Assembly: GCF_041886205.1 (NCBI RefSeq)
Contig: NZ_CP169029.1
Direction: 5' to 3' (one strand)
Length of the DNA: 64,000 nucleotides
Source of the DNA: Escherichia coli
GTDB lineage: Bacteria > Pseudomonadota > Gammaproteobacteria > Enterobacterales > Enterobacteriaceae
In this document: positions 1-64,000 of the stretch, piece by piece
How positions within the stretch are numbered: position 1 is the stretch's first letter
Layout of the letters: every line of letters begins with the position of its first letter
Position numbers and translations under genes: made by a program
The notes under the pieces: generated by a model
Seen by the model: the letters and a program-made list of their open reading frames with translations, nothing else
What the model was told of the DNA's origin: nothing
The model's database searches: none

Positions 1-315
1 GTTGGCAGTACAGTAGATCGGCGTATCGGGAATTTGTGCCATCAGTTCGGTCAGCGCCCCAGCGTGGTCCTCTTCTGCATGGTTAATCACGATGTAATCG
101 ATATCCGCCAGATCGATTTCATTACGCAGGTTCTGCACAAATTCGCGGCTGAATTTATGGTCGACGGTGTCGATCAGCACGTTTTTTTCTTCGCGGATGA
201 GGTAGCTGTTGTAGCTGCTGCCGCGCAGCGTTTTATATTCCGTGCCGTGAAAATCTCGTACTTCCCAGTCACGTTGACCCACCCAATGAATGTTATTTTT
301 CACCACAATAGACAT
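1..315 (-). CDS. norV: Anaerobic nitric oxide reductase flavorubredoxin NorV, N-terminal part (gene continues beyond window start)
   Basis: Minus-strand translation from ATG at 313-315 reads [28 protein letters not shown]...[18 protein letters not shown]; absent from ORF track because no stop in window; listed + ORF 34..345 is its antisense shadow. Confidence 0.9.
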
Positions 316-362
316 AGCAACCTCAATTTATTCAGCGTGTTCTAAAAAGATGTCTTGCTAAT

Positions 363-379
363 TGCAGATTGCGTGCCAG
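363..379 (-). promoter_or_regulatory. Sigma-54 (RpoN) promoter of norV
   Basis: Minus strand reads CTGGCACgcaatCTGCA (GG-N10-GC spacing) about 40 nt upstream of the norV start. Confidence 0.65.
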
Positions 380-433
380 TTTTTTATCTGATTGTTTTTA
401 CTATATAAATAAAAGTATGCTCATTAATGAGTA

Positions 434-489
434 GTCAAAATGACTATCAATCAAATGGTCGATATGACAATATCTATAGTCAAATTGAC
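434..489. promoter_or_regulatory. Three NorR enhancer-binding sites (GT-N7-AC) in the norR-norV intergenic region
   Basis: gtcaaaatgac 434-444, gtcgatatgac 458-468, gtcaaattgac 479-489; upstream of the sigma-54 promoter relative to norV. Confidence 0.65.
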
Positions 490-501
490 AGTGAGGCAAA
501 G

Positions 502-2016
502 ATGAGTTTTTCCGTTGATGTGCTGGCGAATATCGCCATCGAATTGCAGCGTGGGATTGGTCATCAGGATCGTTTTCAGCGCCTGATCACCACGCTACGT
601 CAGGTGCTGGAGTGCGATGCGTCTGCGTTGCTACGTTACGATTCGCGGCAGTTTATTCCGCTTGCCATCGACGGGCTGGCGAAGGATGTACTCGGTAGAC
701 GCTTTGCGCTGGAAGGGCATCCACGGCTGGAAGCGATTGCCCGCGCCGGGGACGTGGTGCGCTTTCCCGCAGACAGCGAATTGCCCGATCCCTATGACGG
801 TTTGATTCCCGGACAGGAGAGTCTGAAGGTCCACGCCTGCGTTGGTCTGCCATTGTTTGCCGGGCAAAACCTGATCGGCGCATTGACGCTCGACGGAATG
901 CAGCCCGATCAGTTCGATGTTTTCAGTGACGAAGAGTTACGCCTGATTGCCGCGCTGGCGGCGGGAGCGTTAAGCAATGCGTTGCTGATTGAACAACTGG
1001 AAAGCCAGAATATGCTACCAGGCGATGCCACGCCGTTTGAAGCGGTGAAACAGACGCAGATGATTGGCTTGTCCCCTGGCATGACGCAACTGAAAAAAGA
1101 GATTGAGATTGTGGCGGCGTCCGATCTCAACGTCCTGATCAGCGGTGAGACTGGAACCGGTAAGGAGCTGGTGGCGAAAGCGATTCATGAAGCCTCGCCA
1201 CGGGCGGTGAATCCGCTGGTCTATCTCAACTGTGCCGCACTGCCGGAAAGTGTGGCGGAAAGTGAGTTGTTCGGGCATGTGAAAGGAGCGTTTACTGGCG
1301 CTATCAGTAACCGCAGCGGGAAGTTTGAAATGGCGGATAACGGCACGCTGTTTCTCGATGAGATCGGCGAGTTGTCGTTGGCATTGCAGGCCAAGCTGCT
1401 GAGGGTGTTGCAGTATGGCGATATTCAGCGCGTTGGCGATGACCGAAGTTTGCGGGTCGATGTGCGCGTGCTGGCGGCGACTAACCGCGACTTACGCGAA
1501 GAGGTGCTGGCAGGGCGATTCCGCGCCGATTTGTTTCATCGCCTGAGCGTGTTTCCACTTTCGGTGCCGCCGCTGCGTGAGCGGGGCGATGATGTCATTC
1601 TGCTGGCGGGGTATTTCTGCGAGCAGTGTCGTTTGCGGCTGGGGCTCTCCCGCGTGGTATTAAGCGCCGGAGCGCGAAATTTACTGCAACACTATCGTTT
1701 TCCGGGGAACGTGCGCGAACTGGAACATGCTATTCATCGGGCGGTAGTGCTGGCGAGAGCCACCCGCAACGGCGATGAAGTGATTCTTGAGGCGCAACAT
1801 TTTGCTTTTCCTGAGGTGACGTTGCCGACGCCAGAAGCGGCGGCGGTGCCCGTTGTTAAGCAAAACCTGCGTGAAGCGACAGAAGCGTTCCAGCGTGAAA
1901 CTATTCGCCAGGCACTGGCACAAAATCATCACAACTGGGCTGCCTGCGCGCGGATGCTGGAAACCGACGTCGCCAACCTGCATCGGCTGGCGAAACGTCT
2001 GGGAATGAAGGATTAA
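502..2016 (+). CDS. norR: Sigma-54-dependent NO-responsive transcriptional activator NorR
   Basis: 504 aa from [16 protein letters not shown]; GAF domain, AAA+ sigma-54 activator motifs ([15 protein letters not shown]), C-terminal HTH; ORF track start at 427 is an upstream in-frame extension; RBS gaggca before ATG 502. Confidence 0.95.
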
Positions 2017-2978
2017 ATAATCCCGGCCTGATAGAAATCCTGCAGGTTAATTGCGCCGGTGAGTTTGCCGTTTTCATCTACCACCGGTGCGGCAGTGATT
2101 TTGCGCTTCATCAGGATCTCTTTGGCGTCGATGGCGCGACTTTGTGCCTGTAATGTGGTGCCGCCTGTCGTCATCGCTTCATTGACTGGTGTGGTGAGTG
2201 CGCCGCCGCCTACCAGCCAGCGACGTAAATCGCCGTCGGTAAAGACGCCTTGTACCTGTTGTTGAGCGTCACATACCGCCACCAGCCCCAGACCGGTGCG
2301 GCTGAGTTCCAGCATCGCATCCATCACGCTGGCGGTTAACGCCACCTGTGGGATGGCATCGTCACGGCGCATCAGATGATGCACTTTATTCAGCAAGCGA
2401 GCGCCCAGTGCCCCGGCTGGGTGGGAGCGGGCAAAATCTTCTTCATTAAATCCGCGCGCCTGCATGACCGCCATCGCCAGCGCGTCACCCATCATCAGGG
2501 TATTGACGGTGCTGGAGGTCGGCGCAAGGTGCATCGGGCAGGCTTCGCGTTCTACGGAGATATCCAGCACCGCTTTTGCCGCCAGGCCCAGCGGTGACGT
2601 CGGTTTGCCGGTCATCGCCAGCAGCGCGATAGATTTATCTTCCAGACGCGGAATAATCAGATCCAGTTCCTTCGCGCCACCGGAGTAAGAGATAAACAGC
2701 ATCACATCGCGGCTTTCGATCATCCCCAGATCGCCGTGCAGCGCTTCTGCCGGATGGACAAAAAAAGCCGGTGTGCCGGTACTGGCAAGCGTTGCGGCGA
2801 TTTTCTTACCAATGTGGCCCGATTTGCCAATTCCCGAAACCACCACTTTGCCTTCACAGTGCAGGATGATATTGGCGGCGCGAACAAAATCATCGCCCAG
2901 ACGTTCCGGTAAACGGCTTGCTTCCTGCAACTCCAGCATTAACGTCTGACGTCCCGCGTTCAGTAGTGCTTCACTCAT
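2013..2978 (-). CDS. gutQ: Arabinose-5-phosphate isomerase GutQ (SIS + CBS domains)
   Basis: 321 aa ORF; position downstream of srlR as in the E. coli gut operon. Confidence 0.93.
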
Positions 2979-3744
2979 TGCTCTCTCCGGTTATGATCAC
3001 ATCGATCCCTTTCTCTTCCAGCGCCTGACGAAACGCCGGATCGATACCTGCGTCGGTAATCAGCTTATCGACGCTTTCAAGACTGCAAACTACGTTGGGG
3101 CTTTTACGGCCAAACTTTGATGAGTCCGCCATCAAAATCACTTCGCGCGCGGCATTGCACATTGCCTTACTGACGGTATAAACCTCGTTAAAGGTGGTTA
3201 CGCCCGCATTGAGATCGATGCCGTCGGTGCCCATAAACAATTTATCGAAGGTGAAATGCTCGAAGGCATTCTCTGCCAGTTGCCCGTGAAATGAGGCCGA
3301 TTTTTTGCGAAACGTTCCGCCTGGCATCAGGATAGTTTGTTCGTTATCCAGTTCGGATAGCGCATTGACGATATGCAGGCTGTTGGTCATCACCGTGATG
3401 TTATTAAAGCGCGAGAGCAGGGGAACCATCTGCAAAACGGTACTGCCAGCATCAAGAATGATCGAATCGCCATCATGGATAAAACTAACGGCAGCTTCTG
3501 CAATCAGCTCTTTCTTGTGGGTGTTGATGAGTGTTTTATGATCGATAGGCGGATCGGATTCCTCTTTATTCAACACCACTCCGCCATAAGTACGAATGAC
3601 GGTTCCGGCATGTTCCAGAATGACCAGATCTTTGCGAATGGTTGTGCCTGTGGTGTCAAAGTATTGCGCCAATTCTTCAACCGAGCATTTACCCTGCTTT
3701 TGCAGATACTCCAGAATGGCGGCCTGACGCTGACGAGGTTTCAT
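2971..3744 (-). CDS. srlR: DeoR-family glucitol operon repressor
   Basis: 257 aa ORF, N-terminal HTH ([29 protein letters not shown]), overlaps gutQ start. Confidence 0.93.
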
Positions 3745-3810
3745 GGGCGTGATTACCTGATTTAGGTTTCAAAATGATAACTTCGCAAGCAAGTAACATT
3801 CACAACGAAA

Positions 3811-4170
3811 TTATCCACGTTTCAGTTTAAGCGCCAATGATAGAGCATTCTGTGATAGTGGATCATGGGGAAAGATCACATCGGGCTGTAAATCACCCGC
3901 ATGCATACCGGTAATTGCGGGAATTTTTTGCGGTCGGGCGAAGACGGTCAGTCCTTTCATAAACAAGGTGTCGACGATGCGCTGCTGATCGTCCAGCGCG
4001 ATGGCGACCACGACCCGCGGTTTAAAGCGCCCGCTGGAACGGCCCACGCCAACCCGCCCTTGCTGGCATAGTGTGTCGAAGGCACGGTTAAAACGAGAAA
4101 TTTGCCAGCCGCCTAAGGCCAGTTGCGCACACCAGGCGATAACGGCGACGGTGATGAGTGCGGATACCAT
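3811..4170 (-). CDS. gutM: Glucitol operon activator GutM
   Basis: 119 aa ORF between srlD and srlR, N-terminal hydrophobic segment. Confidence 0.88.
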   Translation of the reverse strand: MVSALITVAVIAWCAQLALGGWQISRFNRAFDTLCQQGRVGVGRSSGRFKPRVVVAIALDDQQRIVDTLFMKGLTVFARPQKIPAITGMHAGDLQPDVIFPHDPLSQNALSLALKLKRG

Positions 4171-4274
4171 AACTTTTCCTTAATGTAGTGGCGGAAGTCC
4201 TGTATGCCTGATGAGCGTAGCGCATCAGGCATTCTATAGTCTCACGGAGATCCTTAATGGATCTCCGCTGTTGA

Positions 4275-5429
<1,155 letters not shown>

Positions 5430-5439
5430 GTTTCAGCCT

Positions 5440-6977
<1,538 letters not shown>

Positions 6978-7214
6978 TTATTGTTTTATTACCAAACGGC
7001 AACCTAATCTAATCAGATTGAAAGTTTTAAAAGTGTTATTTTGATCGCAAAATGAAAGATAAATATTTTAATTTGAAAGTTTGAATAAAAGTATAGCGAG
7101 GGGAATGAGTTGAGTTATGTAAAGTCCGTATCGGGCAGTGACTACCGCTTCCTTGTGCGGGGCGTGATGCTTTACCATACTTGCCCCTGGTTGAATCTGT
7201 TAAATGGACCCCTC

Positions 7215-8300
7215 ATGTTCAAGCGTCGTTATGTAACATTGCTTCCCCTTTTTGTGTTGCTTGCCGCCTGTAGCAGCAAGCCAAAACCTACTGAGACTGA
7301 AACGACCACCGGAACGCCGTCTGGCGGCTTCCTGCTTGAGCCGCAGCACAATGTGATGCAGATGGGCGGCGATTTCGCTAATAACCCGAATGCCCAGCAG
7401 TTCATCGACAAAATGGTGAACAAACACGGTTTCGATCGTCAGCAGTTGCAGGAAATTCTCTCCCAGGCGAAGCGTCTGGATTCGGTACTGCGGCTGATGG
7501 ATAACCAGGCACCAACCACATCGGTGAAACCGCCATCAGGTCCGAACGGCGCATGGCTGCGTTATCGCAAAAAATTTATTACGCCGGACAACGTGCAGAA
7601 CGGTGTGGTTTTCTGGAATCAGTATGAAGATGCGTTGAATCGCGCGTGGCAGGTGTATGGCGTACCGCCGGAAATTATCGTCGGGATTATCGGCGTTGAA
7701 ACCCGCTGGGGGCGCGTGATGGGGAAAACTCGCATCCTCGATGCGCTGGCAACGCTGTCATTTAACTACCCACGCCGCGCGGAGTATTTCTCTGGCGAGC
7801 TGGAAACCTTCCTGCTGATGGCGCGCGACGAGCAGGACGATCCGCTCAATCTGAAAGGTTCCTTTGCCGGGGCGATGGGCTACGGACAGTTTATGCCGTC
7901 GTCTTACAAACAATATGCGGTAGATTTCAGCGGCGACGGGCATATCAACCTGTGGGATCCGGTTGATGCGATCGGTAGTGTGGCGAACTATTTCAAAGCG
8001 CACGGCTGGGTGAAAGGCGATCAGGTCGCGGTAATGGCAAACGGTCAGGCTCCAGGCTTGCCAAATGGCTTCAAAACTAAGTACAGCATTTCGCAGCTTG
8101 CCGCGGCAGGTTTAACGCCACAGCAGCCGCTGGGCAACCATCAACAAGCCAGCCTGCTGCGTCTGGATGTTGGCACCGGCTACCAGTACTGGTACGGTCT
8201 GCCGAACTTCTACACCATCACCCGTTACAACCACAGCACCCATTACGCAATGGCGGTCTGGCAGTTAGGACAAGCCGTGGCGCTGGCGCGCGTGCAGTAA
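7215..8300 (+). CDS. mltB: Membrane-bound lytic murein transglycosylase B (lipoprotein)
   Basis: 361 aa from MFKRRYVTLLPLFVLLAACSS (lipobox LAAC); ORF track start 7110 is an upstream extension. Confidence 0.9.
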   Translation: MFKRRYVTLLPLFVLLAACSSKPKPTETETTTGTPSGGFLLEPQHNVMQMGGDFANNPNAQQFIDKMVNKHGFDRQQLQEILSQAKRLDSVLRLMDNQAPTTSVKPPSGPNGAWLRYRKKFITPDNVQNGVVFWNQYEDALNRAWQVYGVPPEIIVGIIGVETRWGRVMGKTRILDALATLSFNYPRRAEYFSGELETFLLMARDEQDDPLNLKGSFAGAMGYGQFMPSSYKQYAVDFSGDGHINLWDPVDAIGSVANYFKAHGWVKGDQVAVMANGQAPGLPNGFKTKYSISQLAAAGLTPQQPLGNHQQASLLRLDVGTGYQYWYGLPNFYTITRYNHSTHYAMAVWQLGQAVALARVQ

Positions 8301-8339
8301 CTATTTGCAAGAGGGGGGCGTGAGCTTCCCTCTGCTTTC

Positions 8340-8579
8340 TTACTGTTTATTCGAATTACGTAATTGCTTGATTTTTTTCGACAGCGATATCGCATATCCC
8401 AGGCAGACAACGCCTAATGCAGCCTGGCCGAAGTCGAAAGGTTCAAGATAGCCAGAAGATAAAATTTTACATACCACTGCAACCAGGGCGCTGACGCCGC
8501 CAATGGTGACCCACATGCGCATTTGCGTAGTCTGTTTGAGCACGTTTTGTGGGGTGTTATCCGTTTTCTTTGTTGCCAT
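8340..8579 (-). CDS. Candidate small membrane protein (unannotated small ORF between mltB and pncC)
   Basis: 79 aa from MATKKTDNTPQN with one predicted TM helix; GGGAGAG RBS-like motif 8 nt upstream of ATG at 8579; could be spurious. Confidence 0.25.
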   Translation of the reverse strand: MATKKTDNTPQNVLKQTTQMRMWVTIGGVSALVAVVCKILSSGYLEPFDFGQAALGVVCLGYAISLSKKIKQLRNSNKQ

Positions 8580-8760
8580 TGCTTTTCTCTCCCTGTGAAT
8601 ACATATCAATGTGAATGCGGCATGGTAGCCTTTTTTCTTTACCGGTTGGTCCTAACAGTCTTATTTCGGAATGCGACTCGTAAAATGAATCGCTCGTCCC
8701 CATCTTCTGCGGGAAAGTGCTATCTTGTCCGGCATAAATTTTTGACTGACAGAGGTTGTG

Positions 8761-9258
8761 ATGACTGACAGTGAACTGATGCAGTTAAGCGAACAGGTTG
8801 GGCAGGCGCTGAAAGCCCGTGGCGCAATCGTAACAACTGCTGAGTCTTGTACCGGCGGTTGGGTAGCGAAAGTGATTACCGATATTGCCGGTAGCTCCGC
8901 CTGGTTTGAACGCGGATTTGTCACCTACAGTAACGAAGCCAAAGCGCAGATGATCGGCGTACGTGAAGAGACGCTGGCGCAGCATGGCGCGGTGAGTGAA
9001 CCCGTCGTGGTGGAAATGGCGATAGGTGCACTGAAAGCGGCTCGTGCTGATTATGCCGTGTCTATTAGTGGTATCGCCGGGCCGGATGGCGGCAGTGAAG
9101 AGAAGCCTGTCGGCACCGTCTGGTTTGCTTTTGCCACTGCCCGCGGTGAAGGCATTACCCGGCGGGAATGCTTCAGCGGCGACCGTGATGCGGTGCGTCG
9201 TCAGGCTACTGCGTATGCATTGCAGACCTTGTGGCAACAATTTCTACAAAACACTTGA
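8761..9258 (+). CDS. pncC: NMN amidohydrolase PncC (CinA-like, YgaD)
   Basis: 165 aa from MTDSELMQLSEQVGQ; immediately upstream of recA as in E. coli. Confidence 0.9.
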   Translation: MTDSELMQLSEQVGQALKARGAIVTTAESCTGGWVAKVITDIAGSSAWFERGFVTYSNEAKAQMIGVREETLAQHGAVSEPVVVEMAIGALKAARADYAVSISGIAGPDGGSEEKPVGTVWFAFATARGEGITRRECFSGDRDAVRRQATAYALQTLWQQFLQNT

Positions 9259-10399
<1,141 letters not shown>

Positions 10400-10641
10400 T
10401 CGTTCGTTATTGATGATAATAGATAATGTGTGCACGGACGGTCCCCTCGCCCCTTTGGGGAGAGGGTTAGGGTGAGGGGAACAGGCCAGCACTGGCGTGA
10501 AAAATTACTCTCACCTCGATCCTCTAACGAATTGGGCCTGCGGGAACATTCTGCACACTCATTGACTATTAAATCTGTTTATCAGCAAAACCTGGGTCGC
10601 ATCTGCGGCCCTTTTGCTTTTTTAAGTTGTAAGGATATGCC

Positions 10642-11142
10642 ATGACAGAATCAACGTCCCGTCGCCCGGCATATGCTCGCCTGTTGGATCGTGCGGTACG
10701 CATTCTGGCGGTGCGCGATCACAGTGAGCAAGAACTGCGACGTAAACTCGCGGCACCGATTATGGGCAAAAATGGCCCAGAAGAGATTGATGCTACGGCA
10801 GAAGATTACGAACGCGTTATTGCCTGGTGCCATGAACATGGCTATCTCGATGACAGCCGATTTGTTGCGCGCTTTATCGCCAGCCGTAGCCGCAAAGGTT
10901 ATGGACCTGCACGTATTCGTCAGGAACTGAATCAGAAAGGTATTTCCCGCGAAGCGACAGAAAAAGCGATGCGTGAATGTGACATCGACTGGTGCGCACT
11001 GGCGCGCGATCAGGCGACGCGAAAATATGGTGAACCTTTGCCAACTGTCTTTTCAGAAAAAGTTAAGATCCAGCGTTTTCTGCTCTATCGTGGCTATCTG
11101 ATGGAAGATATCCAGGATATTTGGCGAAATTTTGCCGACTGA
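10642..11142 (+). CDS. recX: RecA regulator RecX
   Basis: 166 aa ORF directly downstream of recA. Confidence 0.93.
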
Positions 11143-11269
11143 ATGCATACGGTATTTTACTTCCCAGTCAAGAAAACTTATCTTATTCCCACTTTTCAGT
11201 TACCAGCCCGGTGGTTAAGACACGCTGGAGCTGGTGGCGATATTTCGTTAGCTTGATTTCAGGATAATT

Positions 11270-13900
11270 ATGAGCAAGAGCACCGCTGAGATCCGTCAGG
11301 CGTTTCTCGACTTTTTCCATAGTAAGGGACATCAGGTAGTTGCCAGCAGCTCCCTGGTACCCCATAACGACCCAACTTTGTTGTTTACCAACGCCGGGAT
11401 GAACCAGTTCAAGGATGTGTTCCTTGGGCTCGACAAGCGTAATTATTCCCGCGCTACCACTTCCCAACGCTGCGTGCGTGCGGGTGGTAAACACAACGAC
11501 CTGGAAAACGTCGGTTACACCGCGCGTCACCATACCTTCTTCGAAATGCTGGGCAACTTCAGCTTCGGCGACTATTTCAAACACGATGCCATTCAGTTTG
11601 CATGGGAACTGCTGACCAGCGAAAAATGGTTTGCCCTGCCGAAAGAGCGTCTGTGGGTTACCGTCTATGAAAGCGACGACGAAGCCTACGAAATCTGGGA
11701 AAAAGAAGTCGGGATCCCGCGCGAACGTATTATTCGCATCGGCGATAACAAAGGTGCGCCATACGCATCTGACAACTTCTGGCAGATGGGTGACACTGGT
11801 CCGTGCGGCCCGTGCACCGAAATCTTCTACGATCACGGCGACCACATTTGGGGTGGCCCTCCGGGAAGTCCGGAAGAAGACGGCGACCGCTACATTGAGA
11901 TCTGGAACATCGTCTTCATGCAGTTCAACCGCCAGGCAGATGGCACGATGGAACCGCTGCCGAAGCCGTCTGTAGATACCGGTATGGGTCTGGAGCGTAT
12001 TGCTGCGGTGCTGCAACACGTTAACTCTAACTATGACATCGACCTGTTCCGCACGTTGATCCAGGCGGTAGCGAAAGTCACTGGCGCGACCGATCTGAGC
12101 AATAAATCGCTGCGCGTAATCGCTGACCACATTCGTTCTTGTGCGTTCCTGATCGCGGATGGCGTAATGCCGTCCAATGAAAACCGTGGTTATGTACTGC
12201 GTCGTATCATTCGTCGCGCAGTGCGTCACGGCAATATGCTCGGCGCGAAAGAAACCTTCTTCTACAAACTGGTTGGTCCGCTGATCGACGTTATGGGCTC
12301 TGCGGGTGAAGACCTGAAACGCCAGCAGGCGCAGGTTGAGCAGGTGCTGAAGACTGAAGAAGAGCAGTTTGCCCGTACTCTGGAGCGCGGTCTGGCGTTG
12401 CTGGATGAAGAGCTGGCAAAACTTTCTGGTGATACGCTGGATGGTGAAACGGCTTTCCGTCTGTACGACACCTATGGCTTCCCGGTTGACCTGACGGCTG
12501 ATGTTTGTCGTGAGCGCAACATCAAAGTTGACGAAGCTGGTTTTGAAGCAGCAATGGAAGAGCAGCGTCGTCGCGCGCGCGAAGCCAGCGGCTTTGGTGC
12601 CGATTACAACGCAATGATCCGTGTTGATAGTGCATCTGAATTTAAAGGCTATGACCATCTGGAACTGAACGGCAAAGTGACCGCGCTGTTTGTTGATGGT
12701 AAAGCGGTTGATGCCATCAATGCAGGCCAGGAAGCTGTGGTCGTGCTGGATCAAACACCATTCTATGCGGAATCCGGCGGTCAGGTTGGTGATAAAGGCG
12801 AACTGAAAGGCGCTAACTTCTCCTTCGCGGTGGAAGATACGCAGAAATACGGCCAGGCGATTGGTCACATCGGTAAACTTGCTGCGGGTTCTCTGAAAGT
12901 GGGCGACGCTGTGCAGGCTGATGTTGATGAGGCTCGTCGCGCCCGTATTCGTCTGAATCACTCCGCAACGCACCTGATGCACGCTGCGCTGCGCCAGGTT
13001 CTGGGTACTCATGTATCGCAGAAAGGTTCACTGGTTAACGACAAAGTGCTGCGCTTCGACTTCTCACACAACGAAGCGATGAAACCGGAAGAGATTCGTG
13101 CGGTCGAAGACCTGGTGAACGCACAGATTCGTCGCAATTTGCCTATCGAAACCAACATCATGGATCTCGAAGCGGCGAAAGCGAAAGGTGCGATGGCGCT
13201 GTTCGGCGAGAAGTATGATGAGCGCGTACGCGTGCTGAGCATGGGCGATTTCTCCACCGAGCTGTGTGGCGGTACTCACGCCAGCCGCACTGGTGATATT
13301 GGTCTGTTCCGCATCATCTCTGAATCGGGTACTGCTGCAGGCGTTCGTCGTATCGAAGCGGTAACCGGAGAAGGCGCTATCGCCACCGTTCATGCAGACA
13401 GCGATCGCTTAAGCGAAGTCGCACATCTGCTGAAAGGCGATAGCAATAATCTGGCTGATAAAGTGCGTTCAGTACTGGAACGTACGCGTCAGCTGGAAAA
13501 AGAGTTACAACAGCTTAAAGAACAAGCTGCCGCACAGGAGAGTGCAAATCTTTCCAGTAAGGCAATTGATGTTAATGGTGTTAAGCTGTTGGTTAGCGAG
13601 CTTAGCGGTGTTGAGCCGAAAATGTTGCGTACCATGGTTGACGATTTAAAAAATCAGCTGGGGTCGACAATTATCGTGCTGGCAACGGTAGCCGAAGGTA
13701 AGGTTTCTCTGATTGCAGGCGTATCTAAGGACGTCACAGATCGTGTGAAAGCAGGGGAACTGATTGGTATGGTCGCTCAGCAGGTGGGCGGCAAGGGTGG
13801 TGGACGTCCTGACATGGCGCAAGCCGGTGGTACGGATGCTGCGGCCTTACCTGCAGCGTTAGCCAGTGTGAAAGGCTGGGTCAGCGCGAAATTGCAATAA
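11270..13900 (+). CDS. alaS: Alanine--tRNA ligase
   Basis: 876 aa ORF, class II aaRS; the 609 aa minus-strand ORF 11183..13012 is its antisense shadow. Confidence 0.97.
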
Positions 13901-14134
13901 TATAAGCGTCAGGCAATGCCGTGGACTCGCTTCACGGCATTCGCATTAACGCTATCGACAACGATAAAGTCAGGTTGAAGTTGTGTATATCGGCTAAACT
14001 TAGGTTTAACAGAATGTAATGCCATGACTGCTTACATGTAATGTGTTTGTCATTGCTTACTTTTTGGCGTTATATGATGGATAATGCCGGGATACAGAGA
14101 GACCCGACTCTTTTAATCTTTCAAGGAGCAAAGA

Positions 14135-14320
14135 ATGCTGATTCTGACTCGTCGAGTTGGTGAGACCCTCATGATTGGGGATGAGGTCACCGTGACAGTT
14201 TTAGGGGTAAAGGGCAACCAGGTACGTATTGGCGTAAATGCCCCGAAGGAAGTTTCTGTTCACCGTGAAGAGATCTACCAGCGTATCCAGGCTGAAAAAT
14301 CCCAGCAGTCCAGTTACTAA
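14135..14320 (+). CDS. csrA: Carbon storage regulator CsrA
   Basis: 61 aa [61 protein letters not shown]. Confidence 0.97.
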
Positions 14321-14545
14321 TCTTTCCGCGTCTCATCTTTATCGGTGAGACGCACCCTCAAAATTTCTCCTTCACTCCATTGTCTTTTCGCTTTACTCTC
14401 GTTCATTCAACTTAAGTCTCCATTTTTTTGCATTACTGCTATCTGTCAGACCTCCGTTTTTCTGTAGATAAAACACTCTTTTTGACGTTTTTACAGACTA
14501 ATTGAGCGTGAAGTGTGCAAACGATAAAAGTGTGGGAAAAATTGT

Positions 14546-14573
14546 TTGACTTATAAGTCTCAGAAAGTAATAT
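14546..14573 (+). promoter_or_regulatory. Putative sigma-70 promoter of the serV-arg tRNA operon
   Basis: TTGACT (14546-14551), 16-nt spacer, TAATAT (14568-14573), followed by GC-rich discriminator gcgccacg; about 60 nt upstream of tRNA-Ser. Confidence 0.4.
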
Positions 14574-14635
14574 GTGCGCCACGCAGCGACGATGAGCAAT
14601 AAACAAGTTCTTCGAAGCACTCGTAAGAGGCGTGT

Positions 14636-14728
14636 GGTGAGGTGGCCGAGAGGCTGAAGGCGCTCCCCTGCTAAGGGAGTATGCGGTCAAAAGCTGCATC
14701 CGGGGTTCGAATCCCCGCCTCACCGCCA
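14636..14728 (+). tRNA. serV: tRNA-Ser (anticodon GCU)
   Basis: 93 nt, GGTGAGGTGGCCGAGAGGCTGAAGG...long variable arm...CACCGCCA, anticodon loop cuGCUaa. Confidence 0.9.
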
Positions 14729-14731
14729 TTT

Positions 14732-14808
14732 GCATCCGTAGCTCAGCTGGATAGAGTACTCGGCTACGAACCGAGCGGTCGGAGGTTCGAATCCTCCCGG
14801 ATGCACCA
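14732..14808 (+). tRNA. argV: tRNA-Arg (anticodon ACG), copy 1
   Basis: 77 nt GCATCCGTAGCTCAGCTGGATAGAGTACTCGGCTACGAACCGAGCGGTCGGAGGTTCGAATCCTCCCGGATGCACCA. Confidence 0.9.
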
Positions 14809-14872
14809 TCTCTTACTTGATACGGCTTTAGTAGCGGTATCAAAAAATCTGCAGTAAAGTAAGTTTCCCGAT

Positions 14873-14949
14873 GCATCCGTAGCTCAGCTGGATAGAGTAC
14901 TCGGCTACGAACCGAGCGGTCGGAGGTTCGAATCCTCCCGGATGCACCA
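14873..14949 (+). tRNA. tRNA-Arg (anticodon ACG), copy 2
   Basis: Identical 77-nt sequence to copy 1. Confidence 0.9.
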
Positions 14950-15011
14950 TCTCTTACTTGATATGGCTTTAGTAGCGGTATCAATATCAGCAGTAAAATA
15001 AATTTCCCGAT

Positions 15012-15088
15012 GCATCCGTAGCTCAGCTGGATAGAGTACTCGGCTACGAACCGAGCGGTCGGAGGTTCGAATCCTCCCGGATGCACCA
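15012..15088 (+). tRNA. tRNA-Arg (anticodon ACG), copy 3
   Basis: Identical 77-nt sequence to copy 1. Confidence 0.9.
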
Positions 15089-15224
15089 TATTCTCCGAAA
15101 TCTTCAGCAATGAAGGTATCGAAGAGGTAGCGGTATTAACCGCAGGCACCAGGGAGGATAACGTTGCGCCAGCAACGGCCCGAAGGGCGAGCCGCAAGGC
15201 GAGTAATCCTCCCGGATGCACCAT
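15089..15224 (+). repeat. ~136-bp repeat unit ending in a duplicate of the tRNA-Arg 3' end (partial tRNA)
   Basis: Sequence ...ttcagcaatgaaggtatcgaagag...ggataacgttgcgccagcaacggcccgaagggcga...aatcctcccggatgcacca; ~90 percent identical to 15364..15500. Confidence 0.7.
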
Positions 15225-15286
15225 CTCTTAATTGATATGGCTTTAGTAGCGGTATCAATATCAGCAGTAGAATAAGTTTTCCCGAT

Positions 15287-15363
15287 GCATCCGTAGCTCA
15301 GCTGGATAGAGTACTCGGCTACGAACCGAGCGGTCGGAGGTTCGAATCCTCCCGGATGCACCA
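15287..15363 (+). tRNA. tRNA-Arg (anticodon ACG), copy 4
   Basis: Identical 77-nt sequence to copy 1. Confidence 0.9.
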
Positions 15364-15500
15364 TATTCTCCGTAACCTTCAGCAATGAAGGTATCGAAGA
15401 GATAGCGGTATTAACCGCAGGCACCAGGGAGGATAACGTTGCGTCAGCAACGGCCCGAAGGGCGAACGCCAGTGAGTCATCCTCTCGGATGCACCATCTT
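15364..15500 (+). repeat. Second copy of the ~136-bp repeat ending in a degenerate tRNA-Arg 3' end
   Basis: Ends ...tcatcctctcggatgcacca; paralogous to 15089..15224. Confidence 0.7.
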
Positions 15501-15643
15501 CTCCCAAAAATTTCCTTCAAAAATATCTCATTTCTAAATAACTACTTTATCCATTTCCTGAATTTTCTTCTCCTTCGCCATCAGCGACAAAATCAAGCAA
15601 TTACGCTAAAGTAGCGTCATATTTTTCGACTTGCGAGAAGACC

Positions 15644-16210
15644 ATGTACGAGCGTTATGCAGGTTTAATTTTTGATATGGATGGCACAATCCTGGATACG
15701 GAGCCTACGCACCGTAAAGCGTGGCGCGAAGTATTAGGGCACTACGGTCTTCAGTACGATGTTCAGGCAATGATTGCGCTTAATGGATCGCCCACCTGGC
15801 GTATTGCTCAGGCAATTATTGAGCTGAATCAGGCCGATCTCGACCCGCATGCGTTAGCGCGTGAAAAAACAGAAGCAGTAAGAAGTATGCTGCTGGATAG
15901 TGTCGAGCCGCTTCCTCTTGTTGAAGTGGTGAAAAGTTGGCATGGTCGTCGCCCAATGGCTGTAGGAACGGGGAGTGAAAGCGCCATCGCTGAGGCATTG
16001 CTGGCGCACCTGGGATTACGCCGTTATTTTGACGCCGTCGTCGCTGCTGATCACGTCAAACACCATAAACCCGCGCCAGACACATTTTTGTTGTGCGCGC
16101 AGCGTATGGGCGTGCAACCGACGCAGTGTGTGGTCTTTGAAGATGCCGATTTCGGTATTCAGGCGGCCCGTGCAGCAGGCATGGACGCCGTGGATGTTCG
16201 CTTGCTGTGA
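15644..16210 (+). CDS. yqaB: HAD-family sugar phosphatase YqaB
   Basis: 188 aa, HAD motif I FDMDGT near N-terminus. Confidence 0.9.
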   Translation: MYERYAGLIFDMDGTILDTEPTHRKAWREVLGHYGLQYDVQAMIALNGSPTWRIAQAIIELNQADLDPHALAREKTEAVRSMLLDSVEPLPLVEVVKSWHGRRPMAVGTGSESAIAEALLAHLGLRRYFDAVVAADHVKHHKPAPDTFLLCAQRMGVQPTQCVVFEDADFGIQAARAAGMDAVDVRLL

Positions 16211-16635
16211 GTGAAGCGTTATCGCTTTTCTCGTTGTTTGCCAGTAGTTTTCTCAGCGCTACACTATTACCCGGCAACTCCGAAGTCGTGCTGGTGGCAA
16301 TGTTGCTTTCCGGGATCAGTTATCCCTGGGTTTTAGTTTTAACAGCAACAATGGGTAATAGCCTTGGAGGGTTAACTAACGTTATCCTTGGGCGTTTCTT
16401 TCCATTGCGTAAAACATCGCGCTGGCAAGAGAAAGCTACTGGCTGGCTGAAACGCTATGGTGCAGTCACGCTATTATTAAGCTGGATGCCCGTGGTTGGC
16501 GATTTACTGTGTCTGTTAGCGGGATGGATGCGCATCTCGTGGGGACCGGTAATCTTTTTTTTGTGCCTTGGTAAAGCGTTACGCTATGTTGCAGTTGCAG
16601 CAGCTACCGTTCAGGGCATGATGTGGTGGCACTAA
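16207..16635 (+). CDS. yqaA: Inner membrane protein YqaA (DedA/SNARE-associated family)
   Basis: 142 aa hydrophobic ORF overlapping the yqaB stop. Confidence 0.88.
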   Translation: MSEALSLFSLFASSFLSATLLPGNSEVVLVAMLLSGISYPWVLVLTATMGNSLGGLTNVILGRFFPLRKTSRWQEKATGWLKRYGAVTLLLSWMPVVGDLLCLLAGWMRISWGPVIFFLCLGKALRYVAVAAATVQGMMWWH

Positions 16636-16680
16636 TTGTAGGCCTGCACATATGGTCACCATTACAGTTATGCTAATTAA

Positions 16681-18264
<1,584 letters not shown>

Positions 18265-18272
18265 CAGAAAAG

Positions 18273-18345
18273 AAAAAGGCCACTCGTGAGTGGCCAAAAT
18301 TTCATCTCTGAATTCAGGGATGATGATAACAAATGCGCGTCTTTC
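18273..18345 (-). ncRNA. micA: Small RNA MicA (SraD)
   Basis: Minus strand reads GAAAGACGCGCATTTGTTATCATCATCCCTGAATTCAGAGATGAAATTTTGGCCACTCACGAGTGGCCTTTTT; terminator hairpin + T5; located in the gshA-luxS intergenic region, divergent from luxS. Confidence 0.8.
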
Positions 18346-18413
18346 ATATACTCAGACTCGCCTGGGAAGAAAGAGTTCAGAAAATTTTTAAAAAAATTAC
18401 CGGAGGTGGCTAA

Positions 18414-18929
18414 ATGCCGTTGTTAGATAGCTTCACAGTCGATCATACCCGGATGGAAGCGCCTGCAGTTCGGGTGGCGAAAACAATGAACACCCCGCAT
18501 GGCGACGCAATCACCGTGTTCGATCTGCGCTTCTGCGTGCCGAACAAAGAAGTGATGCCAGAAAGAGGGATCCATACCCTGGAGCACCTGTTTGCTGGTT
18601 TTATGCGTAACCATCTTAACGGTAATGGTGTAGAGATTATCGATATCTCGCCAATGGGCTGCCGCACCGGTTTTTATATGAGTCTGATTGGTACGCCAGA
18701 TGAGCAGCGTGTTGCTGATGCCTGGAAAGCGGCAATGGAAGACGTGCTGAAAGTGCAGGATCAGAATCAGATCCCGGAACTGAACGTCTACCAGTGTGGC
18801 ACTTACCAGATGCACTCGTTGCAGGAAGCGCAGGATATTGCGCGTAGCATTCTGGAACGTGACGTACGCATCAACAGCAACGAAGAACTGGCACTGCCGA
18901 AAGAGAAGTTGCAGGAACTGCACATCTAG
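18414..18929 (+). CDS. luxS: S-ribosylhomocysteine lyase (AI-2 synthase)
   Basis: 171 aa, HTLEH metal-binding motif. Confidence 0.97.
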
Positions 18930-18961
18930 TCAGTAAACTATCTTCACAATTAATTGAAAAA

Positions 18962-18983
18962 AGCCAGTTCAAATGAACTGGCT
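18962..18983. terminator. Bidirectional rho-independent terminator between convergent luxS and emrB
   Basis: Perfect 10-bp inverted repeat agccagttca-aa-tgaactggct flanked by A-run upstream and T-rich downstream. Confidence 0.7.
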
Positions 18984-18992
18984 TAGTTGTAC

Positions 18993-20531
18993 TTAGTGCG
19001 CACCGCCTCCGCCGCCACCTGCGCCAAATGGCGGTTTAGCAAACCACACCAGCCCCAGCAGGACGAGGAATATCCCGGCTGACATCCAGAAGATCTCATT
19101 GGCGGAAATAATCAGCCCCTGATTGGTGATCTGCTGGGCAATCCAGCCTGATGCCTGCTGTTGCGTCATCCCAAGCCCTTCCAGTTGACTGTACATCGCC
19201 TGGGCATTCGGGTTGAACGGGTTTACCGACTCAGTCAACTGCGCATGGTGCATCGACTCGCGGTTGGTCCACATGGTCGTGGTTATCGACGTGCCGATAG
19301 ACCCCGCCAGCGTTCGCGTAAAGTTAGAGAGGCTCGATGCCGCCGCCAGTCGTTCCGGTGGCAAACCAGACAGCGTAATGGTGGTCAGCGGCATAAAGAA
19401 GCAGGCCACCGCAAACCCCTGGATAAACTGCGGCCAGGCCGACGCGCCAAAATCCATACCTGGTTCAAAGGTATAGGCACGCCAGTAGAAGCAGACGGCA
19501 TACATAATAAAGCTGAAGGTTACCAGCCGCCGCATATCCAGTTTATGCGCGAAGCGGCCGATAATCGGCGACAGGATCACCGGAATAATCCCTACCGGCG
19601 CAGAGGCCAAACCTGCCCAGGTCGCCGTGTAACCGTAGACCTCCTGCAACAACTGCGGCAGCAGAACAATAGCGCCGAAGTAGAGCATATACGCGAGGCT
19701 GATACACAAGCAGCCGATGGTGAAGTTGCGCGACTTAAACAACGACAGATCGACTATCGGGTTATCGTCGGTCAGCTCCCAGACAATCAGGAAGCAGATA
19801 GCCACCACCGCCACCACGGTAAGGATGATAATTTCCTGTGATGAAAACCAGTCCAGCTCTTTACCGCGGTCGAGCATAATCTGCAGGCTGCCGATACCAA
19901 TAACCAGCAGTGCCAGCCCCACGGCATCAATCCGCCGCCGTTCGGTGCGGGTTTCACGTCCGCGCAGAGTTTGCAGTGTCATCAACATCACCGCCACGCC
20001 AATCGGCACGTTGATGAAGAATATCCAGCCCCAGTGGTAATTATCGCTGATATAACCGCCGAGGATCGGGCCGCAAATTGGCGCGACAATCACCGTCATC
20101 GACCACAACGCCAGCGCGATCGAGCGTTTGGCTGGCGGGTAGTTATTCAGCAATAGACTTTGCGAAAGCGGGATCAACGGCCCGGCGACAATCCCCTGAA
20201 TCACGCGGAAGAAGATCAGCATATTCAGGCTGCTGGAGACACCACACGCCCACGACGCAATAGCAAAGGCGATGGTGGACCAAAGGAACAGTTTCACTTC
20301 CCCGACGCGCTTTGCCAGCCAGCCGGTAAGCGGGATCGAGATGGCATTCGCCACCCCGAAAGAAGTGATTACCCACGTTCCCTGGCTGAGCGATGAGCCC
20401 AGATTCCCGGCGATAGTGGGGATCGCCACGTTAGCAATGGTGGAGTCCAGCACCTGCATGAATGTCGCCAGTGACAGCGCAATCGTCATAATGACCAGTT
20501 GCGCGCCTTCCAGCGGTTTTTGCTGTTGCAT
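18993..20531 (-). CDS. emrB: Multidrug efflux MFS transporter EmrB
   Basis: 512 aa from MQQQKPLEGAQLVIMTIALSLATFMQVLD; ORF track start 20540 is a 3-codon extension. Confidence 0.95.
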   Translation of the reverse strand: MQQQKPLEGAQLVIMTIALSLATFMQVLDSTIANVAIPTIAGNLGSSLSQGTWVITSFGVANAISIPLTGWLAKRVGEVKLFLWSTIAFAIASWACGVSSSLNMLIFFRVIQGIVAGPLIPLSQSLLLNNYPPAKRSIALALWSMTVIVAPICGPILGGYISDNYHWGWIFFINVPIGVAVMLMTLQTLRGRETRTERRRIDAVGLALLVIGIGSLQIMLDRGKELDWFSSQEIIILTVVAVVAICFLIVWELTDDNPIVDLSLFKSRNFTIGCLCISLAYMLYFGAIVLLPQLLQEVYGYTATWAGLASAPVGIIPVILSPIIGRFAHKLDMRRLVTFSFIMYAVCFYWRAYTFEPGMDFGASAWPQFIQGFAVACFFMPLTTITLSGLPPERLAAASSLSNFTRTLAGSIGTSITTTMWTNRESMHHAQLTESVNPFNPNAQAMYSQLEGLGMTQQQASGWIAQQITNQGLIISANEIFWMSAGIFLVLLGLVWFAKPPFGAGGGGGGAH

Positions 20532-20547
20532 CACACGCACCTCTGGA

Positions 20548-21720
20548 TTAGCCAGCGTTAGCTTTTACGATATCGTCGATCAGTTTATTGACAGGTGCCA
20601 GGCTGATTTCACGCGCGGTACTTACCGCGACCGGTGTTGAACGTACTTTATTTGCCAGTACCTGACCGTCACGGTTAGTGGTATTGACGCTCACCAGCGT
20701 GGACAAACCAATGCGCAGCGGGTATTGCTCCAGCTGTTTCTGGTCCAGTTCGATACGCACAGGTAGACGCTGAACGACTTTGATCCAGTTACCGGTCGCA
20801 TTTTGCGCCGGAAGCAGTGAGAACGCGCTACCTGTGCCCATATCCAGACCAACCACTTTACCGGTGTATTTCACATCATCGCCGTAAATATCGGTGGTGA
20901 TGGTGACCGGCTGACCGATGCGCATATTGGCAATCTGCGTCTCTTTAAAGTTGGCATCCACCCACATATTGGTGGCTGGAACGACCGCCATCAGCGGCGT
21001 CGTTGGGCTAATTTGCGCACCCGGTTGCACGGCACGACGGGAAACATAACCAGTCATCGGACTGACAATACGGGTACGCTCCAGCGCCAGCCAGGCGTTA
21101 CGTACTTCGGTGGCAGCCTGTTGCACGGCAGGCTGATCTTCCAGTTTAGTCCCCAGAATCATCGCCTGATTGGCATTGTATTGTTGAATAGCGACGTCCA
21201 GTTGCGCCTGGGCACTGGTGACGGCGTCGCGGGCGTGTTGCAGCTCTTCGCGACCAATCAGGTTGGCATTGCCCAGCGGCACACGGCGGTTGTAGTCGCT
21301 TTGTGCTTTCGCGAGGGCGATTTTCTGCACCTCAATATTCGCCTGCAACTGCTTGCTGTTAATCATCAGCTGGTGGGTTTGGCGAACGCTGGAAGCCAGT
21401 GCAGTTTTGGCTTTTTCAAACGCCTGGCGAGCATCTGTCGGGTCGAGAGTGACCAGAACATCGCCTTCTTTTACAAAATCGGTGTTATCGGCCCAGACTT
21501 TCGTCACGCTGCCAGACACCTGAGACATAATTTGAATCTGATTCCCTGCCACGTATGCGTCATCGGTTTCTTCGAAATGACGCAGTACCAAAAACCAATA
21601 AATCCCTATCGCTACGGCAATAATTATAAAGAGCAAGGTGAGAAGGAGGAGCAGACGCTTACGTTTGCCGCTCTTCTTTACCGGTTGCTGCGGGGTTTGA
21701 GTCTCCGCATTTGCGCTCAT
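20548..21720 (-). CDS. emrA: Multidrug efflux membrane fusion protein EmrA
   Basis: 390 aa from MSANAETQTPQQPVKKSGKRKR; single TM then coiled-coil/HlyD-like. Confidence 0.95.
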   Translation of the reverse strand: MSANAETQTPQQPVKKSGKRKRLLLLLTLLFIIIAVAIGIYWFLVLRHFEETDDAYVAGNQIQIMSQVSGSVTKVWADNTDFVKEGDVLVTLDPTDARQAFEKAKTALASSVRQTHQLMINSKQLQANIEVQKIALAKAQSDYNRRVPLGNANLIGREELQHARDAVTSAQAQLDVAIQQYNANQAMILGTKLEDQPAVQQAATEVRNAWLALERTRIVSPMTGYVSRRAVQPGAQISPTTPLMAVVPATNMWVDANFKETQIANMRIGQPVTITTDIYGDDVKYTGKVVGLDMGTGSAFSLLPAQNATGNWIKVVQRLPVRIELDQKQLEQYPLRIGLSTLVSVNTTNRDGQVLANKVRSTPVAVSTAREISLAPVNKLIDDIVKANAG

Positions 21721-21773
21721 ATTGTTCTCCACGATCTTCTTAACTCATCGGCTGAGCCGACCTGCTTGCCAAA

Positions 21774-21798
21774 AAGGCCAGCATGTTGCGATGCTGGC
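21774..21798. terminator. Hairpin between mprA and emrA (possible attenuator)
   Basis: ggccagcatgttgcgatgctggcc inverted repeat with T-runs on both sides. Confidence 0.4.
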
Positions 21799-21846
21799 CA
21801 GTCATTTTTTCTTTTATAAGTCTGGATTTTTGAGCGAGATGACGCG

Positions 21847-22377
21847 TTAGCTCATCGCTTCGAGAACCACACCGTCTTGTTCCATCTGGTCGAGACGGGA
21901 GAGCAATTTGCGGGTGATTTGCTCGAGCTGATCTTTTTCTGTTGTGCTGAGCGCGGACCAGAGTAGATGCAGGCAGTTATGCTGCGGTGGTAAAACCTCG
22001 CGCAAAAACTCGTGACCTTTTTCCGTTAATTGCAGATGCAGGCAGCGGCGATCGTTATCGCTTTCACGACGTTCGATCCAACCGCGTTTTTCCAGTTCAT
22101 CGGCAATACGCGTCGCGTTGGTACGGGATGACCCAAGAGCACAACTTAATTCAGAAGGCTGAATACTGTGGTTTTCCTGAGACTCCAGCGTAATCAACGC
22201 CATAAACAACGTCTCGTTAATCCCCTGAGCCTTCAGCATTTTATTGCGGTTCTCCAGCAGCTTGCTTTGCATGTGCATGCAAAGACGAGTCAGAAGGATC
22301 TCCTGATAAGGAAAATCTTCGTGGCGGCTGGCGCGAAATTTTAGCATTTGTTCAATGGGCGTAAACGAACTATCCAT
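21847..22377 (-). CDS. mprA: MarR-family repressor MprA (EmrR)
   Basis: 176 aa ORF upstream of emrAB on the same strand. Confidence 0.95.
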
Positions 22378-22467
22378 TTGGGTATGACCTCATTAATTTC
22401 AGCCGATATAGTAACGACAGTGACAAATAAAGTAAATGTATTGTTTTAGAAAAATGATTCTTGTGGG

Positions 22468-22803
22468 TTATATAATCGCCATCACTTTCCAGGCGAGCCC
22501 ATAGGCCAGCGCACTAAGCAGTGTTGGGATGATAATGCTGCGTGTTTTATAGAAACTGGCACCCAGTACCGCGAAGCCGACCAGCGTGGGCACGAAACGG
22601 CGTGTATCGTGCATCACTTCTGGTGCGGTAGAGACAACCAGCAGAGCGCATATCGAGGCGATGCCAATGGTGTCGAGCAAAATACCTACCGCGCCACGTT
22701 TGGTTGGGCGGGCATTACCCACACGCAGGCGCAGCGGCAAATAGCGGAAGCAATAATTCGCTGCGCCAACCAGTAACCCAAGCAGCAGAACCTCATAGCT
22801 CAT
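22468..22803 (-). CDS. ygaH: Branched-chain amino acid (L-valine) exporter small subunit YgaH (AzlD family)
   Basis: 111 aa hydrophobic ORF overlapping ygaZ stop. Confidence 0.88.
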
Positions 22804-23530
22804 CGGGCGCTCCTTGCCAGAATGCCTGGATTAACGCAGTGAGGCAGCCACAGACAATGCCTGCCAGAATGGCGACGGGAATAGAAAATAGCGTTACGCC
22901 TGCAAGGGCACCAACTAACGCTGCGGTAACGCAAAGAGATTGTTTGCGCTGGAAAGAGGCGAGCAGGAAACTCATAAAGAGTGCCGGAAGCATAAAACCT
23001 AATGCAGCTTCAACGACGGGATAACCTTGCAGCAAGCCGCTGCCGGAGAATGCCCCTATTACCGTACCAAATACCCACGATGACCATGAACTGAAGGCAA
23101 TGCCGATCATCCAGTTCTCGCTCCAGCGGCGATTATTGCGTACCAGTTTTGCGGTTGCGGCGGCAAAAACCTCATCCGTCAGGCCAAACGCCCACAGGGC
23201 GGTTTTCGATTTTTGCAGACGCTGAATAATACGGCTACGCAGTGAAGGGCCATACAACACATGGCGAACATCCATTGCCATGACGGTCAGTGCAGCAACC
23301 CACAAACTACTCCCGGCTGCCAGCATCGCGGTAATGACGAACTGGCTCGCGCCTGCATAAATGATGCAGGAGAAAAAAACGCTTTCGAGAGGAGAGAATC
23401 CCAGACGGGTCGCATTCAGACCGAACGCAAAGGCCACCGGAATATAACTAATAACAATCGGTAAACTGTCTTTGCATCCTTCCATGAAGGTCGCCGAACC
23501 AGGAGCAGGCTGTGGAGTAGGGCTTTCCAT
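22793..23530 (-). CDS. ygaZ: Branched-chain amino acid exporter subunit YgaZ (AzlC family)
   Basis: 245 aa multi-TM ORF. Confidence 0.88.
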
Positions 23531-23653
23531 AGAGTGTACGCTTAACGATTGTTAATATTATAAATAGACTGAATGAATATCTTAACCTTATCAGACTGAT
23601 GGGCTTCTTAACACCCTTATAAGTGTAAAGCCACGAAAACGGTTGCTGATTGC

Positions 23654-24838
23654 TTAATTTGCGGCTTCCTGACGATGAAAACCTCGCCACCAGACCAGTA
23701 AGTTAACCAGGGCAATCGTCGCGCCAGCCAGACAAACGCCAGCCCAACCGCCATGTTGCCAGGCTGAGGCTGAAATTAGCGAACCGGCGGCACCGCCAAT
23801 AAAGTAGCTAGTCATGTAACCTGCGGTCAGGCGATTGCGCGCATCAGGATGTATCCGATAAATTACCGTCTGGTTAGTGATATGCACGCCCTGCACGGTG
23901 AGATCCAGCACTAGGATTCCGATAATCAACGCCAGTACGGAAGTGTGACCAAACCAGATCGCCAGCCATGAAAGTAATAGCAGCAGCAGACCGAAAGTTG
24001 TGGTGTGGTGCGATTTGCCCTTATCGGCAAAACCGCCCGCCGGACGAGCGCCCAACGCTCCGGCAGCTCCCGCAAGTCCAAACAGACCAATTACACCATC
24101 GCTGTAGTTAAAAGGTGGAGCGGCAAGCAAAAAGGCCATTGAGGTCCAGAGAATGCTGAAATTGGCAAAGGTCAGGCAGCCCAGCAACGCGCGGGTACGC
24201 AGAATTTTATCGCTGATAAACATACTGAAAACGGAACCCAACAACTGTGGGTAGTTGAGGTGGGTTTCTGATTTCATTTGTGGCAGACCACGCCATAATG
24301 CCAGCGCCATCAGTGCCATTAACACCGAAGCAACCCAAAAGACGGTGCGCCAGCCGCCGAGATTCGCCAGCAATCCGGCAACTGTCCGTGCCAGCAAGAT
24401 CCCCAACAGCAGACCGCTCATAATAGTGCCAACCACTTTGCCGCGTTTGTCCGGTGAAGCCAGCGTCGCTGCCAGCGGAACCAGAATTTGTGCCACGACA
24501 GAGAATAAACCGGTTAATGCCGTACCGAGGATCATCATCGCCAGCGACTGACTGCTGGCAGTGATTAACATGCCGCCTGCCGCCAGTAAGGTCATCGAGA
24601 CAATCAGGCGGCGGCGTTCAAACATATCACCGAGGGGAACAAGAAACAGCAGACCTGCTGCATAGCCCAATTGCGCGGCGGTAACAATAAAGCCTGCCGA
24701 ACTGGCGGAAAGGGAAAAGTTACGCGCGATGGTGTCGAGCAATGGCTGAGCGTAATAGTTACTGGCGACCGCCAGACCGGTGGCGATAGACATCAGCACG
24801 ATCAGCGCCGGGCTAAGCTCATGATTAGGTTTAGTCAT
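23654..24838 (-). CDS. ygaY: MFS transporter YgaY (intact here; interrupted in K-12)
   Basis: 394 aa uninterrupted 12-TM-like ORF. Confidence 0.8.
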   Translation of the reverse strand: MTKPNHELSPALIVLMSIATGLAVASNYYAQPLLDTIARNFSLSASSAGFIVTAAQLGYAAGLLFLVPLGDMFERRRLIVSMTLLAAGGMLITASSQSLAMMILGTALTGLFSVVAQILVPLAATLASPDKRGKVVGTIMSGLLLGILLARTVAGLLANLGGWRTVFWVASVLMALMALALWRGLPQMKSETHLNYPQLLGSVFSMFISDKILRTRALLGCLTFANFSILWTSMAFLLAAPPFNYSDGVIGLFGLAGAAGALGARPAGGFADKGKSHHTTTFGLLLLLLSWLAIWFGHTSVLALIIGILVLDLTVQGVHITNQTVIYRIHPDARNRLTAGYMTSYFIGGAAGSLISASAWQHGGWAGVCLAGATIALVNLLVWWRGFHRQEAAN

Positions 24839-24938
24839 TATTTTTGTTCATCAGGTGATGATTAAGCTGGAAATCAATAATAGCGGATGTTGATGAATAT
24901 GGGATGAAAGATAGCTTGTTGAAATGTGCGATGTGGTT

Positions 24939-25120
24939 TGTAGGCATGATAAGACGCGCCAGCGTCGCATCAGGCATTGTGCACAGAACGGCGGATGCGG
25001 CGAAAACGCCTTATCCGCCATACGGAATGAGTGTATTTTGTAGGCATGATAAGACGCTCCAGCGTCGCATCAGGCATTGTGTACAGAGCGGCGGATGAGG
25101 TAAAAACGCCTTATCCGCCC
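24939..25120. repeat. BIME: tandemly duplicated REP (repetitive extragenic palindromic) elements
   Basis: Two near-identical units tgtaggcatgataagacgcgccagcgtcgcatcaggca...ggcggatgcggcgaaaacgccttatccgcc between ygaY and proX. Confidence 0.8.
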
Positions 25121-25129
25121 GAATAAAAA

Positions 25130-26122
25130 TTACTTCTGCGCTGCCAGCGCCTCATTCACCCAGCCATCGAACTGCTGCTGGTGGGCTTTGATCCAGCCAT
25201 CAACATGGCCCTGAATATCGCCTTCTGAGGCTTTGCCGTCATGCATAATGGCGTTCTGGGCGTTAATATCGGCCACTGGCAACTGCATAATGGCAAACAG
25301 TTTCGCTGCCGCCGGGTTTTTCTCGGCCCAGGCTTTGTTGGCAACGATATGCATGGTGCTGACCGGGAAGCCATAATTCGCACCATTCGGCAGTTTGGTA
25401 TCGGCGTTTTTATCGCCCGGCAGTGCGGAGAACGGCACCTGCAACCAGACCACATCTTTCCCTGGCTTCAGCTCATTACTCACCCAGTACGGCGTCCAGG
25501 TGTAGTAAAACACCGGTTTGCCCTCTTTGTAGCGACTGATGGTGTCGGCCATCATCGCCGCGTAGTTCCCCTGATTATGCGTCACGGTATGGGTCAGTTC
25601 ATACGCGGCAAGCTGGTGGTTGATCGCACCTTCGCAGCCCCAGCCAGGGTTACAACCGGTTAAATCCGCTTTTCCGTCGCCGTTGGTATCGAACAGTTTG
25701 GCGATCTTCGGATCTTTCAGTTGTGCGATGTTGGTGATTTTGTACTGGTCGGCGGTTTTCTTATCGATCAGGTAACCCTGTGCCGCGCCGTTAACAAATA
25801 CCCCTTCACGATAAAATTTCTTATCGCCACCGGCAGCTTCGTACATGTTGTCATGCAGTGGCGTCCAGTTCACGGCGGTGAAGGTTGCATCGCCGGAAGC
25901 AAGCGAGGTGTAGCCAACGTTGTAATCTACTTCGCTGGGTTTGTTGACGGTATAGCCTAATTTCTCCAGCGCACGGCTGACCAGCAGCGTCTGGAAGGTT
26001 TCTTCGGTGATGGTGCTTTGAACTGGATTAACAGTAATACCTTTGCCCGGCAGATCGGCAGCAAAAGTTTGTGTAGAGATAAGCGTGGCAAACGCTGTCG
26101 CAAAAAGTACGCTATGTCGCAT
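25130..26122 (-). CDS. proX: Glycine betaine/proline ABC transporter periplasmic binding protein
   Basis: 330 aa from [21 protein letters not shown] (signal peptide); ORF track start 26170 is an extension. Confidence 0.95.
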
Positions 26123-26178
26123 TGTTATTCCTTTTTTTGGCAGGGTGATATGCCCGGCGTCACCGGGCAAGTGCAGAG

Positions 26179-27243
26179 TTACTTAATGAATGGGCGGGTC
26201 AGCAGACCGACAGGGCCAGTGGTGTACCAGCGACGGTTGCCGCGACTGCGTGAGTCGCGCCCAACGGCCTGCGTCAGACGATCGAGGATAATGGCGAGGA
26301 TCACAATCCCGACGCCGCCAACGGTGGCAAGCCCCATATCCAGACGACCGATACCGCGAAGTACCATCTGACCCAACCCGCCGACGGCAATCATCGAGGC
26401 GATGACCACCATAGAAAGGGCCAGCATCAGCGTCTGGTTAACGCCCGCCATAATGGTCGGCATCGCCAGCGGTAACTGAACTTTGAACAGCATCTGGCGC
26501 GGGCTGGCACCGAATGAGCGCGAGGCTTCAATCAGATCCGCCGGAACCTGGTTAATCCCCAGAATGGTCAGACGGATAATCGGCGGCAGAGCAAAGATGA
26601 TCGTCACCACCACGCCCGGCACGTTACCGATACCAAATAGCATGACGATTGGCACCAGATAAACAAACGCTGGCGTGGTCTGCATGGCATCAAGCAGTGG
26701 ACGAATAATTTTCGCCGCTCGCGGACTTCTCGCCAGCCATATCCCCAACGGCAAACCGATGACGATACAGAACAGCAGGGCGGTTAACACCAGCGCCAGA
26801 GTCACCATTGCCTGCGACCAGGCACCGATTGCGCCGATGGCAATCAGCGAAACCAGCGTCGCCACACCCATTCCGACCCCGGAAATCTGCCAGGCGATGA
26901 GAGCGAAAACGATAATCGCCACCGGTGCGGGCATACCCAGCAGCAATTGCTGGAAACCGTTGAGGATATAATCAACCGGAACGCGCACGCCCTGGAAGAC
27001 GGGACGGAAATGGGTAACGACCCAGTCGATCCCTTCAGTGACCCAACTGTCGAGCGGGATCAGCGTTTTATGGAACGGATCGAGAATATTAAAATGCTCG
27101 ACGTTTGGCGCAGGCGTACTGATCAGCCAGTCAGCACCACCGCCGTCAGTCGGTGCAGTCGTCGGTGTACCCCAGGCGTCTGCGGATTGCGCGGCACTGT
27201 CCGCCGCTGGCGTGGTATCCCACGGATTATTTTGATCAGCCAT
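26179..27243 (-). CDS. proW: Glycine betaine/proline ABC transporter permease
   Basis: 354 aa multi-TM ORF. Confidence 0.95.
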
Positions 27244-28438
27244 TATTTACCCCCTCACGATCTAAAGCGCGCAGCAGCATTCCTTTCGAAATGATGCCGA
27301 CATACTGTTGGTCCTCGTCGACCACGGGCACCGCACAGGGTGCCTGTCCGACATGAGAGAGCAACTCGCTAAGAGGCGTTTGTGCATCGACTGCTAACGG
27401 CGCATCAATCAGCGCCGCATCAAGACCTTGCTGCTGCGTTAACGCGGTTTTAAGCGAATCGATGGAGACTGCGCCGACAAACTTATTACCGCGTTCGATA
27501 ACGTAGCCATATTCGCGATCTTCATCCTGCAATAATTTCAGTGCCGAACGTGGGCCGAAGCCAGGGGTTTTACGAATTAAGCCATTCGGTGTCCGGCGGG
27601 CAATATCTTTCGCACTGAATACCTGACTAATATCAACGCCACGGAAGAAGGTACGGACATAATCATTCGCCGGATTATTGAGAATTTCATCCGGTGTGCC
27701 GACCTGTACCACTTCACCATTTTGCATAATGGCAATTCGGTCGCCAATACGCATGGCTTCATCGAGATCGTGGGAAATAAAGACAATGGTGCGCTGATGT
27801 TTCGCCTGTAATTTTACCAGCTCATCCTGCATCTCGGTGCGAATTAATGGATCGAGCGCCGAGAAGGCTTCATCCATTAATAAAATATCCGGATTAATCG
27901 CTAACGCGCGGGCTAATCCCACACGTTGACGCATCCCGCCAGAGAGTTCATCCGGGTAGCTGTGGGCATAATTTTCCAGCCCGACCTGACGCAGTGCATC
28001 AATGGCTTTTTCCCGGCGTTCTTCGGCATTAATTCCGGCCAATTCCATACCAAACGCAGTATTGTCCAGCACGGTCATATGCGGCATTAAGGCAAAGGAC
28101 TGGAAGACCATCGCAATCTTTTTTCTGCGCACCTCACGGAGTTCGGCGTCGGATATTTTGGCAATATCCACACCATCAATCAGTACTTGCCCGCGGGTGG
28201 GTTCAATCAGGCGATTGAGAAGGCGTACCATTGTGGATTTACCCGAGCCGGATAATCCCATGATGACAAATATCTCGCCTTCTTCAATGGCCAGACTGGC
28301 GTCTTTTACGCCAAGCGATAGCCCAGTTTTTTCCAGAATTTGTTCTTTCGAAAGTCCTTGTTCGATATATTTGAACGCTCGCTGTGGATGCTCACCAAAT
28401 ATTTTATAAAGATTTTTAATTTCTAATTTAATTGCCAT
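27236..28438 (-). CDS. proV: Glycine betaine/proline ABC transporter ATP-binding protein (with C-terminal CBS domains)
   Basis: 400 aa from [22 protein letters not shown]; Walker [10 protein letters not shown], signature LSGGMRQR; ORF track start 28639 is an upstream extension. Confidence 0.95.
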
Positions 28439-28792
28439 GCAATAGAAAGATTCCTTTATTTGTTTATGTCGATATATTACCCAATGGAAATAGTCACTTT
28501 TTTCTACCCTAACATACTGAGAATCTGAGGCAACCCCTGAGGGCAAATGTGGCATGAATATTGATGCGAGCAAATCGCCGGAATTTCCCGTGATATAAGG
28601 GCTGAGAGCAAATCGAGAAAAGTTGATATTTTTTGTCATAGATAGCGAAAAAACGCCTGAATATTGTAGTTTCAGGCGAATAATGCAACAGAGTATCAGT
28701 GTAGATCACTACAGAATATTTGCGTGATAAAAAGCTATTTGGCGGGAATTATTTCCCTGCTGCGGGTAGTGATATTTTTGAAAATAACACCC

Positions 28793-29761
<969 letters not shown>

Positions 29762-31906
29762 TTAAAGTGCACAGGAGACGCAGCCTTCAATTTCAGTGCC
29801 TTCCAGCGCCATCTGACGCAGGCGGATGTAATAGAGCGTTTTGATACCCTTGCGCCAGGCGTAAATCTGCGCTTTGTTGATATCGCGAGTGGTGGCGGTA
29901 TCGGGGAAAAACAGCGTCAGCGACAGCCCCTGATCGACATGGCGAGTCGCTTCCGCGTAGGTGTCGATGATCTTTTCTGCGCCAATTTCGTAAGCGTCCT
30001 GATACAGCGCCAGATTTTCGTTAGTCATAAACGGGGCAGGGTAGTAAACGCGTCCTGTTTTGCCCTCTTTGCGTATCTCTACTTTCGCCACAATCGGATG
30101 AATACTCGACGTAGCATGGTTGATATAAGAGATAGAACCGGTTGGCGGCACCGCCTGGAGATTCTGGTTGTATATGCCGTAGCGCATCACGTCGTCGCGC
30201 AGTTGCGCCCACATCTCACGGGTAGGTAACGTAATACCGCTGCGGGCAAACAGTTCGCCAACTTTCGCCGTTTTCGGCTGCCAGTTACCTTGCAGATATT
30301 GGCTGAAATATTCACCACTGGCATAGCGTGACTGTTTGAACCCGGCGAAGGTTTCACCGCGTTCGCGCGCCAGCAACATCGAGGTACTCAGTGCGTACCA
30401 GGTGATGGTATAGAAATAGAGATTGGTGAAATCCAGGGCTTCCGGCGAACCATAAGCGATGCCTTCCCTCGCCAGATAACCATGTAAATTCATCTGCCCC
30501 AGTCCGATGGCGTGCGAGGCGGCATTTCCGGCTTCGATGGACGGCACGCTGCGGATATGACTCATATCTGATACTGCCGTTAAACCGCGCACGGCAGTCT
30601 CTACCGTGCGGGCAAAATCGGGGGAATCCATGGTGTGCGCAATATTCAACGAACCTAAATTGCAGGAAATATCATGGCCTGTGCGGGCATAGTCGAGATT
30701 CTCGTCATACTCTGAGGCGCTGTTAACCTGCAAAATTTCTGAGCAGAGATTACTCATATTTATGCGCCCGGCGATAGGGTTAGCACGGTTTACTGTGTCT
30801 TCATACATGATGTAGGGATAGCCGGACTCAAACTGGATTTCTGCCAGTCGCTGGAAGAAATCACGGGCGTTGATGTATTTTTTGCGGATGCGTTCATCGG
30901 CAACCAGTTCGTCATAGTGTTGGCTGATGGCCACATCGGCAAACGGCTTGCCATAAACTCGCTCTACGTCATAAGGCGAAAACAGCGCCATCTGCGCATT
31001 CTCTTTTGCCAGATGGAAAGTGATATCCGGGATCACCACGCCAAGCGACAGTGTTTTAATGCGGATTTTTTCGTCGGCATTTTCCCGTTTCGTGTCGAGA
31101 AAACGCAGAATATCGGGATGATGAGCATGTAAATAGACTGCACCAGCCCCCTGACGAGCGCCGAGTTGGTTGGCATAGGAAAATGCGTCTTCCAGCATTT
31201 TCATCACCGGAATTACGCCAGAAGATTGATTTTCAATACGTTTAATTGGCGCGCCCGCTTCCCGCAGATTCGACAGCAAAAATGCCACGCCGCCGCCGCG
31301 TTTCGACAGTTGCAGTGCGGAATTTACCGCCCGGCCAATCGACTCCATATTGTCTTCAATACGCAGCAAAAAACAGGAAACCAGTTCGCCGCGCTGCTGC
31401 TTACCACAGTTGAGGAATGTCGGCGTGGCTGGCTGAAAGCGTCCTGACAGCATCTCATCAGTGAGCTGCGTCGCCAGTGTTTCATCGCCTTGTGCCAGCG
31501 TCAGCGCCACCATCGTGACTCGATCGGCAAAATCTTCCAGATAACGTTTACCGTCGAATGTCTTCAACGTATAGCTGGTGTAAAACTTCCATGCCCCGAG
31601 GAATGTCTGGAAACGAAAACCGCTGGTGTGTGCGTGGGCAAACAGCGTAATGACAAAATCGCGAGAGTAGCGATTAAGGACGCTTTCATCATAGTAACCT
31701 TCGTTAACCAGCCAGTTCAGGCGCTGCTGCTGGCTTCTGAAGGTCACACTGTTCGGACGCACATGTGTCGCCATAAAGGCGTCAACGGCCTGGCGATCTT
31801 TATCGAACTGAATGCGACCTGCGCTATCGTAAAGGTTAAGCATCGCATTCAGAGCGTGATAATCCATCGTTTCCTGCGTCAGGCGTTCTGCGGTTGTCGT
31901 TGCCAA
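29762..31906 (-). CDS. nrdE: Class Ib ribonucleotide reductase alpha subunit
   Basis: 714 aa; C-terminal ...IEGCVSCAL. Confidence 0.95.
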
Positions 31907-32289
31907 AATTCGGTTACTCCTTTACGAACGTTTTCGATATCGCTTTGCGTACCCATGAGTTCAAAGCGGTACAGCCACGGCACGCCGCATTTCTGAGCAA
32001 TCACATCTCCGGCGCGGCCATACGCCTCACCAAAGTTGCGATTACCCGAAGCAATAACGCCATGCAGCAACGCCCGGTTATGCTCGTCGTTTAAAAAGCG
32101 AATTACCTGTCGTGGCACCGCGCCAGCCGTACCGCCGCCGCCGTAAGAGGGCACGATCAGGATGTAAGGCTCGTCTACCTGAATCCGTTCCCGCTCATTG
32201 AGCGGGATGCGCACCGCGGGCAGACCTAAACGTTCGATAAAACGCTGCGTATTTTCGGAGCTGCTGGAGAAGTAGACGAGCTGGCTCAT
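31879..32289 (-). CDS. nrdI: Flavodoxin-like protein NrdI
   Basis: 136 aa, overlaps nrdE start. Confidence 0.93.
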
Positions 32290-32531
32290 GCACTGGCCGC
32301 GTGTGGCGCTGGATGCAGACGGTTAATCATGTCCGGACGGAAACCAGACCAGCTAAGATCGCCAGCAATCACTACCGGCAACTGACGAAAGCCCTGAGCA
32401 CGCAACGTTTCTGCCGCTTCAGGAACGCGATCGACATTAATCATTTCAAAATCAAAGCCCCGGTTTTCCATCGCCCGTTTGGTGGCGTGGCACTGAACGC
32501 AATCGTTACGAGTGTAAATAGTAATGCGCAT
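32286..32531 (-). CDS. nrdH: Glutaredoxin-like protein NrdH
   Basis: 81 aa with CVQC redox motif. Confidence 0.93.
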
Positions 32532-32633
32532 GATTCGTATTTCCGTTTAAAATGAAGATACGGCGCGATGATACGCGTCGGGTTGTCTCTCTGTTGATAC
32601 AGAGATACTAGATGTAGTTGAAAAAAGATTCAA

Positions 32634-32650
32634 CCACACAATATATAGCA
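32634..32650. promoter_or_regulatory. Putative NrdR box in the nrdHIEF promoter region
   Basis: cacacaatatatagcaa, resembling the NrdR-box pattern acaCwAtATaTwGtgt, about 100 nt upstream of nrdH. Confidence 0.35.
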
Positions 32651-32726
32651 AATAGTGGTCGAAATTACCCTGGATATGAGCGTGACGGGGTAGGGGGATT
32701 TTTGTGATTCACCAAGTAAGAAGAAA

Positions 32727-32747
32727 CCCCGAAGACAGGCTTCGGGG
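32727..32747 (-). terminator. Rho-independent terminator downstream of ygaM
   Basis: ccccgaag-acaggc-cttcgggg hairpin followed (on the minus strand) by a T-rich run. Confidence 0.6.
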
Positions 32748-32778
32748 TCAAAGACGCGTATTTATTATCATTTTTGCA

Positions 32779-33108
32779 CTACGATTTGCGCATGCTTAAC
32801 AGTGCGCCGATAAAAATACCTACCGCAGCTGCTGTACCCACGCTACACCAGGGTCTTTCACGAACAAAAGAATCCGCGCAGCCAACGGCATCGCGTGCGG
32901 CTTGCTGGACGCGAGTACGACCATGCATTCGCGCCCTGGTTTCTTTCAGCAATGCCTGAGCTTTACTGCGTGCGGCTTCAGCTTCCCCTTTGGCGTCGCT
33001 GCCCCAGGACTTCAATACAGATTCGAGGCTGTCAGCTAATTGATTGACATCATTCTGGATATCCTGCACGCCATCATCAACGTCGTTGCGGTTCGGTCGG
33101 TTAAACAT
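32779..33108 (-). CDS. ygaM: Ribosome-associated tail-anchored membrane protein YgaM (ElaB/YqjD family)
   Basis: 109 aa from MFNRPNRNDVDD, C-terminal TM anchor; ORF track start 33120 is a 4-codon extension. Confidence 0.88.
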   Translation of the reverse strand: MFNRPNRNDVDDGVQDIQNDVNQLADSLESVLKSWGSDAKGEAEAARSKAQALLKETRARMHGRTRVQQAARDAVGCADSFVRERPWCSVGTAAAVGIFIGALLSMRKS

Positions 33109-33259
33109 ATGATCCCCCATTAGAATTCGATGTAATTTTCAGTGTAGACCATAATTTTCTTAACTGAGGTTCATCGCGGCTTTATGGACTTTTCTGAAAG
33201 CGTTGTGAATGCGCAATCAGGTAAGGTAGGCCCGCGGTTGATAATAACGAGGATCAAAT

Positions 33260-33604
33260 ATGTATTTACGACCAGACGAGGTGGCGCGCGTACTTGAAAA
33301 AGTCGGTTTTACTGTCGATGTGGTAACCCAGAAAGCTTATGGTTACCGCCGTGGGGAGAATTATGTCTATGTTAATCGCGAAGCGCGAATGGGACGTACC
33401 GCACTGGTAATTCATCCAACATTAAAAGAACGTAGTTCGACACTGGCTGAACCCGCTTCCGATATTAAAACTTGCGATCATTATCAACAATTTCCGCTCT
33501 ATTTAGCGGGTGAACGTCATGAGCATTACGGTATCCCGCATGGCTTTAGTTCGCGTGTTGCGCTTGAACGTTATTTAAATGGTTTATTTGGCGAAGCCAG
33601 TTAA
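33260..33604 (+). CDS. ygaC: Uncharacterized protein YgaC
   Basis: 114 aa ORF; conserved position between ygaM and alaE. Confidence 0.85.
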
Positions 33605-33607
33605 AGA

Positions 33608-33630
33608 CGCGACTGGCGATGCCAGTCGCG
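33608..33630. terminator. Bidirectional terminator between convergent ygaC and alaE
   Basis: Perfect 10-bp inverted repeat cgcgactggc-gat-gccagtcgcg immediately after the ygaC stop. Confidence 0.65.
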
Positions 33631-33640
33631 AAAAGAAGAG

Positions 33641-34090
33641 TCAGGCTTTTACCTGCTGGTAACGGCTGACTTTAAACAGTCGGCGGCAATAATCGAGGAA
33701 GTAGCCATAAACCGCCCCCATCAACATCGAAACAACGATGTTTGAACTGACCGCCGCCATAATCTGATGCCAGTCTGCGCCCACCACTAACAAGATCGCC
33801 ACATACACCGGTGACTGGAACGTCACATAAGCCAGGATATCCGCCAGATTTTTTATCCAGCCCGACGGGCTAACTTTGCGTGCCGCGCGCATAAACAGAT
33901 CGCGGTACATACCGTATGGCCATGCAATTAAGATGTTCACCGGAATCGCTACCAATCTGGAATAAAAAGACTGTTCGAAGCTCATTCCGGAGAGGAAAAC
34001 TTCAATACACATGTTCACGACAGAACAGTAAACAACCATCGCGAACGTATCTGCAACTGCATGACGCAAGCGTGACTGCGGTGAGAACAT
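33641..34090 (-). CDS. alaE: L-alanine exporter AlaE (YgaW)
   Basis: 149 aa, 4 predicted TM segments. Confidence 0.9.
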
Positions 34091-34769
34091 GCTAATGCTC
34101 CTTAATAAAAGCGTAATGGGATGTTAATGGAGATGAAAGCAGTGGATCTCATTGCCATCTGCATTTTCGCATAGCGTATATCGCTGGCTATGACTAATCA
34201 ATTAGTGAAAAATTTTTATTTAATCAGTTTTTGTAGATAAAATATTCCGTAACGGCTCGTTTTTTGTACATTGTGGATTTTTACATGCCGATATGATTTA
34301 TTTTTAATTAAATCAATTAGATATGGGCTTGCCTCTAATTTCACTAATGCAAGTTTGGGGGTGAGGTAACGCTATAAGCGTAGAGAATTCGGTGTATGTA
34401 GTGGCCGGGTCATTTTCAGCATTTTTTATGCCAGACAATGTACATTAACAGCAGAAAGCACCGGTGATGGATGTTTTCTTTTATTCTGTTATATTGCATT
34501 TTTATTCACTTTGGTTTTGTCAGGCTTGCGGAATTAGCGAGCAGAGAGCGCCGTTCTGTTCACCAATAATCTAAATTACTCATCAAAATGGCTAATATAT
34601 AATCTTGAAATTATTCTGAGAGTTTCAGAAAATAACAGCTGAAATAATCTCGCGCAGGACTGGCATACTAATTTTGTGACATATAAGGTACGCCACATCG
34701 ACATCACCAATCAAATACATACTCTTTTTTGTTTTGGTGCTCCAGCTGTTCCAGCACCATGTCCAAATG

Positions 34770-37700
34770 AAGTTCAGAAGCACCTCCACTCTCCTCTTTT
34801 GCCTGGCCACTGTCCGCTCTCAACTCCTCCATCTCACGTTTGTACGCCGAAGAGTTCCAATGTCGTCATCAGAAGTAACTGGAAGAGCAAGAGAGACACA
34901 CACACACACAGCCAACTGCATAAAAATTACGACTGTGAATGTTATAGTTGTTAATTAGCCGCCTTAAAGTTGAGAGCTTGTTGCACACGCCGTAATAATG
35001 AGGTGTTACGGTTGGCCAAATATAAATGTCATCAGTGAGCGTGCCAGCCCCCAGTGTTGTCAGGCCCGGCACCTGGAGAGCAATTTGCTGAGCCTCTGAA
35101 AGGCAGATCTTTGTCACTTCCTATTCAATGACTCAGGCGCGCTGCATGTGGGTCTTGTTGCTCTCGAGCGGTTGTTTATGGCATCTTCATCCAGTTGGTA
35201 TTCACATAAGTTGTTATTGGAAACAGAGCCCTATAAGCAAGTCCCGTCGAAGAAGAAATCCTGCCATTTAATGGTATAACCGAGACAGCACACGTGCTCA
35301 TTAGATTAACTACTGGCACCATTCTGATCTTGCATTAACGGAAGGTTCAGATTTGAATCACCGGGATGATGGGATCCAGTGGTTTTTCAAGGAATTGAAG
35401 TCCCACTTTCAGTTAGCATTTGTGGCATGTTGGCTCAACGTCACGCCACCACGTGGTGTCACCTTGATGCTGGAGACGATGTAATCTTCAGGGAAGATGG
35501 TTTTTTATGCAGAATGAAGTGAAATCGCCTTCAAGTAATGACCGATGAGCAATCATCAAGTGCGACGAAGATCCATTAAATTCTCGCTTGTGGATCAGAA
35601 TTCTGGCATCATGTGAAGTTGTTGAAACCAATGGGTCTCAGGAAGAATACTTGAGGTGGCGAATACCATCATCTACCGGAGCGGCCAAGAATGTGTTGGC
35701 GATCCCGGTCTGGTCCATAGAACTCTTTCCGTTGCACAGGAGCAAGTTGAATGCGAAGGCACCTTATTTGTGCAATGGTGCACCAGCTTTCGTGCTTGTT
35801 GTATGGAGGAGACTACAAGAACCCAACTTGTTAGGCGATTGCTTCAGGAACAGGAGCCACGCTGTGCGCTTTACAGGGCGCTGAGATTGTGAGTTGAGCC
35901 ATCAAAGTCATTTTAAGCGTTAGTTAAAATCAAGAAAACGAAGGAGAGTTAACAGTACCAGTCAGGCACAGTGTAATGAAATAAGTTAGAAGCTGTCAAA
36001 GACCGGCCAGCCGGAATGAGATCAATGCCCAAGTATAGATATTTTTTCAACAAATTAGTTTAGTAGTTCATAAGGGAGTACATGTGTTTCTGAGAATTGT
36101 TATCACCGATTCGTCGTTAGCCGTAAGGGTTTGTCTGTCAATCATCAAAACATTGTTGACTGCTTGATCTCCTTGTTCATTTTAATGTGTTTTGCTGTGT
36201 AGTCTTATTAGTCTGTGCTCATTCCCGTGTGCACCAACGCGTCATTTTTGCCCACATTTTTCGAAGCGATTTGTTAGTCAGAAGCGATGGTTGTTTAATT
36301 TGTTGGAGACAGAGAGTGAGAGAGCTGTATGTGTGTCAAGGTCAGGGACCACAAGGTGCCATCAGGTGAAGAAGGTGGAGGAACATTGGACAAAACCGGT
36401 ATGTCAGGCATGTCGATGAGCAGAAGGCGTTATATTGAAATTGCTGATTGGCAAAAGCGTTACTGGTGACTGACTGCTGAACGATAAGGGGAGCCAGAAA
36501 CCGTTGCTGGCATTTTGCTGCATATCCAGGTCGATGTTCAGGTAATGCCACAATGCCGCTGCTGATGCCAGTTTAAATCCGTCAGTCCTGCATCTTGAAT
36601 GGGGATTTCCAGCAGCAGGCTTCATGGATAACGCCAGTTGCAGAAACAGATAATCTTCAGCGTAAAGGAATTATGACAAAGGCGCAGACGTTGGCGAGCG
36701 TTGGATTTGCTGAAGAGGTGATCAATGGCTATCGCCTGCTGGATGCGGGAATTGTGTCAGGAGCTGCTGGATTATCGACTGACTGCGCGGTGATCTCGTC
36801 AGCATAATCGCCAGTCAGGTTTGGTCGATCCGTTGAACATTTCCAGATGCCGCATAAAACCAGGTCGTCGAGGAGAATTGATGTAACGTTAATGACAGAT
36901 CCAGAATGCTGGATTTGCAGGGAGATGGAGTCATAGCCCGCCACCATTGCCGGATGAAGCCGATGATAGCATCCACTTTACCGCTATCTACTGCGTCAGC
37001 GCCCAGCCTTAAGCCATAATCCTTTGTTAGGTTGTCTCCCATCATCCCCTTAATTGTGCTAGCACACCAATTGTTTACAGGATACATTTGCTTCCATATT
37101 GTGGGTGTCAAAATATAACGAACATAAGTAGTCTTGCCTTCACAGCCACCCTTGTCCTCATCCTTTTAGCTCCACCACCCACTAGGCTGTTCTTAGAGAT
37201 GGAGTTGTTGTGAGAAGAGTTTTCTGTACTGTTAATGCCAAATGCATATAATGCCAGCAACTTATCCAGATTCTTTATCTGTTAAGATTATTGTGCTACA
37301 CATAATTCTTTTGAATGCTAGAGCCATTTTTGAGAAGGTTGAAACTGTTGATGGGTTACTTTCTTATCATTATTGGAGCAGTGGAAGACCATGAACTTGT
37401 TGCATACACAACCGGTTAGTCTTTTCAATGCAGGACAATCCACTGAGAAGATATAATCGTTGATCGCAAGGAGCCAGTGAAATAGACCTCGAATTGTTTG
37501 GCTGACGAATAGGATCCCATTCCATCATCACCAACAGGAGCCAGCAGCTGATGAGATGTTAGCAGAACCAATGGACAAGCCACTGCAATGAGTGAGTTCT
37601 CGTTCTTCTGCTCTGGAACAAACTGGAATTGCTAACTGGAGATGGAGGCCAATCAGGAGAAGGAAAAGTGCCAACAGTGGCCATATGCGGAAGCTGTTAT

Positions 37701-40700
37701 TAAAATTGAAACACCTCTTGAGTGCGGTGTGAAGTAGTCTACCACCACCAAATCTTAGAAGACCTGGTGGAGGAAGAGAAAGCATCTACCTAGTGTCCGA
37801 CGGCGGCGGATTAGTTGATCACCGGGAGGAAGCATCACCCCTACGTGAAGGGAAGAGGAACGCGACGTGAAGAGGGCCGAGTCGAGGCAAAGTCGACGAC
37901 GTAAGCACATCAAGGTCAATGAGTTATTCTACACTGGAATATGTCCGAGTATTTACTTAGTGAAGAACCAATGGCTTGATCTAGGTTGGTTACCCCCGAC
38001 TAACCAATGACTACACAGGAGAAAGAAATATATAAATAAATAATAATGACAAGACCTTAGCGGTGGCGTGGAGGTTTTTGTTGTTCATTGTGATGGACAG
38101 AGTTCTGCTCATAAGAAGTATGGACGTACACTGTGGTTTAGATCAGGATTTAGTCAGGTTTATTGATAACTGTTGAGCATCTAAATGCCTTTAGGTTGCC
38201 TTACTTCAGCAGTTGCTAGCGGTGATTGTCATCACACCAGAAGAACAGAGCCAGCAAAGCCCAGCCAATGCCAGGTCAGCAGAACTCGGTCGAGTCAGGA
38301 GAAACCATGAGCGAGCGAGGTACTAGTTAGCAATGATGGAATGCCTGGACCAGAATGAGGAGATCATAGTGGTGAGTGTGCTTTCAGTGACAAAACCAGA
38401 GCCAAAACCAACAGCAACTAGCTGATGGCAGAGCCAGCTGAATTGCCTTTGCCGAGTGAAAAAATGGATGGGTGAAACACCCATCCTCAGCATCAAAACC
38501 AGAACTGATGTGTTCTGTGACAGGTTGGAAGATTGGCGTGTAGCTGGTGATGCTGCTGAGGAAGACAAAGAGCTGCCACAGCAATGGCAGAGAGGATGGC
38601 TGCTGGCCACTTTCAGTGGCTTGCTAAACCAGGTGGTTGATCACCGGACCCGGAAGTGGTGCACCAGCGAGATGCCCCACATTTCGCGTCGGGTTAGTGG
38701 TTTAATTTGTTATTTTTTTGCGGAGTGGCTGCAGATTGTTAGGTTGATTCCTGTTGATGAGATTCCACTAGGTGGGTGCAAGCTCATCCAGTCTACCTCA
38801 TCTCGTAGCTGTAGAGTGAGGGATTGTTTTACACCAGTGTGGTGAGCACTTGCTTTGCCTCAGCAGAAACATGGTGATGGATTTCCAGAGACTGATGAAT
38901 TGATGTTGTCCAGGATGCTGAGTGGAGGATGTGAGAGCAGGTTGGAGAAGACGGTCAGAGGAAGAAAGAAATTACTTTATTGTGGTGCAGGCATGGCTAG
39001 CTGGCTTAGTCGTCTGCCATCCTCGATCCATGGACATTGTCCAGCGGCAACGTCATTGCTGTTGCATGCCAGAGGACTCGGTTCTTCAGCTTTGTCCAGA
39101 TTGTCGTCTTCCGCAGACACTTGCTGAGACCTCAACATTTCAGCTAGCCACCCAGAATCGGGTTACGCAGGTGCCCCCCCCCCCCCACATCTTGAGCCAT
39201 GAGAGATCCAGATCATTTTTGCTAGTTGTGATCTAGTGGAGGGGGCGGTTGGCCTCCATCGAAGGCGTGAGATCGGGTGCTAGGCCCCATTGAGTTGCTC
39301 GATGAAGTAGTTGTATGCCGGGCGCCTTGACGTCGCACGTACGGACAATGTCGCCTTGCCGTCACAGTGCCCAGAGCCTTGCGTGTTGTGTAGACGCGCC
39401 TCCGGCGAGCTGCTTGATGATGCATGGGACATCTTTGTGGTGTAGGGCGATCGAAGGGTTTGTGAGTGGCTGCACAACCTGCACCACCGATTGTTGCTGC
39501 AGTGGGTAAGGAGTAGTGGTGGAGAAACCTGGAGGTCAGTGATAGACGATTGAAGGCCAGGTGCACCGACCTTGTCAGGGCGATGGTGCAGGGAGGTGGC
39601 GCTGCTATGTGTGGAAGTGATGGTCGGCGTGTGTTGTGGTGGTGTGGTAATTCTTCAGTCTTACTGCTTCATAAAGTTGTTGTTACCAAGAGCTGTTGTT
39701 TGGTTAATCTGCAATCTTTGAATTTCATAGTTGCATCATAGTTTGTAAGCGATACTCGGCCTGAGCAGGTGTAGCCTTCAATTGTCTGCATGGCCAACCA
39801 CTTTGGATCAAGGTGCCGAATCAAGCACGGTCGCCCGAACGAGACGATGGCCTTGAATCGACGGCACCGGGAGTCTTGGTCAGCAAGTTTGGTTAACCGC
39901 TTCACCAACGAAGGAGACCCTCTCCAACCACGCCGCCACCCAGAGTTCATTGTCTTCTCCACGGCGATTTTTAGTTAATCTATGCATATTTATTTTAGTA
40001 GTTTTCACGAGACCGAACCTTCTCCATGTACCAGTGGAGCCTTTCCAACTAAGTTGCTCACCCATTGAAAAAGAACCCATCGTTGGTACCGATGCCACTT
40101 GTACTCGATGCTTTGCCTTATGCCAGCGGCATATTTATGGTGAGAAATAGTGGAAAACCAAGTTTGGCTGCTGGCACGACACGGCTTCAACGTCAAGCCG
40201 AACAAGTGGGGTGAGGCTGAATGTTTCTTCGACACTTGGCGTTGGCGAACGACGAACCTGCTGGCTGAATGTTTATTTGGCTCACTGCAAAAGCAGCTCT
40301 CTCCCAGGCCACCTGGAGCAGCAGGCCTTCACTCTTTGTCACCTCTCCCAAGCTGGATGGTGAGTGATTCAGCTCACCAACTCATGAGGAATTTTTGCAG
40401 CACAAAAGGTGTGACAGCTGCCGCGACCAATAAGCTGCTGCAGAGACGAAAACTTGTGCAGAAATTGAATTCAGATGAGCTTCCATGCTCTGTTGATTGC
40501 ATTAATCAAGTAACTAAGAAGATGTGTTGCCTCCAGTTTGAGCCGAGTAGTTTGATGGTTTTTACTATACTGTTCAGAACTGGTCAACTTGGTTGTAGCT
40601 GTAAAGATGAGTTGAGATGCTGCCTTTACCTTTGCACTCATGCTGGTGCGAGCTGTGACCAGGAGACGACGGAAGGCCGTGGAATTGCCAGCCTCACCAG

Positions 40701-43150
40701 CTCAGCCAGAAGCTGTGTCTGACGCCTGCTCAGGCCACTGTGGGCTGCCAATGCTAGTTGCTTTCAGACATTGCGCCAGGAATCGATGGCATAATGGTGT
40801 TGCTGGCTCCAGAACAATTAGGTGTATCTCTTCCTCCATGTAACTGTTGCAGAATGTGTTTGCCCTCCAGGAAGACGCTACCCAGACCAGAAGGAAGGGG
40901 TTACTTATTACTCTTGCTTCAGCTGGTACCTGTCCACTTTAGTGTAGACTGATGTCATCAACGAGCAATGAAATGGGTGGCGGAGGCCAGCCAATGAGTG
41001 GGCAAATGCGTTGTGTGTCATAGTGGTTTATCAGCACCATGCACCGAACGTGACCAGCTTGTTGTGGTTTTTGCTATGTTGTGAGGCCGATCACGGCTCA
41101 TCCCCGTCATGCTGTGAAGAAGGACTGTGCTGAAGTTTATTACTTATTTGTCCGAAGGTTATTAATTAGGGTACATGTTCACTTATGTTGTAGACGTGCT
41201 AGGTCGACGAGGACAAAGGAGATGGAGCTGATTGCCAGGCGGACGGTGGAGGAAAACGGACGAGCCCATTGTGATGGCTGGTCACTGTGAGTGAGTGAGG
41301 AAGATTGTGAGGAAAGTGGATGGAGCAGAGAGAGAGAGAGTCCAGTGAGCCCCCAAGACGGTTTGACCTCAACCACTCAGTGGTGCAACTGTTGATCTGC
41401 ACGCACCGAATGAGACAAGACCAGGTGGTTAGGAAATGCTGCACAGAAGTGGTGCGTCAGGATGCATGTTGTGATGCTGCCTCCACCAGTGTGGCCATCA
41501 AACCATGGTGGTGTCAAGTGGTGTTGTAATGGCGCCAGACACGAAAGTGAGGACAAACTGGCTGTTTATTGTTGCAGCACCGCACTCAGCGTGAGCATTA
41601 GGCCAGGAAGAGAGCAGTTACGAGTTATCCATGTTGCCTGTGCACCACCACTCGTCCAGCTGACTGCTTCTGCGTCAGACTATGCCCTTGCCGTAACCGT
41701 TGCCATTGCCGCGACGGAGCCAACGCCACGGAGCCAGCGTCTGCACATTTGTTGTCAACTCCATGTCAAGCGACCCCTCGGAACGGTTGTGACATTTATA
41801 TGCGGTGGCAGTTTGCCGCCGTTCCATTTCAGAGTTCAGGTGTGCGGGCGACAGAGCGACTCCTGATGAGTTGGTCATCAGAGCCATGCTCCCAAAAGCC
41901 ATGCTTTGAGCTGTCACGGGGACACAAATCCTAGGATCAGGCCTCGCCCTGTGTCTTCAGCAGGAATGTCATTTTACAGTACAACTGCAGTCCACCTCAC
42001 CAAAAAAAAATCAGACGCCCATCTGTGACTCATGAATGTTTGTAGTGGTTAGGTTAGGAGAGGCAGCCACCTAGATCATGTGCCAACATCCTTGCTAGTA
42101 AGTGGTTATGTGTGAGACCAGAAGAGGTTGTTAATTCAGAGTCAACTGCTGTAAGCGGTACAGGTAGCAGCTTACTGTTTCTATGTGTTCAAAGTGACTC
42201 ACCGACTAGTTGCTCTTTCTTTCAAATTTTTGCCAACTAACTTTATATACAACCACTCACCATCAGATCAATGATGAAATATTTTGCCGACTTGTGCAGG
42301 CACATCCATGCTATGTGTGGTGGAAGAGTGAATTTAGACAGCAGAAGTCATTGGAGGTCAAATAATCCTCCACGGTACCCTTTACCACTTTATTTTCACA
42401 CCCACAAATTGATGTCACCGGACAGGCCGTCCAATCACTAGGCCAACAAGCCGTTGAAATGTTCTGCCAGCAGAAGAAAATGTAAATATGCCGCCATTGC
42501 ATCGAATTTTAGTGACTGAGTGACCACCGCCTCACCCTAGCTTCACCATTCCTACCGCCTACATCTACAACCACTCAATTCATTAAACAGCCCTTCAGGC
42601 TCAGGAAGTCTTGCAGAATGTGTTGTAATTATCTAATACAATTGTCAAAGACTTGGTGACCAAAATGAAGTGATCCATCAGTTGCCCAGGTATGCATTGT
42701 AGTCAAGTGCCCTGTTTGTGATGTTATATATATATCTGATGAATGTAATAGGTTACACAGCAGAGTTGTGAATCACAGGTTGTTTTTTCAGTGGACGATG
42801 CATTCATGTAGCCATTCTTTTTACTAGATGAGGAAGGGAGCCATCATCATTTGAAGCTAATTTAAAACATCCAAAAATGTACCAGCTACAATTGTTTTTC
42901 ATCGAAAATAGAGGAGTTGAACATTTACAGTAGCCAGAATAAAGTGAGAGGAAAAATGAAATGCAGAAAGACAGGTTAGGCCAAGATACGGTCAAAGAAC
43001 TCAATAACTAGAGGAAACGACACACACCCGCCCTGTTTTAGGGTAATAAAACATGAGATGACAAACAACTGTGTGGCTGCTTCCGGAAATAAGATGCAGG
43101 CCCGAGCCAAGCATACAATTAGATATGTCACAAACGCCTCAACTAGTAGA
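34770..43150. other. ~8.4-kb block without credible protein-coding potential and with non-E. coli sequence character (boundaries approximate)
   Basis: Longest ORF in six frames is 190 aa and the translations are Cys/Trp-rich and random-like; (CA)7 near 34896, C15 at 39173-39190, (GA)8 near 41330, A9 near 42003, (TA)6 near 42727; apparent CpG under-representation; occupies the place of stpA...csiD. Confidence 0.6.
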
Positions 43151-43155
43151 TATGA

Positions 43156-45285
43156 TCAATCAGTTGTGGAGAATCTTGAGGAACGAGAAACATGATCACT
43201 CCCTGAATGATTGATCTCTCTGATGTTGCTAGGTGAGAGGCAACCTCTCAACCTTCTTTTATTTATTATAACTAGTCCATCATGAGGAGAGTGATTAATG
43301 TTCACAGAATCCCCACGACTAAAGGCCAGAACGTTTTTAGTTGCAAATACACCCTCAAATGCGCTCCATATTCCTGCTTTATCTATATATAATGCGTGGA
43401 ATTCATTGTAGAGCTGCTGATAGGTAGAGCAACCTTTATTAAGCCACGCCTCACCGCCGACACGCGTCGACCCATCATCATTTTTAATTTCAGTCGTTGA
43501 TTTTAATACTTGGCCATCCCAGTAAACTAAAGGCCTGCTGAACGGGAGAGCGGCCATATATGCCATTGCTAATTGTTCATCTTGTTGATGGTTAAATAGA
43601 AAGTCATTGAAAAGATTGCCATTGTTAGGAAAATCGTGGTTAATGTTAATCAATATCCGTCTTTTTGATGGGATGCTTGAGATTGTTGAACCCGGTTTTG
43701 ATGCAAGGGTTTGGAGATCGCCACCAAATGAAAAAGCTTTTATCGTCTTCATGAGCAATGAAAAATCAATGGCGCTTAAATCATCTCTTTCATAAAGCAG
43801 CGATGACATTTGTTGTTCATCCAACTGACTAGTTACCAGATATTCCATGTAATTCATAACGGCTTTTTCATGATATTTTGGGTTAAATAAGTTAGTATTG
43901 TGTAATCGCTCATTATAATTTTTAAGCGGTGGGGTTATTGATCTTTCTATTTGTTCATGTTTTGAGTGTTTTGCTGCATCGTAACGTAAACCTCGTACGC
44001 CATATTTTCGCATTTCACGAACGTATTGATTTTGCAGCATAATAACCTGGTCACTTTTGGGGGTTGTTTTAGGCATTCCATTTAAACGCTTTTCTTTTAA
44101 TGCATAGAGGTTTTCCCATTCATCCTTAGAAATATTATCTTTACTTGCTTCGAAGTCTTTTGCAGTGAGATGTATATCTTCTGGATGGATTTGTTTACGT
44201 TCTTTTGTTACTGGATCTATAGTAAATGGAATCAAAACCTGACCTTGCCAATAGCCAGGGATACCACTTTCTATATCTTTACTGATCTTCGCTCGTATAT
44301 CAGTAGAGGGATAATCCAGGTCATTTTTACCACTACCCCCGATTCCCATAAAGTTAAAGGTATAATCAGGAATGATATCGATACCAAATTTTTTAGCATC
44401 TTTAACCAATGCGATAAAATCCTGCAAATCTCCCATTGGATTATGGATGGTACAAAGATCTTCGGGTTGATAAGCGTGAAACCAGTAACCTTTTTCTTCT
44501 TCGGGAGTTTCTGGTCCGTCGGCGCGGAAAGTTGTCACTGGAGGGATTTGTATATACCCATAATGGCAACGTGCAAACTCAGACATATTTTCCCTGATTT
44601 GCTGGTAGGTGGCATTAAAAGCATGAAGAATCGCTTCGCCAGGTTTTTTAGGGGTGATGATTTCACATTGTGATTTCTGAACAGCAGTAAGAGATTTACG
44701 CTCAAGTGTTTGCCGTAGATGTTCTGGATTGATTAATATTTTAAATGTTTCTTGCTGTCCGGAAGGTGACGTCACGTTAATATTATATACATCGGCTGCC
44801 AGCTCATAGTCAGGGATGTTAATAGCATATGCAACATATTTATCTTTTGGGGAGGGTTTTTCAGATATAATGTGGGTGAAATATTCAGCAGGACCATACT
44901 GGTGAACCCCCTTGTTATCTTCTCTTTCATTCATTGTATCTCTTTGATAAATCCATGTTTTTCCTTCTCCTATCCTGTCTGGCGCTGTAATGCTACGCTG
45001 TGCAGCTTTATTCAGTTCACGGTAAGTTGTATCTGGAAAAAGGGAAATTTTATAATCGTTTTTTAACAGATCATTAATGATTTTTTCTGCGTGAAAAGTT
45101 GATATAATTTCTCTGTCTTTTAAATCCTGAGGATAAACTCCACAAGCATTAATAATATTTGTTACACAGTTTAGATATTCTAATGTATTTAATTTGGAAT
45201 TTAGATCCCCGTCAGTAATGTTCCATGATAACAATGTGGGGGTGTCGATAGGTAAATTTCTTGGTCCTGGTTTTATAGAAAACAT
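43156..45285 (-). CDS. ygaQ: Alpha-amylase family (GH13-like) protein, probable intact form of ygaQ
   Basis: 709 aa AT-rich ORF; motif GVRGLRYDAAKH resembles GH13 conserved region II (GxRxDAxKH); adjacent to ileY as ygaQ is in E. coli; C-terminal ~40 codons may run into the anomalous block. Confidence 0.5.
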   Translation of the reverse strand: MFSIKPGPRNLPIDTPTLLSWNITDGDLNSKLNTLEYLNCVTNIINACGVYPQDLKDREIISTFHAEKIINDLLKNDYKISLFPDTTYRELNKAAQRSITAPDRIGEGKTWIYQRDTMNEREDNKGVHQYGPAEYFTHIISEKPSPKDKYVAYAINIPDYELAADVYNINVTSPSGQQETFKILINPEHLRQTLERKSLTAVQKSQCEIITPKKPGEAILHAFNATYQQIRENMSEFARCHYGYIQIPPVTTFRADGPETPEEEKGYWFHAYQPEDLCTIHNPMGDLQDFIALVKDAKKFGIDIIPDYTFNFMGIGGSGKNDLDYPSTDIRAKISKDIESGIPGYWQGQVLIPFTIDPVTKERKQIHPEDIHLTAKDFEASKDNISKDEWENLYALKEKRLNGMPKTTPKSDQVIMLQNQYVREMRKYGVRGLRYDAAKHSKHEQIERSITPPLKNYNERLHNTNLFNPKYHEKAVMNYMEYLVTSQLDEQQMSSLLYERDDLSAIDFSLLMKTIKAFSFGGDLQTLASKPGSTISSIPSKRRILININHDFPNNGNLFNDFLFNHQQDEQLAMAYMAALPFSRPLVYWDGQVLKSTTEIKNDDGSTRVGGEAWLNKGCSTYQQLYNEFHALYIDKAGIWSAFEGVFATKNVLAFSRGDSVNINHSPHDGLVIINKRRLRGCLSPSNIREINHSGSDHVSRSSRFSTTD

Positions 45286-45844
45286 AATAACGTTCCTCTA
45301 ATGGTAGAGTAATATGATGTATACGGAAACATAAAAATGTTTAATTGTTATGAAAGTAATTGCAAACAGATGTCCTATTTTTATCCAATATTTATATGGA
45401 AAAGGATAATGCTTAAATCTGTTTTTTTAATTATCGATGTGGTCTGGAGAGGCAACTGTCAAAAATCGCTCATACGAAACTAATTATTAGCAGAATAAGT
45501 TCTATAAAAGAATATATTGCTATATGAAGTTTATTTTTATGGAGTGAAAAGTAACAGATATCATAATGATGCGAAAACTCTTCAGTTAATGTAATAAACT
45601 TATATTATTAGATACAAAATCATTACAAAGTATCATTGAATCAATGATAACTATAGATAGTGTTAATTATTAACATTTGCTTGTTGACTGCGAGTATCGA
45701 CTTTGCGAATGGAGGCGATGTCGGGTTTTATGTCGCATGTATTGACGACCCAAGGTGAATGGGAACGCATAAAAATCTGTTATTTACATCATAAGATCAT
45801 CATGTTTATTGCGTGGTTTATAAGTATTGTTATTGCATACTTAA

Positions 45845-45920
45845 GGCCCTTTAGCTCAGTGGTTAGAGCAGGCGACTCATAATCGCTTGGTCGCTGGTTC
45901 AAGTCCAGCAGGGGCCACCA
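45845..45920 (+). tRNA. ileY: tRNA-Ile2 (anticodon CAU, lysidine-modified type)
   Basis: 76 nt GGCCCTTTAGCTCAGTGGTTAGAGCAGGCGACTCATAATCGCTTGGTCGCTGGTTCAAGTCCAGCAGGGGCCACCA. Confidence 0.85.
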
Positions 45921-46036
45921 AATAAAACAAGGACTTAGACAGGAAGCTGGCTAAGTCCTTTTTGTTTTGTTTCAATCTGGGTGACGTAATGGGTGACGTA
46001 ACTCAACTATAGGTGCCGTAGTCAGGGAGATTTAGC

Positions 46037-46831
46037 ATGAGCTTTAAGGATAAAGTTGAAGAGAAAAAAATGCGCCGTATGGCCCGTCCCCCTGAGTTAA
46101 CGGTAAAGGACTGGATTAGCCTTTATGATCTTCTTCGTTCAGCCAAAGCTCAAGACTCAGAAGCCATGTACGAAGACTTCGCCTCTGTGCTGTTAACTAC
46201 CCTGTCGGTTGAGCATCATCCGGAACTATACCGCCTGGACGGAAACAAACTAAACGCTGTTGCCGATGACCATTTTGCCTGGGACCTACTATCCGCCCCA
46301 ATGAAAGGGAAAATGTCCCCTGAAGAATTGGCGAAGCGCCCGAAGACCCTTTCCCAACTTCTTTGTATCTACGATGAAGATATCAGTAACGACGAGTCAC
46401 TTCGTACACATGGCTTCTTGCGTGACGCTATTGCCCCTATCCTCGATTTCGAGCTTCTGGATAGCATCGAAGATGAGCCTGACTACAAAGAAAAATATTT
46501 CGAGTTGCTAGCAGCGCAAAAGCACTCGACTCCCCCGCCACTAAGAGGGGAAAGTTATGCTATCAAACGAGAAGAGTTGCTGATCACAGCCCTTGCGGTT
46601 ATCTCTCAAAATCAAAGAGACGCTAATAAAAAGGTCGTCCCAACAGTTACTGAACTTCTGAATCAGATAGAAAAACATGCCTCTGCGTTCTGGCCTCACA
46701 GTAAACAACTTCCGATGTCTCGTGAGAATGCTTCTAAAGAGCTAGGCTTCGCCTTACATCTTTTAGAACAACCAAATCAGAATATTGAATTTCTTCGGGA
46801 AGCCAAAAAAGCAAAAAGAAAAAGTGCATAA
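46037..46831 (+). CDS. Hypothetical protein (264 aa), acidic, no recognisable motif
   Basis: ATG with AGGGAG RBS; first gene after the tRNA 3' end, where an integrase is normally found. Confidence 0.55.
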   Translation: MSFKDKVEEKKMRRMARPPELTVKDWISLYDLLRSAKAQDSEAMYEDFASVLLTTLSVEHHPELYRLDGNKLNAVADDHFAWDLLSAPMKGKMSPEELAKRPKTLSQLLCIYDEDISNDESLRTHGFLRDAIAPILDFELLDSIEDEPDYKEKYFELLAAQKHSTPPPLRGESYAIKREELLITALAVISQNQRDANKKVVPTVTELLNQIEKHASAFWPHSKQLPMSRENASKELGFALHLLEQPNQNIEFLREAKKAKRKSA

Positions 46832-46963
46832 AAAGAAATAGTTACAAAAGGTACCCAGTAATCTTCAGGAAGGTACACGAGAAATATACCGTTCAGTTTG
46901 ATTAACTCCGTTCAGTTTCAGCTTTCACCACCAGGAGTTATTCAATTGAAAAATAAACCAACC

Positions 46964-47167
46964 ATGTCTGATAAGGTTGTCGCCCTTCATCAGCCCCAAC
47001 GTCTGATTCGCATTGATACAATGCTTCAGCTCCTCGATTGCAGTCGCACCACCCTCTACCGCTGGGTTAAAGCTGGCATTTTCCCACAGCCGATAATGCA
47101 TGAGGGCCGAACCGTAGGATGGCCAGCCAATACGTATCAATGCTGGCTTGAGCAAAATAACAAGTAA
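46964..47167 (+). CDS. alpA: AlpA-family phage/island transcriptional regulator (MerR-like HTH)
   Basis: IRIDTMLQLLDCSRTTLYRWVKAGIFPQPIMHEGRTVGWPANTYQCWLEQ matches the AlpA pattern; ORF track start 46898 is a TTG-initiated extension, ATG at 46964 more likely. Confidence 0.7.
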   Translation: MSDKVVALHQPQRLIRIDTMLQLLDCSRTTLYRWVKAGIFPQPIMHEGRTVGWPANTYQCWLEQNNK

Positions 47168-47272
47168 TTCTGTTTGTTAAAGGGCTGAAATATTCAGCCC
47201 TTTCTTCATCTGACAATGAAACAAACTGGAACAAAAACGATTATTTTCACCTATTCTGCGACATGCTAAAAC

Positions 47273-48589
47273 ATGAGTAACTCTCTGATTAATCAAGTAA
47301 CAAAGCCCTCACCTGGTCAGGAACTCACCTCGGTATTTAATACTATTACGCCCGATAAGCCTGGCAACCTTGTTGAATATCAGCCAAAGGGAACGTTTGT
47401 TTTCAAAGAAGTGATGTGGTCTGTGCTGCCAGAGAAACGCAACCAGGACACGAAGATCATGAAAAGAATCTTCGGGGCAGTTGACAAGGTATCAGCGATG
47501 TCTCGCTTTCTTGCGGTCAGATATGATTTTCGGCTCCCGACCTACAGTGCGGATAATCGCATAATGGATGATTTCCATAATTTACTTTTCCGCCAGTTAA
47601 GTAAGAACTACCCAAAATCGTTTATCAGCTATCTTTGGGTAAGAGAGCAGGGCTCAGGGGAAGCACAGCATTATCACTATTTGTTGATGCTGGATGGCAA
47701 CTATATCCGTTATCCAAATAAGCTGAATACGATTGTCCGACATTGCTGGGAACAGGTTGCTGGTGGTTCGGTATGGTTCCCGGAAAACGGTTATTACTTT
47801 GTGAGCGAAAATGATCTCAAGACCTATACCGAATTGATGCTGAGAGTTAGCTATCTGGGTAAGCGCCGTACTAAAGAGTCAATTGATAAAGGTATCAAAC
47901 TTTTTGGCTCAGGCATGCGCAAACCGAAACCTGTCGCGCCTTCACGCCAAAAGTCTGCAATAACACCCTGCAAGCCAATCAACCAAAAAGCGGAGACGAA
48001 AACCAACGATCAGGATATGACGTTGAAATCCACCTACTCAGGAATGTTGGACAAATATTTTCTGGGCAAAGCCCGATTACCCGCCGTTCTGCGTAAACGT
48101 TCATCCTATGAACTTTATGACGAAAATAAATGGTGGTGTAATTCACCACGTTGGTCCGGCCATCGTCATAACTACGTGTTAGAGGCTCTGATTACTGGGA
48201 TCAGCCTTTCTGATTACGCACGCAAGTACAAGTTGAATCCAGTACGGGTATATGCAAACTGTCGCCGTGTTGGGGGGCAAAGCCTTAAAATTATTCACTG
48301 GGCATGGCATCGCTATTGCTTCCAGAAAAGCAAATCCACACAGGATGACTACATTAACAATCACCGGCTGAATCATAAAACAGCTAAAAAGCAGTTACGG
48401 CGTAAACCAATGAGCTCTCACTGGAGCCAGCACTTTGATCGATATTATCAAAAGTACTGGCCGAAAGGCTGGACTGTGGCCGACTACTGCCGTGAACACA
48501 ATCTGGTCGCCAGCACTGCCAGACGTTATATAGTCGATTTTCCATTTATAGGCCTGATAGACCCGTTCTTGTTGAAACCATGGTTATAG
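47273..48589 (+). CDS. HUH-motif protein, YagK/YfjJ-like (inovirus Gp2-type replication-initiator-like domain)
   Basis: 438 aa; HUH-like motif AQHYHYLLML; typical neighbour of alpA in CP4-type islands; C-terminal half basic, Trp/His-rich. Confidence 0.5.
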   Translation: MSNSLINQVTKPSPGQELTSVFNTITPDKPGNLVEYQPKGTFVFKEVMWSVLPEKRNQDTKIMKRIFGAVDKVSAMSRFLAVRYDFRLPTYSADNRIMDDFHNLLFRQLSKNYPKSFISYLWVREQGSGEAQHYHYLLMLDGNYIRYPNKLNTIVRHCWEQVAGGSVWFPENGYYFVSENDLKTYTELMLRVSYLGKRRTKESIDKGIKLFGSGMRKPKPVAPSRQKSAITPCKPINQKAETKTNDQDMTLKSTYSGMLDKYFLGKARLPAVLRKRSSYELYDENKWWCNSPRWSGHRHNYVLEALITGISLSDYARKYKLNPVRVYANCRRVGGQSLKIIHWAWHRYCFQKSKSTQDDYINNHRLNHKTAKKQLRRKPMSSHWSQHFDRYYQKYWPKGWTVADYCREHNLVASTARRYIVDFPFIGLIDPFLLKPWL

Positions 48590-49176
48590 AGATGAAAACA
48601 CCATAACAGTGTCACCTGGTATACTTACTGAGCGCGGCGTAACTTAAATATAAACACTTAGCCGCCATCAGTAAGCAGAGCCTTATCAACACTACCAGGG
48701 AATTATTGTGCAGCATGATAGCTGAGGTACCTCTCAATTCTTGACGGACATTAACGCACAGACAACGCTGATTACCTCCTGTAAGCCAATTTATATCTGC
48801 TTGCTGCCACATATCCGCTGGGACTAATCCCCTTTAAACACCTTTTACTTCAAAAAAATGTTTTCCTTCTGATTTATCCCATACGCGAAATAATGAAGAT
48901 TTTATTTTAATTACTAATACTTTCAATGAGATAAGATGCATACATTCTTACACTCATATGATCACTTTTATTTTTCTTTTAATATCAACACGTTATGAAT
49001 TGATCAGCACAAAAGTCACTGCAGGGGGTTAGCTGATTGAACGTTTCAGTTCGTTTCTAATGGCCACATATAGATTCACATCAAGAACTAGTGATCACTG
49101 TAGGGTAACGGTATGCCCAGATCAGCCTGCAGGGTATTCGCTGCGGATGACATGAAAAACAAAGACAGGGGATTGC

Positions 49177-49824
49177 TTACGGGTCAACAAACACACTGAT
49201 GGGGAGGTTAAACCGGCGCGCAAGTGCTCGCTTGTGATCCAGTGTTAATGTGCAATCCCCTTTCAGGATGCGACTCACCAGAGATTTATTACCAATCTCT
49301 TCTTCAAAATCGCTCTGAGTCAGTTTGTGCTGATCCATCAGTACGCGCAGTAAGGCAACACCCGTTGGGACCGCTGCAATACGGCTATTAAATTCAGCAA
49401 ACTCCGGCGCTTCATCTTCATACTGACCGATTTTCGCAACCAGAATATCCACCAGCGGATGGTCCGGCTCGTGTTCAATCAGATACTCGACCAGAGCCAG
49501 TGCATCTTCACTGTGGAAGCGTACGACTGATGTATAGGTAACATTTTGTTCAGTAATATATTTCATGGCTGCCAGTAAGTAGGAAGCTTTGAAAGTCACG
49601 TCCTGATAGTCCTTAGCTAACAAACTCCCATTCTCTTCAAACCGTTCAACAAATGCTGCAACTTCTTTTGGATCGATACGGCTGGTTTTATCTTTTCCGT
49701 TTCGAACAAACAGCTTTTGTTCTTCAGTATATAGCGTAAAAGGTACCTTCCTTGCCCCAGTAGACAGTTCAACTGGTTGGGAAAAAGACTCCAACATTAA
49801 ATGATAGAAATCTTTATAAGTCAT
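49177..49824 (-). CDS. Two-domain protein: unknown N-terminal domain + C-terminal XRE-family HTH
   Basis: 215 aa; C-terminus LTQSDFEEEIGNKSLVSRILKGDCTLTLDHKRALARRFNLPISVF fits HTH_XRE; lies 89 nt downstream of mcrC on the same strand. Confidence 0.6.
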   Translation of the reverse strand: MTYKDFYHLMLESFSQPVELSTGARKVPFTLYTEEQKLFVRNGKDKTSRIDPKEVAAFVERFEENGSLLAKDYQDVTFKASYLLAAMKYITEQNVTYTSVVRFHSEDALALVEYLIEHEPDHPLVDILVAKIGQYEDEAPEFAEFNSRIAAVPTGVALLRVLMDQHKLTQSDFEEEIGNKSLVSRILKGDCTLTLDHKRALARRFNLPISVFVDP

Positions 49825-49913
49825 GATTACTACTCCCTCATCATTTTAGCACTCAAGAAAATACATGATGTGGTTGATTATCCGGTTGATAATTATGAAT
49901 CGTCATCGTCTCA

Positions 49914-51215
49914 TTACGGGGAAAACAGGGGGAAGGACGATTGCCACTCACCTTCCACTAATGCCCCTGATTCAAGCTCGAAGGGCACACACCAGAGCGA
50001 TAAATGTTTATCAAAATGGAACACTGGCAACGGAGTATCAAAAAACTGATGACGTGGATATATCAGCATCATATTCCCCTTCCCTTGCAGATATTTTTGC
50101 CCATAAGCGAACATCTGATACAGATCAGCCTGGTTAATTTCATACTTTCTCAGGCTGTTATCAGCTCGGCTGTCTAACAGCTTCCATTTGGCATCCAGTA
50201 CCATTACCTGCTCACCTGTGATGAGAAAGTCAGGTTTAAGCATGAACCATTGTTGAGGAGCCCTTTCGCCAGCAGGTACATGATCTAACAAATAATGACG
50301 TTTTGCCTGCTCAATAAGCTGATAATCCCTCAGCAAAGATAAAGCCAAACTGCGCCCCACCCAGCATTCATATAATTTTTCCATCGGGAACAACAGCGAG
50401 ATCCCCTGATGCAACCCATGCTGAAAATCTGGATTCAGTTTTTCCAGAATAAGTTGGCACCATGGCTTGATGGCACGATAAGCATAGAGATATTTACCGT
50501 TGCTCCATTGCGCCAGAGGCTGCGTTGTACTGCCACAAATTGGCTCTATACCGTCCAGTTGGTGGCTCAACGTGTTCGCCTGTCGCCAGCTCTGCCCCTC
50601 TTTGGTCATTTTAAGCACCCAATTCAGGGCCGTACGTAACAGACGGTTTTCAACTCGCTGAGGTGAAAACTCCGCATAACGCACATGAAAGCGAGCATCT
50701 CTACCAGGAGGCTGTCTCATTTGTGCCGTGATGTTCAACTGACCACGGATAAAAGCGCTGTGCTCATCCTCAACAAGGTGGTAGTCGAACCGCAACCCTT
50801 TGTGTACCAGTTCGGTAAGATGCCGCAAGAACTCGCTGAAAATCCACTCATGCATCGGCTGGTTGCTCCGCTGCAATGCAGCCTGATTAACTTCTCGGGG
50901 TGTAATCCCCAATGAAGCGCTGAGCATTCGACGTAAAAGCTGACGCAGGGGGATTATCTCAGTTGGCGCTTCAAATGTGGTTTTGGGCAGAATTTCAATT
51001 GACTCGCCATTCGGGGATTGTAGATAACCGACATAGCTTCCCAAACGCAAAAACCGCTTCCCTTCTCGGCTGAGAATTTGAGAGGTACCACTCCACTTTT
51101 GTTGCAATTGCTCAAGCCAGGAAAAGGTTGCCTCAGAGACAATTCCCAAATCCATACTGGCTGTTTGAGAACTATCACAAGTCAGCAGAGCATATTCCCG
51201 GACCTGGATCATCAT
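49914..51215 (-). CDS. mcrC: McrC-family nuclease subunit of a type IV (modification-dependent) restriction system
   Basis: 433 aa; PD-(D/E)xK-like VLDAKWK motif; 4-nt overlap with upstream McrB-like gene. Confidence 0.75.
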   Translation of the reverse strand: MMIQVREYALLTCDSSQTASMDLGIVSEATFSWLEQLQQKWSGTSQILSREGKRFLRLGSYVGYLQSPNGESIEILPKTTFEAPTEIIPLRQLLRRMLSASLGITPREVNQAALQRSNQPMHEWIFSEFLRHLTELVHKGLRFDYHLVEDEHSAFIRGQLNITAQMRQPPGRDARFHVRYAEFSPQRVENRLLRTALNWVLKMTKEGQSWRQANTLSHQLDGIEPICGSTTQPLAQWSNGKYLYAYRAIKPWCQLILEKLNPDFQHGLHQGISLLFPMEKLYECWVGRSLALSLLRDYQLIEQAKRHYLLDHVPAGERAPQQWFMLKPDFLITGEQVMVLDAKWKLLDSRADNSLRKYEINQADLYQMFAYGQKYLQGKGNMMLIYPRHQFFDTPLPVFHFDKHLSLWCVPFELESGALVEGEWQSSFPLFSP

Positions 51216-53194
51216 GTGACAATACCCTGATAAGCTTCTACCGACGCGAAAGCACGTTCATTGATGCGAAAACGCCTGTCAGACAAGCTATCCGCAATAT
51301 CTTTCGGGAATAGTTCAGAGAATGACGGTAATTGTGCTGACTGTTGCAACAGGATAAAACGGTTTTCTTTCGCTTTTACCGAATCATTAAGCACCCAACC
51401 AATGCGCTCATAATCATCAAAGAAATACTCTCTCAGTAATGGAATGATTTTGTTCTGGAAGATGCTGGCCAGACAGGCTTCGCGGTCGGCATTATTTTCT
51501 AATTTTTTTAGTGGCATAAAGTAAGCATGGCCAATCATATGTTCACTATCCAGCAGCGCTTCGATCCGCTGATTAATACGCGTTAACAACGTTTCGACAT
51601 CAACACCGAACGCAGTGACCCCAGCTAACAGCTCCGGTCGTGCGGGCATTTCGGTAAAGCTAAAGCGTCGTCTTAGCGCCAAGTCCATTTGGATGAGTGA
51701 TTTATCCGCAGTATTCATCGTCCCAATGACATAAACATTTTGCGGTACTGAGAATGCTTGCTTTGAATAAGGGAGCATCAGCGACCGCTCATCATCGGCC
51801 CCTTGACGTTTGTCCGGCTCAAGAAGAGTAATAAGCTCACCAAAGATACGTGCTATATTACCGCGGTTGATTTCATCTATTATCAGTACATGTGGTAGAT
51901 CCTGACTATCGGCATTCTCAACAGGAGCCAGCAACTGAGTTAATTTTTCACGATCAATCGTCGTATCCTGCAACTCATATAGGGTCATCTGAGATAGTGA
52001 CTTGATGAAAATTTGCTCTTTAGGAAGGCTTGGGGTGTATGTTCTTAACCATTTAACTGAACGCATTTGATGGTAATACTCACGTTCATCATTGGGTAAA
52101 TAACTATACTCACCTGTAATCTCAGCTATTGCACGGAACTTATGATTTCCATCAGAGACGACGACTAAATCGCCATTCTTAATAATATTTTTAAAGGTAT
52201 TCACGGCAACAGCCATATAATTACTGGTGCCTTCCAATGACTGTTTTTCTGATGCAATCCGAGCTTTGACTGACTCATAGGTAGAGCAGTTACTAAAATC
52301 GATATCTTCTCCCCAACCTAGCAGGACATAATTGTTTGCCAGGCAGTCCTCATACACATCCTCTTCTCCGCCCATGGTATTACCCAGAGACATCTTCCAG
52401 ATCCGCCGACCTTTGAGTGAGATAGATTGTGTTGCACTCCCCTGAACTTTAACCCTGGCATTCAGGCACAGCTGTTTAAAAATACCATCCACAACTTCGT
52501 AGCGAAGCGCGCCCGATTTTTCATCAGTAGTTGCGCGAATCCCTTCGATAAAATCTTCATAGGAGAAGCTCTGATGGAAGGTGGTAAACATAATGCGCTG
52601 CTTTTCTACCAACGCCTTATAGCGTTCATTTACCAACTCCCGTAAGTCATTGCCATGATGTTCGAGCGTAGCCTGTTGGTACCACGTATTATCGGCAATT
52701 TTGACCGCCATTTCGGTGGTACTGTAGGTTTTACCCGTGCCGGGTGGTCCAAAGAGAATTTGGTTTAAGGGATACATTAACGATTGTTCCTTATTTTCGT
52801 TGTCTCTTTTTAGTCTGGGTTGGGTAGTTATAGATGGTTTACCACCCAGCAAAGCCACCAGCGTCTGCAACGCTTCAACGGATTCAACATCAGCCGCGAA
52901 ACCATATTGGGATGTACCGTTATCTTTCGGATAACGGCGGTAGCTGGTGCTTTTTACTTTTTCCCAAAGGCAGTGGATACCCGAAATGCGATCAATTTCC
53001 GCTTTTACGGCAAGGGTTTCAGGTGCAAGAACCAATGGACTCTTTTTAACCACGCCGTCCCGGCTGCGTTTGACATACAGATACTTTCCATTCCCGAGCG
53101 CATGTTCGGATGCATAGCTTGGCTCGAATTTTCCCGCCTCAAGCCGGTAACCCAATTCATTCAACGCCTGGTATATCTCGAAAGAATTCAGCAT
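51212..53194 (-). CDS. mcrB: McrB-family AAA+ GTPase with atypical N-terminal domain and ~190-aa insertion between Walker A and Walker B
   Basis: 660 aa; Walker A GPPGTGKT, McrB-type Walker B LIIDEINRGNIARIFGEL, FHQSFSYEDFIEG; inserted segment RRIWKMSLG...GDLVVVSDGNHKFRAIAEITGEY...RSVKWL. Confidence 0.75.
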   Translation of the reverse strand: MLNSFEIYQALNELGYRLEAGKFEPSYASEHALGNGKYLYVKRSRDGVVKKSPLVLAPETLAVKAEIDRISGIHCLWEKVKSTSYRRYPKDNGTSQYGFAADVESVEALQTLVALLGGKPSITTQPRLKRDNENKEQSLMYPLNQILFGPPGTGKTYSTTEMAVKIADNTWYQQATLEHHGNDLRELVNERYKALVEKQRIMFTTFHQSFSYEDFIEGIRATTDEKSGALRYEVVDGIFKQLCLNARVKVQGSATQSISLKGRRIWKMSLGNTMGGEEDVYEDCLANNYVLLGWGEDIDFSNCSTYESVKARIASEKQSLEGTSNYMAVAVNTFKNIIKNGDLVVVSDGNHKFRAIAEITGEYSYLPNDEREYYHQMRSVKWLRTYTPSLPKEQIFIKSLSQMTLYELQDTTIDREKLTQLLAPVENADSQDLPHVLIIDEINRGNIARIFGELITLLEPDKRQGADDERSLMLPYSKQAFSVPQNVYVIGTMNTADKSLIQMDLALRRRFSFTEMPARPELLAGVTAFGVDVETLLTRINQRIEALLDSEHMIGHAYFMPLKKLENNADREACLASIFQNKIIPLLREYFFDDYERIGWVLNDSVKAKENRFILLQQSAQLPSFSELFPKDIADSLSDRRFRINERAFASVEAYQGIVT

Positions 53195-53223
53195 TTCCTA
53201 CACCACTCCTTGATGAAAAAGCG

Positions 53224-56200
53224 TTAAGCCCCTTTCAACATATCAAACACCACGCGGGCAAAGCCCTTCGCCAGTTCAGGATTAGAGAGGTATTGCACCA
53301 TCATCTCCTGCTGGGCGTCGTTGCTGTCCATCACGGCATCATCAATGGCTTTCGGGAAATCGCCCAGCATCGCCTGCTCACGCGTATTGTTCGCAATCTG
53401 GGTCATCACCGCCTGGTTTTCTGACAGCTTGTCGCGCACCGCGAAGGCATAATTGATCATGTCTTTATCGGTCAGATTATCGGTGACGAACAGCTCGTTC
53501 AGGCGCGCCAGGATATTCGACAGAAACTCTTCTTTCTTGTCTTTCGGCTTCGCCGTACCGACATCATTCCCCGGTGTGATTTTGTATTCTGCCGCATCTT
53601 CCTGCAGCTTCAGATGCTGTTCGTGGAGTTTCGACAGGCGATAATGGCTCATCTCCACGTTGCTTAAATCAATCTCATCTTCTTCGATACGCTGTTCATG
53701 CAGTAACGGGCGCAGGTGGCGGGCAAATAGGCTCAGTTTTTCCAGGTTCTTGTCGTCGTAATCGACGATTTGCGACATAAACTCGTAAAAGCGGACAAAG
53801 CTGCCGAGGTCTTTCTTGAAGATATCCAGCTTACTTTTTTCTTTCTCGCACTCTTTGAAGCTGTTTTCCGCATTGGTGATCAGCACAACATCGCCGGTCT
53901 TCTTAGTACGTTCGAAGATCGCTTTGGCCTTTACATACTCGTCAATCGCCGAGGTGTAACGCTGTTTCCAGCGCTGCACCGCTGGTTTGCAGATATTACT
54001 AATGGCCGCGTTGGATTTGTTTTTGCTGAAGAACGCTTCGCAGAACTGCTCCACTTCGTTCCACAGGAAAATACCGCTGGTACGCAGCTTTTCAAAGAGC
54101 TCAAAGACCTGTTGCGGGTCGCTGACATCCGTCAGTTCTGCTGTCTGGTAGTACGGCTGGAAAGCCCCCAAAATCTCGTCGGGCTCGTTGTAGAAATCGA
54201 GCACAAAGGTGCCTGACTGCGCCTTCCCCGGATAGGTACGGTTCAGGCGTGACAGCGTCTGTACACACTCCACGCCGCCAAGCTTTTTATCCACATACAT
54301 GGCACACAGCTTGGGTTGGTCAAAACCGGTCTGGAATTTGTTGGCCACCAGCATCACCTGGTAGTCGTCGGTATCAAACGCTTTGCGCATATCCCGGCCT
54401 TTCAGGCCTGGGTTCATATTGATTTCGGTGAACTTCTGGTTAAGCAATGCAAGGCTATTGTGGTCATCTTCATGGAACTCAACTTCACCGGAGAACGCCA
54501 CCATTGCGCTGATCTTGTCGTATTTTTGCTCGGCGATGTATTTATCGAATGCCAGCTTATAGCGCACCGCTGCTTTACGCGAACTGGTCACCACCATCGC
54601 TTTCGCCTGACCAGCCAGTAAGTGCATCACATGCTTGCGGAAGTGCTCAACAATCACCTTCACTTTCTGCGACACGTTATGATCGTGCAGCGATACCCAC
54701 TGGTTGAGTTTGATCTTGGCTTTCTTGCTGTCTACTTCCCGGTCAGGATCGTCCAGCTTTTGCAGCAGCTTGTACGCCACCTTGTAGTTGGTGTAGTTCT
54801 TCAGCACATCAAGTATGAAGCCTTCTTCGATGGCCTGACGCATTGAGTAAACGTGAAACGCTTCCGGTTTGTTCGTTTTCGACGCCGGTTCCTGCGGATT
54901 AGGACGACGGCCAAACAGCTCCAGCGTTTTGGCTTTCGGCGTGGCGGTAAAGGCGTAATAGTTGAGATTGTTGCTGCCTTTACGTGCGGCGACGGTGGCA
55001 TCCAGAATATCTTCTGAAGACATCTCCACATCGTCATCCGCTTCTTCGGTCATAAGCACTTCTTTCAGCTGACGCGCCGTAGAACCACTCTGCGAGGAGT
55101 GCGCTTCATCGGCAATCACCGCGTATTTGCGCTGCTTGAGGCTGACGCTGTTTTCAATCGCCTTCAGGACAAACGGGAACGTCTGGATAGTGACGATAAT
55201 GATCGGCTGCGAGTTTTCCAGCGCGCTGGCCAGCTTCTCCGATTTAGAACCGTCGCCTTCTTTGTTATTGATCCGCCCGACCACGCCATCCTGATGCTCA
55301 AACTGATAGATGGTGTCCTGCAGCTGATCGTCAAGCACGGTGCGGTCCGTCACCACAATCACCGAATGGAACTGCTTCTCGCCATTTTCATCATACAGGC
55401 GGGAAAGCTGATGGGCCGTCCAGGCGATAGAGTTAGATTTGCCCGACCCGGCACTGTGCTGAATCAGGTATTTATTGCCGGTGCCTTCCACTGTGGCGGC
55501 GGTGATCAGTTTATTCACCACATCCCACTGGTGATAGCGTGGGAAAATCAGGCTCTCACTTTTGTACTTCAGGCCAATGGCATCTTCTTTTTCTACGATT
55601 TGCAGATGCACGAAGCTCGCGAGAATTTTCAGCAGATTGTCCGGCAGTAGCACCTCATTCCACAGGTAGCTGGTGGCGTAGTCGTTGGCATCTTCCGGGA
55701 TATCGTTCCCCGCACCGCCGTCATGGGTGCCTTTGTTAAACGGCAGGAAGAAGGTTTTATCGCCCTCGAGTTTGGTCGCCATAAACACTTCGTACTGGCT
55801 GACGGCAAAGTGCACCAGCGCGCCGCGTTTAAAGGTCAGCAGCGGCTCGGGTTTATTAGTGCCTGGGTCCTTTGGCAAACGCGTTTTCTTATATTGCGTA
55901 ATGGCGTTTTGCACCGTCTGCTTAAATTCAGACTTCAGTTCCAGGGTCGCTATCGGCAGGCCATTAACGAACAATACCAGGTCGATACGCCATTTCTTCG
56001 CTTTTATACCGGTATCTTCAAATGCGGCGTTCGATGCATGCGGGCTGTAAACCAGCTCCGGCACGATGCGGCAGATATTCTGTTTATAACGAGCCAGTGT
56101 TTCCGGATTGAGGTTATGTTCCGGCTTAAACTGGCACAGAGAAAAACGCGCGTTATGGCTTTTGATACCATGTCGCAGCACGCCTAAAGTGCCATAGGTG

Positions 56201-56472
56201 CGCGAAAGCATATCAGTAGCGTTGATGTCCGCTTTTTTCAGCTGCGCCACCAGCGCATCGAGGAAATGACGTTCGGTATCGGTAGGGTAAATTTTGGCAA
56301 ACTTCTCCCACTCCTGCGGCTGTGTGGTCTGCACAAAGGTCAGCACATCCTGGGAATACAGCGCACGTTCGCGATCATAGCCGTCAGTTTTGCCACAAAT
56401 CCAGCCTTTTGCTTTCATCTGAGCAATCATTTCGTTCTGGAAGATAAGCTCTTTGGTGCTGTCCATGCTCAT
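53224..56472 (-). CDS. hsdR: Type I restriction enzyme R subunit (HsdR)
   Basis: 1082 aa; helicase motif I SAGSGKS, DEAH-like ADEAHSSQ; 4-nt overlap with hsdS. Confidence 0.9.
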   Translation of the reverse strand: MSMDSTKELIFQNEMIAQMKAKGWICGKTDGYDRERALYSQDVLTFVQTTQPQEWEKFAKIYPTDTERHFLDALVAQLKKADINATDMLSRTYGTLGVLRHGIKSHNARFSLCQFKPEHNLNPETLARYKQNICRIVPELVYSPHASNAAFEDTGIKAKKWRIDLVLFVNGLPIATLELKSEFKQTVQNAITQYKKTRLPKDPGTNKPEPLLTFKRGALVHFAVSQYEVFMATKLEGDKTFFLPFNKGTHDGGAGNDIPEDANDYATSYLWNEVLLPDNLLKILASFVHLQIVEKEDAIGLKYKSESLIFPRYHQWDVVNKLITAATVEGTGNKYLIQHSAGSGKSNSIAWTAHQLSRLYDENGEKQFHSVIVVTDRTVLDDQLQDTIYQFEHQDGVVGRINNKEGDGSKSEKLASALENSQPIIIVTIQTFPFVLKAIENSVSLKQRKYAVIADEAHSSQSGSTARQLKEVLMTEEADDDVEMSSEDILDATVAARKGSNNLNYYAFTATPKAKTLELFGRRPNPQEPASKTNKPEAFHVYSMRQAIEEGFILDVLKNYTNYKVAYKLLQKLDDPDREVDSKKAKIKLNQWVSLHDHNVSQKVKVIVEHFRKHVMHLLAGQAKAMVVTSSRKAAVRYKLAFDKYIAEQKYDKISAMVAFSGEVEFHEDDHNSLALLNQKFTEINMNPGLKGRDMRKAFDTDDYQVMLVANKFQTGFDQPKLCAMYVDKKLGGVECVQTLSRLNRTYPGKAQSGTFVLDFYNEPDEILGAFQPYYQTAELTDVSDPQQVFELFEKLRTSGIFLWNEVEQFCEAFFSKNKSNAAISNICKPAVQRWKQRYTSAIDEYVKAKAIFERTKKTGDVVLITNAENSFKECEKEKSKLDIFKKDLGSFVRFYEFMSQIVDYDDKNLEKLSLFARHLRPLLHEQRIEEDEIDLSNVEMSHYRLSKLHEQHLKLQEDAAEYKITPGNDVGTAKPKDKKEEFLSNILARLNELFVTDNLTDKDMINYAFAVRDKLSENQAVMTQIANNTREQAMLGDFPKAIDDAVMDSNDAQQEMMVQYLSNPELAKGFARVVFDMLKGA

Positions 56473-57791
56473 GCGGTGGCCTCCTGTGGCTCCTCAGCGT
56501 CCTGCGTGTCAGGTGCTACCCAATCACGGACGTCGATTTTTCCGGTGACGGCAGCGGAGATCAGGGCGGTACGGCGTTCCTGGAGAATTTGAATAGTCTG
56601 CTCGACCATTTCTTGAGTTATTTGTATTTTGTCTATCTTTTCCAGTACTTTTTTTGCCAGATAAACCTGATCATCAAAAGGAATATCTCTCACGTAAAAA
56701 TTACTAATTTGCTCTGGACTAATATGCGGCACACTAACACCAGTCAAGTCTATTTCAGCATATTCTCTGAATTCATTGCTACTAAGACATAATTTAATAA
56801 ATGGTTGATATGATTTTATATTTGACCTTATCCTTGCAACTCGCTGCAATAAGAGGCAAGGTAAATCCTGCTCTTTAATTTCTGAAACCCTTGCTCCAGA
56901 ACTAATCCATGGTCTATCCATACCAAAAACAATATCGCCAGCCGCTAATAAATAATCACTGAGCCTATCGAGTGTTCTAACATCCCAATATACAACGTCA
57001 TCCCATTTTATGCTGTCAACACCGACATTAACCCCTCGTAAAAGAGGAATACTATTATCAGGTGAAAATTTAAATTTTGTACTTGAAAATGGATAGCCAG
57101 TTTGAATACTAACTAAGTTTTTTAGCTTAGTTTTCCTCTCATTACTACGTATACTGGCGACACTTGAGATCACGGCCTGACGCTTTTCTTTAAGTAGTTC
57201 AATTAGTTGCTGTTGCTTCTCGATCAGGTTATCGATTTTTGCAGTTTCGTGATCGAGGAAACTGTATATTTTTTCCTGCTCAGTCTTGTCTGGAAGCAGC
57301 AGCTCAATATTTCTAAATTCATCAGGATCCAGATCCCATTGATTGACTCGTATCCCCTTGGAGCGGCTCAGATATTGAGTAACGTAAATCGGGTTGCGAA
57401 GTAAATAATGCACATACCTTGGATGTGCCAGTTCAAAAAGGACATTGTTGGGTTTATAGACAAAATATGCCGGACTAACTATCCCTTCATACTCTGAAAT
57501 TGCGATTGAACCTTGCCAGGCTTTCATCTTATTCATAACCAAATCATTTGGCTCAACCAATTGATAGGGGGACAAATCCTCTGAAGGCTTATTATTGTTA
57601 TCATCTCTGCTTGATTTTGGTATAACACCATAGTCCCGATATACGGAAAGCAATTCTTTCTCTGTATATCCGGTCCGCTTGATCCTGGAAAACAATCTGG
57701 ATATGGATACGGTTTTCCAGTGATTCGGAATCTCCCCCAACCACTCAACCCCAGAATCCTTATACTCCGGATACATCTTATACTTCGCCAT
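56469..57791 (-). CDS. hsdS: Type I restriction-modification specificity subunit (HsdS)
   Basis: 440 aa with two TRD-like halves separated by a central conserved region; start overlaps hsdM stop by 1 nt. Confidence 0.85.
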   Translation of the reverse strand: MAKYKMYPEYKDSGVEWLGEIPNHWKTVSISRLFSRIKRTGYTEKELLSVYRDYGVIPKSSRDDNNNKPSEDLSPYQLVEPNDLVMNKMKAWQGSIAISEYEGIVSPAYFVYKPNNVLFELAHPRYVHYLLRNPIYVTQYLSRSKGIRVNQWDLDPDEFRNIELLLPDKTEQEKIYSFLDHETAKIDNLIEKQQQLIELLKEKRQAVISSVASIRSNERKTKLKNLVSIQTGYPFSSTKFKFSPDNSIPLLRGVNVGVDSIKWDDVVYWDVRTLDRLSDYLLAAGDIVFGMDRPWISSGARVSEIKEQDLPCLLLQRVARIRSNIKSYQPFIKLCLSSNEFREYAEIDLTGVSVPHISPEQISNFYVRDIPFDDQVYLAKKVLEKIDKIQITQEMVEQTIQILQERRTALISAAVTGKIDVRDWVAPDTQDAEEPQEATA

Positions 57792-60175
57792 CAGGAATGT
57801 ACCTCCCGCAGCAGCTTCATAATCTCGGTACTGACTGCATCCAGATCGGCATCAATCTCTTCCAGTGGGCGCGGCGGCTGATAGACGTAGAAATGGCGGT
57901 TAAACGGAATCTCATAACCGACAATTCCCACCTCACCATCTTTCGCATCACGCTTATCGGCGTTGATCCACGCATCATTTACATGCGGCAGCACTTCTGC
58001 TTTGAAGTAGTTTTCGATCAGGTCGCTGGTCGACATTGCCGGGTTCAGCGGCACGTTTTCGTTATCGCGCAGCTCGCCGTCCTGTTCGAACTCAACAACC
58101 TTGCCTTTGTACTCAAACGCACCGTACAGCGGCTGAGCGGCTTCTTTCAGCACCTTCTTCACCACCGGCTCGGCATCCGGGTTTTTCGTGGTAATGGCAT
58201 CGATAAACTGCTTGTTCTCTTTCGCATCCAGCTTCACGCCAGCCGTTTTGATGGCCCCTTTCAGGGTCAGTTGGAACTGATTGAAGTCATTGCTCACCCG
58301 CGTTTTGCCACCCGCCTGCGCACCCAATACCACCTGAATCTGCTGTGCTTTTTCCATGAACTCGCGCTGTGCCAGCCACAATTTGCTGTCGAGCAGGTCT
58401 TTAATCTGCTTCTCTTTCAGCTCTGCAAATTCGGCTTTGATGATGGCGCGCGCTTCGGCTTCCAGTTCGGAGAAATCACCATAGCTGTCCTCCCTCCACT
58501 GGGATGCGAACTCTTCATACAGGCGTTCCATTGGCGCGTTAAACGGCTTCGGCGCAAAGCGCAGAGTCGCAATCGCTTCATCAGTCACCTGTGCAGATAA
58601 CCGCAGCGGGCGCTCAATGGTCAGGCGGCGATAGCCAAAGTCGGTGCTGTTAAAGATTTTGCTGGCGAAGGTTTTCGGAGCTTCGGTTTTGGCCATGGCA
58701 GGCTGACGGCCACGGTTGGATTTTTGCTCGGCGGCTTTTTCCAGACCCAGTTCTTCCAGGGCTGTGACATCCACCACCTGAAAATCACCGAAGGTCTGCG
58801 TGATCAGTTTGATATCGTCTTCGCCCATCAGGTTGCGCTTGGAACCCAGCGATTTACGCATTTTGCCGCACAGGTTAGTGCCATCAATCAGCTGTACTTT
58901 TCCTTTACGCTCAGGCGCTTTCTTGTTGGAGAGGATCCAGACGTAGGTGGCAATACCGGTGTTGTAGAACATATCTGTTGGCAGCGCGACGATGCCTTCC
59001 AGCAAATCGGCTTCCAGAATGTAGCGACGGATTTCGCTCTCACCGCTGCCCGCACCACCAGTAAACAGTGGAGAGCCGTTAAGGATAATCCCGATACGTC
59101 CGCCGTTGCTCACGGTGCCATCCACATTGTGGTTGTCGCGCATTTTGCTGATCAGGTGCATCAGGAACAGCAGCGAGCCGTCGGAAACACGCGGCAGGCC
59201 CGGGCCAAAGCGACCGTTAAAGCCCTTTTGCGTATGTTCGTCGTTAATCTCGCCCTCAATCTTCTTCCAGTCCACGCCAAACGGTGGGTTAGACAGCATG
59301 TAGTCGAATTGATCCAGCGGTAACTGGTCGTTAGAGAGGGTGTTACCCAGCTTAATGCGGCTGACGTCCTGACCTTTGATCAGCATGTCGGCTTTACAGA
59401 TAGCGTAGGATTCCGGATTCAGCTCCTGACCAAAAGCGCGCATCACCGCGTTAGGGTTCAGCTCGTGCACATATTCCATGCCCGAAGAGAGGAAACCACC
59501 CGTCCCGGCCGTCGGGTCATAAATGGTGCGGATGATACCAGGCTGCGTCAGGGCTTCATCATCTTCCATAAACACCAGTGAAGTGGTCAGACGCACGATA
59601 TCGCGTGGGGTGAAGTGCTCACCGGCGGTCTCGTTAGATCTTTCCGCGAAACGACGGATAAGTTCTTCAAACACCAGGCCCATCTCATAGTTGGAAATCG
59701 CTTTCGGGCTGAGATCGGTGGTGGCGAATTTCTTCACTACTTTGAACAGCAAGTTGGCGTCTTCCAGCAGGCCGACGAACTCACTGAATTTAAAATGCTC
59801 GAAGATTTCACGCGCATCGGGCGAGAACGACTGGACGTAATTCTCCAGGTTGGCTTTGATGTCGTTCTGCCCCATCTTGCCAAGATCCATCTTCGAGGTG
59901 TTGAAGAAGGAAAGCTCGCTGGCGCGCAGCAGAAACTTCTCTTTGGCATCTTCCGGCAGCGTGCTGGTTTTTAATTCATCATATTTCGCCACCACCGCAT
60001 CTTTGGTCTCCGCCAACACACACTCAAGACGGCGCAGCAGCGTAAAGGGCAGGATCACGCGCCCGTACTGAGACTGTTTGAAATCACCGCGCAGTAGATC
60101 GGCCACCGACCATATAAACGCAGCCGTTTGAGAAAAGTTAGTGTTAGTCATAAGCGACACCCAAAAAAATGGCAT
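57791..60175 (-). CDS. hsdM: Type I restriction-modification N6-adenine DNA methyltransferase (HsdM), long form with ~300-aa C-terminal extension
   Basis: 794 aa; AdoMet motif DPTAGTGGF and catalytic NPPF; alternative start at ATG 60151 (MTNTNF) because a TATAAT lies immediately upstream of 60175. Confidence 0.85.
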
Positions 60176-60358
60176 AAAAAAGTGGCAAGATTATACCCCA
60201 TCAGGCATAAGATGCTTTGACTTATAACGCATCAGTTTGAAACACAATGGTGATGGGGGTCACAGGGGCTGACATGTACTTTTAAGATTAAAAAGCATTA
60301 ACATCTACTTTTGAAGAAAACAGAAAAAAACAATCACAAACCTTTAAAAACAAAAACT

Positions 60359-63300
60359 ATGCCAATTATTAATAAAAAGTATCAAGAGCTTCAGTTAACA
60401 GATGAGTACATTACCGATCCACTGCTCATGGCCCTAGCCTGGAAGAAAAGCCATCACTACATACGTACCACAAATTGGTATGCTGACAACTTTGAACTAG
60501 ACCTGTCGGCTTTGGACCTAATGCAGCACTGTAAAGATTGGGTCAAGAGAATGCAGGACAAAAAAGAATTTAAATTTTCAGAGCTACAACTTGTTCCTGT
60601 ACCAAAAGCCTGTAAATGGGAGTTTAAGACTGTCGAAAATAAGGTTCTATGGCAACCTTGTGATGAAAAAGAACTTACCCTACGCCCCCTTGCCCATATA
60701 CCCATAGCTGAACAAACCATCATGACATTAGTCATGATGTGCCTAGCCAATACAATAGAAACCAAGCAAGGAAACCCAGACACCAGCTATGACATCGTCC
60801 ACCAGAAAGGTATCGTCAATTACGGAAATAGACTTTATTGTCAGTATATTGACGATAAAGCAGAGCACAGCTTCGGTGCAACAGTGACATATAGTAAATA
60901 CTTCACTGATTATCGGAAATTTTTAAATAGGCCTTATCATTTTGCGTCAAAAGCGCAAGGTGAAATTTCGCCGGACGAAGCCGTTTACATCATAGAACTA
61001 GATCTTGCGAAGTTTTTCGATTTAGTAAACAGGAAGACTCTAATTCAAAAGATAAAAAACCATATCAGTGAGTCAATAAACAATAAAGAAAACCCACTCG
61101 CCAATCATTTATTTAAATGTTTTGCAAACTGGGACTGGACTGCATCTAGCATAAAAAATTATGACATATGCAAGTCAGACGAAGTAACAGAAATACCAAA
61201 AGGCATCCCTCAAGGATTGGTTGCAGCAGGGTTTCTATCAAATATTTACTTACTTGAATTAGATCAATTCTTGCATAATAAAATTAACACAGACATAACT
61301 GATGACATTAAATTTGTTGATTACTGTCGATATGTCGATGACATGCGATTTGTGGTTAAGGTTAAAAAATCAAAAAATAATAATACCGCATTCATAAATG
61401 ATGTAATAACCAATCTTCTTAAAAATGAGATAGATAATCTTGGACTGATAATTAATCCTAAAAAAACAAAAGTAGAAATTTTTAGAGGCAAATCCGCAGG
61501 CATCTCGCGTAGCTTGGAAAACATCCAGACCAGATTAAGCGGCCCAATATCAATGGATAGCGCCAACGAACAACTTGGGCATCTTGAGTCATTATTAAGT
61601 CTGACAAAAACCGATTTTGAACCACCGAAAAATGGTAAATCAAATAGATTAGCTGAGATTGAAAAAGACCGTTTCGATGTCAGGGAGGACACTCTTAAGC
61701 GCTTTTCTGCCAATAAAATCAGTAAGATACTAAAAGAGTTAAGACATTTCATCTCGCAGGATATAGATACTGATGGGGAGGTTATTGCCGGGGAATGGGA
61801 TTATCTGCAAGAACGTTTGGCACGGCGTTTTATTGTCTGTTGGAGCCATGACCCGTCACTGGCACTGCTACTCAAGAAAGGGCTGGAACTTTTCCCTGAT
61901 CCTAAGCTATTAGACCCTATACTTGAACAGCTTTGCTCACTCATTGAAAGCGATAATGAAAAACAAAGTGCAGTAGCTACTTATTGCCTTGCTGAAATAT
62001 TTCGACATTCAGCAATGACTATTCATAAAAAAGACACCTATGCATTCCCTGCACAAGCCAATGTGGATGGGTACTTTGAAAAAATACAACATTGCGCCGC
62101 GACATTCATTAATAAGCGCAGCGCCTCTGACAACGAAACTTGGAACCTGTTAATTAATCAGGCTAGTTTTCTGTTGCTTGTGCGTTTAGATAATACATTA
62201 GAAAAAAATGGCACTGATGCCAGGCATGATCTTATCTTAAAACTGGCATCAGGCTTTAGAACAATTACACTTCCCACTAAAATGGATAGCAAGACTATAG
62301 CCTCATGTATTTTGTTGGCTAGTCAATTAGTTAAAGATAACAAACCATTTATTCGCTCCTGCGCTTCTTTGTGCGAAAGAATTTATGACAAAGAACACGT
62401 CATAAAATTGAAGAAAATAGTTAGCATAATATCACATCAAAACTTATCATTGTTTAAATCCTTAGTTTATCATTCACGACCTTTACAACAGAAGTGGCTA
62501 AACTCAGACTCCGTGAAAATAATAATTAATGAATGCCATATAGATATACAACCTTTGGCGACTTCTTTAGGCATGATAAAAAGTAGTCACTCATTACTTA
62601 GAATCATATCAAGACCTGATAACCCATTTGCCAATGAGATAATGGCATTAAAACTGATGCAAGCCCTTTTATTGGACAGGATTGTTTGCCTGGATAATAA
62701 AAAAGATTATCAAATAAGTGTAGCAAACACCAAAGTGACGTTTCATAACTACTCCAACCCTCCAACATCGAATGTCTTCGATGCAGGAATGGATATGGAT
62801 GCAAAATTATTCAAATCATCGGGATGGGTCGATTCTATTTTCACGGATGATGCAGACACTCAAATATTGTATAGAGTTGCCATGTGCATCCGTTCAGTAC
62901 TACTCGGCAAACAAGACTGGACAGATTTTGGTCAAGCAATTTCCCCCAAACAGGGTTATCGGGGTATTAAAACTAGTAGAGACAAACGTCAATTGGGGAT
63001 GATGACAACACCTGAGTCCATTGCCGGTGAGAACTCTCAGGTTTCTGGTTGGCTTACCACACTCTTATCCAAGTTGCTTGCCTGGCCGGGAATTTCAGTG
63101 GGTGATAATGGATATCAATGGCCAGCAATTTTTACAGTAGATGCTGTCAGAAAACTAGTTGATGCTCGGCTGAGTAAACTTAAGCAGGATTACTGCAAAC
63201 TATCAGGAACTCCGGGACTTACAGAAAAAATACAGTTCAACTGGTCTGACTCGAAAAAAGCCCTAACAGTTGCTATGGTCCAGTCAAAACTGCCTGCAAC

Positions 63301-64000
63301 GAAAGATTTTGTCAGCCATGGACTTCTTTTAAACTCCGCAAAGTATAGAGTGATTCATCGCAGACATGTTGCTGAAGTGGCTGATTTAGTTGTAAAACAC
63401 ACGCTTGCACAAAAAACAACTCAACGAACTCATGGTGAAAAAATAGAGAACATTGATTTAATAGTATGGCCTGAGCTCGCTGTACATAGTGACGATTTGG
63501 ATGTACTCATCGCCTTATCTAGAAAAACGAATGCAATCATATACTCGGGCCTGACATTTATTGAGCAACCTGGAATCAAAGGACCAAATAATTGTGCCGT
63601 TTGGATTGTCCCACCTAAAAGCAATAGCAGCCAGAAAGAAATGATAAGACTTCAAGGCAAGCATAATATGATGGAAGATGAGAAAGGCCGGGTTGAACCC
63701 TGGAGACCATACCAATTGATGCTTGAACTTGTTCACCCCCAATTTACTGATAAAAAAGGATTTGTTCTCACAGGCTCCATTTGTTATGACGCAACCGACA
63801 TCGCGCTAAGTGCAGATCTCAGGGATAAATCAAATGCTTATCTTGTAGCAGCATTAAACAGGGATGTTAATACATTCGATTCCATGGTTGAAGCACTGCA
63901 TTATCATATGTACCAGCATGTTGTGCTCGTTAACTCAGGGGAATTCGGAGGATCTTACGCTAAAGCACCTTACAAGGAGCCGTTTAATCGTTTGATTGCT
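60359..64000 (+). CDS. Defence-associated reverse transcriptase fused to a C-terminal nitrilase (CN-hydrolase) domain, DRT1/UG1-like; 3' end beyond window
   Basis: At least 1214 codons with no stop; RT motifs LDLAKFFD, GIPQGLVAAGFLSNIY, YVDD at 61331-61342, GLIINPKKT; long helical middle; nitrilase-like WPE (Glu 63473-63475), GKH, ICYD (Cys 63782-63784); not in ORF track because open-ended. Confidence 0.65.
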   Translation, partial: MPIINKKYQELQLTDEYITDPLLMALAWKKSHHYIRTTNWYADNFELDLSALDLMQHCKDWVKRMQDKKEFKFSELQLVPVPKACKWEFKTVENKVLWQPCDEKELTLRPLAHIPIAEQTIMTLVMMCLANTIETKQGNPDTSYDIVHQKGIVNYGNRLYCQYIDDKAEHSFGATVTYSKYFTDYRKFLNRPYHFASKAQGEISPDEAVYIIELDLAKFFDLVNRKTLIQKIKNHISESINNKENPLANHLFKCFANWDWTASSIKNYDICKSDEVTEIPKGIPQGLVAAGFLSNIYLLELDQFLHNKINTDITDDIKFVDYCRYVDDMRFVVKVKKSKNNNTAFINDVITNLLKNEIDNLGLIINPKKTKVEIFRGKSAGISRSLENIQTRLSGPISMDSANEQLGHLESLLSLTKTDFEPPKNGKSNRLAEIEKDRFDVREDTLKRFSANKISKILKELRHFISQDIDTDGEVIAGEWDYLQERLARRFIVCWSHDPSLALLLKKGLELFPDPKLLDPILEQLCSLIESDNEKQSAVATYCLAEIFRHSAMTIHKKDTYAFPAQANVDGYFEKIQHCAATFINKRSASDNETWNLLINQASFLLLVRLDNTLEKNGTDARHDLILKLASGFRTITLPTKMDSKTIASCILLASQLVKDNKPFIRSCASLCERIYDKEHVIKLKKIVSIISHQNLSLFKSLVYHSRPLQQKWLNSDSVKIIINECHIDIQPLATSLGMIKSSHSLLRIISRPDNPFANEIMALKLMQALLLDRIVCLDNKKDYQISVANTKVTFHNYSNPPTSNVFDAGMDMDAKLFKSSGWVDSIFTDDADTQILYRVAMCIRSVLLGKQDWTDFGQAISPKQGYRGIKTSRDKRQLGMMTTPESIAGENSQVSGWLTTLLSKLLAWPGISVGDNGYQWPAIFTVDAVRKLVDARLSKLKQDYCKLSGTPGLTEKIQFNWSDSKKALTVAMVQSKLPATKDFVSHGLLLNSAKYRVIHRRHVAEVADLVVKHTLAQKTTQRTHGEKIENIDLIVWPELAVHSDDLDVLIALSRKTNAIIYSGLTFIEQPGIKGPNNCAVWIVPPKSNSSQKEMIRLQGKHNMMEDEKGRVEPWRPYQLMLELVHPQFTDKKGFVLTGSICYDATDIALSADLRDKSNAYLVAALNRDVNTFDSMVEALHYHMYQHVVLVNSGEFGGSYAKAPYKEPFNRLIA

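What the first reader, a model, noticed from the sequence alone, without database searches (positions are those of the whole stretch)
45845..48589. Island arm next to ileY lacks an integrase: hypothetical 264-aa gene, AlpA, HUH/YagK-like gene
tRNA-Ile2 is a classic integration site, and AlpA plus an inovirus-Gp2/YagK-like gene are typical of CP4-type integrative elements, yet the gene directly abutting the tRNA is an unrecognisable acidic 264-aa protein, not a tyrosine recombinase. Either the integrase lies at the far end beyond the window, the element is a decayed remnant, or the 264-aa protein is an unrecognised mobility or defence factor.
Basis: partly seen in the sequence, partly recalled or inferred. 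Interest (0 to 1): 0.4.

Follow-up and report, generated by a model that had tools for sequence, protein, structure and literature searches.

The report
Defence island with distal integrase
The three genes beside the ileY tRNA are one end of an intact, roughly 20-kb mobile island carrying anti-phage genes; its integrase sits at the opposite end, about 430 bases past the edge of the window, so the missing integrase is an effect of where the window ends.

Summary
The window has tRNA-Ile2 (CAU) at 45845-45920, then a 264-aa ORF, an AlpA-family gene and a YagK/YfjJ (HUH) gene, and no integrase.

A contig 100% identical to window 46469-64000 (L012) continues it. It shows the end of a Drt1a reverse transcriptase, a 58-aa ORF and a P4-type tyrosine integrase (435 aa, minus strand, window-equivalent 64429-65736). 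An exact 47-bp repeat of the ileY 3' part follows at 65930-65976, then the sequence that directly follows ileY in K-12. The island is therefore a precise 20,056-bp insertion.

Copies at least 99.95% identical over the compared 17.5 kb sit at ileX or ileY in E. coli and, by protein names, in Citrobacter and Salmonella.

The 264-aa protein is not a recombinase and matches no defence model. It belongs to a very small family (about 25 clusters among 5.8 billion proteins). Wherever neighbouring genes could be read, the order was tRNA, this gene, AlpA, YagK, variable defence cargo, with an inward-reading integrase at the far end where the contig reached it.

In the excised circle the arm and the integrase would flank attP. 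The likely roles are excision control (AlpA), replication initiation (YagK) and DNA-binding regulation (264-aa protein); all three are inferred.

This is a new member of a known kind, of modest interest.

The parts
45845..45920 (+). tRNA-Ile2 (anticodon CAU; ileY locus), the intact tRNA at the attL end of the island. It is a hybrid: an ileY-type 5' half (T6) joined to an ileX-type 3' half (G67).
   Evidence: ARAGORN and Rfam. The upstream flank is K-12 ygaQ/ileY at 96.5% identity. The base-6/67 comparison with K-12 ileY and with ileX-site copies is.
45874..45920 (+). attL copy of the 47-bp core repeat, running from the anticodon loop to the CCA end: GACTCATAATCGCTTGGTCGCTGGTTCAAGTCCAGCAGGGGCCACCA.
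   Evidence: An exact second copy lies at window-equivalent 65930-65976 in L012 and in 7 further relatives; L021 has a single mismatch. There is only one copy inside the window.
45921..45968 (+). Island-borne stem-loop followed by a T-run directly after the tRNA. It replaces the host terminator of the tRNA gene.
   Evidence: Inverted repeat I1. Homologous hairpins with compensating changes occur in L022 and PSS-08-1. The host's own hairpin sits after attR in ileX-site copies.
45978..46001 (+). Two tandem 12-nt repeats, TGGGTGACGTAA. These are candidate arm-type binding sites (P' arm) for the integrase.
   Evidence: Repeat D3. Three further copies, one inverted, lie upstream of the integrase gene at window-equivalent about 65758-65805. 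thrW-type relatives carry a different repeat (GCGTACTT x2, same 12-nt spacing) at both ends.
46037..46831 (+). 264-aa protein 'X', a conserved backbone gene of unknown function. The model shows an N-terminal winged-helix-like unit, an acidic linker, a helical C-domain with the invariant motif G-E-x-Y-A-x-x-R-E, and a basic tail.
46889..46918 (.). Direct repeat CCGTTCAGTTT x2 (19-nt spacing) in the spacer between X and alpA. It is a candidate operator.
   Evidence: Repeat D5. AAGGTA(C/T) elements in the same spacer are shared with thrW-type relatives. The function is inferred only.
46946..47167 (+). AlpA-family helix-turn-helix protein (73 aa from TTG 46946, or 67 aa from ATG 46964). It is the predicted excision activator or directionality factor.
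   Evidence: Pfam PF05930 at E 8.7e-8, above the cut-off. PHROG 66, 'excisionase and transcriptional regulator'. 28% identical to K-12 AlpA.
47179..47203 (+). Perfect 11-bp stem-loop followed by TTTCTTC after alpA, terminator-like. An equivalent hairpin follows alpA in the relatives examined.
   Evidence: Inverted repeat I7; equivalent hairpins in L022, L024, L028, L030 and L032.
47273..48589 (+). YagK/YfjJ ('inovirus Gp2-type') HUH protein, 438 aa. Residues about 76-213 are the HUH domain, with H133-Y134-H135 and R191/Y194/K197/K201. The C-terminal ~150 aa hold HTH-like repeats (three by eye). It is the predicted replication initiator of the excised circle.
   Evidence: Pfam. The catalytic motifs are invariant in an alignment with K-12 YfjJ and YagK and with small-plasmid proteins. 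Distant homologues are the only annotated gene on a 2.6-kb plasmid. The C-terminus equals a separate 237-aa ORF in thrW islands. Residues 384-420 hit PHROG terminase N-termini.
48590..49176 (.). 587-nt non-coding spacer between the backbone arm and the cargo. It contains a 15-bp-arm hairpin at 48624-48675, which is a candidate nick site or origin, or simply a terminator.
   Evidence: No Rfam family reaches significance. The function was not tested.
49177..49824 (-). 215-aa protein with a C-terminal HTH_3 domain, at the start of the cargo.
   Evidence: Pfam HTH_3 at E 8e-4, and PADLOC PD-Lambda-2_B at E 9e-7.
49914..53194 (-). McrC (49914-51215) and a long McrB-like AAA_5 GTPase (51212-53194); defence cargo.
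   Evidence: Pfam McrBC at E 7e-88 and AAA_5; NCBIfam McrB at E 6e-35.
53224..60151 (-). Type I restriction-modification cargo: hsdR (53224-56472), hsdS (56469-57791) and hsdM (57791-60151).
   Evidence: ORFs; Pfam families on identical products; PGAP names in H1.
60359..64000 (+). 5' 1214 codons of a Drt1a (DRT type 1, reverse transcriptase-nitrilase) gene, cut by the window end. The island continues beyond the window with a 58-aa ORF, the integrase and attR.
   Evidence: Open frame to the window end. The 1258-aa L012 copy hits PADLOC Drt1a with E = 0.

Best explanation
**What it is.** The arm is the tRNA-proximal (attL) end of an intact site-specific integrative island of 20,056 bp. The island targets the 3' part of tRNA-Ile2 genes (ileX or ileY).

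**Where the integrase is.** The island's P4-type tyrosine integrase lies at the other (attR) end and reads inward. Its start is about 190 nt from a displaced 47-bp copy of the tRNA 3' part. That places it roughly 430 nt past the window end.

**Why the arm looks integrase-free.** Integration opens the element at attP. In the excised circle the order would be integrase (leftward), attP, then 264-aa gene, alpA and yagK (rightward). The arm and the integrase are therefore one contiguous backbone module, and the apparent absence of an integrase follows from where the linear map is cut.

**Shown:**
- The boundaries and the empty site in K-12.
- The integrase domains.
- Arm-type repeats on both sides of the core.
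- Conserved synteny across diverged islands.
- Defence cargo (McrBC, type I R-M, Drt1a).

**Inferred from family knowledge:**
- The integrase, bound to the TGGGTGACGTAA repeats, carries out integration and excision.
- AlpA activates integrase expression or acts as a directionality factor, as in CP4-57.
- The HUH protein YagK nicks an origin and replicates the excised circle. Its distant homologues are the sole annotated gene of 2.6-kb plasmids.
- No transfer or packaging genes are present, so spread between cells needs a helper (phage or conjugative element).

**Least certain:** the 264-aa protein is a DNA-binding regulator or accessory factor of this backbone. The support is a winged-helix-like N-domain and a basic tail. 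I give about 0.3 to 'transcriptional or excision regulator' specifically.
For: - **Continuation of the window.** L012 is 100% identical over 17,532 nt up to the window end. It continues with the RT end, a 58-aa ORF and Int435 (Arm-DNA-bind_3 59.8 bits, Phage_int_M 27.5, Phage_integrase 55.7, all at or above cut-off). The tRNA core sequence recurs once, at the attR end, and nowhere inside the island.
- **Empty site.** The sequence after attR is the K-12 sequence that directly follows ileY (92.8% over 1864 aligned nt).
- **Arm-type repeats.** They flank both ends of the island. A different repeat with the same 12-nt spacing occupies both ends of the thrW-type relative L028, a 9,926-bp island with its own 47-bp direct repeat.
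- **Same island elsewhere.** It occurs at ileX (downstream of rpoD-mug) and at ileY, with 99.95-100% identity over the compared 17.5 kb. The exact 264-aa and integrase proteins are named 'MULTISPECIES Enterobacteriaceae', and near-identical cluster members are named from Citrobacter, Salmonella and Buttiauxella.
- **X is a backbone gene.** Homologues down to about 20% identity keep the order tRNA, X, AlpA, YagK, with unrelated cargo. The cargo is SACS/NOV plus UvrD; OLD-TOPRIM ATPase plus UvrD helicase (Gabija-like, my reading of the Pfam domains); GmrSD; or type I R-M. An inward-reading far-end integrase is seen in L024 and L028.
- **HUH motifs.** They are invariant, and YagK homologues occur on small plasmids.
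- **Published class with the same split.** Integrase at one end, inovirus Gp2-like plus AlpA at the other, defence cargo and helper-phage transfer (PMC12595487).
- **K-12 precedent.** CP4-6 ends with intF at its far end.
Against: - The integrase and attR are not in the window itself. They are inferred from an identical contig and 8 relatives, not read from the source genome.
- No experiment here shows excision, a circular form or replication.
- No canonical sigma-70 promoter was found in front of the 264-aa gene, so its expression is unexplained.
- YagK could act as a relaxase for mobilisation rather than a replication initiator; nothing here separates the two.
- In the integrase, the first residue of the usual H-x-x-R box reads R (RDIRRT). 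That is tolerated in some tyrosine recombinases (my own knowledge) but was not tested.
Confidence: 0.85

Rival explanations
1. The arm is a decayed remnant of an island that has lost its integrase and can no longer move.
For: This is the state of the only complete E. coli genome that shares the arm (GDSC2227PM). Its identity to the window stops 270 nt past window position 60100, just before an IS1, and the RT, integrase and attR end is absent. The 215-aa gene there is a pseudogene. L020 has no called integrase.
Against: The window runs on into the RT gene exactly as the intact islands do. A 100% identical contig carries an intact integrase and a perfect attR. All backbone ORFs are full length. 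Near-identical copies in several genera and at two tRNA loci argue for recent mobility.
Confidence: 0.04
2. The 264-aa protein is itself an unrecognised recombinase or mobility enzyme that takes the place of an integrase next to the tRNA.
For: It is always the first gene after the tRNA, and no known family explains it.
Against: A canonical integrase with matching arm-type repeats is present in the same repeat-bounded unit. The protein shows no recombinase family or fold similarity and no catalytic-type conserved residues beyond a helical G-E-x-Y-A-x-x-R-E motif. The predicted structure is mostly helical, with a winged-helix-like unit.
Confidence: 0.03
3. The 264-aa protein is cargo: a new anti-phage defence or anti-restriction factor, for example a partly acidic DNA mimic expressed on entry.
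For: It sits in a defence island. It has an acidic central segment, belongs to no known family, and is absent from phage and plasmid collections.
Against: There is no PADLOC hit. The overall pI is 5.8, not strongly acidic. It keeps a fixed position and orientation upstream of alpA-yagK in islands whose cargo is entirely different and whose tRNA target differs. It has diverged about as much as the integrase and YagK: 22% identity against 25% and 34%. That is the behaviour of a backbone gene, not of swappable cargo.
Confidence: 0.1
4. The arm and the far-end integrase belong to two different elements lying side by side (a composite or tandem array), so the arm's own integrase is really missing.
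For: Tandem arrays do occur at these tRNAs. 186/P2-like prophages or other integrase-bearing islands lie directly upstream of the 264-aa gene in L008 and L039-L042.
Against: In those arrays each unit is separated by a partial tRNA copy. No such copy exists between the arm and Int435. The same backbone pairing recurs inside a single 9.9-kb repeat-bounded unit at thrW. The same arm-type repeat is found next to the 264-aa gene and next to the integrase.
Confidence: 0.04

Closest known systems
Pseudomonas tmRNA islands I23/I44/I55 (Jumbo phage-mediated transduction of genomic islands, PNAS 2025, PMC12595487)
   Same: A tyrosine integrase sits at one end, and AlpA plus an inovirus Gp2-like (YagK/YfjJ) protein at the other. 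The islands are flanked by direct repeats at a tRNA-like gene, carry variable anti-phage cargo in between, and have no genes for autonomous transfer.
   Different: The polarity is mirrored: there the integrase is next to the intact tmRNA, here the AlpA/YagK arm is. The target is tmRNA with a 14-bp repeat, against tRNA-Ile2 with a 47-bp repeat here. Those islands are larger, going by their names (about 23-55 kb), and have other frequent genes (YqaJ, RadC). No counterpart of the 264-aa protein is reported. Transfer by a helper phage was shown there and is untested here.
E. coli K-12 cryptic prophage CP4-6 (thrW; intF, yagK-yagN)
   Same: It is tRNA-targeted, has its integrase at the far end from the intact tRNA, and encodes a YagK HUH protein. 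thrW-type relatives of the present island occupy the same proBA-thrW-LysR site.
   Different: In CP4-6, yagK lies on the integrase side and on the same strand. There is no AlpA in that segment and no homologue of the 264-aa protein: hhalign against YagN and YagM gives probability below 1%. It is 34 kb, IS-ridden and decayed. IntF is only 20% identical to Int435.
E. coli K-12 cryptic prophage CP4-57 (ssrA; intA, yfjH, alpA, yfjI, yfjJ)
   Same: It combines a P4-type integrase, AlpA and YfjJ (HUH). AlpA-driven excision is the textbook model for this module. Int435 is 24% identical to IntA, the window's AlpA is 28% identical to K-12 AlpA, and the HUH domain is 31% identical to YfjJ.
   Different: The integrase is next to ssrA, not distal. 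A DUF3987 protein (YfjI) lies between alpA and yfjJ. The slot before alpA holds the unrelated, opposite-strand yfjH. K-12 YfjJ and YagK are 208-aa HUH domains without the C-terminal HTH-like repeats.
P4-like satellites and Gram-negative PICIs
   Same: They share a P4-family integrase with an arm-binding domain, an AlpA-type regulator, tRNA targeting, small size and defence cargo hotspots (PMC9122126, title and abstract as listed).
   Different: The island has no primase-helicase (alpha, pri-rep), no psu/delta/sid, and no capsid-size or packaging-redirection genes among its 12 ORFs. The putative replication protein is an HUH enzyme instead.
Small cryptic plasmids with an 'inovirus-type Gp2' protein (e.g. 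Psychrobacter pA41H1, 2,626 bp)
   Same: They encode a homologous HUH domain with the same invariant R-x-D, W-x-x-E, H-Y-H and R-x-x-Y-x-x-K-x-x-x-K motifs.
   Different: They are free replicons of 2.6-6 kb with no integrase. Identity is only 24-31%, and they lack the C-terminal HTH-like repeats.

Membership tests
Site-specific integrative genomic island at a tRNA gene | Insertion at the 3' part of a tRNA gene, leaving the gene intact | tested here: met
   An intact tRNA-Ile2 lies at 45845-45920, and island DNA starts at 45921.
Site-specific integrative genomic island at a tRNA gene | Direct repeat of the tRNA 3' part at the far boundary (attL/attR) | tested here: met
   There is an exact 47-bp repeat at window-equivalent 65930-65976 in the identical contig L012 and in 7 further relatives; L021 has one mismatch. 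The repeat lies outside the window itself.
Site-specific integrative genomic island at a tRNA gene | An empty site exists in a related genome | tested here: met
   In K-12, ileY is directly followed by the sequence found after attR (92.8% over 1864 aligned nt).
Site-specific integrative genomic island at a tRNA gene | Encodes its own tyrosine integrase | tested here: met
   The 435-aa protein has Arm-DNA-bind_3, Phage_int_M and Phage_integrase, all at or above Pfam cut-offs. It lies beyond the window end, on L012.
Site-specific integrative genomic island at a tRNA gene | Excises to a circular form | not testable with these tools
   This needs junction PCR or read-level data.
CP4-type / intY-AlpA-Gp2-like defence islands | AlpA-family regulator present | tested here: met
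   PF05930 scores 32.4 bits against a cut-off of 21.
CP4-type / intY-AlpA-Gp2-like defence islands | YagK/YfjJ (inovirus Gp2-type) protein present | tested here: met
   PF11726 scores 57.7 bits against a cut-off of 25.8.
CP4-type / intY-AlpA-Gp2-like defence islands | Variable anti-phage cargo and no conjugation or virion genes | tested here: met
   The cargo is McrBC, type I R-M and Drt1a. All 12 ORFs of the unit are accounted for.
CP4-type / intY-AlpA-Gp2-like defence islands | Transfer depends on a helper phage | not testable with these tools
   This was shown only for I55 in Pseudomonas (PMC12595487).
HUH endonuclease / rolling-circle Rep superfamily (for the 438-aa protein) | HUH metal-binding motif and catalytic tyrosine motif conserved | tested here: met
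   H133-Y134-H135 and R191/Y194/K197/K201 are invariant across island, K-12 and plasmid homologues.
HUH endonuclease / rolling-circle Rep superfamily (for the 438-aa protein) | Site-specific nicking at an origin | not testable with these tools
   Only candidate hairpins were noted (48624-48675).
Tyrosine or serine recombinase (for the 264-aa protein) | Recombinase catalytic domain by sequence or fold | tested here: not met
Known anti-phage defence proteins (for the 264-aa protein) | Match to a PADLOC model | tested here: not met
   0 families match at E up to 0.01.
P4-like satellite / PICI | Primase-type replication gene and helper-exploitation genes (psu/delta/sid, capsid-size or packaging redirection) | tested here: not met
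   No such family appears among the island ORFs. The only related feature is a short HTH similarity of the YagK C-terminus to terminase N-termini.

The most novel reading that the evidence does not exclude
The four-gene backbone (integrase, 264-aa protein, AlpA, and YagK with its C-terminal HTH-like repeats) may define a family of compact enterobacterial elements that has not been described. These would excise, replicate as HUH-driven circles and be carried between genera by a helper. The helper could be one of the 186/P2-like phages that use the same tRNA core and are repeatedly found in tandem with the island. The 264-aa winged-helix-like protein would be a new kind of switch or helper sensor controlling that cycle.
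Probability: 0.15. Interest if true: 0.55.

Novelty: new member of a known kind. Interest (0 to 1): 0.3.

Why it matters
- **For the scan.** An island arm beside a tRNA that lacks an integrase is not in itself an anomaly. Elements at ileX/ileY and thrW place the integrase next to the displaced tRNA fragment, so a window edge can hide it.
- **For the biology.** This is a clean, apparently active carrier of three defence systems (McrBC-like, type I R-M, DRT type 1). Copies are nearly identical over the compared 17.5 kb, and the exact proteins are named from Citrobacter, Salmonella and E. coli. It can use either tRNA-Ile2 gene.
- **Open question.** The island exposes a small, uncharacterised backbone gene family. 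That family and the HUH protein are the obvious handles for asking how integrase-only defence islands are maintained and spread.

Tried and rejected
**Searches with the 264-aa protein that found nothing**
- Pfam, apart from a sub-threshold PSII_Pbs27 hit.
- PHROGs, NCBIfam, PADLOC and PDB sequences by profile.
- Phage and plasmid collections by tblastn.

**Structure**
- The first AlphaFold model, from 14 close sequences, was unusable (pLDDT 48.9).
- A 23-sequence alignment that included 20%-identity members gave pLDDT 80.3.
- The afdb50 library was not available.

**Homology to K-12 genes in comparable slots**
- YagN, YagM and YfjH were all rejected by hhalign, with probability below 1%. A BLAST hint to YagN (E 0.08) did not hold.

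**Ideas considered and dropped**
- Transcription of the 264-aa gene from a promoter across attP, active only after excision. The island-borne terminator hairpin would still lie between attP and the gene, so this was not pursued.
- The simple sigma-70 scan finds no promoter in the 116-nt spacer.
- Rfam finds only the tRNA.
- An internal att copy that would split the island in two: none found.

**Limits of the comparisons**
- The complete-genome E. coli collection could not define the far end. The single matching genome has that end replaced beyond an IS1.
- The PDB sequence search with the 438-aa protein found nothing.


Full report
**1. The observation**

The window has a tRNA with a CAT anticodon at 45845-45920(+). 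It differs by one base from K-12 ileY, which is annotated tRNA-Ile(CAU), and its upstream flank is the K-12 ygaQ/ileY region at 96.5% identity.

Three same-strand genes follow:
- A 264-aa ORF at 46037-46831.
- An AlpA-family gene ending at 47167. Its likely start is TTG 46946, which has an AGGAG 8 nt upstream; ATG 46964 is the alternative.
- A 438-aa YagK/YfjJ protein at 47273-48589.

No recombinase gene lies anywhere between the tRNA and the window end. The rest of that stretch holds:
- A 215-aa HTH protein.
- McrC and a long McrB-like GTPase.
- hsdR, hsdS and hsdM.
- An open frame from 60359 that runs off the window.

G+C is 0.453 for 45921-64000, against 0.499 for the rest of the window. 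The 264-aa protein is only mildly acidic overall (pI 5.8).

**2. Where the integrase is**

Exact-protein look-ups returned many contigs that carry the same arm. One of them, L012, is 100% identical to the window over 17,532 nt, from 46469 to the last base, and it continues the sequence. In window-equivalent coordinates it shows:

| Feature | Position | Evidence |
|---|---|---|
| Open frame from 60359 = 1258-aa Drt1a reverse transcriptase-nitrilase (PADLOC E = 0) | ends 64135 | |
| 58-aa ORF | 64248-64424 | |
| 435-aa integrase with Arm-DNA-bind_3, Phage_int_M and Phage_integrase, all at or above Pfam cut-offs | 64429-65736(-) | |
| Exact 47-bp copy of window 45874-45920 (anticodon loop to CCA), same orientation | 65930-65976 | |

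The sequence after that repeat is the K-12 sequence that directly follows ileY, the ypjC/ypjB side (92.8% over 1864 aligned nt). K-12 is therefore the empty site, and the island is a precise 20,056-bp insertion. The tRNA core sequence does not recur inside the island.

**3. Anatomy of the ends**

Right after the tRNA, the island supplies its own stem-loop and T-run (45921-45968). Two tandem TGGGTGACGTAA repeats follow at 45978-46001. Three further copies of that repeat, one inverted, lie between the integrase start and attR.

A thrW-targeting relative (L028) has the same design. It is 9,926 bp long with its own 47-bp repeat, but carries a different repeat (GCGTACTT twice, same 12-nt spacing) at both ends. 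These look like arm-type sites for an integrase that has an arm-binding domain; that is an inference.

Integration opens the element at attP. In the excised circle the integrase would therefore be transcribed leftward, and the 264-aa gene, alpA and yagK rightward, from the attP region. The arm and the integrase form one backbone module, split only in the integrated map.

This layout has precedents:
- K-12 CP4-6 ends with intF at its far end.
- 186/P2-like prophages in L008 and L001 have their integrase at the end away from the intact tRNA or ssrA gene.
- Phage 186 is listed as using both ileY and ileX (PMC3448106).

**4. Mobility**

The same island, 99.95-100% identical over the compared 17.5 kb, sits at ileY (glaH/ygaQ side) or at ileX (downstream of rpoD-mug) in different assemblies. 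The exact 264-aa and integrase proteins are named 'MULTISPECIES Enterobacteriaceae'. Near-identical cluster members are named from Citrobacter species, Salmonella Javiana and Buttiauxella.

Only 1 of 5426 complete E. coli genomes has the arm. In that genome the match to the window stops just before an IS1, and the RT, integrase and attR end is missing.

The island carries an ileX-type 3' half (G67). At ileX sites this restores a C6-G67 pair. In the window it makes a hybrid tRNA with U6.G67, where K-12 ileY has U6-A67. In L021 the displaced attR copy keeps the host A.

These tRNAs are crowded sites. IMG/VR hits and L008 show tandem arrays in which another element lies between the intact tRNA and the 264-aa gene. 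That element is a 186/P2-like prophage or another integrase-bearing island. In each case it leaves a partial tRNA copy, the terminator and the arm repeats directly upstream of the 264-aa gene. E. coli PSS-08-1 keeps an approximately 80-nt scar of a related island end fused to a CP4-57-like ssrA island.

**5. The 264-aa protein**

It has no match in Pfam, PHROGs, NCBIfam, PADLOC or PDB sequences, and none in the phage or plasmid collections.

The family is very small: 17-25 clusters among 5.8 billion proteins, and 12 representatives among 1.84 billion.

Wherever neighbouring genes could be read, members down to about 20% identity are followed by AlpA and YagK, and a tRNA lies directly upstream where the contig reaches it. 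The cargo after them is unrelated from island to island:
- SACS/NOV plus UvrD.
- An OLD-TOPRIM ATPase plus a UvrD helicase (Gabija-like by my reading of the Pfam domains).
- GmrSD.
- Type I R-M.

L024 and L028 also show an inward-reading integrase at the far end. Divergence between the ileX/Y and thrW subfamilies is similar for this protein (22% identity), the integrase (25%) and YagK (34%). That pattern marks it as a backbone gene, not cargo.

My reading is that it is a DNA-binding regulator or accessory factor of the backbone. This is an inference with low confidence.

**6. The other two arm genes**

AlpA passes the Pfam cut-off and matches the PHROG family 'excisionase and transcriptional regulator'. 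A terminator-like hairpin follows it here and in all the relatives examined.

The 438-aa protein keeps the HUH motif (H133-Y134-H135) and the R191/Y194/K197/K201 tyrosine motif. These are invariant in an alignment with K-12 YfjJ and YagK and with plasmid homologues.

Distant homologues are the only annotated gene of the 2,626-bp plasmid pA41H1, and they occur on 5-6-kb Klebsiella plasmids. This is the best available argument that the family initiates replication.

Its C-terminal ~150 residues contain HTH-like repeats (three by eye). In thrW islands these lie partly on a separate 237-aa ORF. Residues 384-420 resemble terminase N-termini.

**7. Comparison with what is known**

The closest described class is the Pseudomonas tmRNA islands I23/I44/I55. 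They have an integrase at one end, an inovirus Gp2-like protein plus AlpA at the other, and defence cargo between. They lack transfer genes, and jumbo-phage transduction was shown for I55 (PMC12595487).

The present island differs in several ways:
- Its polarity is mirrored.
- It targets tRNA-Ile2 with a 47-bp core.
- It has the extra 264-aa backbone gene.
- It has an extended YagK.

It also shares parts with K-12 CP4-57 and CP4-6. It lacks what defines P4-like satellites or PICIs.

**8. Verdict**

The missing integrase is an effect of the window edge plus the element's polarity. What remains unknown is the function of a small backbone gene family and how the island moves between cells.

Noticed in passing
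window 60359-64000 (+): This is the 5' 1214 codons of a Drt1a (DRT type 1, reverse transcriptase-nitrilase) defence gene, running off the window end. The full 1258-aa copy on L012 hits PADLOC Drt1a with E = 0.
   Followed up: partly
window 45845-45920; K-12 L035; L021: The tRNA at attL is a hybrid of an ileY 5' half (T6) and an island-supplied ileX-type 3' half (G67). It gives a U6.G67 wobble where K-12 ileY has U6-A67. In L021 the displaced attR copy keeps the host A. This suggests ileX is the element's native target and ileY a secondary site.
   Followed up: partly
window 51212-53194 (-) and 49914-51215 (-): The McrB-like AAA_5 protein is 660 aa. It has a ~400-aa N-terminal region (DUF8426 on the identical product) in which residues 265-408 hit PADLOC PDC-S02 models. 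It is paired with a canonical McrC.
   Followed up: no
window 49177-49824 (-): A 215-aa protein with a C-terminal HTH_3 domain and weak similarity to PD-Lambda-2_B (E 9e-7) lies between the backbone arm and McrC. It is reduced to a pseudogene in E. coli GDSC2227PM.
   Followed up: no
window 48137-48589 (C-terminus of the 438-aa protein); L024 10394-11107: The YagK-like protein ends in HTH-like repeats (W..HF.RYY..YWP...V..YC) that match no Pfam family. In thrW-type islands the homologous repeats are on a separate 237-aa ORF. Residues 384-420 resemble PHROG terminase N-termini (E 3.7e-7).
   Followed up: partly
L008 8731-10001; L039-L042: Tandem arrays are seen at ileX/ileY and thrW. A 186/P2-like prophage or another integrase-bearing island lies between the intact tRNA and this island, each unit ending in a partial tRNA copy. 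Phage 186 uses the same stretch of the tRNA as its core.
   Followed up: partly
L038 2791-2975 (E. coli PSS-08-1 ileY): ileY is followed by an ~80-nt scar of a related island end. It has a covarying terminator hairpin and GGGTCAGGTAA x2 in place of GGGTGACGTAA x2. The scar is fused directly to a CP4-57-like island that fills the whole ileY-ssrA interval.
   Followed up: partly
L001 18368-24895 (E. coli GDSC2227PM): Where the match to the window stops, an IS1 is followed by ParB-ParB-serine recombinase and a 409-aa integrase. A P2-like prophage at ssrA comes next. This is probably the ssrA-side island abutting the truncated ileY island.
   Followed up: no
window 43156-45285 (-): A 709-aa open frame corresponds to ygaQ (alpha-amylase C-terminal domain family). 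ygaQ is a pseudogene in K-12, while a 750-aa product is called at this position in L003.
   Followed up: no
window 14636-15363 (+): This is a cluster of five tRNA genes, tRNA-Ser(GCT) followed by four tRNA-Arg(ACG). It corresponds to the K-12 serV-argVYZQ cluster and places the window in the recA-ileY region of an E. coli-like chromosome. That placement is from my own knowledge of the K-12 map.
   Followed up: no

Follow-up and report, generated by a model that had tools for sequence, protein, structure and literature searches.

A TGATCA-box array behind the HUH Rep-like gene of an Escherichia coli tRNA-Ile island as a candidate iteron-like origin at the border between island core and cargo

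Results

In a 64,000-nucleotide stretch of Escherichia coli DNA (contig NZ_CP169029.1, hereafter the window), the 587 bp that separate a Rep-like gene from a HigA-like gene (positions 48590-49176) carry a compact array of GATC-centred TGATCA boxes. Box clusters of this type recur directly behind the Rep-like gene throughout the gene family, even where the surrounding DNA has lost all alignable similarity. We propose, with a probability of roughly 40%, that the array is a cis-acting, possibly Dam-sensitive, iteron-like origin for the HUH protein that the island encodes. Most of the gap itself is the non-coding end of a conserved island core composed of tRNA-Ile(CAU), a 264-aa gene, alpA and the yagK-like Rep gene, with cargo DNA being exchanged immediately beyond it.

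A long non-coding gap between convergent genes

The first-pass annotation of this region had described a non-coding gap flanked by convergent genes, and both the sequence and the ORF lists bear this out. The plus-strand Rep-like gene has its stop codon at 48589 and the minus-strand HTH gene ends at 49177, and the longest ORF that separates them (48612-48812, minus strand) encodes only 66 aa. This is long for non-coding DNA between convergent genes in an enterobacterium. The length is no accident of this copy since all relatives have a comparable stretch, specifically 330-1380 bp without a convincing gene, after their Rep-like gene. The 66-aa ORF and two others of 35 and 24 aa were considered as small proteins and rejected, as their starts or frames are lost or their conservation, at only about 54%, falls short of the roughly 70% seen for the DNA; the 24-aa ORF also has no Shine-Dalgarno sequence.

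The identities that had been given to the two flanking genes hold as well. On the left is the Rep-like gene (47273-48589, plus strand). Its 438-aa product consists of a YagK/YfjJ HUH domain at the N-terminus that a disordered linker joins to an all-helical domain at the C-terminus (residues ~285-438). Searches of Pfam and NCBIfam assigned only YagK_YfjJ_C (PF11726, E 1.8e-15) and, below threshold, REP_ORF2-G2P (PF23343). The HUH motif H133-Y134-H135 and the YxxK motif Y194-L-G-K197 are invariant across 20 aligned homologues, and the protein has the metal-binding motif and the catalytic Tyr that the cognate protein of a rolling-circle origin would have. A full-length AF2 model of the protein is poor (pLDDT 62.8), a Foldseek search gave generic ferredoxin-like matches only, and a PDB sequence search returned nothing. 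The right flank is a HigA-like HTH gene of 215 aa (49177-49824, minus strand) with a sub-threshold Pfam match to HTH_3. Residues 107-214 of its product match antitoxin HigA (PDB 5ycl/5ifg, E 6e-29), and its N-terminal 105 aa have no match. It is the outermost gene of a McrBC plus type I restriction-modification cargo, with McrC (PF10117), McrB and the type I HsdR/S/M genes following rightward on the minus strand as a defence module. RefSeq labels the HigA-like gene a truncated pseudogene; a 216-aa counterpart occupies the same position beside mcrC in a Buttiauxella locus (L029). Its product additionally shows a weak PADLOC match to PD-Lambda-2_B, and no HigB-like toxin gene is evident.

Location and distribution of the island

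Homology with all relatives begins at tRNA-Ile(CAU) (45845-45917, plus strand; Rfam tRNA, 71.6 bits), which forms the left boundary of the island core. From this tRNA the order is the 264-aa gene, an AlpA-type gene, the Rep-like gene, the gap and the cargo. When the gap was compared by BLAST in near and distant modes with 5,426 complete E. coli genomes, a single carrier was recovered, E. coli GDSC2227PM, in which the island sits at ileY adjoining glaH-lhgO-gabDTP. BLAST of the gap against plasmids and a phage collection gave no matches, and a pattern search of viral contigs did not find it. A look-up based on the exact flanking proteins yielded 20 loci (L002-L021) that contain an island at least 99.9% identical to that of the window. 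Some of these near-identical copies are located at ileY (next to glaH/ygaQ) while others are next to rpoD-mug, a neighbourhood that, judging from enterobacterial gene order, we take to be the ileX site. The presence of such a near-identical island at two tRNA-Ile(CAU) genes indicates very recent spread between them, and at this level of identity the 20 loci are uninformative as to which parts are constrained.

Several features of the surrounding DNA deserve mention. A P2/186-like prophage (CI, Int, Fil, Dhr, GpA) occupies the same tRNA-Ile to the left of the island in L006/L013 and in L022, and because this prophage duplicates the 3' part of the tRNA, homology to the window begins at 45875 in these loci. 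Upstream of the tRNA, a 709-aa ORF (43156-45285, minus strand) that is intact in the window is split by IS1A in GDSC2227PM, and the gene called at this position in other carriers encodes 750 aa and weakly matches Alpha-amylase_C. At the other end, the match between the window and GDSC2227PM ends at 60369, where GDSC2227PM continues with IS1 followed by ParB, recombinase and integrase genes. The ~3.6 kb of the window to the right of hsdM (60370-64000) contain no ORF of at least 150 aa and may be decayed or unusual island DNA.

A TGATCA-box array follows the Rep-like gene across the family

The gap contains three TGATCA boxes within 139 nt, or four boxes within 166 nt when one AGATCA variant is included. 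Box 1 (aTGATCAcTTTT, 48959-48964) and box 3 (gTGATCAcTGTA, 49092-49097) are invariant in all seven alignable relatives; box 2 (49001-49006) is not kept in all of them, and box 4 is the AGATCA variant (49119-49124). The window as a whole has 23 TGATCA sites relative to 21 expected, and the only triple lies in the gap. When the analysis is extended to 14 loci, in which TGATCA has a density of 0.56 per kb with the clusters included, 13 have 2-5 TGATCA within 100-290 nt, located 0-500 nt after the Rep-like stop codon. In 13 of the 14 the array behind the Rep-like gene is also the only cluster of at least three TGATCA in the locus (L024 has two sites). Overall, a cluster of boxes, consisting of TGATCA or of the variants TGATCC/GGATCA, directly follows the Rep-like gene in each of 11 lineages whose proteins range from 28 to 97% identity, against a background of about 0.5 sites per kb.

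The array is kept even in lineages whose gap DNA cannot be aligned to that of the window. Specifically, relatives at 49-63% protein identity show no similarity in gap DNA by BLAST or with an nhmmer profile of the gap, the profile being blank for those at 58-63%, and the sharing of 9-mers with distant relatives does not rise above that of shuffled sequences except for words that contain TGATCA. The spacing between boxes is nevertheless similar, being 42/91/27 nt in the window, 43/96/22 nt in L047 and 46/94/23 nt in L049, the latter two both being non-alignable loci. In the most distant lineages the boxes themselves change, with four TGATCC/GGATCA sites around the Rep-like stop codon of L051, five ATGATCCC/GGGATCAT sites within 290 nt in L057 and three in L056. 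An array that stays in position and remains centred on GATC, with flanks that drift along with the protein, looks, at the level of sequence, like a specific protein-binding array, and the change of the boxes to TGATCC/GGATCA or ATGATCCC in distant lineages has the look of a protein and a binding site that co-evolve. No description of a TGATCA array after Rep-like genes was found in the literature that we searched.

Two other repeats were seen in these loci. L051 has a second cluster of four TGATCC in 120 nt (669-790) that is inside a GGDEF/EAL gene far from the Rep-like gene, and the Atlantibacter locus L028 has a tandem repeat of about four copies of GCCGGTAT (7535-7570) directly after its TGATCA boxes that is absent in other relatives.

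Composition and conservation of the gap

The left part of the gap is dominated by secondary structure. A long imperfect hairpin (48615-48699, inverted repeat I3) begins 26 nt past the Rep-like stop codon, with predicted folding energies of -31.1 kcal/mol (z -4.1) on the plus strand and -38.3 kcal/mol (z -3.4) on the minus strand; none of 200 shuffled sequences was as stable. This hairpin has no U-tract on the plus strand and is clade-specific, being shorter in L027 and L024 and missing from distant relatives. It is probably a terminator or a 3' stabiliser of the core operon. On the minus strand, folding of 48585-48700 additionally predicts a small hairpin (48598-48612), trailed by the U-run UUUUCAUCU (UUUUCAU), that is weakly terminator-like for leftward transcripts; a simple terminator scan found none in the gap. 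Further to the right is a dispensable segment (48761-48805) that corresponds to 42 gap columns in the Silvania locus L027 and the metagenome locus L024.

The right half of the gap has a different composition. The GC content is 0.21-0.30 over 48800-49000, adjoining the boxes, and an equivalent trough follows the gene in all relatives. Within this stretch an AT-rich block (48846-48940, GC 0.21-0.30) is a candidate DNA-unwinding or bending region. A match to the IHF consensus, TATCAACACGTTA (WATCAANNNNTTR), is located on the plus strand between boxes 1 and 2 (48983-48995) and is preceded by a T-rich tract. The window has eight matches to this consensus relative to 3.0 expected, making the match weak on its own; the site core A.AT.AA....TTA is invariant in seven relatives, and similar sites adjoin the boxes in L025 and L051. 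Box 2 is contained within a repeat unit, R1 (48990-49035), and box 4 within a shortened copy, R2 (49108-49143), which is the last part of the conserved core; both units, detected as direct repeats D1 and D2, have a GATCAGC box. The best-conserved block of the gap is AGCTGATTGAACGTTTCAGTTCGTTTCTAATGGCC (49031-49065), which is 83-91% identical to L024/L027 and whose GTTTCA-N5-TTTCT core recurs between the boxes of the Buttiauxella relatives L025 and L029. A search of the gap for the DnaA box TTWTNCACA found none.

As a neutral yardstick we used the four-fold degenerate sites of the Rep-like gene, which are 0.83 identical to those of the Silvania locus L027 and 0.78 to those of L024. Only the AT-rich block (0.75-0.80) and the 49031-49065 block (0.83-0.91) reach this benchmark. 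Most of the gap evolves no slower than four-fold sites, and thus its alignment-based conservation alone is modest. These rates invite the reading that the gap is ordinary intergenic DNA, namely a terminator hairpin plus either AT-rich spacer under drift or what is left of a decayed gene, in which the TGATCA sites have no function. This would agree with most of the gap diverging as fast as or faster than four-fold sites, with relatives tolerating indels of 10-45 nt, with the terminator-like hairpin being the strongest single feature and with the common occurrence of AT-rich intergenic DNA in acquired islands. It is, however, at odds with the recurrence of the array in 11 lineages, non-alignable ones included, at many times background, and with boxes 1 and 3 and the 49031-49065 block being invariant or nearly so; for a decayed gene, moreover, no reading frame is kept as protein. 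We consider a functionless spacer quite improbable.

The first-pass annotation had also entertained a small RNA in the gap, a suggestion for which the analysis gave no support. Such an RNA, which could be antisense or resemble a type I antitoxin, would run from a minus-strand promoter-like site, TTGAAA-16-TAAAAT (48899-48926), to the 48598-48612 hairpin and its U-run, with the very stable long hairpin downstream on the same strand as a further point in its favour. However, a promoter scan found two sites where 2.7 are expected by chance, and although the -35 element of this site is invariant, the final T of the -10 element is lost in six of seven relatives, so the site is probably not functional. 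The 42-nt deletion and other indels also fall inside the would-be transcript. An Rfam scan of 44000-54000 at E <= 1 detected the tRNA only, with nothing in 48590-49176, and consensus folds computed with RNAalifold over about 290 nt are weak on both strands (-14.8 and -13.7 kcal/mol, with covariation terms of -1.8 and -0.6). The chance that the gap encodes a small RNA is therefore slim.

The border between core and cargo lies at the right edge of the gap

The gap had further been suspected to be the junction of a mobile-element arm and a defence module. A comparison of related islands that carry different cargo locates such a junction inside the gap, but only at its far right edge, at about 49130-49145. 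Homology extends from the tRNA to ~49111-49140 and then gives way to five different cargos, and the segment is thus conserved across related islands. In Salmonella (L022/L023), where the Rep-like protein is 97% identical, the DNA is 97.4% identical from the tRNA to 49119 and unrelated beyond, with an IS fragment, an AraC regulator and a fimbrial usher operon in place of McrBC. Citrobacter sp. R56 has core DNA that is 96.2% identical and matches to 49111, followed by a cargo that includes predicted lipoproteins (judged from ORF translations). The core of Silvania hatchlandensis is 87.3% identical to 49125 and precedes a 1016-aa ATPase-like ORF, and the metagenome relatives (L024, L035, L044) have core DNA that is 72-82% identical. 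Taken by locus, the BLAST end points are 49119 (L022/L023), 49111 (L026), 49125 (L027), 49130 (L024), 49117 (L035) and 49125 (L044), and in multiple alignments weak similarity can be traced to about 49136-49143. The break point is fuzzy over ~30 bp and is some 30-45 bp from the HTH stop codon. Since homology reaches ~49111-49140, about 540-555 bp (92-95%) of the gap are core and about 30-45 bp are cargo. The cargo portion, 49146-49176, is a cargo-specific tail behind the minus-strand HigA-like gene that has no terminator-like structure (fold z +0.99) and is only 18-33% identical to the other cargos. Cargo is swapped just beyond the last box of the array. The orientation of the cargo also varies, being on the minus strand in the window and on the plus strand in the Salmonella, BREX and Citrobacter relatives. 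The locus L005 was set aside as junction evidence as its homology stops only at 49828, with a DDE transposase gene next, and is uninformative for the junction in the gap.

Other members of the core family (L049-L052, L045/L046 and L029) carry BREX (BrxA/B/C), an SNF2-type helicase or a diverged HigA-like plus McrBC set.

This layout can be read in terms of an ISCR/IS91-like oriIS-type terminus of an HUH-driven rolling-circle gene-capture unit, for which unrelated cargo would always start just beyond the array. The five cargos do start within about 30 bp of each other, and ISCR1 shows the same order of HUH gene, conserved non-coding ori region of a few hundred bp and variable DNA (PMC6218425). 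However, the Rep-like protein is a member of PF11726, which is no known IS91/ISCR transposase family, the break point is not exact, no ter-like end was identified, and the corresponding island of E. coli GDSC2227PM has integrase genes at its distal end. The whole island rather appears to be the mobile unit, since core and cargo are found as one block, 99.9% identical, at both the ileY and the ileX site. We regard a capture terminus as rather unlikely.

The boundary also bears on whether the gap contains a recombination site, as the first-pass annotation had proposed, or a packaging site. In that case the array would be an att-like or pac/cos-like site of an integrase, a recombinase or a helper phage. 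Repeated boxes next to an IHF-type site do resemble att arms and the lambda-type cosB, the cargo boundary adjoins the array, and P2/186-like prophages use the same tRNA in some hosts. The results nonetheless run against an att site, with no repeat of at least 11 nt of the tRNA-Ile 3' region at 49100-49176 or elsewhere in the island, no further copy of the element when the window and related loci were scanned with the nhmmer gap profile, and a break point that is spread over ~30 bp. A degenerate copy of the tRNA 3' end at the junction was rejected on the basis of the same repeat search. A packaging site would also have to be reconciled with the lack of any match in the phage collection or in viral contigs, and we judge this class of sites to be very unlikely.

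An operator or insulator that is bound by AlpA, by the 264-aa protein, by the C-terminal domain of the Rep-like protein or by Dam/SeqA, and that has no origin function, is an unlikely explanation but has several points in its favour. Such an element would control transcription across the convergent junction or time excision. The boxes are palindromic 6-mers of the kind to which dimeric HTH proteins typically bind, and they contain GATC. Most relatives that have the array also have alpA and the 264-aa gene, and transcripts from the cargo should run into the array because no terminator follows the HigA-like gene. On the other hand, there is no gene or conserved promoter beside the array to be regulated, the cargo differs in orientation between relatives, and CP4-57 of K-12 carries alpA without an array.

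A candidate protein for binding the boxes

The K-12 proteins YfjJ and YagK are only 208 aa long, have no C-terminal domain and are not accompanied by a TGATCA cluster, a comparison that is limited to two loci. In L056 (1267-1980) and L057 (3001-3720) the C-terminal domain is instead present as a separate ORF of 237-239 aa that overlaps the end of the HUH gene and that matches residues 240/289-438 of the Rep-like protein with E about 1e-38. This layout is a domain fission or fusion, and as the C-terminal half is encoded separately in these loci it behaves as an independent module. The absence of both domain and array from the short YfjJ/YagK proteins, together with the separable domain in L056/L057, weakly suggests that the C-terminal tandem-HTH-like domain is a candidate binder of the boxes. 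Other candidate binders are AlpA, the 264-aa protein and host factors, SeqA among them.

Discussion

We favour an iteron-like origin as the function of the array, and picture it as follows. The right half of the gap (about 48846-49143) would be a cis-acting protein-binding region made up of the AT-rich stretch, an IHF-type bend site and the boxes. After excision of the island, the Rep-like protein would bind the array by means of its C-terminal domain. Opening of the DNA would be assisted by IHF and by the AT-rich block, and the HUH domain would nick nearby, leading to replication of the circle or to the start of rolling-circle transfer or capture. Since each box holds a Dam site (GATC), binding to the boxes may depend on Dam methylation. 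The origin function and the roles of the protein, of Dam and of IHF in this scheme are ones that we infer, and they go beyond the observed conservation of the region, the family-wide link between array and Rep-like gene, the position of the junction and the intact HUH and Tyr motifs.

As for the nick itself, no nick-site motif was identified in the gap. One sequence, TTTTAATATCAAC, bears a resemblance to the nick sites of f1, geminiviruses or pC194, but was rejected as a candidate given that its region is AT-rich and fails to fold and that the inverted repeat around it is not kept in relatives. When treated as single-stranded DNA the box array likewise forms no stable hairpin and folds like shuffled sequences (z 0.0-0.5).

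A broader proposition, which we put forward tentatively as doubtful but worth stating, is that long YagK/YfjJ (Gp2-like) proteins together with a downstream TGATC(A/C) array make up a previously undescribed Dam-gated replicon or capture module. Its detachable tandem-HTH domain would guide the HUH nuclease to GATC-centred iterons at the outermost edge of the core, and the module would serve as the docking point at which enterobacterial tRNA-Ile islands swap defence systems, such as McrBC with type I R-M, BREX or SNF2 helicases, and other cargo.

Anti-phage systems appear to be carried by the YagK-type core quite generally, and genes of the YagK/YfjJ family occur in many tRNA- or tmRNA-linked islands that have such systems. 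The array provides a concrete candidate target site for this uncharacterised HUH family as well as a means of recognising in the sequence exactly where the cargo starts, an aid in delimiting defence islands. If the array is indeed an origin or a capture end, then this would explain the persistence and the cargo exchange of cores that are distal to an integrase, and would constitute a second, unrelated case of initiator sites built around a Dam site.

Comparison with known systems

Iteron-type origins next to an initiator gene in mobile islands and plasmids are represented, for example, by the rep-ori modules of SaPI/PICI elements. The array resembles such origins in that a rep-like gene is followed at once by short repeated boxes that flank or adjoin AT-rich DNA, and the presence of an AlpA-type regulator gives the island a further likeness to SaPI/PICI-type modules. 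There are also important differences. The protein is an HUH 'inovirus Gp2-like' protein with a tandem-HTH-like tail and not a primase-helicase or a RepA-type initiator, and the gap with its candidate origin has no DnaA boxes.

The closest parallel for the boxes themselves is found in the RctB iterons of Vibrio cholerae chromosome II, in which TGATCA comprises the only fully conserved bases and methylation is needed for RctB binding (PMC3937223). The island array has the same repeated, invariant TGATCA core with its Dam site. In contrast to RctB, the protein involved is unrelated, there are only three to six boxes, and the array belongs to an integrative island and not to a chromosome origin.

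A different parallel is offered by ISCR1, in which a 232-bp oriIS region behind the HUH gene marks the limit of the element, with variable genes beyond it (PMC6218425). The island shares with ISCR1/IS91 elements an HUH gene, a conserved non-coding region of a few hundred bp and variable cargo right after it, but differs in HUH family, in being anchored at a tRNA, in having alpA and a distal integrase, and in its fuzzy boundary.

Finally, the gene content is closest to that of islands inserted at tRNA or tmRNA genes. CP4-57 and CP4-6 of K-12 (intA-yfjH-alpA-yfjI-yfjJ, then abpBA) also combine alpA with a YagK/YfjJ core, a convergent or variable defence cargo and insertion at a tRNA or tmRNA gene. 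Unlike in the window, however, the gap behind the K-12 YfjJ/YagK genes is short, has an ordinary terminator-like hairpin and lacks a TGATCA array. In the tmRNA islands of Pseudomonas (intY), a Gp2-like gene and alpA are among the likely core genes according to the authors, and most of these islands carry defence systems (PMC12595487). The island described here departs from both CP4-57/CP4-6 and the Pseudomonas islands in that its core abuts the tRNA and not the integrase.

Follow-up and report, generated by a model that had tools for sequence, protein, structure and literature searches.

Gene content of the locus

The window analyzed here, a 64-kb stretch of E. coli DNA, carries an island in which a tRNA-proximal arm, made up of tRNA(CAU), a gene for a 264-aa protein, an AlpA-like gene, and a YagK/YfjJ gene, meets a same-strand series of hsdR, a mcrB-like gene, mcrC, and a 215-aa open reading frame (ORF), the subject of this study (Table 1). 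The first-pass annotation had placed a gene of this length downstream of mcrC, a description that holds: the frame runs from ATG to stop, is preceded by a ribosome-binding site (RBS), and lies 89 bp past mcrC. Its Shine-Dalgarno sequence is GAGGGAG in three of the alleles described below and GAGTGAG in the fourth (L023), and reads GAGGGGG in loci carrying the intact gene from which it derives. In the allele alignment, only 4 of 85 columns are variable in the ~85 bp immediately 5' of the ATG, far fewer than further upstream. No terminator was found in a scan around the ORF, and a promoter scan of the same surroundings returned weak promoter-like sites alone, at the level expected for shuffled sequence. 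The spacer separating the convergent 3' ends of the ORF and the YagK/YfjJ gene served as neutral comparator for divergence; in two related loci, L009 and L010, an IS1 insertion lies within it.

Table 1. Features of the island around the 215-aa ORF, with positions in the window
Feature	Position	Strand	Description or basis
tRNA(CAU)	45845-45920	plus	Island arm
264-aa gene	46037-46831	plus	Island arm
AlpA-like gene	46898-47167	plus	Island arm
YagK/YfjJ gene	47273-48589	plus	Island arm
Spacer, 587 bp	48590..49176		AT-rich; separates two convergent genes, the chimera and YagK/YfjJ
Chimeric ORF, 215 aa	49177..49824	minus	ATG 49824-49822, stop 49179-49177; ORF list
HigA-derived part	49177..49506	minus	Codons 107-215 plus stop; corresponds to E. 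coli HigA residues ~29-138
XRE-type HTH, residues 160-211	49192..49347	minus	Pfam HTH_3; comparison with P0002; AF2 pLDDT 74-85
Fusion junction	49505..49509	minus	GAAGA microhomology, codons E106/D107, in frame; two-parent DNA alignments switch
geneX-derived part	49507..49824	minus	Codons 1-106; full N-domain, linker, and first C-domain strand (VVRFHSE)
mcrC 3' end and spacer	49825..50036	minus	Travels with the chimera; 212-bp stub; homology of L021, L023, and L024 starts at 50036
Shine-Dalgarno GAGGGAG	49833..49839	minus	From geneX; 8 nt 5' of the ATG; read from the sequence
mcrC, tail frameshifted	49914-51215	minus	Pfam McrBC, E 7e-88
mcrB-like AAA+, 660 aa	51212-53194	minus	Upstream cargo of this island
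hsdR	53224-56472	minus	Upstream cargo of this island

The ORF has been recorded in conflicting ways, as a pseudogene fragment, as a full 215-aa CDS, and as a 129-aa CDS starting from an internal Met. Of 5,426 complete E. coli genomes, GDSC2227PM alone carries this sequence and is the closest: identity to the window is 100% over 48600-50000 and 99.8% over 44027-60369, whereas elsewhere the window departs from that genome. Its annotation lists hsdM-hsdS-hsdR-AAA-McrC and then only 49177-49509, as a pseudogene that PGAP labels "transcriptional regulator, missing N-terminus". The 215-aa ORF is nevertheless real, an assembly artefact being excluded because 88 contigs carry the identical protein, their sources including Citrobacter braakii. 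A 129-aa Salmonella protein (P0187), considered as a copy with a decayed N-terminal part, was rejected as such: its DNA contains an intact 215-aa ORF, and the short form results from annotation at the internal Met.

An in-frame junction between two genes

Alignments of the DNA to two different parents switch inside the ORF. Compared with a locus carrying an intact 205-aa gene, here called geneX (L006), the DNA is ~90% identical up to ~49506 and unrelated beyond, and compared with a higBA locus (L014) it is ~80% identical from "TGAAGA" (~49511) to the stop codon and unrelated upstream. By tblastn, residues 1-104 of the geneX protein P0011 fall on 49824-49504 and residues 30-138 of HigA on 49509-49183, leaving a 6-nt overlap at 49504-49509; blastn matches to plasmid higA stop at 49510, and the PGAP pseudogene boundary, 49509, coincides with the junction. 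Because the parental DNA alignments, the tblastn overlap, and the ends of the plasmid higA matches all meet there, the crossover is placed, in frame, in the GAAGA microhomology. Read from these alignments, the evidence shows the 215-aa ORF to be an in-frame fusion, hereafter the chimera, in which codons 1-106 of geneX, together with its RBS, are joined to higA from about codon 30 to the stop. After the event, higB, the higBA promoter and operator, the first ~29 residues of HigA, and the geneX C-domain were all gone, and tblastn found neither the HigA N terminus nor a remnant of the geneX C-domain elsewhere in the window. As no pre-fusion parent, in the form of an intact geneX or higA with identity above 90% to its half of the chimera, was found in 5.8 billion proteins, in the E. 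coli complete genomes, or in the PLSDB plasmids, we infer the history of the event, of which the simplest version would be a single deletion in an island once carrying geneX ... higB-higA.

The HigA-derived half

Run against all PDB sequences, phmmer aligned residues 107-214 of the chimera with residues 29-135 / 32-138 of E. coli/Shigella HigA (YgjM; 5YCL/5IFG) at an E value of 6e-29. The resemblance to HigA-type antitoxins proposed in the first-pass annotation is borne out by this match, and clear homology to a well-characterized regulator family encoded elsewhere, a prospect it had also raised, is found for this C-terminal half. Many HigA proteins of 138-139 aa match the C-terminal ~50% of the chimera alone in the search of 5.8 billion proteins, the closest intact one being P0002 (139 aa), with 83% amino acid identity; at the nucleotide level, higA genes of plasmids and phage-plasmids are 81-82% identical to this part (blastn). 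The C-terminal XRE-type helix-turn-helix (HTH) that had been noted scores below the Pfam HTH_3 threshold (19.8 bits versus a cutoff of 23) but is supported by the match to the HigA structures, and P0002 has exactly the same presumed recognition helix, KSLVSRIL.

In HigA of the E. coli/SehB type, dimerization and contact with the toxin are assigned to the N-terminal domain (residues 1-80), DNA binding through the HTH is assigned to the C-terminal domain, and Tyr-32 of SehB (Y32) is needed for dimerization and repression (PMC7160566). The chimera keeps HigA helices alpha3-4, the linker, and the HTH; a complete N-terminal domain is missing, the alignment beginning at HigA residue 29-32, and geneX sequence stands in place of helices alpha1-2 and of the counterpart of SehB Tyr-32. 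The genes of its HigA relatives are preceded in their loci by a higB toxin gene; neither beside the chimera, where the first-pass annotation had already noted the absence of a small toxin ORF, nor across the 64 kb was a higB found by tblastn with two HigB sequences (best E 0.15). The higB promoter of the nearest intact relative contains a perfect palindrome, GTTTCCA-N3-TGGAAAC, over the -10 region and start, a putative operator judging from its sequence. Among relatives, this motif is carried by higB promoters of higBA loci on plasmids and phage-plasmids, an example being NZ_CP114569.1 at positions 40951-41103. Allowing up to 3 mismatches, this motif has 3 hits in the window, all of them at 3 mismatches, compared with 3.4 expected, which is chance level.

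The geneX-derived half and the geneX family

Only residues 1 to ~105 of the chimera are related to geneX (84-87% amino acid identity to P0003, P0004, and P0011, of the ~205-aa geneX family, another member of which is P0030), and in the search of 5.8 billion proteins the family matches the N-terminal ~50% of the chimera alone. That the N-terminal domain is unknown, as had been stated, is confirmed for residues 1-106 by the lack of a Pfam, NCBIfam, or PADLOC match, and intact geneX likewise falls into no family of these three collections. Two candidates for this region were rejected. A sensor domain was dismissed, profile searches being empty and the region being half of geneX; a degraded HigB was ruled out, with no similarity by tblastn and the high identity to geneX instead.

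The C-domain of geneX is unrelated to HigA and rich in conserved Cys/His, with the invariant elements W-x6-G-(Y/F)-(V/I)-L, T-C-L-H-x3-C-x3-N-N, and F-T-x3-Y-F-K-x-C and a C-terminal Cys; in the chimera, this domain and its Cys/His motif are missing, with HigA sequence in its place after codon 106. HMMER, run exhaustively over 1.84 billion representatives, resolved geneX into two modules that are each also found separately: the N-domain (~1-95) occurs solo (94-107 aa) or behind a ribbon-helix-helix (RHH) domain (147-148 aa; P0137, P0139, and P0140), and the C-domain (~98-201) occurs solo or N-terminal to HNH nucleases. The neighborhoods of the solo and RHH-fused N-domain proteins gave no functional clue, the contigs being too short or the neighbors unannotated. 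Comparison of the AF2 model of intact geneX (pLDDT 79.5) with PDB and BFVD gave no significant match. In the model of the chimera, the geneX N-domain reaches a pLDDT of 85-95, the junction stays below 50, and the residual helices of the HigA N-terminal domain have values of 41-59.

The 10 loci examined all have intact geneX directly after mcrC, at a distance of 22-60 bp, in the order mcrB(660 aa)-mcrC-geneX. Three contexts were seen upstream of this order, namely hsdMSR, a gene for a WYL protein with a 163-aa gene, and housekeeping genes; in the last of these, mcrB-mcrC-geneX forms a bare three-gene insertion. Operons combining Type I restriction-modification (R-M) and McrBC genes are frequent according to the CoCoNuT/McrBC census (PMC11090510), and a third gene did not come up in a term search of its text. 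We suggest that this widespread McrBC-type restriction cassette may have an unrecognized third component in geneX.

Distribution of the chimera

About 100 copies of the chimera are public (88 plus 10 contigs and variants); variants differ by one residue in Citrobacter freundii and by 5-8% in Salmonella enterica and further assemblies, and the YagK/YfjJ-AlpA-264-aa arm follows the chimera in every locus long enough to show it. Citrobacter-type loci have the order of the window, hsdMSR-mcrBC-chimera-587 bp-YagK/YfjJ-AlpA-264 aa, and sit beside a UDG-family (mug-like) gene and rpoD, at a site other than that of the window. Salmonella-type loci (L021-L024 and L034), on the other hand, have no hsdMSR-mcrBC and present invasin/intimin-like genes, the 212-bp mcrC stub, the chimera, and the YagK/AlpA arm. 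The stub, which carries indels there, is all that remains of mcrBC in these islands; the chimera follows it directly, as it follows mcrC in the window and in L008-L013. Decayed derivatives were also found: in Morganella, a deletion has truncated geneX at ~49541 and linked it to sequence near the tRNA, leaving 103 aa, and Citrobacter gillenii has a 125-aa form. The distribution shows that the chimera is older than the diversification of this tRNA-Ile(CAU)-integrated island family across E. coli, Citrobacter, and Salmonella and that it has been inherited with the tRNA-proximal YagK/YfjJ-AlpA arm, with or without hsdMSR-mcrBC upstream. Because it is kept in the Salmonella-type islands, the chimera is part of that arm and not an obligatory restriction partner; hsdR, the mcrB-like gene, and mcrC (49914..56472) are upstream cargo.

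These data bear directly on the first-pass proposal that the gene encodes a HigA- or controller-type regulator, composed of a sensor domain and an XRE HTH, that regulates or assists the hsdMSR-mcrBC defense unit. Such a role would fit its position on the same strand directly after mcrC, where it is probably co-transcribed, the presence of an XRE-type HTH, and a weak PADLOC match to the HigA-like N-terminal region of PD-Lambda-2_B (PDLC03982), in which residues 107-213 align with positions 15-118 of a 402-position profile (E 9e-7). Against this, the ORF is composite, no family with the 215-aa architecture exists beyond near-identical copies, the intact cassettes have geneX and no HTH protein after mcrC, and the layout differs from that of R-M controller (C) proteins. 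The regulatory or accessory role is largely refuted by the islands in which hsdMSR-mcrBC has been replaced by unrelated cargo and the chimera has stayed, without any R-M or McrBC gene; we regard this explanation as extremely improbable. The alternative that had been offered alongside it, an independent single-gene system, comes closer to the truth.

Selection on the two halves

Selection was tested on four distinct alleles (dS up to 0.12), in all of which the 648-nt frame is intact. Among the 18 polymorphisms of the HigA part (codons 107-215), 12 are synonymous and 6 nonsynonymous, an excess of synonymous change with p values from 2e-4 (kappa 1) to 4e-3 (kappa 8), whereas the geneX part (codons 1-106) has 9 synonymous and 16 nonsynonymous changes (p 0.09 to 0.40 over the same range of kappa). 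Variable sites at codon positions 1/2/3 number 4/1/12 in the HigA part and 6/8/11 in the geneX part. Among the alleles, dN/dS is 0.10-0.20 for the HigA part, close to the 0.09-0.13 obtained between the chimera and intact higA, and 0.33-0.55 for the geneX part, compared with 0.06 for the N-domain in intact geneX. Nucleotide divergence of the window from L021 and L023 is 2.4% and 3.9% in the HigA part and 5.0% and 6.9% in the geneX part, and that of the comparators is 8.1-8.2% for the mcrC stub, 8.7-9.9% for the spacer, and 3.0-3.3% for YagK; the difference between the HigA part and the spacer gives Fisher p values of 1e-4 and 1e-3, and the direct contrast between the geneX and HigA parts is marginal with four alleles (Fisher p 0.07). 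The HigA-derived half has been under purifying selection since the fusion, and constraint on the geneX-derived half has mostly disappeared, with changes that include family-conserved positions such as P28L.

The pattern weighs against the chimera being a dead recombination scar, a nonfunctional pseudogene hitch-hiking where cargo meets backbone; chance or youth would then account for its open frame and low divergence. Decay is certainly close at hand in the frameshifted mcrC of the window and in the truncated Morganella and C. gillenii forms, PGAP calls a pseudogene, the toxin, the operator, and 29 N-terminal residues of HigA are lost, the N-terminal part evolves about neutrally, and four alleles are a small sample. 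The synonymous excess in the HigA part, however, holds over the whole range of kappa, nucleotide divergence of this part is 2.5-3.6 times below that of the adjacent spacer and mcrC stub and at the level of genuine island genes such as YagK, the frame has stayed intact across alleles with dS of ~0.1, and the chimera has been retained through cargo replacement. We therefore consider a scar unlikely, although a serious contender.

The same tests speak to the opposite possibility, a bipartite regulator with both halves at work, in which the geneX N-domain would bind a partner or ligand and the HigA HTH would bind DNA in place of the C-domain of geneX, perhaps coupling McrBC-related sensing to transcription. 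The fusion point leaves the geneX N-domain complete, this domain is naturally fused to an RHH DNA-binding domain in the 147-148-aa proteins, and the dN/dS of the N-terminal part lies below 1, though not significantly. Yet constraint on the N-domain is down 5-9-fold from that in intact geneX, conserved positions have changed, codon positions are hit almost evenly, and the chimera persists where McrBC is gone, which makes this a distinctly improbable reading. The sensor-plus-HTH architecture described on first pass is not supported: the N-terminal part comes from the 5' half of another gene, of ~205 aa, which normally follows mcrC, and in the chimera this half evolves almost neutrally.

Discussion

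Our results are best explained if the chimera is an orphan HigA-type DNA-binding protein that starts from geneX signals and is no controller of the adjacent R-M/McrBC genes, and we consider this interpretation probable. The chimera would be expressed from the translation start of geneX, with the N-terminal 106 residues tolerated mainly as a leader to provide the start codon. The HigA part has no Met before residue 163, far downstream, so that the geneX part must stay open. The active moiety would be the HigA-type part, comprising helices alpha3-4, to which dimerization and toxin contact are assigned, the linker, and the HTH. Since its relatives carry GTTTCCA-N3-TGGAAAC in higB promoters and the presumed recognition helix is identical, we propose that the orphan HigA most likely binds HigA-type operators in trans, the window having no such site above chance level. 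Its targets might be HigA-type operators and/or HigB of co-resident plasmids, phage-plasmids, or chromosomal higBA, and it may titrate HigB-type toxins, in the manner of an antitoxin that counters addiction or regulates across systems. Recruitment as a repressor of some other target would be an equally plausible role. Dimerization and toxin binding may be impaired, because helices alpha1-2 and the counterpart of SehB Tyr-32 are lost and the residual helices are modeled at low pLDDT. Orphan antitoxins are common, being abundant in Klebsiella, and have been proposed to serve as anti-addiction modules or recruited regulators (PMC7192599).

A more specific scenario, quite unlikely as a whole, is that the island keeps the chimera as a domesticated new gene, a HigA-derived repressor or antitoxin that would disarm or silence the higBA addiction modules of competitors, with the geneX N-domain perhaps binding a partner and geneX itself maybe a third component of a McrBC-type cassette. 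Competing plasmids and phage-plasmids are proposed as the target because the closest higA relatives reside there, and a partner-binding role of the N-domain is conceivable because of its natural fusion to RHH domains elsewhere.

Reading the ORF as a geneX::higA fusion resolves the conflicting labels under which it has been recorded, pseudogene, 129-aa HTH protein, 215-aa "transcriptional regulator / HigA", and "hypothetical protein", and cautions against taking the architecture of a chimera for a sensor-regulator of a defense module. The two halves of this one ORF are under measurably different selection, and the chimera would provide a clean natural example of an orphan antitoxin that outlives the loss of its toxin by borrowing the translation start of another gene. 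It is a candidate for anti-addiction or cross-regulation of plasmid-borne higBA. The parent geneX, an uncharacterized two-domain gene tightly linked to McrBC and without family assignment or solved-structure match, may deserve more attention than the chimera itself.

Comparison with known systems

Among known systems, the chimera shares with PD-Lambda-2 component B a HigA-like module, N-terminal in that defense protein, whereas nothing here corresponds to the other ~280 positions of the profile or to the further PD-Lambda-2 genes. Controller (C) proteins of R-M systems are small HTH proteins (~70-100 aa) encoded upstream of the R gene and acting with C-box operators. The chimera likewise has an XRE-type HTH and is encoded beside restriction genes, but it shows no sequence relationship to C proteins beyond a generic HTH, lies downstream of the nuclease genes, is more than twice their size, and occurs without R-M; it is no R-M controller (C) protein. 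With the geneX family it has in common residues 1-106, the RBS, and, in the window, the position after mcrC, but it is without the C-domain and its invariant residues, and constraint on the N-domain is largely lost. Like other orphan antitoxins, it is an antitoxin homolog without toxin that is kept on a mobile element; unlike them, it was born by fusion to the 5' half of another gene, on which its translation would depend. Its likeness to HigA itself (K-12 YgjM, Shigella HigA, and Salmonella SehB; 5IFG and 5YCL), from which it derives, is seen in residues 107-214 with the C-terminal XRE HTH and in a selective constraint on this part similar to that on bona fide HigA genes. The chimera nevertheless lacks three of the examined features that define HigA, a complete N-terminal domain (helices alpha1-2, in the first ~29 residues, being gone), a higB partner, and its own operator with the higBA promoter, and it has a foreign N terminus of 106 residues and sits in the arm of an integrative island, not in a toxin-antitoxin operon. 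It is best filed as an orphan, re-headed HigA.

geneX as a candidate third gene of McrBC cassettes

The intact form of geneX, the parent family of the N-terminal half of the chimeric ORF, is an uncharacterised two-domain gene of ~205 aa, which we consider a candidate third component of the McrBC-type system that is built on a 660-aa McrB and McrC. In all intact loci examined, the gene order is mcrB (660 aa) and mcrC followed by geneX after a gap of 22–60 bp, and one such context is a bare three-gene insertion amid housekeeping genes. The geneX protein carries invariant Cys/His residues, and its two domains also occur elsewhere, the N-domain placed behind RHH domains and the C-domain N-terminal to HNH nucleases. 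No family for geneX was found in Pfam, NCBIfam or PADLOC, and no fold match in PDB or BFVD.

Features of the window and intact geneX loci
Feature	Location	Strand	Remarks
alpha-amylase-like ORF, 709 aa	43156-45285	-	Pfam Alpha-amylase E 3e-5; intact in window
tRNA(CAU) gene	45845-45920		island insertion site; PGAP label tRNA-Ile
mcrC	49914-51215	-	
McrB-like protein	51212-53194	-	PADLOC PDC-S02 and NCBIfam McrB comparisons
intact geneX	L006:10001-10618; L017:10001-10618; further loci		parent of window 49507-49824

The island at the tRNA gene and its surroundings

Observations on the boundaries and site of the island cover window 45845-48589 and the region beyond 56472, together with loci L021, L025 and L026. 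The conserved arm, within 45845-48589, carries a 264-aa gene, AlpA and YagK/YfjJ, and the cargo on this same arm varies, being either Type I R-M with McrBC or invasin-like genes. Insertion is next to rpoD in Salmonella, Citrobacter and Morganella; in the first two, a UDG-family gene also adjoins the island. The far end of the Salmonella-type island L021 is marked by a perfect repeat, 50 bp long, of the 3' region of the tRNA.

In two Citrobacter-type loci (L009 and L010), IS1 has entered the spacer of 587 bp that follows the chimera on its downstream side, at a point equivalent to window ~48785-48793, and these 9 bp flank the element on each side, which looks like a target-site duplication. In GDSC2227PM, the closest complete E. 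coli genome, an IS1 element splits the counterpart of the alpha-amylase-like ORF, and the annotation there lists two pseudogene fragments.

Next to this ORF, the window holds a stretch of ~8.5 kb (~34663-43155) in which all ORFs are of 190 aa or less, the GC content is 0.40-0.53 and no Rfam families were found. Megablast of window 36500-43200 against 5,426 complete E. coli genomes gave no match; the flanks share 97.7% (30384-34662) and 99.8% (44027-60369) identity with E. coli, and the position of the stretch in the closest genome is occupied by stpA, the gab operon and glaH.

McrC truncation and a divergent McrB

The C-run at about 49930-49934 in the window mcrC is one C longer than in the Citrobacter-type locus L008 and the Salmonella-type islands L021 and L023; the extra C shifts the frame so that McrC stops at 433 aa, as against 452-455 aa otherwise, with the final ~20 residues gone. 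This frameshift may mark the point at which the McrBC module began to decay in the lineage of the window. Residues 281-391 of the McrB-like protein form an insert of ~110 residues with a match to PDC-S02, a PADLOC candidate family (E 4e-15). In related loci, the homologs of this protein carry Pfam annotations for DUF8426 and McrB_lid. Against the NCBIfam McrB model it scores 121 bits, far under the cutoff of 637, which places it in a divergent McrB lineage.

Follow-up and report, generated by a model that had tools for sequence, protein, structure and literature searches.

The long hsdM gene of the window, which is the whole 64,000-nucleotide stretch of Escherichia coli chromosome analysed here, is best read (with a probability of about 85%) as encoding an intact HsdM, the methyltransferase subunit, from a complete type I restriction-modification system, at a length that is normal for a large and widely distributed HsdM family. 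As a gene, the long hsdM is already known, being annotated and widespread. Its novelty appears, from profile alignments, to be a ~275-aa insertion that separates the catalytic domain from the tail of the protein rather than an add-on to its C-terminus.

An earlier interpretation of this region, referred to here as the sequence-only reading, had described a 794-aa HsdM ORF without stating its strand. The ORF is real and intact, and its reading frame is on the minus strand (Table 1); a plus-strand reading of the same interval was ruled out by stops throughout that frame. The true start is probably Met9 (ATG at 60151), giving a protein of 786 aa, since the identical RefSeq CDS begins there and homologues align from this residue. 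The proposal that the N-terminal ~500 aa carry the methyltransferase motifs was borne out: DPTAGTGGF and NPPF begin at residues 220 and 296, respectively (794-aa numbering), and the Pfam families HsdM_N and N6_Mtase extend to residue 469. The domain layout is that of HsdM: the N-terminal domain precedes a gamma-class N6-adenine methyltransferase domain, which contains motif I (xxGxG) as well as motif IV (NPPF/Y). Residues 1-469 are, judged by their domain content, a normal HsdM. Alignments to the solved HsdM structures PacII, 3lkd and EcoR124I stop at about residue 466.

Table 1 Features of the hsdM gene and its operon (residues of HsdM in 794-aa numbering).
Feature	Position	Strand	Details
hsdM ORF	57791..60175	minus	uninterrupted; 794 codons plus stop, counted from first ATG
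HsdM_N, residues 18-150	59726..60124	minus	Pfam PF12161, E 1e-26
N6_Mtase catalytic domain, residues 165-469	58769..59683	minus	Pfam PF02384, E 2e-55
Motif DPTAGTGGF	59492-59518	minus	
Motif IV NPPF	59279-59290	minus	
Putative family-specific insertion, residues ~471-744	57944..58765	minus	boundaries from hhalign
Low-confidence linker, residues 470-503	58667-58768	minus	
Conserved beta block, residues 504-535	58571-58666	minus	
Helical region of variable length, residues 536-690	58106-58570	minus	
Conserved acidic block E.D..LRD.ENVPL...YF..EVLPHV.DAWI, residues 691-744	57944-58105	minus	conservation in homologue alignment
Putative HsdM hairpin counterpart (canonical NDYNLNIPRYV), linker and terminal amphipathic helix, residues 745-794	57794..57943	minus	
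hsdM stop codon TGA	57791-57793	minus	
hsdS, 440 aa	56469..57791	minus	Pfam Methylase_S; PADLOC Specificity_I, E 4e-101
hsdR, 1082 aa	53224..56472	minus	Pfam HSDR_N, SWI2_SNF2, ResIII, T1R_D3-like; TIGR00348

The gene context is that of a type I methyltransferase subunit, with an adjoining hsdS encoding two recognition domains and an hsdR encoding a nuclease and an SF2 motor. Read directly from the sequence, the hsdM stop and the hsdS start share one base (TGATG), and the hsdS stop and the hsdR start share four (ATGA). In all likelihood, hsdM-hsdS-hsdR constitute a complete, translationally coupled type I operon on the minus strand with hsdM as the first gene. The operon is located in a genomic island adjoining a tRNA(CAT) gene of the E. 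coli chromosome. A scan for promoters and terminators gave counts not above those in shuffled sequence. Beyond the three genes, an McrBC-like gene pair follows the operon here and likewise at a second locus (L004).

The sequence-only reading regarded this HsdM as unusually long, a view that the distribution of its relatives contradicts. The identical RefSeq protein, WP_024199119.1 (PGAP name 'type I restriction-modification system subunit M'), belongs to a 90% cluster of 767 members from the Enterobacterales, including E. coli, Klebsiella, Cronobacter, Edwardsiella, Enterobacter and Citrobacter. Long-form HsdM was found in 2% (116/5426) of E. coli genomes and on 761 plasmids, the latter corresponding to about one fifth of the plasmid records matching this HsdM. 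The PADLOC profile MTase_I PDLC03029 matches the protein end to end, including the conserved post-catalytic blocks (E 1.4e-285; residues 1-785 on profile positions 1-660 of 661); positions 451-660 are also matched by the extension taken by itself. With its 661 positions, the profile models an architecture with a shorter insert and handles ~130 further helical residues of this HsdM as insertions. Altogether, the extension matches 2346 representatives of 50%-identity clusters (E<=1e-3), and 15 full-length homologues (644-841 aa) combine HsdM_N, N6_Mtase and the extension. Given this profile, these counts and an active V. cholerae relative encoded on the island VPI-2 (see below), the long form can largely be regarded as the norm for a type I family that has been characterised, an outcome that the sequence-only reading had itself named as counting against its claim. 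The curated hsdM equivalog TIGR00497, which models the ~515-aa canonical form, has a cut-off of 242.75 bits; at 78.5 bits, this HsdM falls far short of it and lies outside that equivalog.

A closely related system occupies the classical hsd locus of E. coli GF4-3, flanked by yjiA and yjiS, with 81% identity in HsdM and 84% in HsdR. By an in-silico convention, systems whose HsdM and HsdR exceed ~70-90% amino-acid identity are assigned to the same type I family (PMC5399793, PMC10030836), and on these identities the GF4-3 system belongs to the same family as the one described here.

Next, we looked into the region beyond the catalytic domain. The Pfam comparison that the sequence-only reading had suggested as a check matched the catalytic half of the protein, and no Pfam or NCBIfam family covers residues 470-794. 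Sequence searches of the PDB, run with the full protein, with an alignment profile and with the last 102 aa, gave no relative beyond the catalytic half (matches to stathmin helices, at E 0.3, were set aside as chance), and a fold search with the extension model found no match in the PDB. Having neither a Pfam family nor a solved structure, the extra region is in line with the statement that long-form HsdM subunits are little studied. The full-length AlphaFold model (786 aa) reached a pLDDT of 92.4 and a pTM of 0.87, with values of 95-98 pLDDT in the extension. Of the description of this part as charged and helical, the charge holds, with 31% charged residues compared to 24-27% in the N-terminal and catalytic domains; the modelled fold, however, is mixed alpha/beta with several strands and not purely helical. 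The net charge of the inserted module is -10 and speaks against DNA binding as a simple role; DNA binding on the basis of charge was accordingly dropped as unsupported. As is the core, the extra region is under purifying selection (pN/pS 0.20 in the extension and 0.14 in the core).

With respect to the position of the extra residues, the canonical post-catalytic segment has its counterpart in residues 427-470 of this HsdM (hhalign, E 1.4e-8), and residues 745-794 align with the tails of seven canonical plasmid HsdMs at E 7.5e-4 with a probability of only 25%; the extension profile gave no significant alignment to the EcoKI tail alone. The canonical HsdM tail lies spatially near the N-terminus of HsdS, and M-S fusions are functional (PMC3510504). 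Fusion ORFs of this kind, running straight on into an HsdS domain, are present in the long-form family. The alignment suggests that the last ~50 residues correspond to the canonical HsdM hairpin and the HsdS-docking helix, the terminal helix spanning residues 763-785 of the 786-aa AlphaFold model. With the canonical tail retained at the very end, the "extension" would be an internal insertion. Of the claimed C-terminal extension, the ~275 extra residues stand, and the terminal location appears to be imprecise, as far as the modest hhalign statistics allow. An internal duplication, with the post-catalytic helix and hairpin in two copies, was ruled out (hhalign, E 0.3).

By analogy with EcoKI, EcoR124I and PacII, two HsdM subunits would bind one HsdS via their terminal helices, and the target methylated by this assembly would be bipartite. 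Within the M2S or R2M2S complex, the inserted module would act as a structural element at the periphery and not as a separate enzyme. Following the example of the BsaXI knob, it may cradle the recognition domains of HsdS, lengthen the DNA clamp or touch HsdR. The sequence-only reading had assigned the extension to assembly or regulation; a role in assembly is plausible for the terminal helix, and the inserted module may contribute to assembly or to DNA clamping.

Two related alternatives would give the module a more active part. In the first, which we consider unlikely, it is an undescribed domain providing a capability that classical HsdM lacks, on a scaffold reused in HsdM-HEPN chimeras as an abortive-infection sensor. 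An interface for HsdR recruitment or restriction control and resistance to DNA-mimic anti-restriction proteins are the candidate capabilities in that reading. The second, slightly less probable still, holds that the ~275-aa insert has an autonomous function, for example as a regulatory or sensor module governing the change between restriction and modification, as a decoy for anti-restriction proteins or as a platform coupling the system to other defence effectors. A fold without solved counterpart, an invariant acidic motif (LRD.E..PL) and a DAW motif matching no known function, as well as the McrBC-like pair here and in L004, are consistent with such a function. In addition, ~420 aa stand in place of the terminal helix in two relatives (P0123 and P0133), and a 56%-identical relative of one segment of this replacement is named RiboL-PSP-HEPN by a source, which suggests that fusion of an effector to this HsdM scaffold is feasible. 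However, Pfam, NCBIfam and PADLOC revealed no catalytic or ligand-binding signature in the insert, and its helical middle differs greatly in length between relatives, from almost nil to ~300 aa, as is typical of a structural spacer. We therefore favour the module as a structural element of an otherwise ordinary methyltransferase subunit.

It is highly improbable that the long ORF is an artefact in which hsdM was joined to a distinct gene downstream by a frameshift or by an error in sequencing. Some database entries do encode the extension alone, for example the 271-aa P0021 from a contig of 4.5 Mb. At this locus, however, hsdM is split into four pieces and hsdR likewise, so it is the P0021 copy that is frameshifted, and stand-alone extension ORFs were rejected as a separate gene because the examined copy sits in this multiply frameshifted locus. 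The occurrence of intact single ORFs of 644-841 aa in many taxa excludes the separate, frameshifted ORF that the sequence-only reading had itself raised. Furthermore, a single PADLOC profile covers the whole protein, AlphaFold packs both halves in one model and purifying selection continues across the junction. Least probable of all is a methylase of a non-type-I system (MADS MAD2, BREX PglX or a single-chain type IIG/ISP enzyme), to which a weak NCBIfam match (antiphage_MADS2, E 1e-13) and distant Foldseek similarity to the methylase domains of BpuSI, LlaGI, MmeI and BsaXI might point, but which is ruled out by membership scores and gene context: MAD2 membership (NF047738) requires 720 bits and the protein reaches 50.3, coupled hsdS and hsdR adjoin hsdM, HsdMs account for all of the best matches by structure and by profile, and the protein contains no nuclease or helicase domain.

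As a common, annotated type I methylase of normal length for its family, the gene itself is of little consequence. All solved type I methyltransferase structures, however, represent the short form, and since the long form is common, the ~275-residue module is a genuine blank in what structures tell about a very common defence enzyme. HsdMs of such length should not be taken for fusions or errors by annotators and readers. If the module governs HsdR recruitment or the sensitivity to anti-restriction proteins, this would help to explain how several type I families coexist at one chromosomal locus.

Compared with canonical HsdMs (EcoKI, EcoR124I and PacII M1/M2; about 500-540 aa), the protein shares the N-terminal and gamma-class N6-adenine methyltransferase domains with their motifs, the post-catalytic strand and helix, and the adjoining hsdS and hsdR. 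It differs by its ~275 additional residues and is 20-25% identical to solved HsdMs. An analogy to the module comes from the type IIB enzyme BsaXI, whose knob cradles the recognition domains and whose knob and paddle act in DNA binding and cleavage (PMC11997821). Both are helical elements appended C-terminally to an N6-adenine methyltransferase fold in an S-subunit-dependent enzyme. The analogy is functional only, as a PDB search including BsaXI detected no structural or sequence similarity to the inserted module, and the insertion point differs.

Among enterobacterial systems, KpnBI offers a further likeness. This type IE prototype is reported by Chin et al. (2004) to have an hsdM of 2631 bp and an hsdS of 1344 bp overlapping by one base. 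The long hsdM and the one-base hsdM/hsdS overlap would resemble the arrangement found here. An HsdM of this size would be an 876-aa product, ~90 aa above the present one; subunit lengths do not appear in other papers that cite KpnBI. A 786-aa protein of Klebsiella falls in the same 90% cluster as this HsdM.

The experimentally characterised relative is the type I system of the V. cholerae island VPI-2 (HsdM VC1769, HsdS VC1768 and HsdR VC1765), which was shown to methylate GATGN6CTT and is among the verified defence systems of the island (PMC12409362). Its operon contains two embedded GmrSD-like genes without counterpart in the operon described here. Over the first 399 aa compared, VC1769 is 38% identical to this HsdM, below the 70% level, and by the customary >70-90% criterion it represents another family. 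The same 399 aa are 81% identical to P0205, a long-form member of 799 aa that aligns with this HsdM over its full length. Judged by these first 399 aa, the active V. cholerae methyltransferase probably shares the long-form architecture.

The hsdM gene of this type I restriction-modification operon forms one ORF of 794 codons on the minus strand, uninterrupted and of the length given in the sequence-only reading, but with the strand corrected; the coordinates could not be read as plus strand, where stops occur throughout the translation. The methyltransferase motifs begin at residues 220 (DPTAGTGGF) and 296 (NPPF), counting from the first ATG, and the C-terminal peptide quoted in that reading is present, followed by 16 more residues. 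The first eight codons (MPFFWVSL) are likely untranslated and the start is probably Met9, because the identical protein of E. coli GDSC2227PM (WP_024199119.1, 786 aa) is annotated from this position and homologues align from it; a small number of database entries use an upstream start (795 aa). hsdM is the first gene of the minus-strand operon. Its stop shares one base with the hsdS start (TGATG), the hsdS stop shares four bases with the hsdR start (ATGA), and HsdS (440 aa) and HsdR (1082 aa) contain the expected domains.

Genomic features and HsdM segments (nucleotide positions refer to the window, residues to HsdM)
Feature	Position	Strand	Remarks
709-aa ORF	43156-45285	minus	adjoins tRNA(CAT); in a low-GC region (36-40%); weak alpha-amylase catalytic-domain match only, E 3e-5
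tRNA, anticodon CAT	45845-45920	plus	beside the cluster; annotated tRNA-Ile in near-identical E. coli copy
215-aa ORF, C-terminal HTH_3	49177-49824	minus	E 8e-4
McrC homologue (433 aa) and McrB-like AAA_5 protein (660 aa)	49914-53194	minus	directly downstream of hsdR
hsdM	57791-60175	minus	794 codons plus stop, one unbroken ORF (translation)
HsdM_N	residues 18-150		Pfam
N6_Mtase	residues 165-469		Pfam
Conserved beta block	residues 504-535		SKIF..FGYRxITVERPLRL; alignment of 16
Helical middle	residues 536-690		length highly variable among members; alignment of 16
Highly conserved C-terminal part	residues 691-794		invariant residues within LRD.E..PL, DAW, GYEI.F

This hsdM is a known gene that databases already annotate, and its length, at first regarded as unusual, is standard for its family. 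HsdM is matched end to end by PDLC03029, a PADLOC model for type I methyltransferases (E 1.4e-285). The 90% cluster of HsdM comprises 767 proteins from across Enterobacterales, and the long form is present in 116/5426 complete E. coli genomes. Those of the listed cluster members that have a name are called type I subunit M, N-6 DNA methylase or SAM-dependent methyltransferase, with the 198-aa protein P0280 as the single exception. Among plasmids, 761 of the 3577 matching records cover at least 80% of HsdM. E. coli strain GF4-3 carries a long-form system at the classical hsd position, flanked by yjiA and yjiS; with HsdM 81% and HsdR 84% identical to the proteins of the window, both systems belong to one family by the usual convention. 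Between these two copies, pN/pS was 0.20 for the extra region (residues 470-794) and 0.14 for the core, both rough values since synonymous sites are near saturation. The long hsdM is not an artefact of a frameshift that joined it to a separate ORF. The split copy is the broken one: in a relative's locus (L004; GCA_013283975.1, CP054158.1, 4457-11418), the same hsdM-hsdS-hsdR cluster has hsdM and hsdR in four ORFs each; either the assembly is rich in indels or the locus has decayed. Stand-alone "extension" ORFs in databases derive from such broken hsdM copies, this locus being the source of proteins of this kind.

In the Pfam comparison, HsdM_N and N6_Mtase are followed by the extra region; residues 470-794 match no family in Pfam or NCBIfam, and all solved HsdM structures align, by sequence and by fold, to the first ~470-500 residues only. 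Used as sole query, the extra region matched 1187 proteins in one database and 2346 cluster representatives (50% identity clusters) in a second, and every full-length match examined contains HsdM_N, N6_Mtase and the extra region. The extra region is strongly conserved; aligning 16 full-length members (644-841 aa) showed the three kinds of sequence listed in the table. AlphaFold2 modelled full-length HsdM (121-sequence alignment) with pLDDT 92.4 and pTM 0.87, the extra region reaching 95-98 and low confidence being confined to a linker at about residues 479-498. Modelled by itself (pLDDT 92.7), the region is a mixed alpha/beta fold; the earlier description as helical does not hold for the whole.

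Is this region a C-terminal extension, as proposed? An internal duplication within HsdM was rejected (E 0.3, profile comparison). The comparison used EcoKI and seven HsdMs from plasmids, all canonical and 507-540 aa long; the canonical profile was built without EcoKI. The canonical strand and helix that follow the catalytic domain (VLFIDAS...LSEENIKKIVKTY) are matched by residues 427-470 (probability 95.5%, E 1.4e-8), while residues 745-794 align, with modest scores (E 7.5e-4, probability 25%), to the hairpin, acidic linker and tail helix of canonical HsdMs (NDYNLNIPRYV...EEIDLLAV). In canonical enzymes the tail is a helical element lying beside the N-terminus of HsdS, and fused M-S proteins are functional (PMC3510504); some ORFs of the long-form family pass from the terminal helix directly into a Methylase_S domain. 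From these matches, the tail position and the fusion ORFs, the extra sequence is best described as an insertion of ~275 residues (about 471-744) that separates the catalytic domain from a kept HsdS-docking tail. The initial observation is confirmed with strand and start codon corrected, and its interpretation partly supported. The additional sequence is real, but it appears to precede the tail rather than extend it.

By analogy with EcoKI, EcoR124I and PacII, two HsdM would bind one HsdS via their tail helices, the N-terminal and catalytic domains would clamp DNA and methylate one adenine per half-site, and HsdR would join to form the restriction complex. The inserted module, covered by neither a solved structure nor a curated domain family, would most likely play a structural role: it might cradle the recognition domains of HsdS, lengthen the clamp or serve as a docking site for HsdR. 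Four points are relevant here: Pfam, NCBIfam and PADLOC gave no enzymatic signature in the module; its helical middle is free in length from relative to relative; in the model (pTM 0.87) it packs against the HsdM core in a defined manner; and in BsaXI, helical additions on the S-dependent methylase hold the recognition domains and contact DNA (PMC11997821). The module's net charge of -10 counts against simple DNA binding. An autonomous regulatory or sensor function is possible.

Outside the window, two relatives, P0123 (1148 aa) and P0133 (1130 aa), are long-form HsdMs as far as GYEI; directly after it, the terminal HsdS-docking helix is replaced by ~420 residues bearing an Rx4-6H motif (LRNDIAHRG and IRNTSVGHG, respectively). 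P0123 shares 56% identity over residues 949-1145 with P0280, which one source names "RiboL-PSP-HEPN domain-containing protein". These proteins may be HsdM-HEPN effector chimeras, although no profile in Pfam or NCBIfam bore out the HEPN domain. The database ORFs P0200, P0252 and P0224 run from the long-form terminal helix directly into a Methylase_S recognition domain; they are natural M-S fusions or else the product of single-base frameshifts where the two genes overlap by one base. Each lacks its N-terminal part and hence comes from a fragment.

The window is E. coli chromosome: domain content identified alaS and nrdE, and many strains have an alaE with 100% identity to the one here. The tRNA(CAT) gene is the likely attachment site of an island; in the near-identical E. 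coli copy, the far side of the operon carries integrase, recombinase and ParB-family genes and an IS1 element. L004 shows the same hsdMSR and McrB order next to an integrase, and hsdMSR with McrB/McrC looks like a conserved five-gene defence island. The AAA_5 protein contains an unusual segment (about residues 265-408) matching PADLOC candidate-defence models PDC-S02. The HTH_3 ORF is longer than its counterpart, which the matching E. coli record annotates as just a partial "transcriptional regulator" pseudogene. Directly after alaE, about 8.5 kb (34700-43200) hold a 190-aa GTG ORF as sole ORF of at least 150 aa. Megablast against 5426 complete E. coli genomes gave no match, and Rfam gave no family; this strain-specific DNA is apparently either non-coding or badly decayed. 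Upstream of hsdM, 3.8 kb (60176-64000; 39% GC, positive AT skew, no ORF above 143 aa) had no match in the plasmid collection, nor about 60.4-64.0 kb in other E. coli genomes; the one E. coli copy that is near-identical stays similar up to about 60370, where that strain has IS1.

Among known systems, KpnBI (type IE) reportedly has an hsdM of 2631 bp with a one-base overlap with hsdS. In vivo, the V. cholerae VPI-2 system methylates GATGN6CTT, and it is one of the defence systems of that island listed as experimentally verified (PMC12409362). Over its first ~400 residues (PMC11411939 supplement), its HsdM, VC1769, is 38% identical to HsdM of the window and 81% identical to the 799-aa long-form member P0205, whose alignment with our HsdM spans the full length. 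VC1769 is thus presumably a long form as well, as judged from these first ~400 residues.

Follow-up and report, generated by a model that had tools for sequence, protein, structure and literature searches.

Reverse transcriptases of the UG1 group belong to class 3 of the UG/Abi RTs (Mestre et al. 2022; PMC9226505), and the group has DRT type 1 as a second name (Gao et al. 2020, cited in PMC9226505). The family has been catalogued since 2020–2022, and a structure-function paper followed in 2026, in which Neville et al. (Nat Struct Mol Biol 33:953; PMC13275509) found DNA synthesis by DRT1 to be protein-primed and template-free, proceeding without an RNA template and remaining template-free with RNase A present. 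In the same work the mutations S402A, D324N/D325N, C1116A, K1219A and A1223F each abolished defence, an RT-dead mutant was monomeric, and the characterised DRT1 protected as a single gene. Conservation of the priming serine reportedly does not extend to other class 3 DRTs. UG5-large requires a transmembrane partner (PMC9226505).

Here we describe a DRT1 gene at the end of a stretch of 64,000 nucleotides from Escherichia coli (contig NZ_CP169029.1), referred to below as the window. A sequence-only reading of the window had already pointed to an RT-nitrilase fusion at this position and had called the mechanism and any template RNA of such fusions poorly understood; this last statement is out of date, since PMC13275509 shows template-free, protein-primed synthesis.

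Results

Extent of the gene

A single uninterrupted frame of 1214 codons starts at an ATG at 60359 and runs past the end of the window, and a frame of this length cannot have arisen by chance in DNA of 37–42% GC.

60359..64000, plus strand: DRT1 (Drt1a / UG1) gene, codons 1–1214 of 1258 (open frame, PADLOC, PDB 9YFD)

The description of an open-ended ORF of at least 1214 codons is thus borne out, and the frame is open only because the window ends there. An E. coli contig of 100% identity (L015) supplied its missing 3′ end, with the stop 135 nt beyond the window end. The final 44 codons, recovered from this contig and from Citrobacter proteins, complete a stitched protein of 1258 aa that equals the full-length Citrobacter protein; the window DRT1 is 100% identical to one of these (P0272). 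NCBI records use an upstream TTG start (1274 aa), which we rejected because the Hafnia frame is shifted there and stops before the ATG, and because the N-termini of the family align to the ATG.

The island and its signals

An island of about 20 kb at tRNA-Ile carries the gene as its final cargo, with McrBC and then type I R-M before it, and a small ORF, an integrase and attR, in that order, after it. The features on its upstream side are as follows, the five operon genes being assigned from NCBIfam, PADLOC and RefSeq of the GDSC2227PM locus.

45845-45920, plus strand: tRNA-Ile(CAU), ileY-like (ARAGORN, Rfam; RefSeq annotation tRNA-Ile)
45874-45923, plus strand: attL core, 50 nt, at the tRNA-Ile 3′ end (50-bp repeat)
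49914..60151, minus strand: the whole neighbouring defence operon
49914-51215, minus strand: mcrC
51212-53194, minus strand: mcrB-like AAA GTPase
53224-56472, minus strand: hsdR
56469-57791, minus strand: hsdS
57791-60151, minus strand: hsdM
60152..60358, no strand: hsdM–DRT1 divergent intergenic region, 207 bp, with the HsdM start at ATG 60151

The divergent orientation of DRT1 relative to hsdM-hsdS-hsdR-mcrB-mcrC, as first read, is confirmed by NCBIfam, PADLOC and RefSeq, and its placement at the edge of the island also holds, as in the E. coli contig and in Citrobacter it is followed only by a 58-aa ORF, a P4-type integrase and a 50-bp attR. The 50-bp att repeat recurs just past the integrase in four loci (L004, L011, L014 and L015). 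The shared control region had been given as 183 bp (60176-60358), a figure that takes hsdM at its longest; both the gene callers and the PADLOC alignment place the HsdM start eight codons further in, at the ATG at 60151, and the divergent layout therefore stands with a length of 207 bp. This defence-island context supports a probable anti-phage role. The island is 99.96–99.98% identical in Citrobacter. As a separate observation, the linkage of DRT1 to type I R-M / McrBC is strict, and the island moves between Citrobacter, Enterobacter, Hafnia and E. coli.

DRT1 is preceded by an A-rich leader without an obvious Shine-Dalgarno sequence, and a simple promoter scan upstream gave no plus-strand sigma-70 consensus. 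Beyond the stop codon, reading by eye reveals a hairpin (13-bp stem, 10-nt loop) followed by a T-run, which a terminator scan overlooked because of its 10-nt loop. With an upstream region of its own on one side and this hairpin on the other, DRT1 stands as a self-contained unit.

Family assignment

The PADLOC profile PDLC03745 (Drt1a) matches the ORF at E=0 with 1337.5 bits over aa 4–1214, covering profile positions 4–1139 of 1176, and the other Drt1a sub-model, PDLC02171, scores 549 bits. PDB entry 9YFD (‘Defense-associated reverse transcriptase 1’), the sole characterised DRT1, aligns to the full window protein with 481 bits and about 32–35% identity, and the single polypeptide of 1258 aa lies within the size criterion of 1200–1300 aa for UG1. 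These matches make the ORF a full member of DRT type 1 (UG1, class 3 UG/Abi), and the original reading as a DRT type 1 / UG1 RT-nitrilase is upheld by the two alignments together with the conserved catalytic residues described below.

RT core and candidate priming serine

60995..61342, plus strand: RT catalytic core (Pfam RVT_1, E 1.1e-13)
60995-61021, plus strand: RT motif A, ELD215LAKFFD, with D215
61199-61219, plus strand: RT motif B, PQG
61331-61342, plus strand: RT motif C, Y325-V-D327-D328 (aa 325–328)
61538..61540, plus strand: S394 of an L-S-G-P motif, candidate protein-priming serine (conservation)

The YVDD that had been reported at nt 61331-61342 is found there. D215, D327 and D328 are conserved in all 109 family representatives (109/109), with D327/D328 aligning with D324/D325 of 9YFD. 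Within the post-RT loop (aa 370–480), S394 is the only near-invariant serine (108/109 representatives), and the sole exception is the representative of the 9YFD clade, which carries a two-residue insertion at that point. This insertion is also the reason why automatic placement by HMMER and MAFFT had to be rejected, as both put S402 of 9YFD one or two columns off the conserved-serine column. From the conservation pattern we infer that S394 is the probable equivalent of the priming serine S402.

Middle region, nitrilase domain and lid

61796..63235, plus strand: middle region between RT and nitrilase, ~aa 480–959, approximate bounds (Drt1a profile coverage)
63236..64000, plus strand: nitrilase-superfamily effector domain, aa ~960–1214 in the window (9YFD alignment, fold match)
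63473-63475, plus strand: codon of E1039, in WPE (63467-63475), aligning to 9YFD E1017
63659-63661, plus strand: codon of K1101, in GKH (63656-63664), aligning to 9YFD K1077
63680-63682, plus strand: codon of E1108, aligning to 9YFD E1084
63782-63784, plus strand: codon of C1142, in ICYD (63779-63790), aligning to 9YFD C1116

The middle region presumably corresponds to the DRT1 alpha-helical repeat domain, so named after PMC13275509; within it, aa 561–741 gave no pairwise alignment to 9YFD. In the C-terminal domain the three signatures noted earlier (WPE, GKH and ICYD) all lie where they had been placed, and the tetrad E1039/K1101/E1108/C1142 is conserved in 105–109 of 109 representatives. The PADLOC RTasNitrilase model matches the window protein with 347 bits, the domain aligns to the nitrilase domain of 9YFD at E 3.6e-54, and a nitrilase-domain profile scores 390 bits against 9YFD residues 945–1228. 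Among PDB sequences that profile finds 9YFD only, the next being the CN-hydrolase-containing NAD+ synthetase 5KHA at E 0.12. A Pfam search with aa 15–1214 and with the nitrilase sub-alignment returned RVT_1 only, with no CN_hydrolase (PF00795) at E<=10, and among 24 relatives CN_hydrolase reaches E<=0.1 in four, the best being 1.6e-3.

Since neither the Pfam search nor the profile search of PDB sequences gave a significant nitrilase match other than 9YFD, the link to nitrilases was made by fold. An AlphaFold2 model of the domain has a pLDDT of 91, and Foldseek with this model gives 135 PDB matches at E<=0.001, the top ones being amidases of the nitrilase superfamily (E ~3e-12). On this predicted structure the C-terminal domain belongs to the nitrilase superfamily at the fold level. 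Of the checks that the sequence-only reading had suggested, structure prediction thus came out in favour of a nitrilase, and the profile searches recovered RVT_1 and UG1/Drt1a but not Pfam CN_hydrolase; the absence of a CN-hydrolase profile match, which had been named as grounds for refutation, is literally the outcome for Pfam and is overridden by the structure-level evidence.

The K-x-x-P-A-G lid motif lies beyond the window end and reads K1250-T-A-P-A1254-G in the 100%-identical continuation, where the full-length protein ends ...DKKTAPAGIIM. Its columns are conserved in 105–106 of 108 representatives, and the lid numbering of 9YFD (K1219, A1223) was verified on P0182, the closest relative of 9YFD. 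As aligned, none of the residues that experiments showed to be essential in the characterised DRT1 has been lost here. The mutants proposed earlier (YVDD and the Glu/Lys/Cys triad) are in part already covered for the published DRT1 by D324N/D325N in the RT and C1116A in the nitrilase (PMC13275509).

Proposed mechanism and alternatives

From its homology with the DRT1 that Neville et al. (2026) characterised (9YFD), we consider it likely that the window gene encodes a single-polypeptide, abortive-infection, anti-phage DRT1 that works in the same way. The RT domain would make short, A-rich, semirandom ssDNA without a template, starting from a serine of the protein itself, here S394, as the primer. 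The covalent DNA adducts would drive the formation of tetramers via the nitrilase domains, tetramers being needed for nitrilase competence, and these would stack into filaments. The C-terminal tail with K1250-x-x-P-A1254-G would swap between protomers and close over the active site of the neighbouring nitrilase, keeping it dormant until phage infection. In mid-infection phage replication functions would lift this block, with release by T4 needing the Dda 5′-3′ ssDNA helicase, which would be necessary but not sufficient. The freed nitrilase, with C1142 as nucleophile, would then act on an essential amide- or amine-bearing metabolite and so abort the infection. Neither an RNA template nor a partner gene would be required.

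The alternative that survives best, though we hold it improbable, is a DRT1-family protein that needs a partner, be it a Drt1b-like membrane protein, the 58-aa ORF or a coupling with type I R-M / McrBC. A gene for a transmembrane protein adjoins drt1 in about 18% of cases (33 of 175 UG1 members; PMC9226505) and may be essential there, and both the 58-aa ORF, which lies ~113 nt 3′ of DRT1, and the hsdM–DRT1 spacer (97%) are conserved across E. coli, Citrobacter, Hafnia and Logan contigs. However, the downstream ORF, in its 58- or 107-aa form, has no PADLOC or PHROG match, its conserved part contains no hydrophobic or transmembrane segment, and the 13-bp-stem hairpin and T-run stand between it and DRT1. 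Homologues in Pantoea (74% identical) and Vibrio (53%) are solitary, without R-M, integrase or such a small ORF, and for the characterised DRT1 one gene is enough for defence. The 107-aa form was considered as Drt1b and rejected for its lack of PADLOC and PHROG matches; moreover, only its first ~55 aa are conserved and the remainder is antisense to the integrase. With hsdM as the upstream neighbour and a downstream ORF lacking both a PADLOC match and a transmembrane segment, the locus is best read as the single-gene variant.

That the copy is decaying or inactive, a pseudogene in the making that is carried along with the island, is very unlikely. The 3′ end of DRT1 is not shown in the window, the same island in E. 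coli GDSC2227PM (locus 99.8% identical) has lost DRT1 to IS1 from about codon 4, and megablast and blastn searches with the gene found no DRT1 in 5,426 complete E. coli genomes. Against this, the frame is intact (1214 codons in the window, 1258 when stitched), all catalytic and structural key residues are kept, dN/dS against a 97% allele is ~0.1 outside a recombination patch, and the same allele (P0272) is full-length in 12 contigs, the four that were examined being Citrobacter loci (L011–L014). The patch is a cluster of mismatches at aa 201–392 with a dS of 0.31 against 0.03–0.06; diversifying selection was rejected as its cause, since dS is raised too, which points to recombination.

Just as doubtful is a template-dependent RT that copies an ncRNA, as retrons, DRT2 and DRT9 do. 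Though the 207-bp upstream region is unusually well conserved and class 2 UG/Abi systems use ncRNAs (PMC13275509), Rfam at its gathering threshold gave no family near DRT1, the 183-nt spacer folds no better than shuffled sequences (z = -0.27), its single inverted repeat is disrupted in Hafnia without compensation, the Pantoea and Vibrio relatives are solitary genes, and the ORF falls far short of the cut-offs of the NCBIfam models for retrons, Drt2 and group II introns. Another RT lineage (UG5 or UG29 RT-nitrilase, retron, group II intron maturase or AbiA) is scarcely credible, as the weak RT-domain matches given by many RT families contrast with a full-length Drt1a match of 1337 bits: the next different PADLOC family, RT_UG5-nitrilase, reaches 128.8 bits in the RT region only (aa 25–378; 907-position profile), and no NCBIfam model attains its curated cut-off for this ORF, all RT models falling 4- to 6-fold short (score/cut-off: retron_St85 46.6/235, group_II_RT_mat 61.4/300, Drt2 68.1/390, AbiA 48.8/250).

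Discussion

The DRT1 copy described here is intact and, with the mechanism of DRT1 already published in 2026, an ordinary member of a known family; standard defence finders match it at E=0 and identical proteins are already in NCBI. Its value as a discovery is therefore small, and it has some practical value. It occurs naturally in E. coli with its native upstream region and terminator, and its sub-clade lies far from that of the solved 9YFD, so it could serve as a native-host model of DRT1 for two questions, namely what the nitrilase substrate is and what besides Dda releases the filament. Conservation yields the residues to consider in this clade: S394, D327/D328, C1142, K1250 and A1254. Given the L-S-G-P motif, the non-aligning middle domain and the 29 extra residues relative to 9YFD, there is an outside chance that the Enterobacterales clade has another phage trigger or nitrilase substrate. 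There is also an outside chance that the strict R-M / McrBC linkage, through the 97%-conserved divergent spacer on a moving island, means co-regulation or layered defence; the alternative for the linkage is mere co-carriage.

Comparison with known systems

The protein of Neville et al. (9YFD, 1229 aa) has the same order of RT, disordered priming loop, alpha-helical domain and nitrilase, and shares with the window DRT1 the YVDD, the E-K-E-C tetrad, the conserved loop serine and the K-x-x-P-A-G lid; it is likewise a single gene with no ncRNA. In contrast, the two fall in different PADLOC Drt1a sub-models (for the window DRT1, PDLC03745 at 1337 bits vs PDLC02171 at 549 bits), L-S-G-P here stands against G-T-S-S-I-P in 9YFD as the priming motif, with a two-residue indel, and the window protein is 29 residues longer at 1258 aa and is predicted from sequence, unlike its experimentally characterised counterpart. 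With the UG1 group it has in common a length of 1200–1300 aa, the fusion of an RT to a C-terminal C-N hydrolase and a place within a defence island, and the transmembrane partner that adjoins 33 of 175 members is absent at this locus, as in the majority. UG5 / DRT5 is also an RT associated with a nitrilase and also performs template-free, protein-primed synthesis (PMC13275509), but its similarity to the window DRT1 is confined to the RT region (129 bits).

The nitrilase-superfamily amidases, such as Geobacillus pallidus 2PLQ and H. pylori AmiF, share the predicted fold (Foldseek E ~3e-12, TM 0.55–0.66) and the same E-K-E-C tetrad at only 9–17% identity, whereas the window domain is fused to an RT, is missed by Pfam CN_hydrolase and would be controlled by a swapped C-terminal lid. 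Finally, in the analogy drawn by Neville et al., retrons likewise use RT-made DNA to hold an effector in a dormant filament until infection; DRT1 differs from them in having no ncRNA template and no msDNA, in carrying its untemplated DNA covalently on the protein, and in combining RT and effector in one polypeptide.

Family and domain architecture

The window closes within one long reading frame:

60359-64000, + strand: DRT1 (Drt1a, also UG1) reverse transcriptase-nitrilase ORF, codons 1-1214 of 1258

A sequence-only reading had described this as an open-ended ORF of at least 1214 codons, and the frame is indeed open from its ATG at 60359 to the last base of the window. The surrounding DNA has a GC content of 37-42%, compared to ~52% in the flanking E. 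coli core, and a frame of 1214 codons in DNA of this composition rules out a chance origin. The motifs named in that reading are all in place, both those of the reverse transcriptase (RT; ELD215LAKFFD, PQG and Y325-V-D-D328) and those of the nitrilase (WPE with E1039, GKH with K1101 and ICYD with C1142). The protein almost certainly belongs to the DRT1 family. The PADLOC Drt1a model PDLC03745 matches residues 4-1214 (E=0, 1337.5 bits), a second Drt1a model scores 549 bits, and the RTasNitrilase model scores 347 bits over residues 745-1214. The sole real match among solved structures is the characterised "Defense-associated reverse transcriptase 1" (PDB ID: 9YFD), with 481 bits over residues 1-560 and 742-1213.

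The nitrilase assignment needed closer attention. The sole Pfam match in the protein is RVT_1 (E 1.1e-13), and the CN_hydrolase profile gives no match even at E<=10, which fits the finding that class 3 hydrolases form a clade separate from other nitrilases (Mestre et al. 2022, PMC9226505). The assignment was therefore checked independently with an AlphaFold2 model, built from a 24-sequence alignment of the C-terminal ~300 residues in which a 97%-identical relative (P0001) was the first sequence, so that the tail was included. The model is confident (pLDDT 91, pTM 0.91), and a Foldseek search of the PDB returned 135 matches at E<=0.001, headed by aliphatic amidases, formamidases, Nit2/Nit3 and other nitrilase-superfamily enzymes (E ~3e-12, probability 1.0, TM 0.55-0.66). 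Thus the proposed nitrilase stands by predicted fold and by the PADLOC model, though not by the Pfam profile.

Recovery of the complete gene

The best match falls in a 90%-identity cluster whose 159 members come from Enterobacter, Citrobacter, Morganella and E. coli. One of them, a Citrobacter protein (P0272, "RNA-directed DNA polymerase" at NCBI), matches all 1214 residues of the window at 100% identity, and the E. coli fragment P0276 does so over residues 842-1214. The contig carrying this fragment (L015, GCA_020212505.1) agrees with window 62855-64000 at 100% identity and then runs on, supplying the missing 3' end. The stitched gene reaches a stop after 1258 codons and has the C-terminus ...FRRDNVGKSMQSGLDKKTAPAGIIM; its product equals the Citrobacter protein when the latter is read from its ATG. 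Directly 3' of the stop codon in L015 lies a hairpin with a 13-bp stem followed by a T-run.

NCBI records start the protein 16 codons upstream at a TTG (1274 aa; window 60311-60358), and we rejected this start. In Hafnia compensating 1-nt indels shift the TTG frame, which meets a TAA before the ATG, and the N-termini of the family align to the ATG; we therefore place the start at 60359 and consider the extension probably an annotation artefact. The leader is A-rich, without an evident Shine-Dalgarno sequence.

Conservation of catalytic, tail and putative priming residues

Searching 1.84 billion cluster representatives exhaustively gave 287 relatives at E<=1e-30. Conservation was assessed over 109 sequences, namely 105 full-length representatives, the window protein and its three nearest full-length relatives, with 9YFD placed as sequence fragments transcribed from pairwise matches. 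The RT residues D215, D327 and D328 are kept in all 109 and Y325 in 108; for the nitrilase, E1039 and K1101 are kept in all, C1142 in 108 and E1108 in 105. By alignment, D327 and D328 map to D324 and D325 of 9YFD, and E1039, K1101, E1108 and C1142 to E1017, K1077, E1084 and C1116; mutation of these catalytic residues in the characterised DRT1 leads to loss of defence (PMC13275509). In the tail, which lies beyond the window, the motif K1250-x-x-P-A1254-G is kept in 105-106 of 108 representatives. The tail numbering of P0182, the representative of the 9YFD clade, exactly fits Y1215, K1219, A1223 and H1229 of the published work, which pairs K1250 with K1219 and A1254 with A1223; mutation of either K1219 or A1223 abolishes defence (PMC13275509).

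The priming serine is less straightforward. Within the loop that lacks order in 9YFD, just two hydroxyl residues are near-invariant: T445, part of a VREDT-LKRF helix motif, and S394, which lies in an S-G-P/G motif and is kept in 108 of 109 sequences. The one exception is P0182, which has two extra residues at this point, as does 9YFD (E-V-G-T-S402-S-I-P-E-R). Since S402 is reported to be highly conserved throughout DRT1 (PMC13275509) and S394 is near-invariant in the loop, we infer that the two are equivalent, a correspondence that automatic alignments do not show directly.

A mobile island with DRT1 as its final cargo gene

The window is E. coli chromosome, with a norR-srl-recA region 100% identical to that of many strains. 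Features of the island and its borders are:

43156-45285, - strand: 709-aa ORF, GC 0.39, directly upstream of tRNA-Ile
45845-45920: tRNA with CAU anticodon, annotated tRNA-Ile in RefSeq
L015 1394-1570, ~250-430 nt past the window end and ~113 nt 3' of DRT1: conserved 58-aa ORF (MKKLVPPYQVTPAQIYRSVASSTAIETGKPVQEIERQLKR...), also at L001 13890-, L008 9891-10067 and L011 13938-14114

Past the tRNA come small genes, among them those for an HTH regulator and a YagK/YfjJ-domain protein, and then on the minus strand mcrC, an mcrB-like AAA protein, hsdR, hsdS and hsdM, bearing out the type I R-M/McrBC operon that had been proposed to lie divergently from DRT1. The divergent spacer is also present, though its length of 183 bp needs revision. 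All gene calls give HsdM a length of 786 aa, and the PADLOC match leaves out the first 8 residues of the longest ORF; its start is most probably the ATG at 60151, which would make the spacer 207 bp.

In L015 and four Citrobacter genomes, DRT1 is followed by the 58-aa ORF, which sits between the terminator hairpin and a 435-aa P4-type integrase (- strand), and then by attR, where the final 50 nt of the tRNA are repeated. The island is thus ~20.1 kb long with DRT1 as its final cargo gene, so the gene was correctly placed at the island's edge, and the element integrates at the 3' 50 nt of tRNA-Ile(CAU). Four Citrobacter loci (L011-L014) are 99.96-99.98% identical to window 50311-64000 over the 13,690 nt of McrBC, type I R-M and DRT1, far above expectation for two genera, which points to recent horizontal transfer between them. 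Near variants are found in Enterobacter, Morganella and Hafnia.

DRT1-like DNA is absent from all 5,426 complete E. coli genomes. The only one with the island, GDSC2227PM (NZ_CP135595.1), is 99.8% identical up to window 60369, 11 nt into DRT1, where an IS1A follows; a second IS1A cuts the 709-aa ORF on the other side of the tRNA. Loss in this genome has taken both DRT1 and the end of the island with the integrase. Its counterpart of the 709-aa ORF is annotated as a truncated hypothetical protein, and the ORF in the window has no PHROG match.

Within the operon, only hsdS (window 56588-57740) fails to align to the Logan relatives, leaving a gap between two BLAST segments. The subunit is 440 aa long both here and in Citrobacter, compared to 433 aa in the relatives L001-L003 and 454 aa in Hafnia; relatives have exchanged its target-recognition domains.

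Mechanism and alternatives

The mechanism and any template RNA had been called poorly understood in the sequence-only reading, which is out of date: Neville et al. 2026 (PMC13275509) describe a template-free, protein-primed mechanism for DRT1, and it likely applies to the protein studied here, given its architecture and the fact that all residues tested there are conserved. The RT domain would synthesise short (~17-30 nt), A-rich, semirandom ssDNA, using its own serine as primer. The covalent DNA adducts would lead to nitrilase-mediated tetramers and then to filaments, in which swapped C-terminal tails would shut the neighbouring nitrilase pocket, leaving the enzyme assembled yet dormant. Phage functions at mid-infection (in T4 including the Dda helicase, necessary but not sufficient) would free the enzyme, and the nitrilase would then act on an essential substrate, aborting the infection.

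Dependence on a partner gene or on the R-M operon is unlikely. The operon and the 58-aa ORF do flank DRT1, but homologues from Pantoea (74%) and Vibrio (53%) are solitary genes, so the R-M linkage belongs to the island and not to the DRT1 family. We rejected the 58-aa ORF as Drt1b: it has no PADLOC or PHROG match, its conserved part lacks a TM segment, and its product is predicted not to be a membrane protein. An RNA-templated mechanism is very improbable, with no sign of an ncRNA near DRT1 in Rfam or in a fold test of the upstream spacer. That the gene is a decaying copy is equally hard to credit for an unbroken frame with its catalytic residues kept. Membership of some other RT lineage can be dismissed, as the runner-up family, RT_UG5-nitrilase, scores only 129 bits, in the RT part, and NCBIfam RT models (Drt2, group II intron, AbiA, Drt3a, retron) all fall 4- to 6-fold under their curated cut-offs.

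Allelic mosaicism and a possibly foreign segment

Differences from the 97% allele (L001/P0001) concentrate in one patch of the RT domain:

60959-61534: mosaic patch, DRT1 codons 201-392

The patch holds 25 of the 37 amino acid differences and ~59 of the 104 nucleotide differences. Within it dN/dS is 0.20 and dS is 0.31, compared to a dS of 0.03-0.06 in the flanks, which marks it as a recombination tract from another allele and led us to reject selection as the cause. The window version is identical to that of the Citrobacter allele P0272. Some of the changes (e.g. S338) lie in a segment aligning with the inter-tetramer contact 332-336 of 9YFD.

Elsewhere, 8.4 kb of eukaryote-like composition (window ~34663-43100) lie between the E. 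coli core, on the alaE side, and the accessory 709-aa ORF. CpG o/e is 0.36-0.85 compared to 1.2-1.4 in the core, TG/CA is in excess (o/e 1.3-1.55), CTAG is not depleted (2.9/kb compared to 0.13/kb), and a (CA)n microsatellite lies near 34895. Stop-to-stop frames reach 192 aa at most, with ORF lengths near those of shuffled sequence. Megablast against the 5,426 complete E. coli genomes and blastn against plasmids gave no match, nor did Rfam, and the segment contains no tandem repeats. It resembles a chimera, a contaminant or an insertion of foreign DNA.

Comparison with the characterised DRT1

Published work already covers the DRT1 family, its domain logic and its mechanism, and proteins identical to this one are on record at NCBI. 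Compared to 9YFD, the protein is only ~32-35% identical and falls under another PADLOC sub-model; the priming motif carries an indel, and the middle region fails to align. Being distant from the characterised DRT1 and found in E. coli itself, it could provide a native-host model in which to study the nitrilase substrate and the full trigger.
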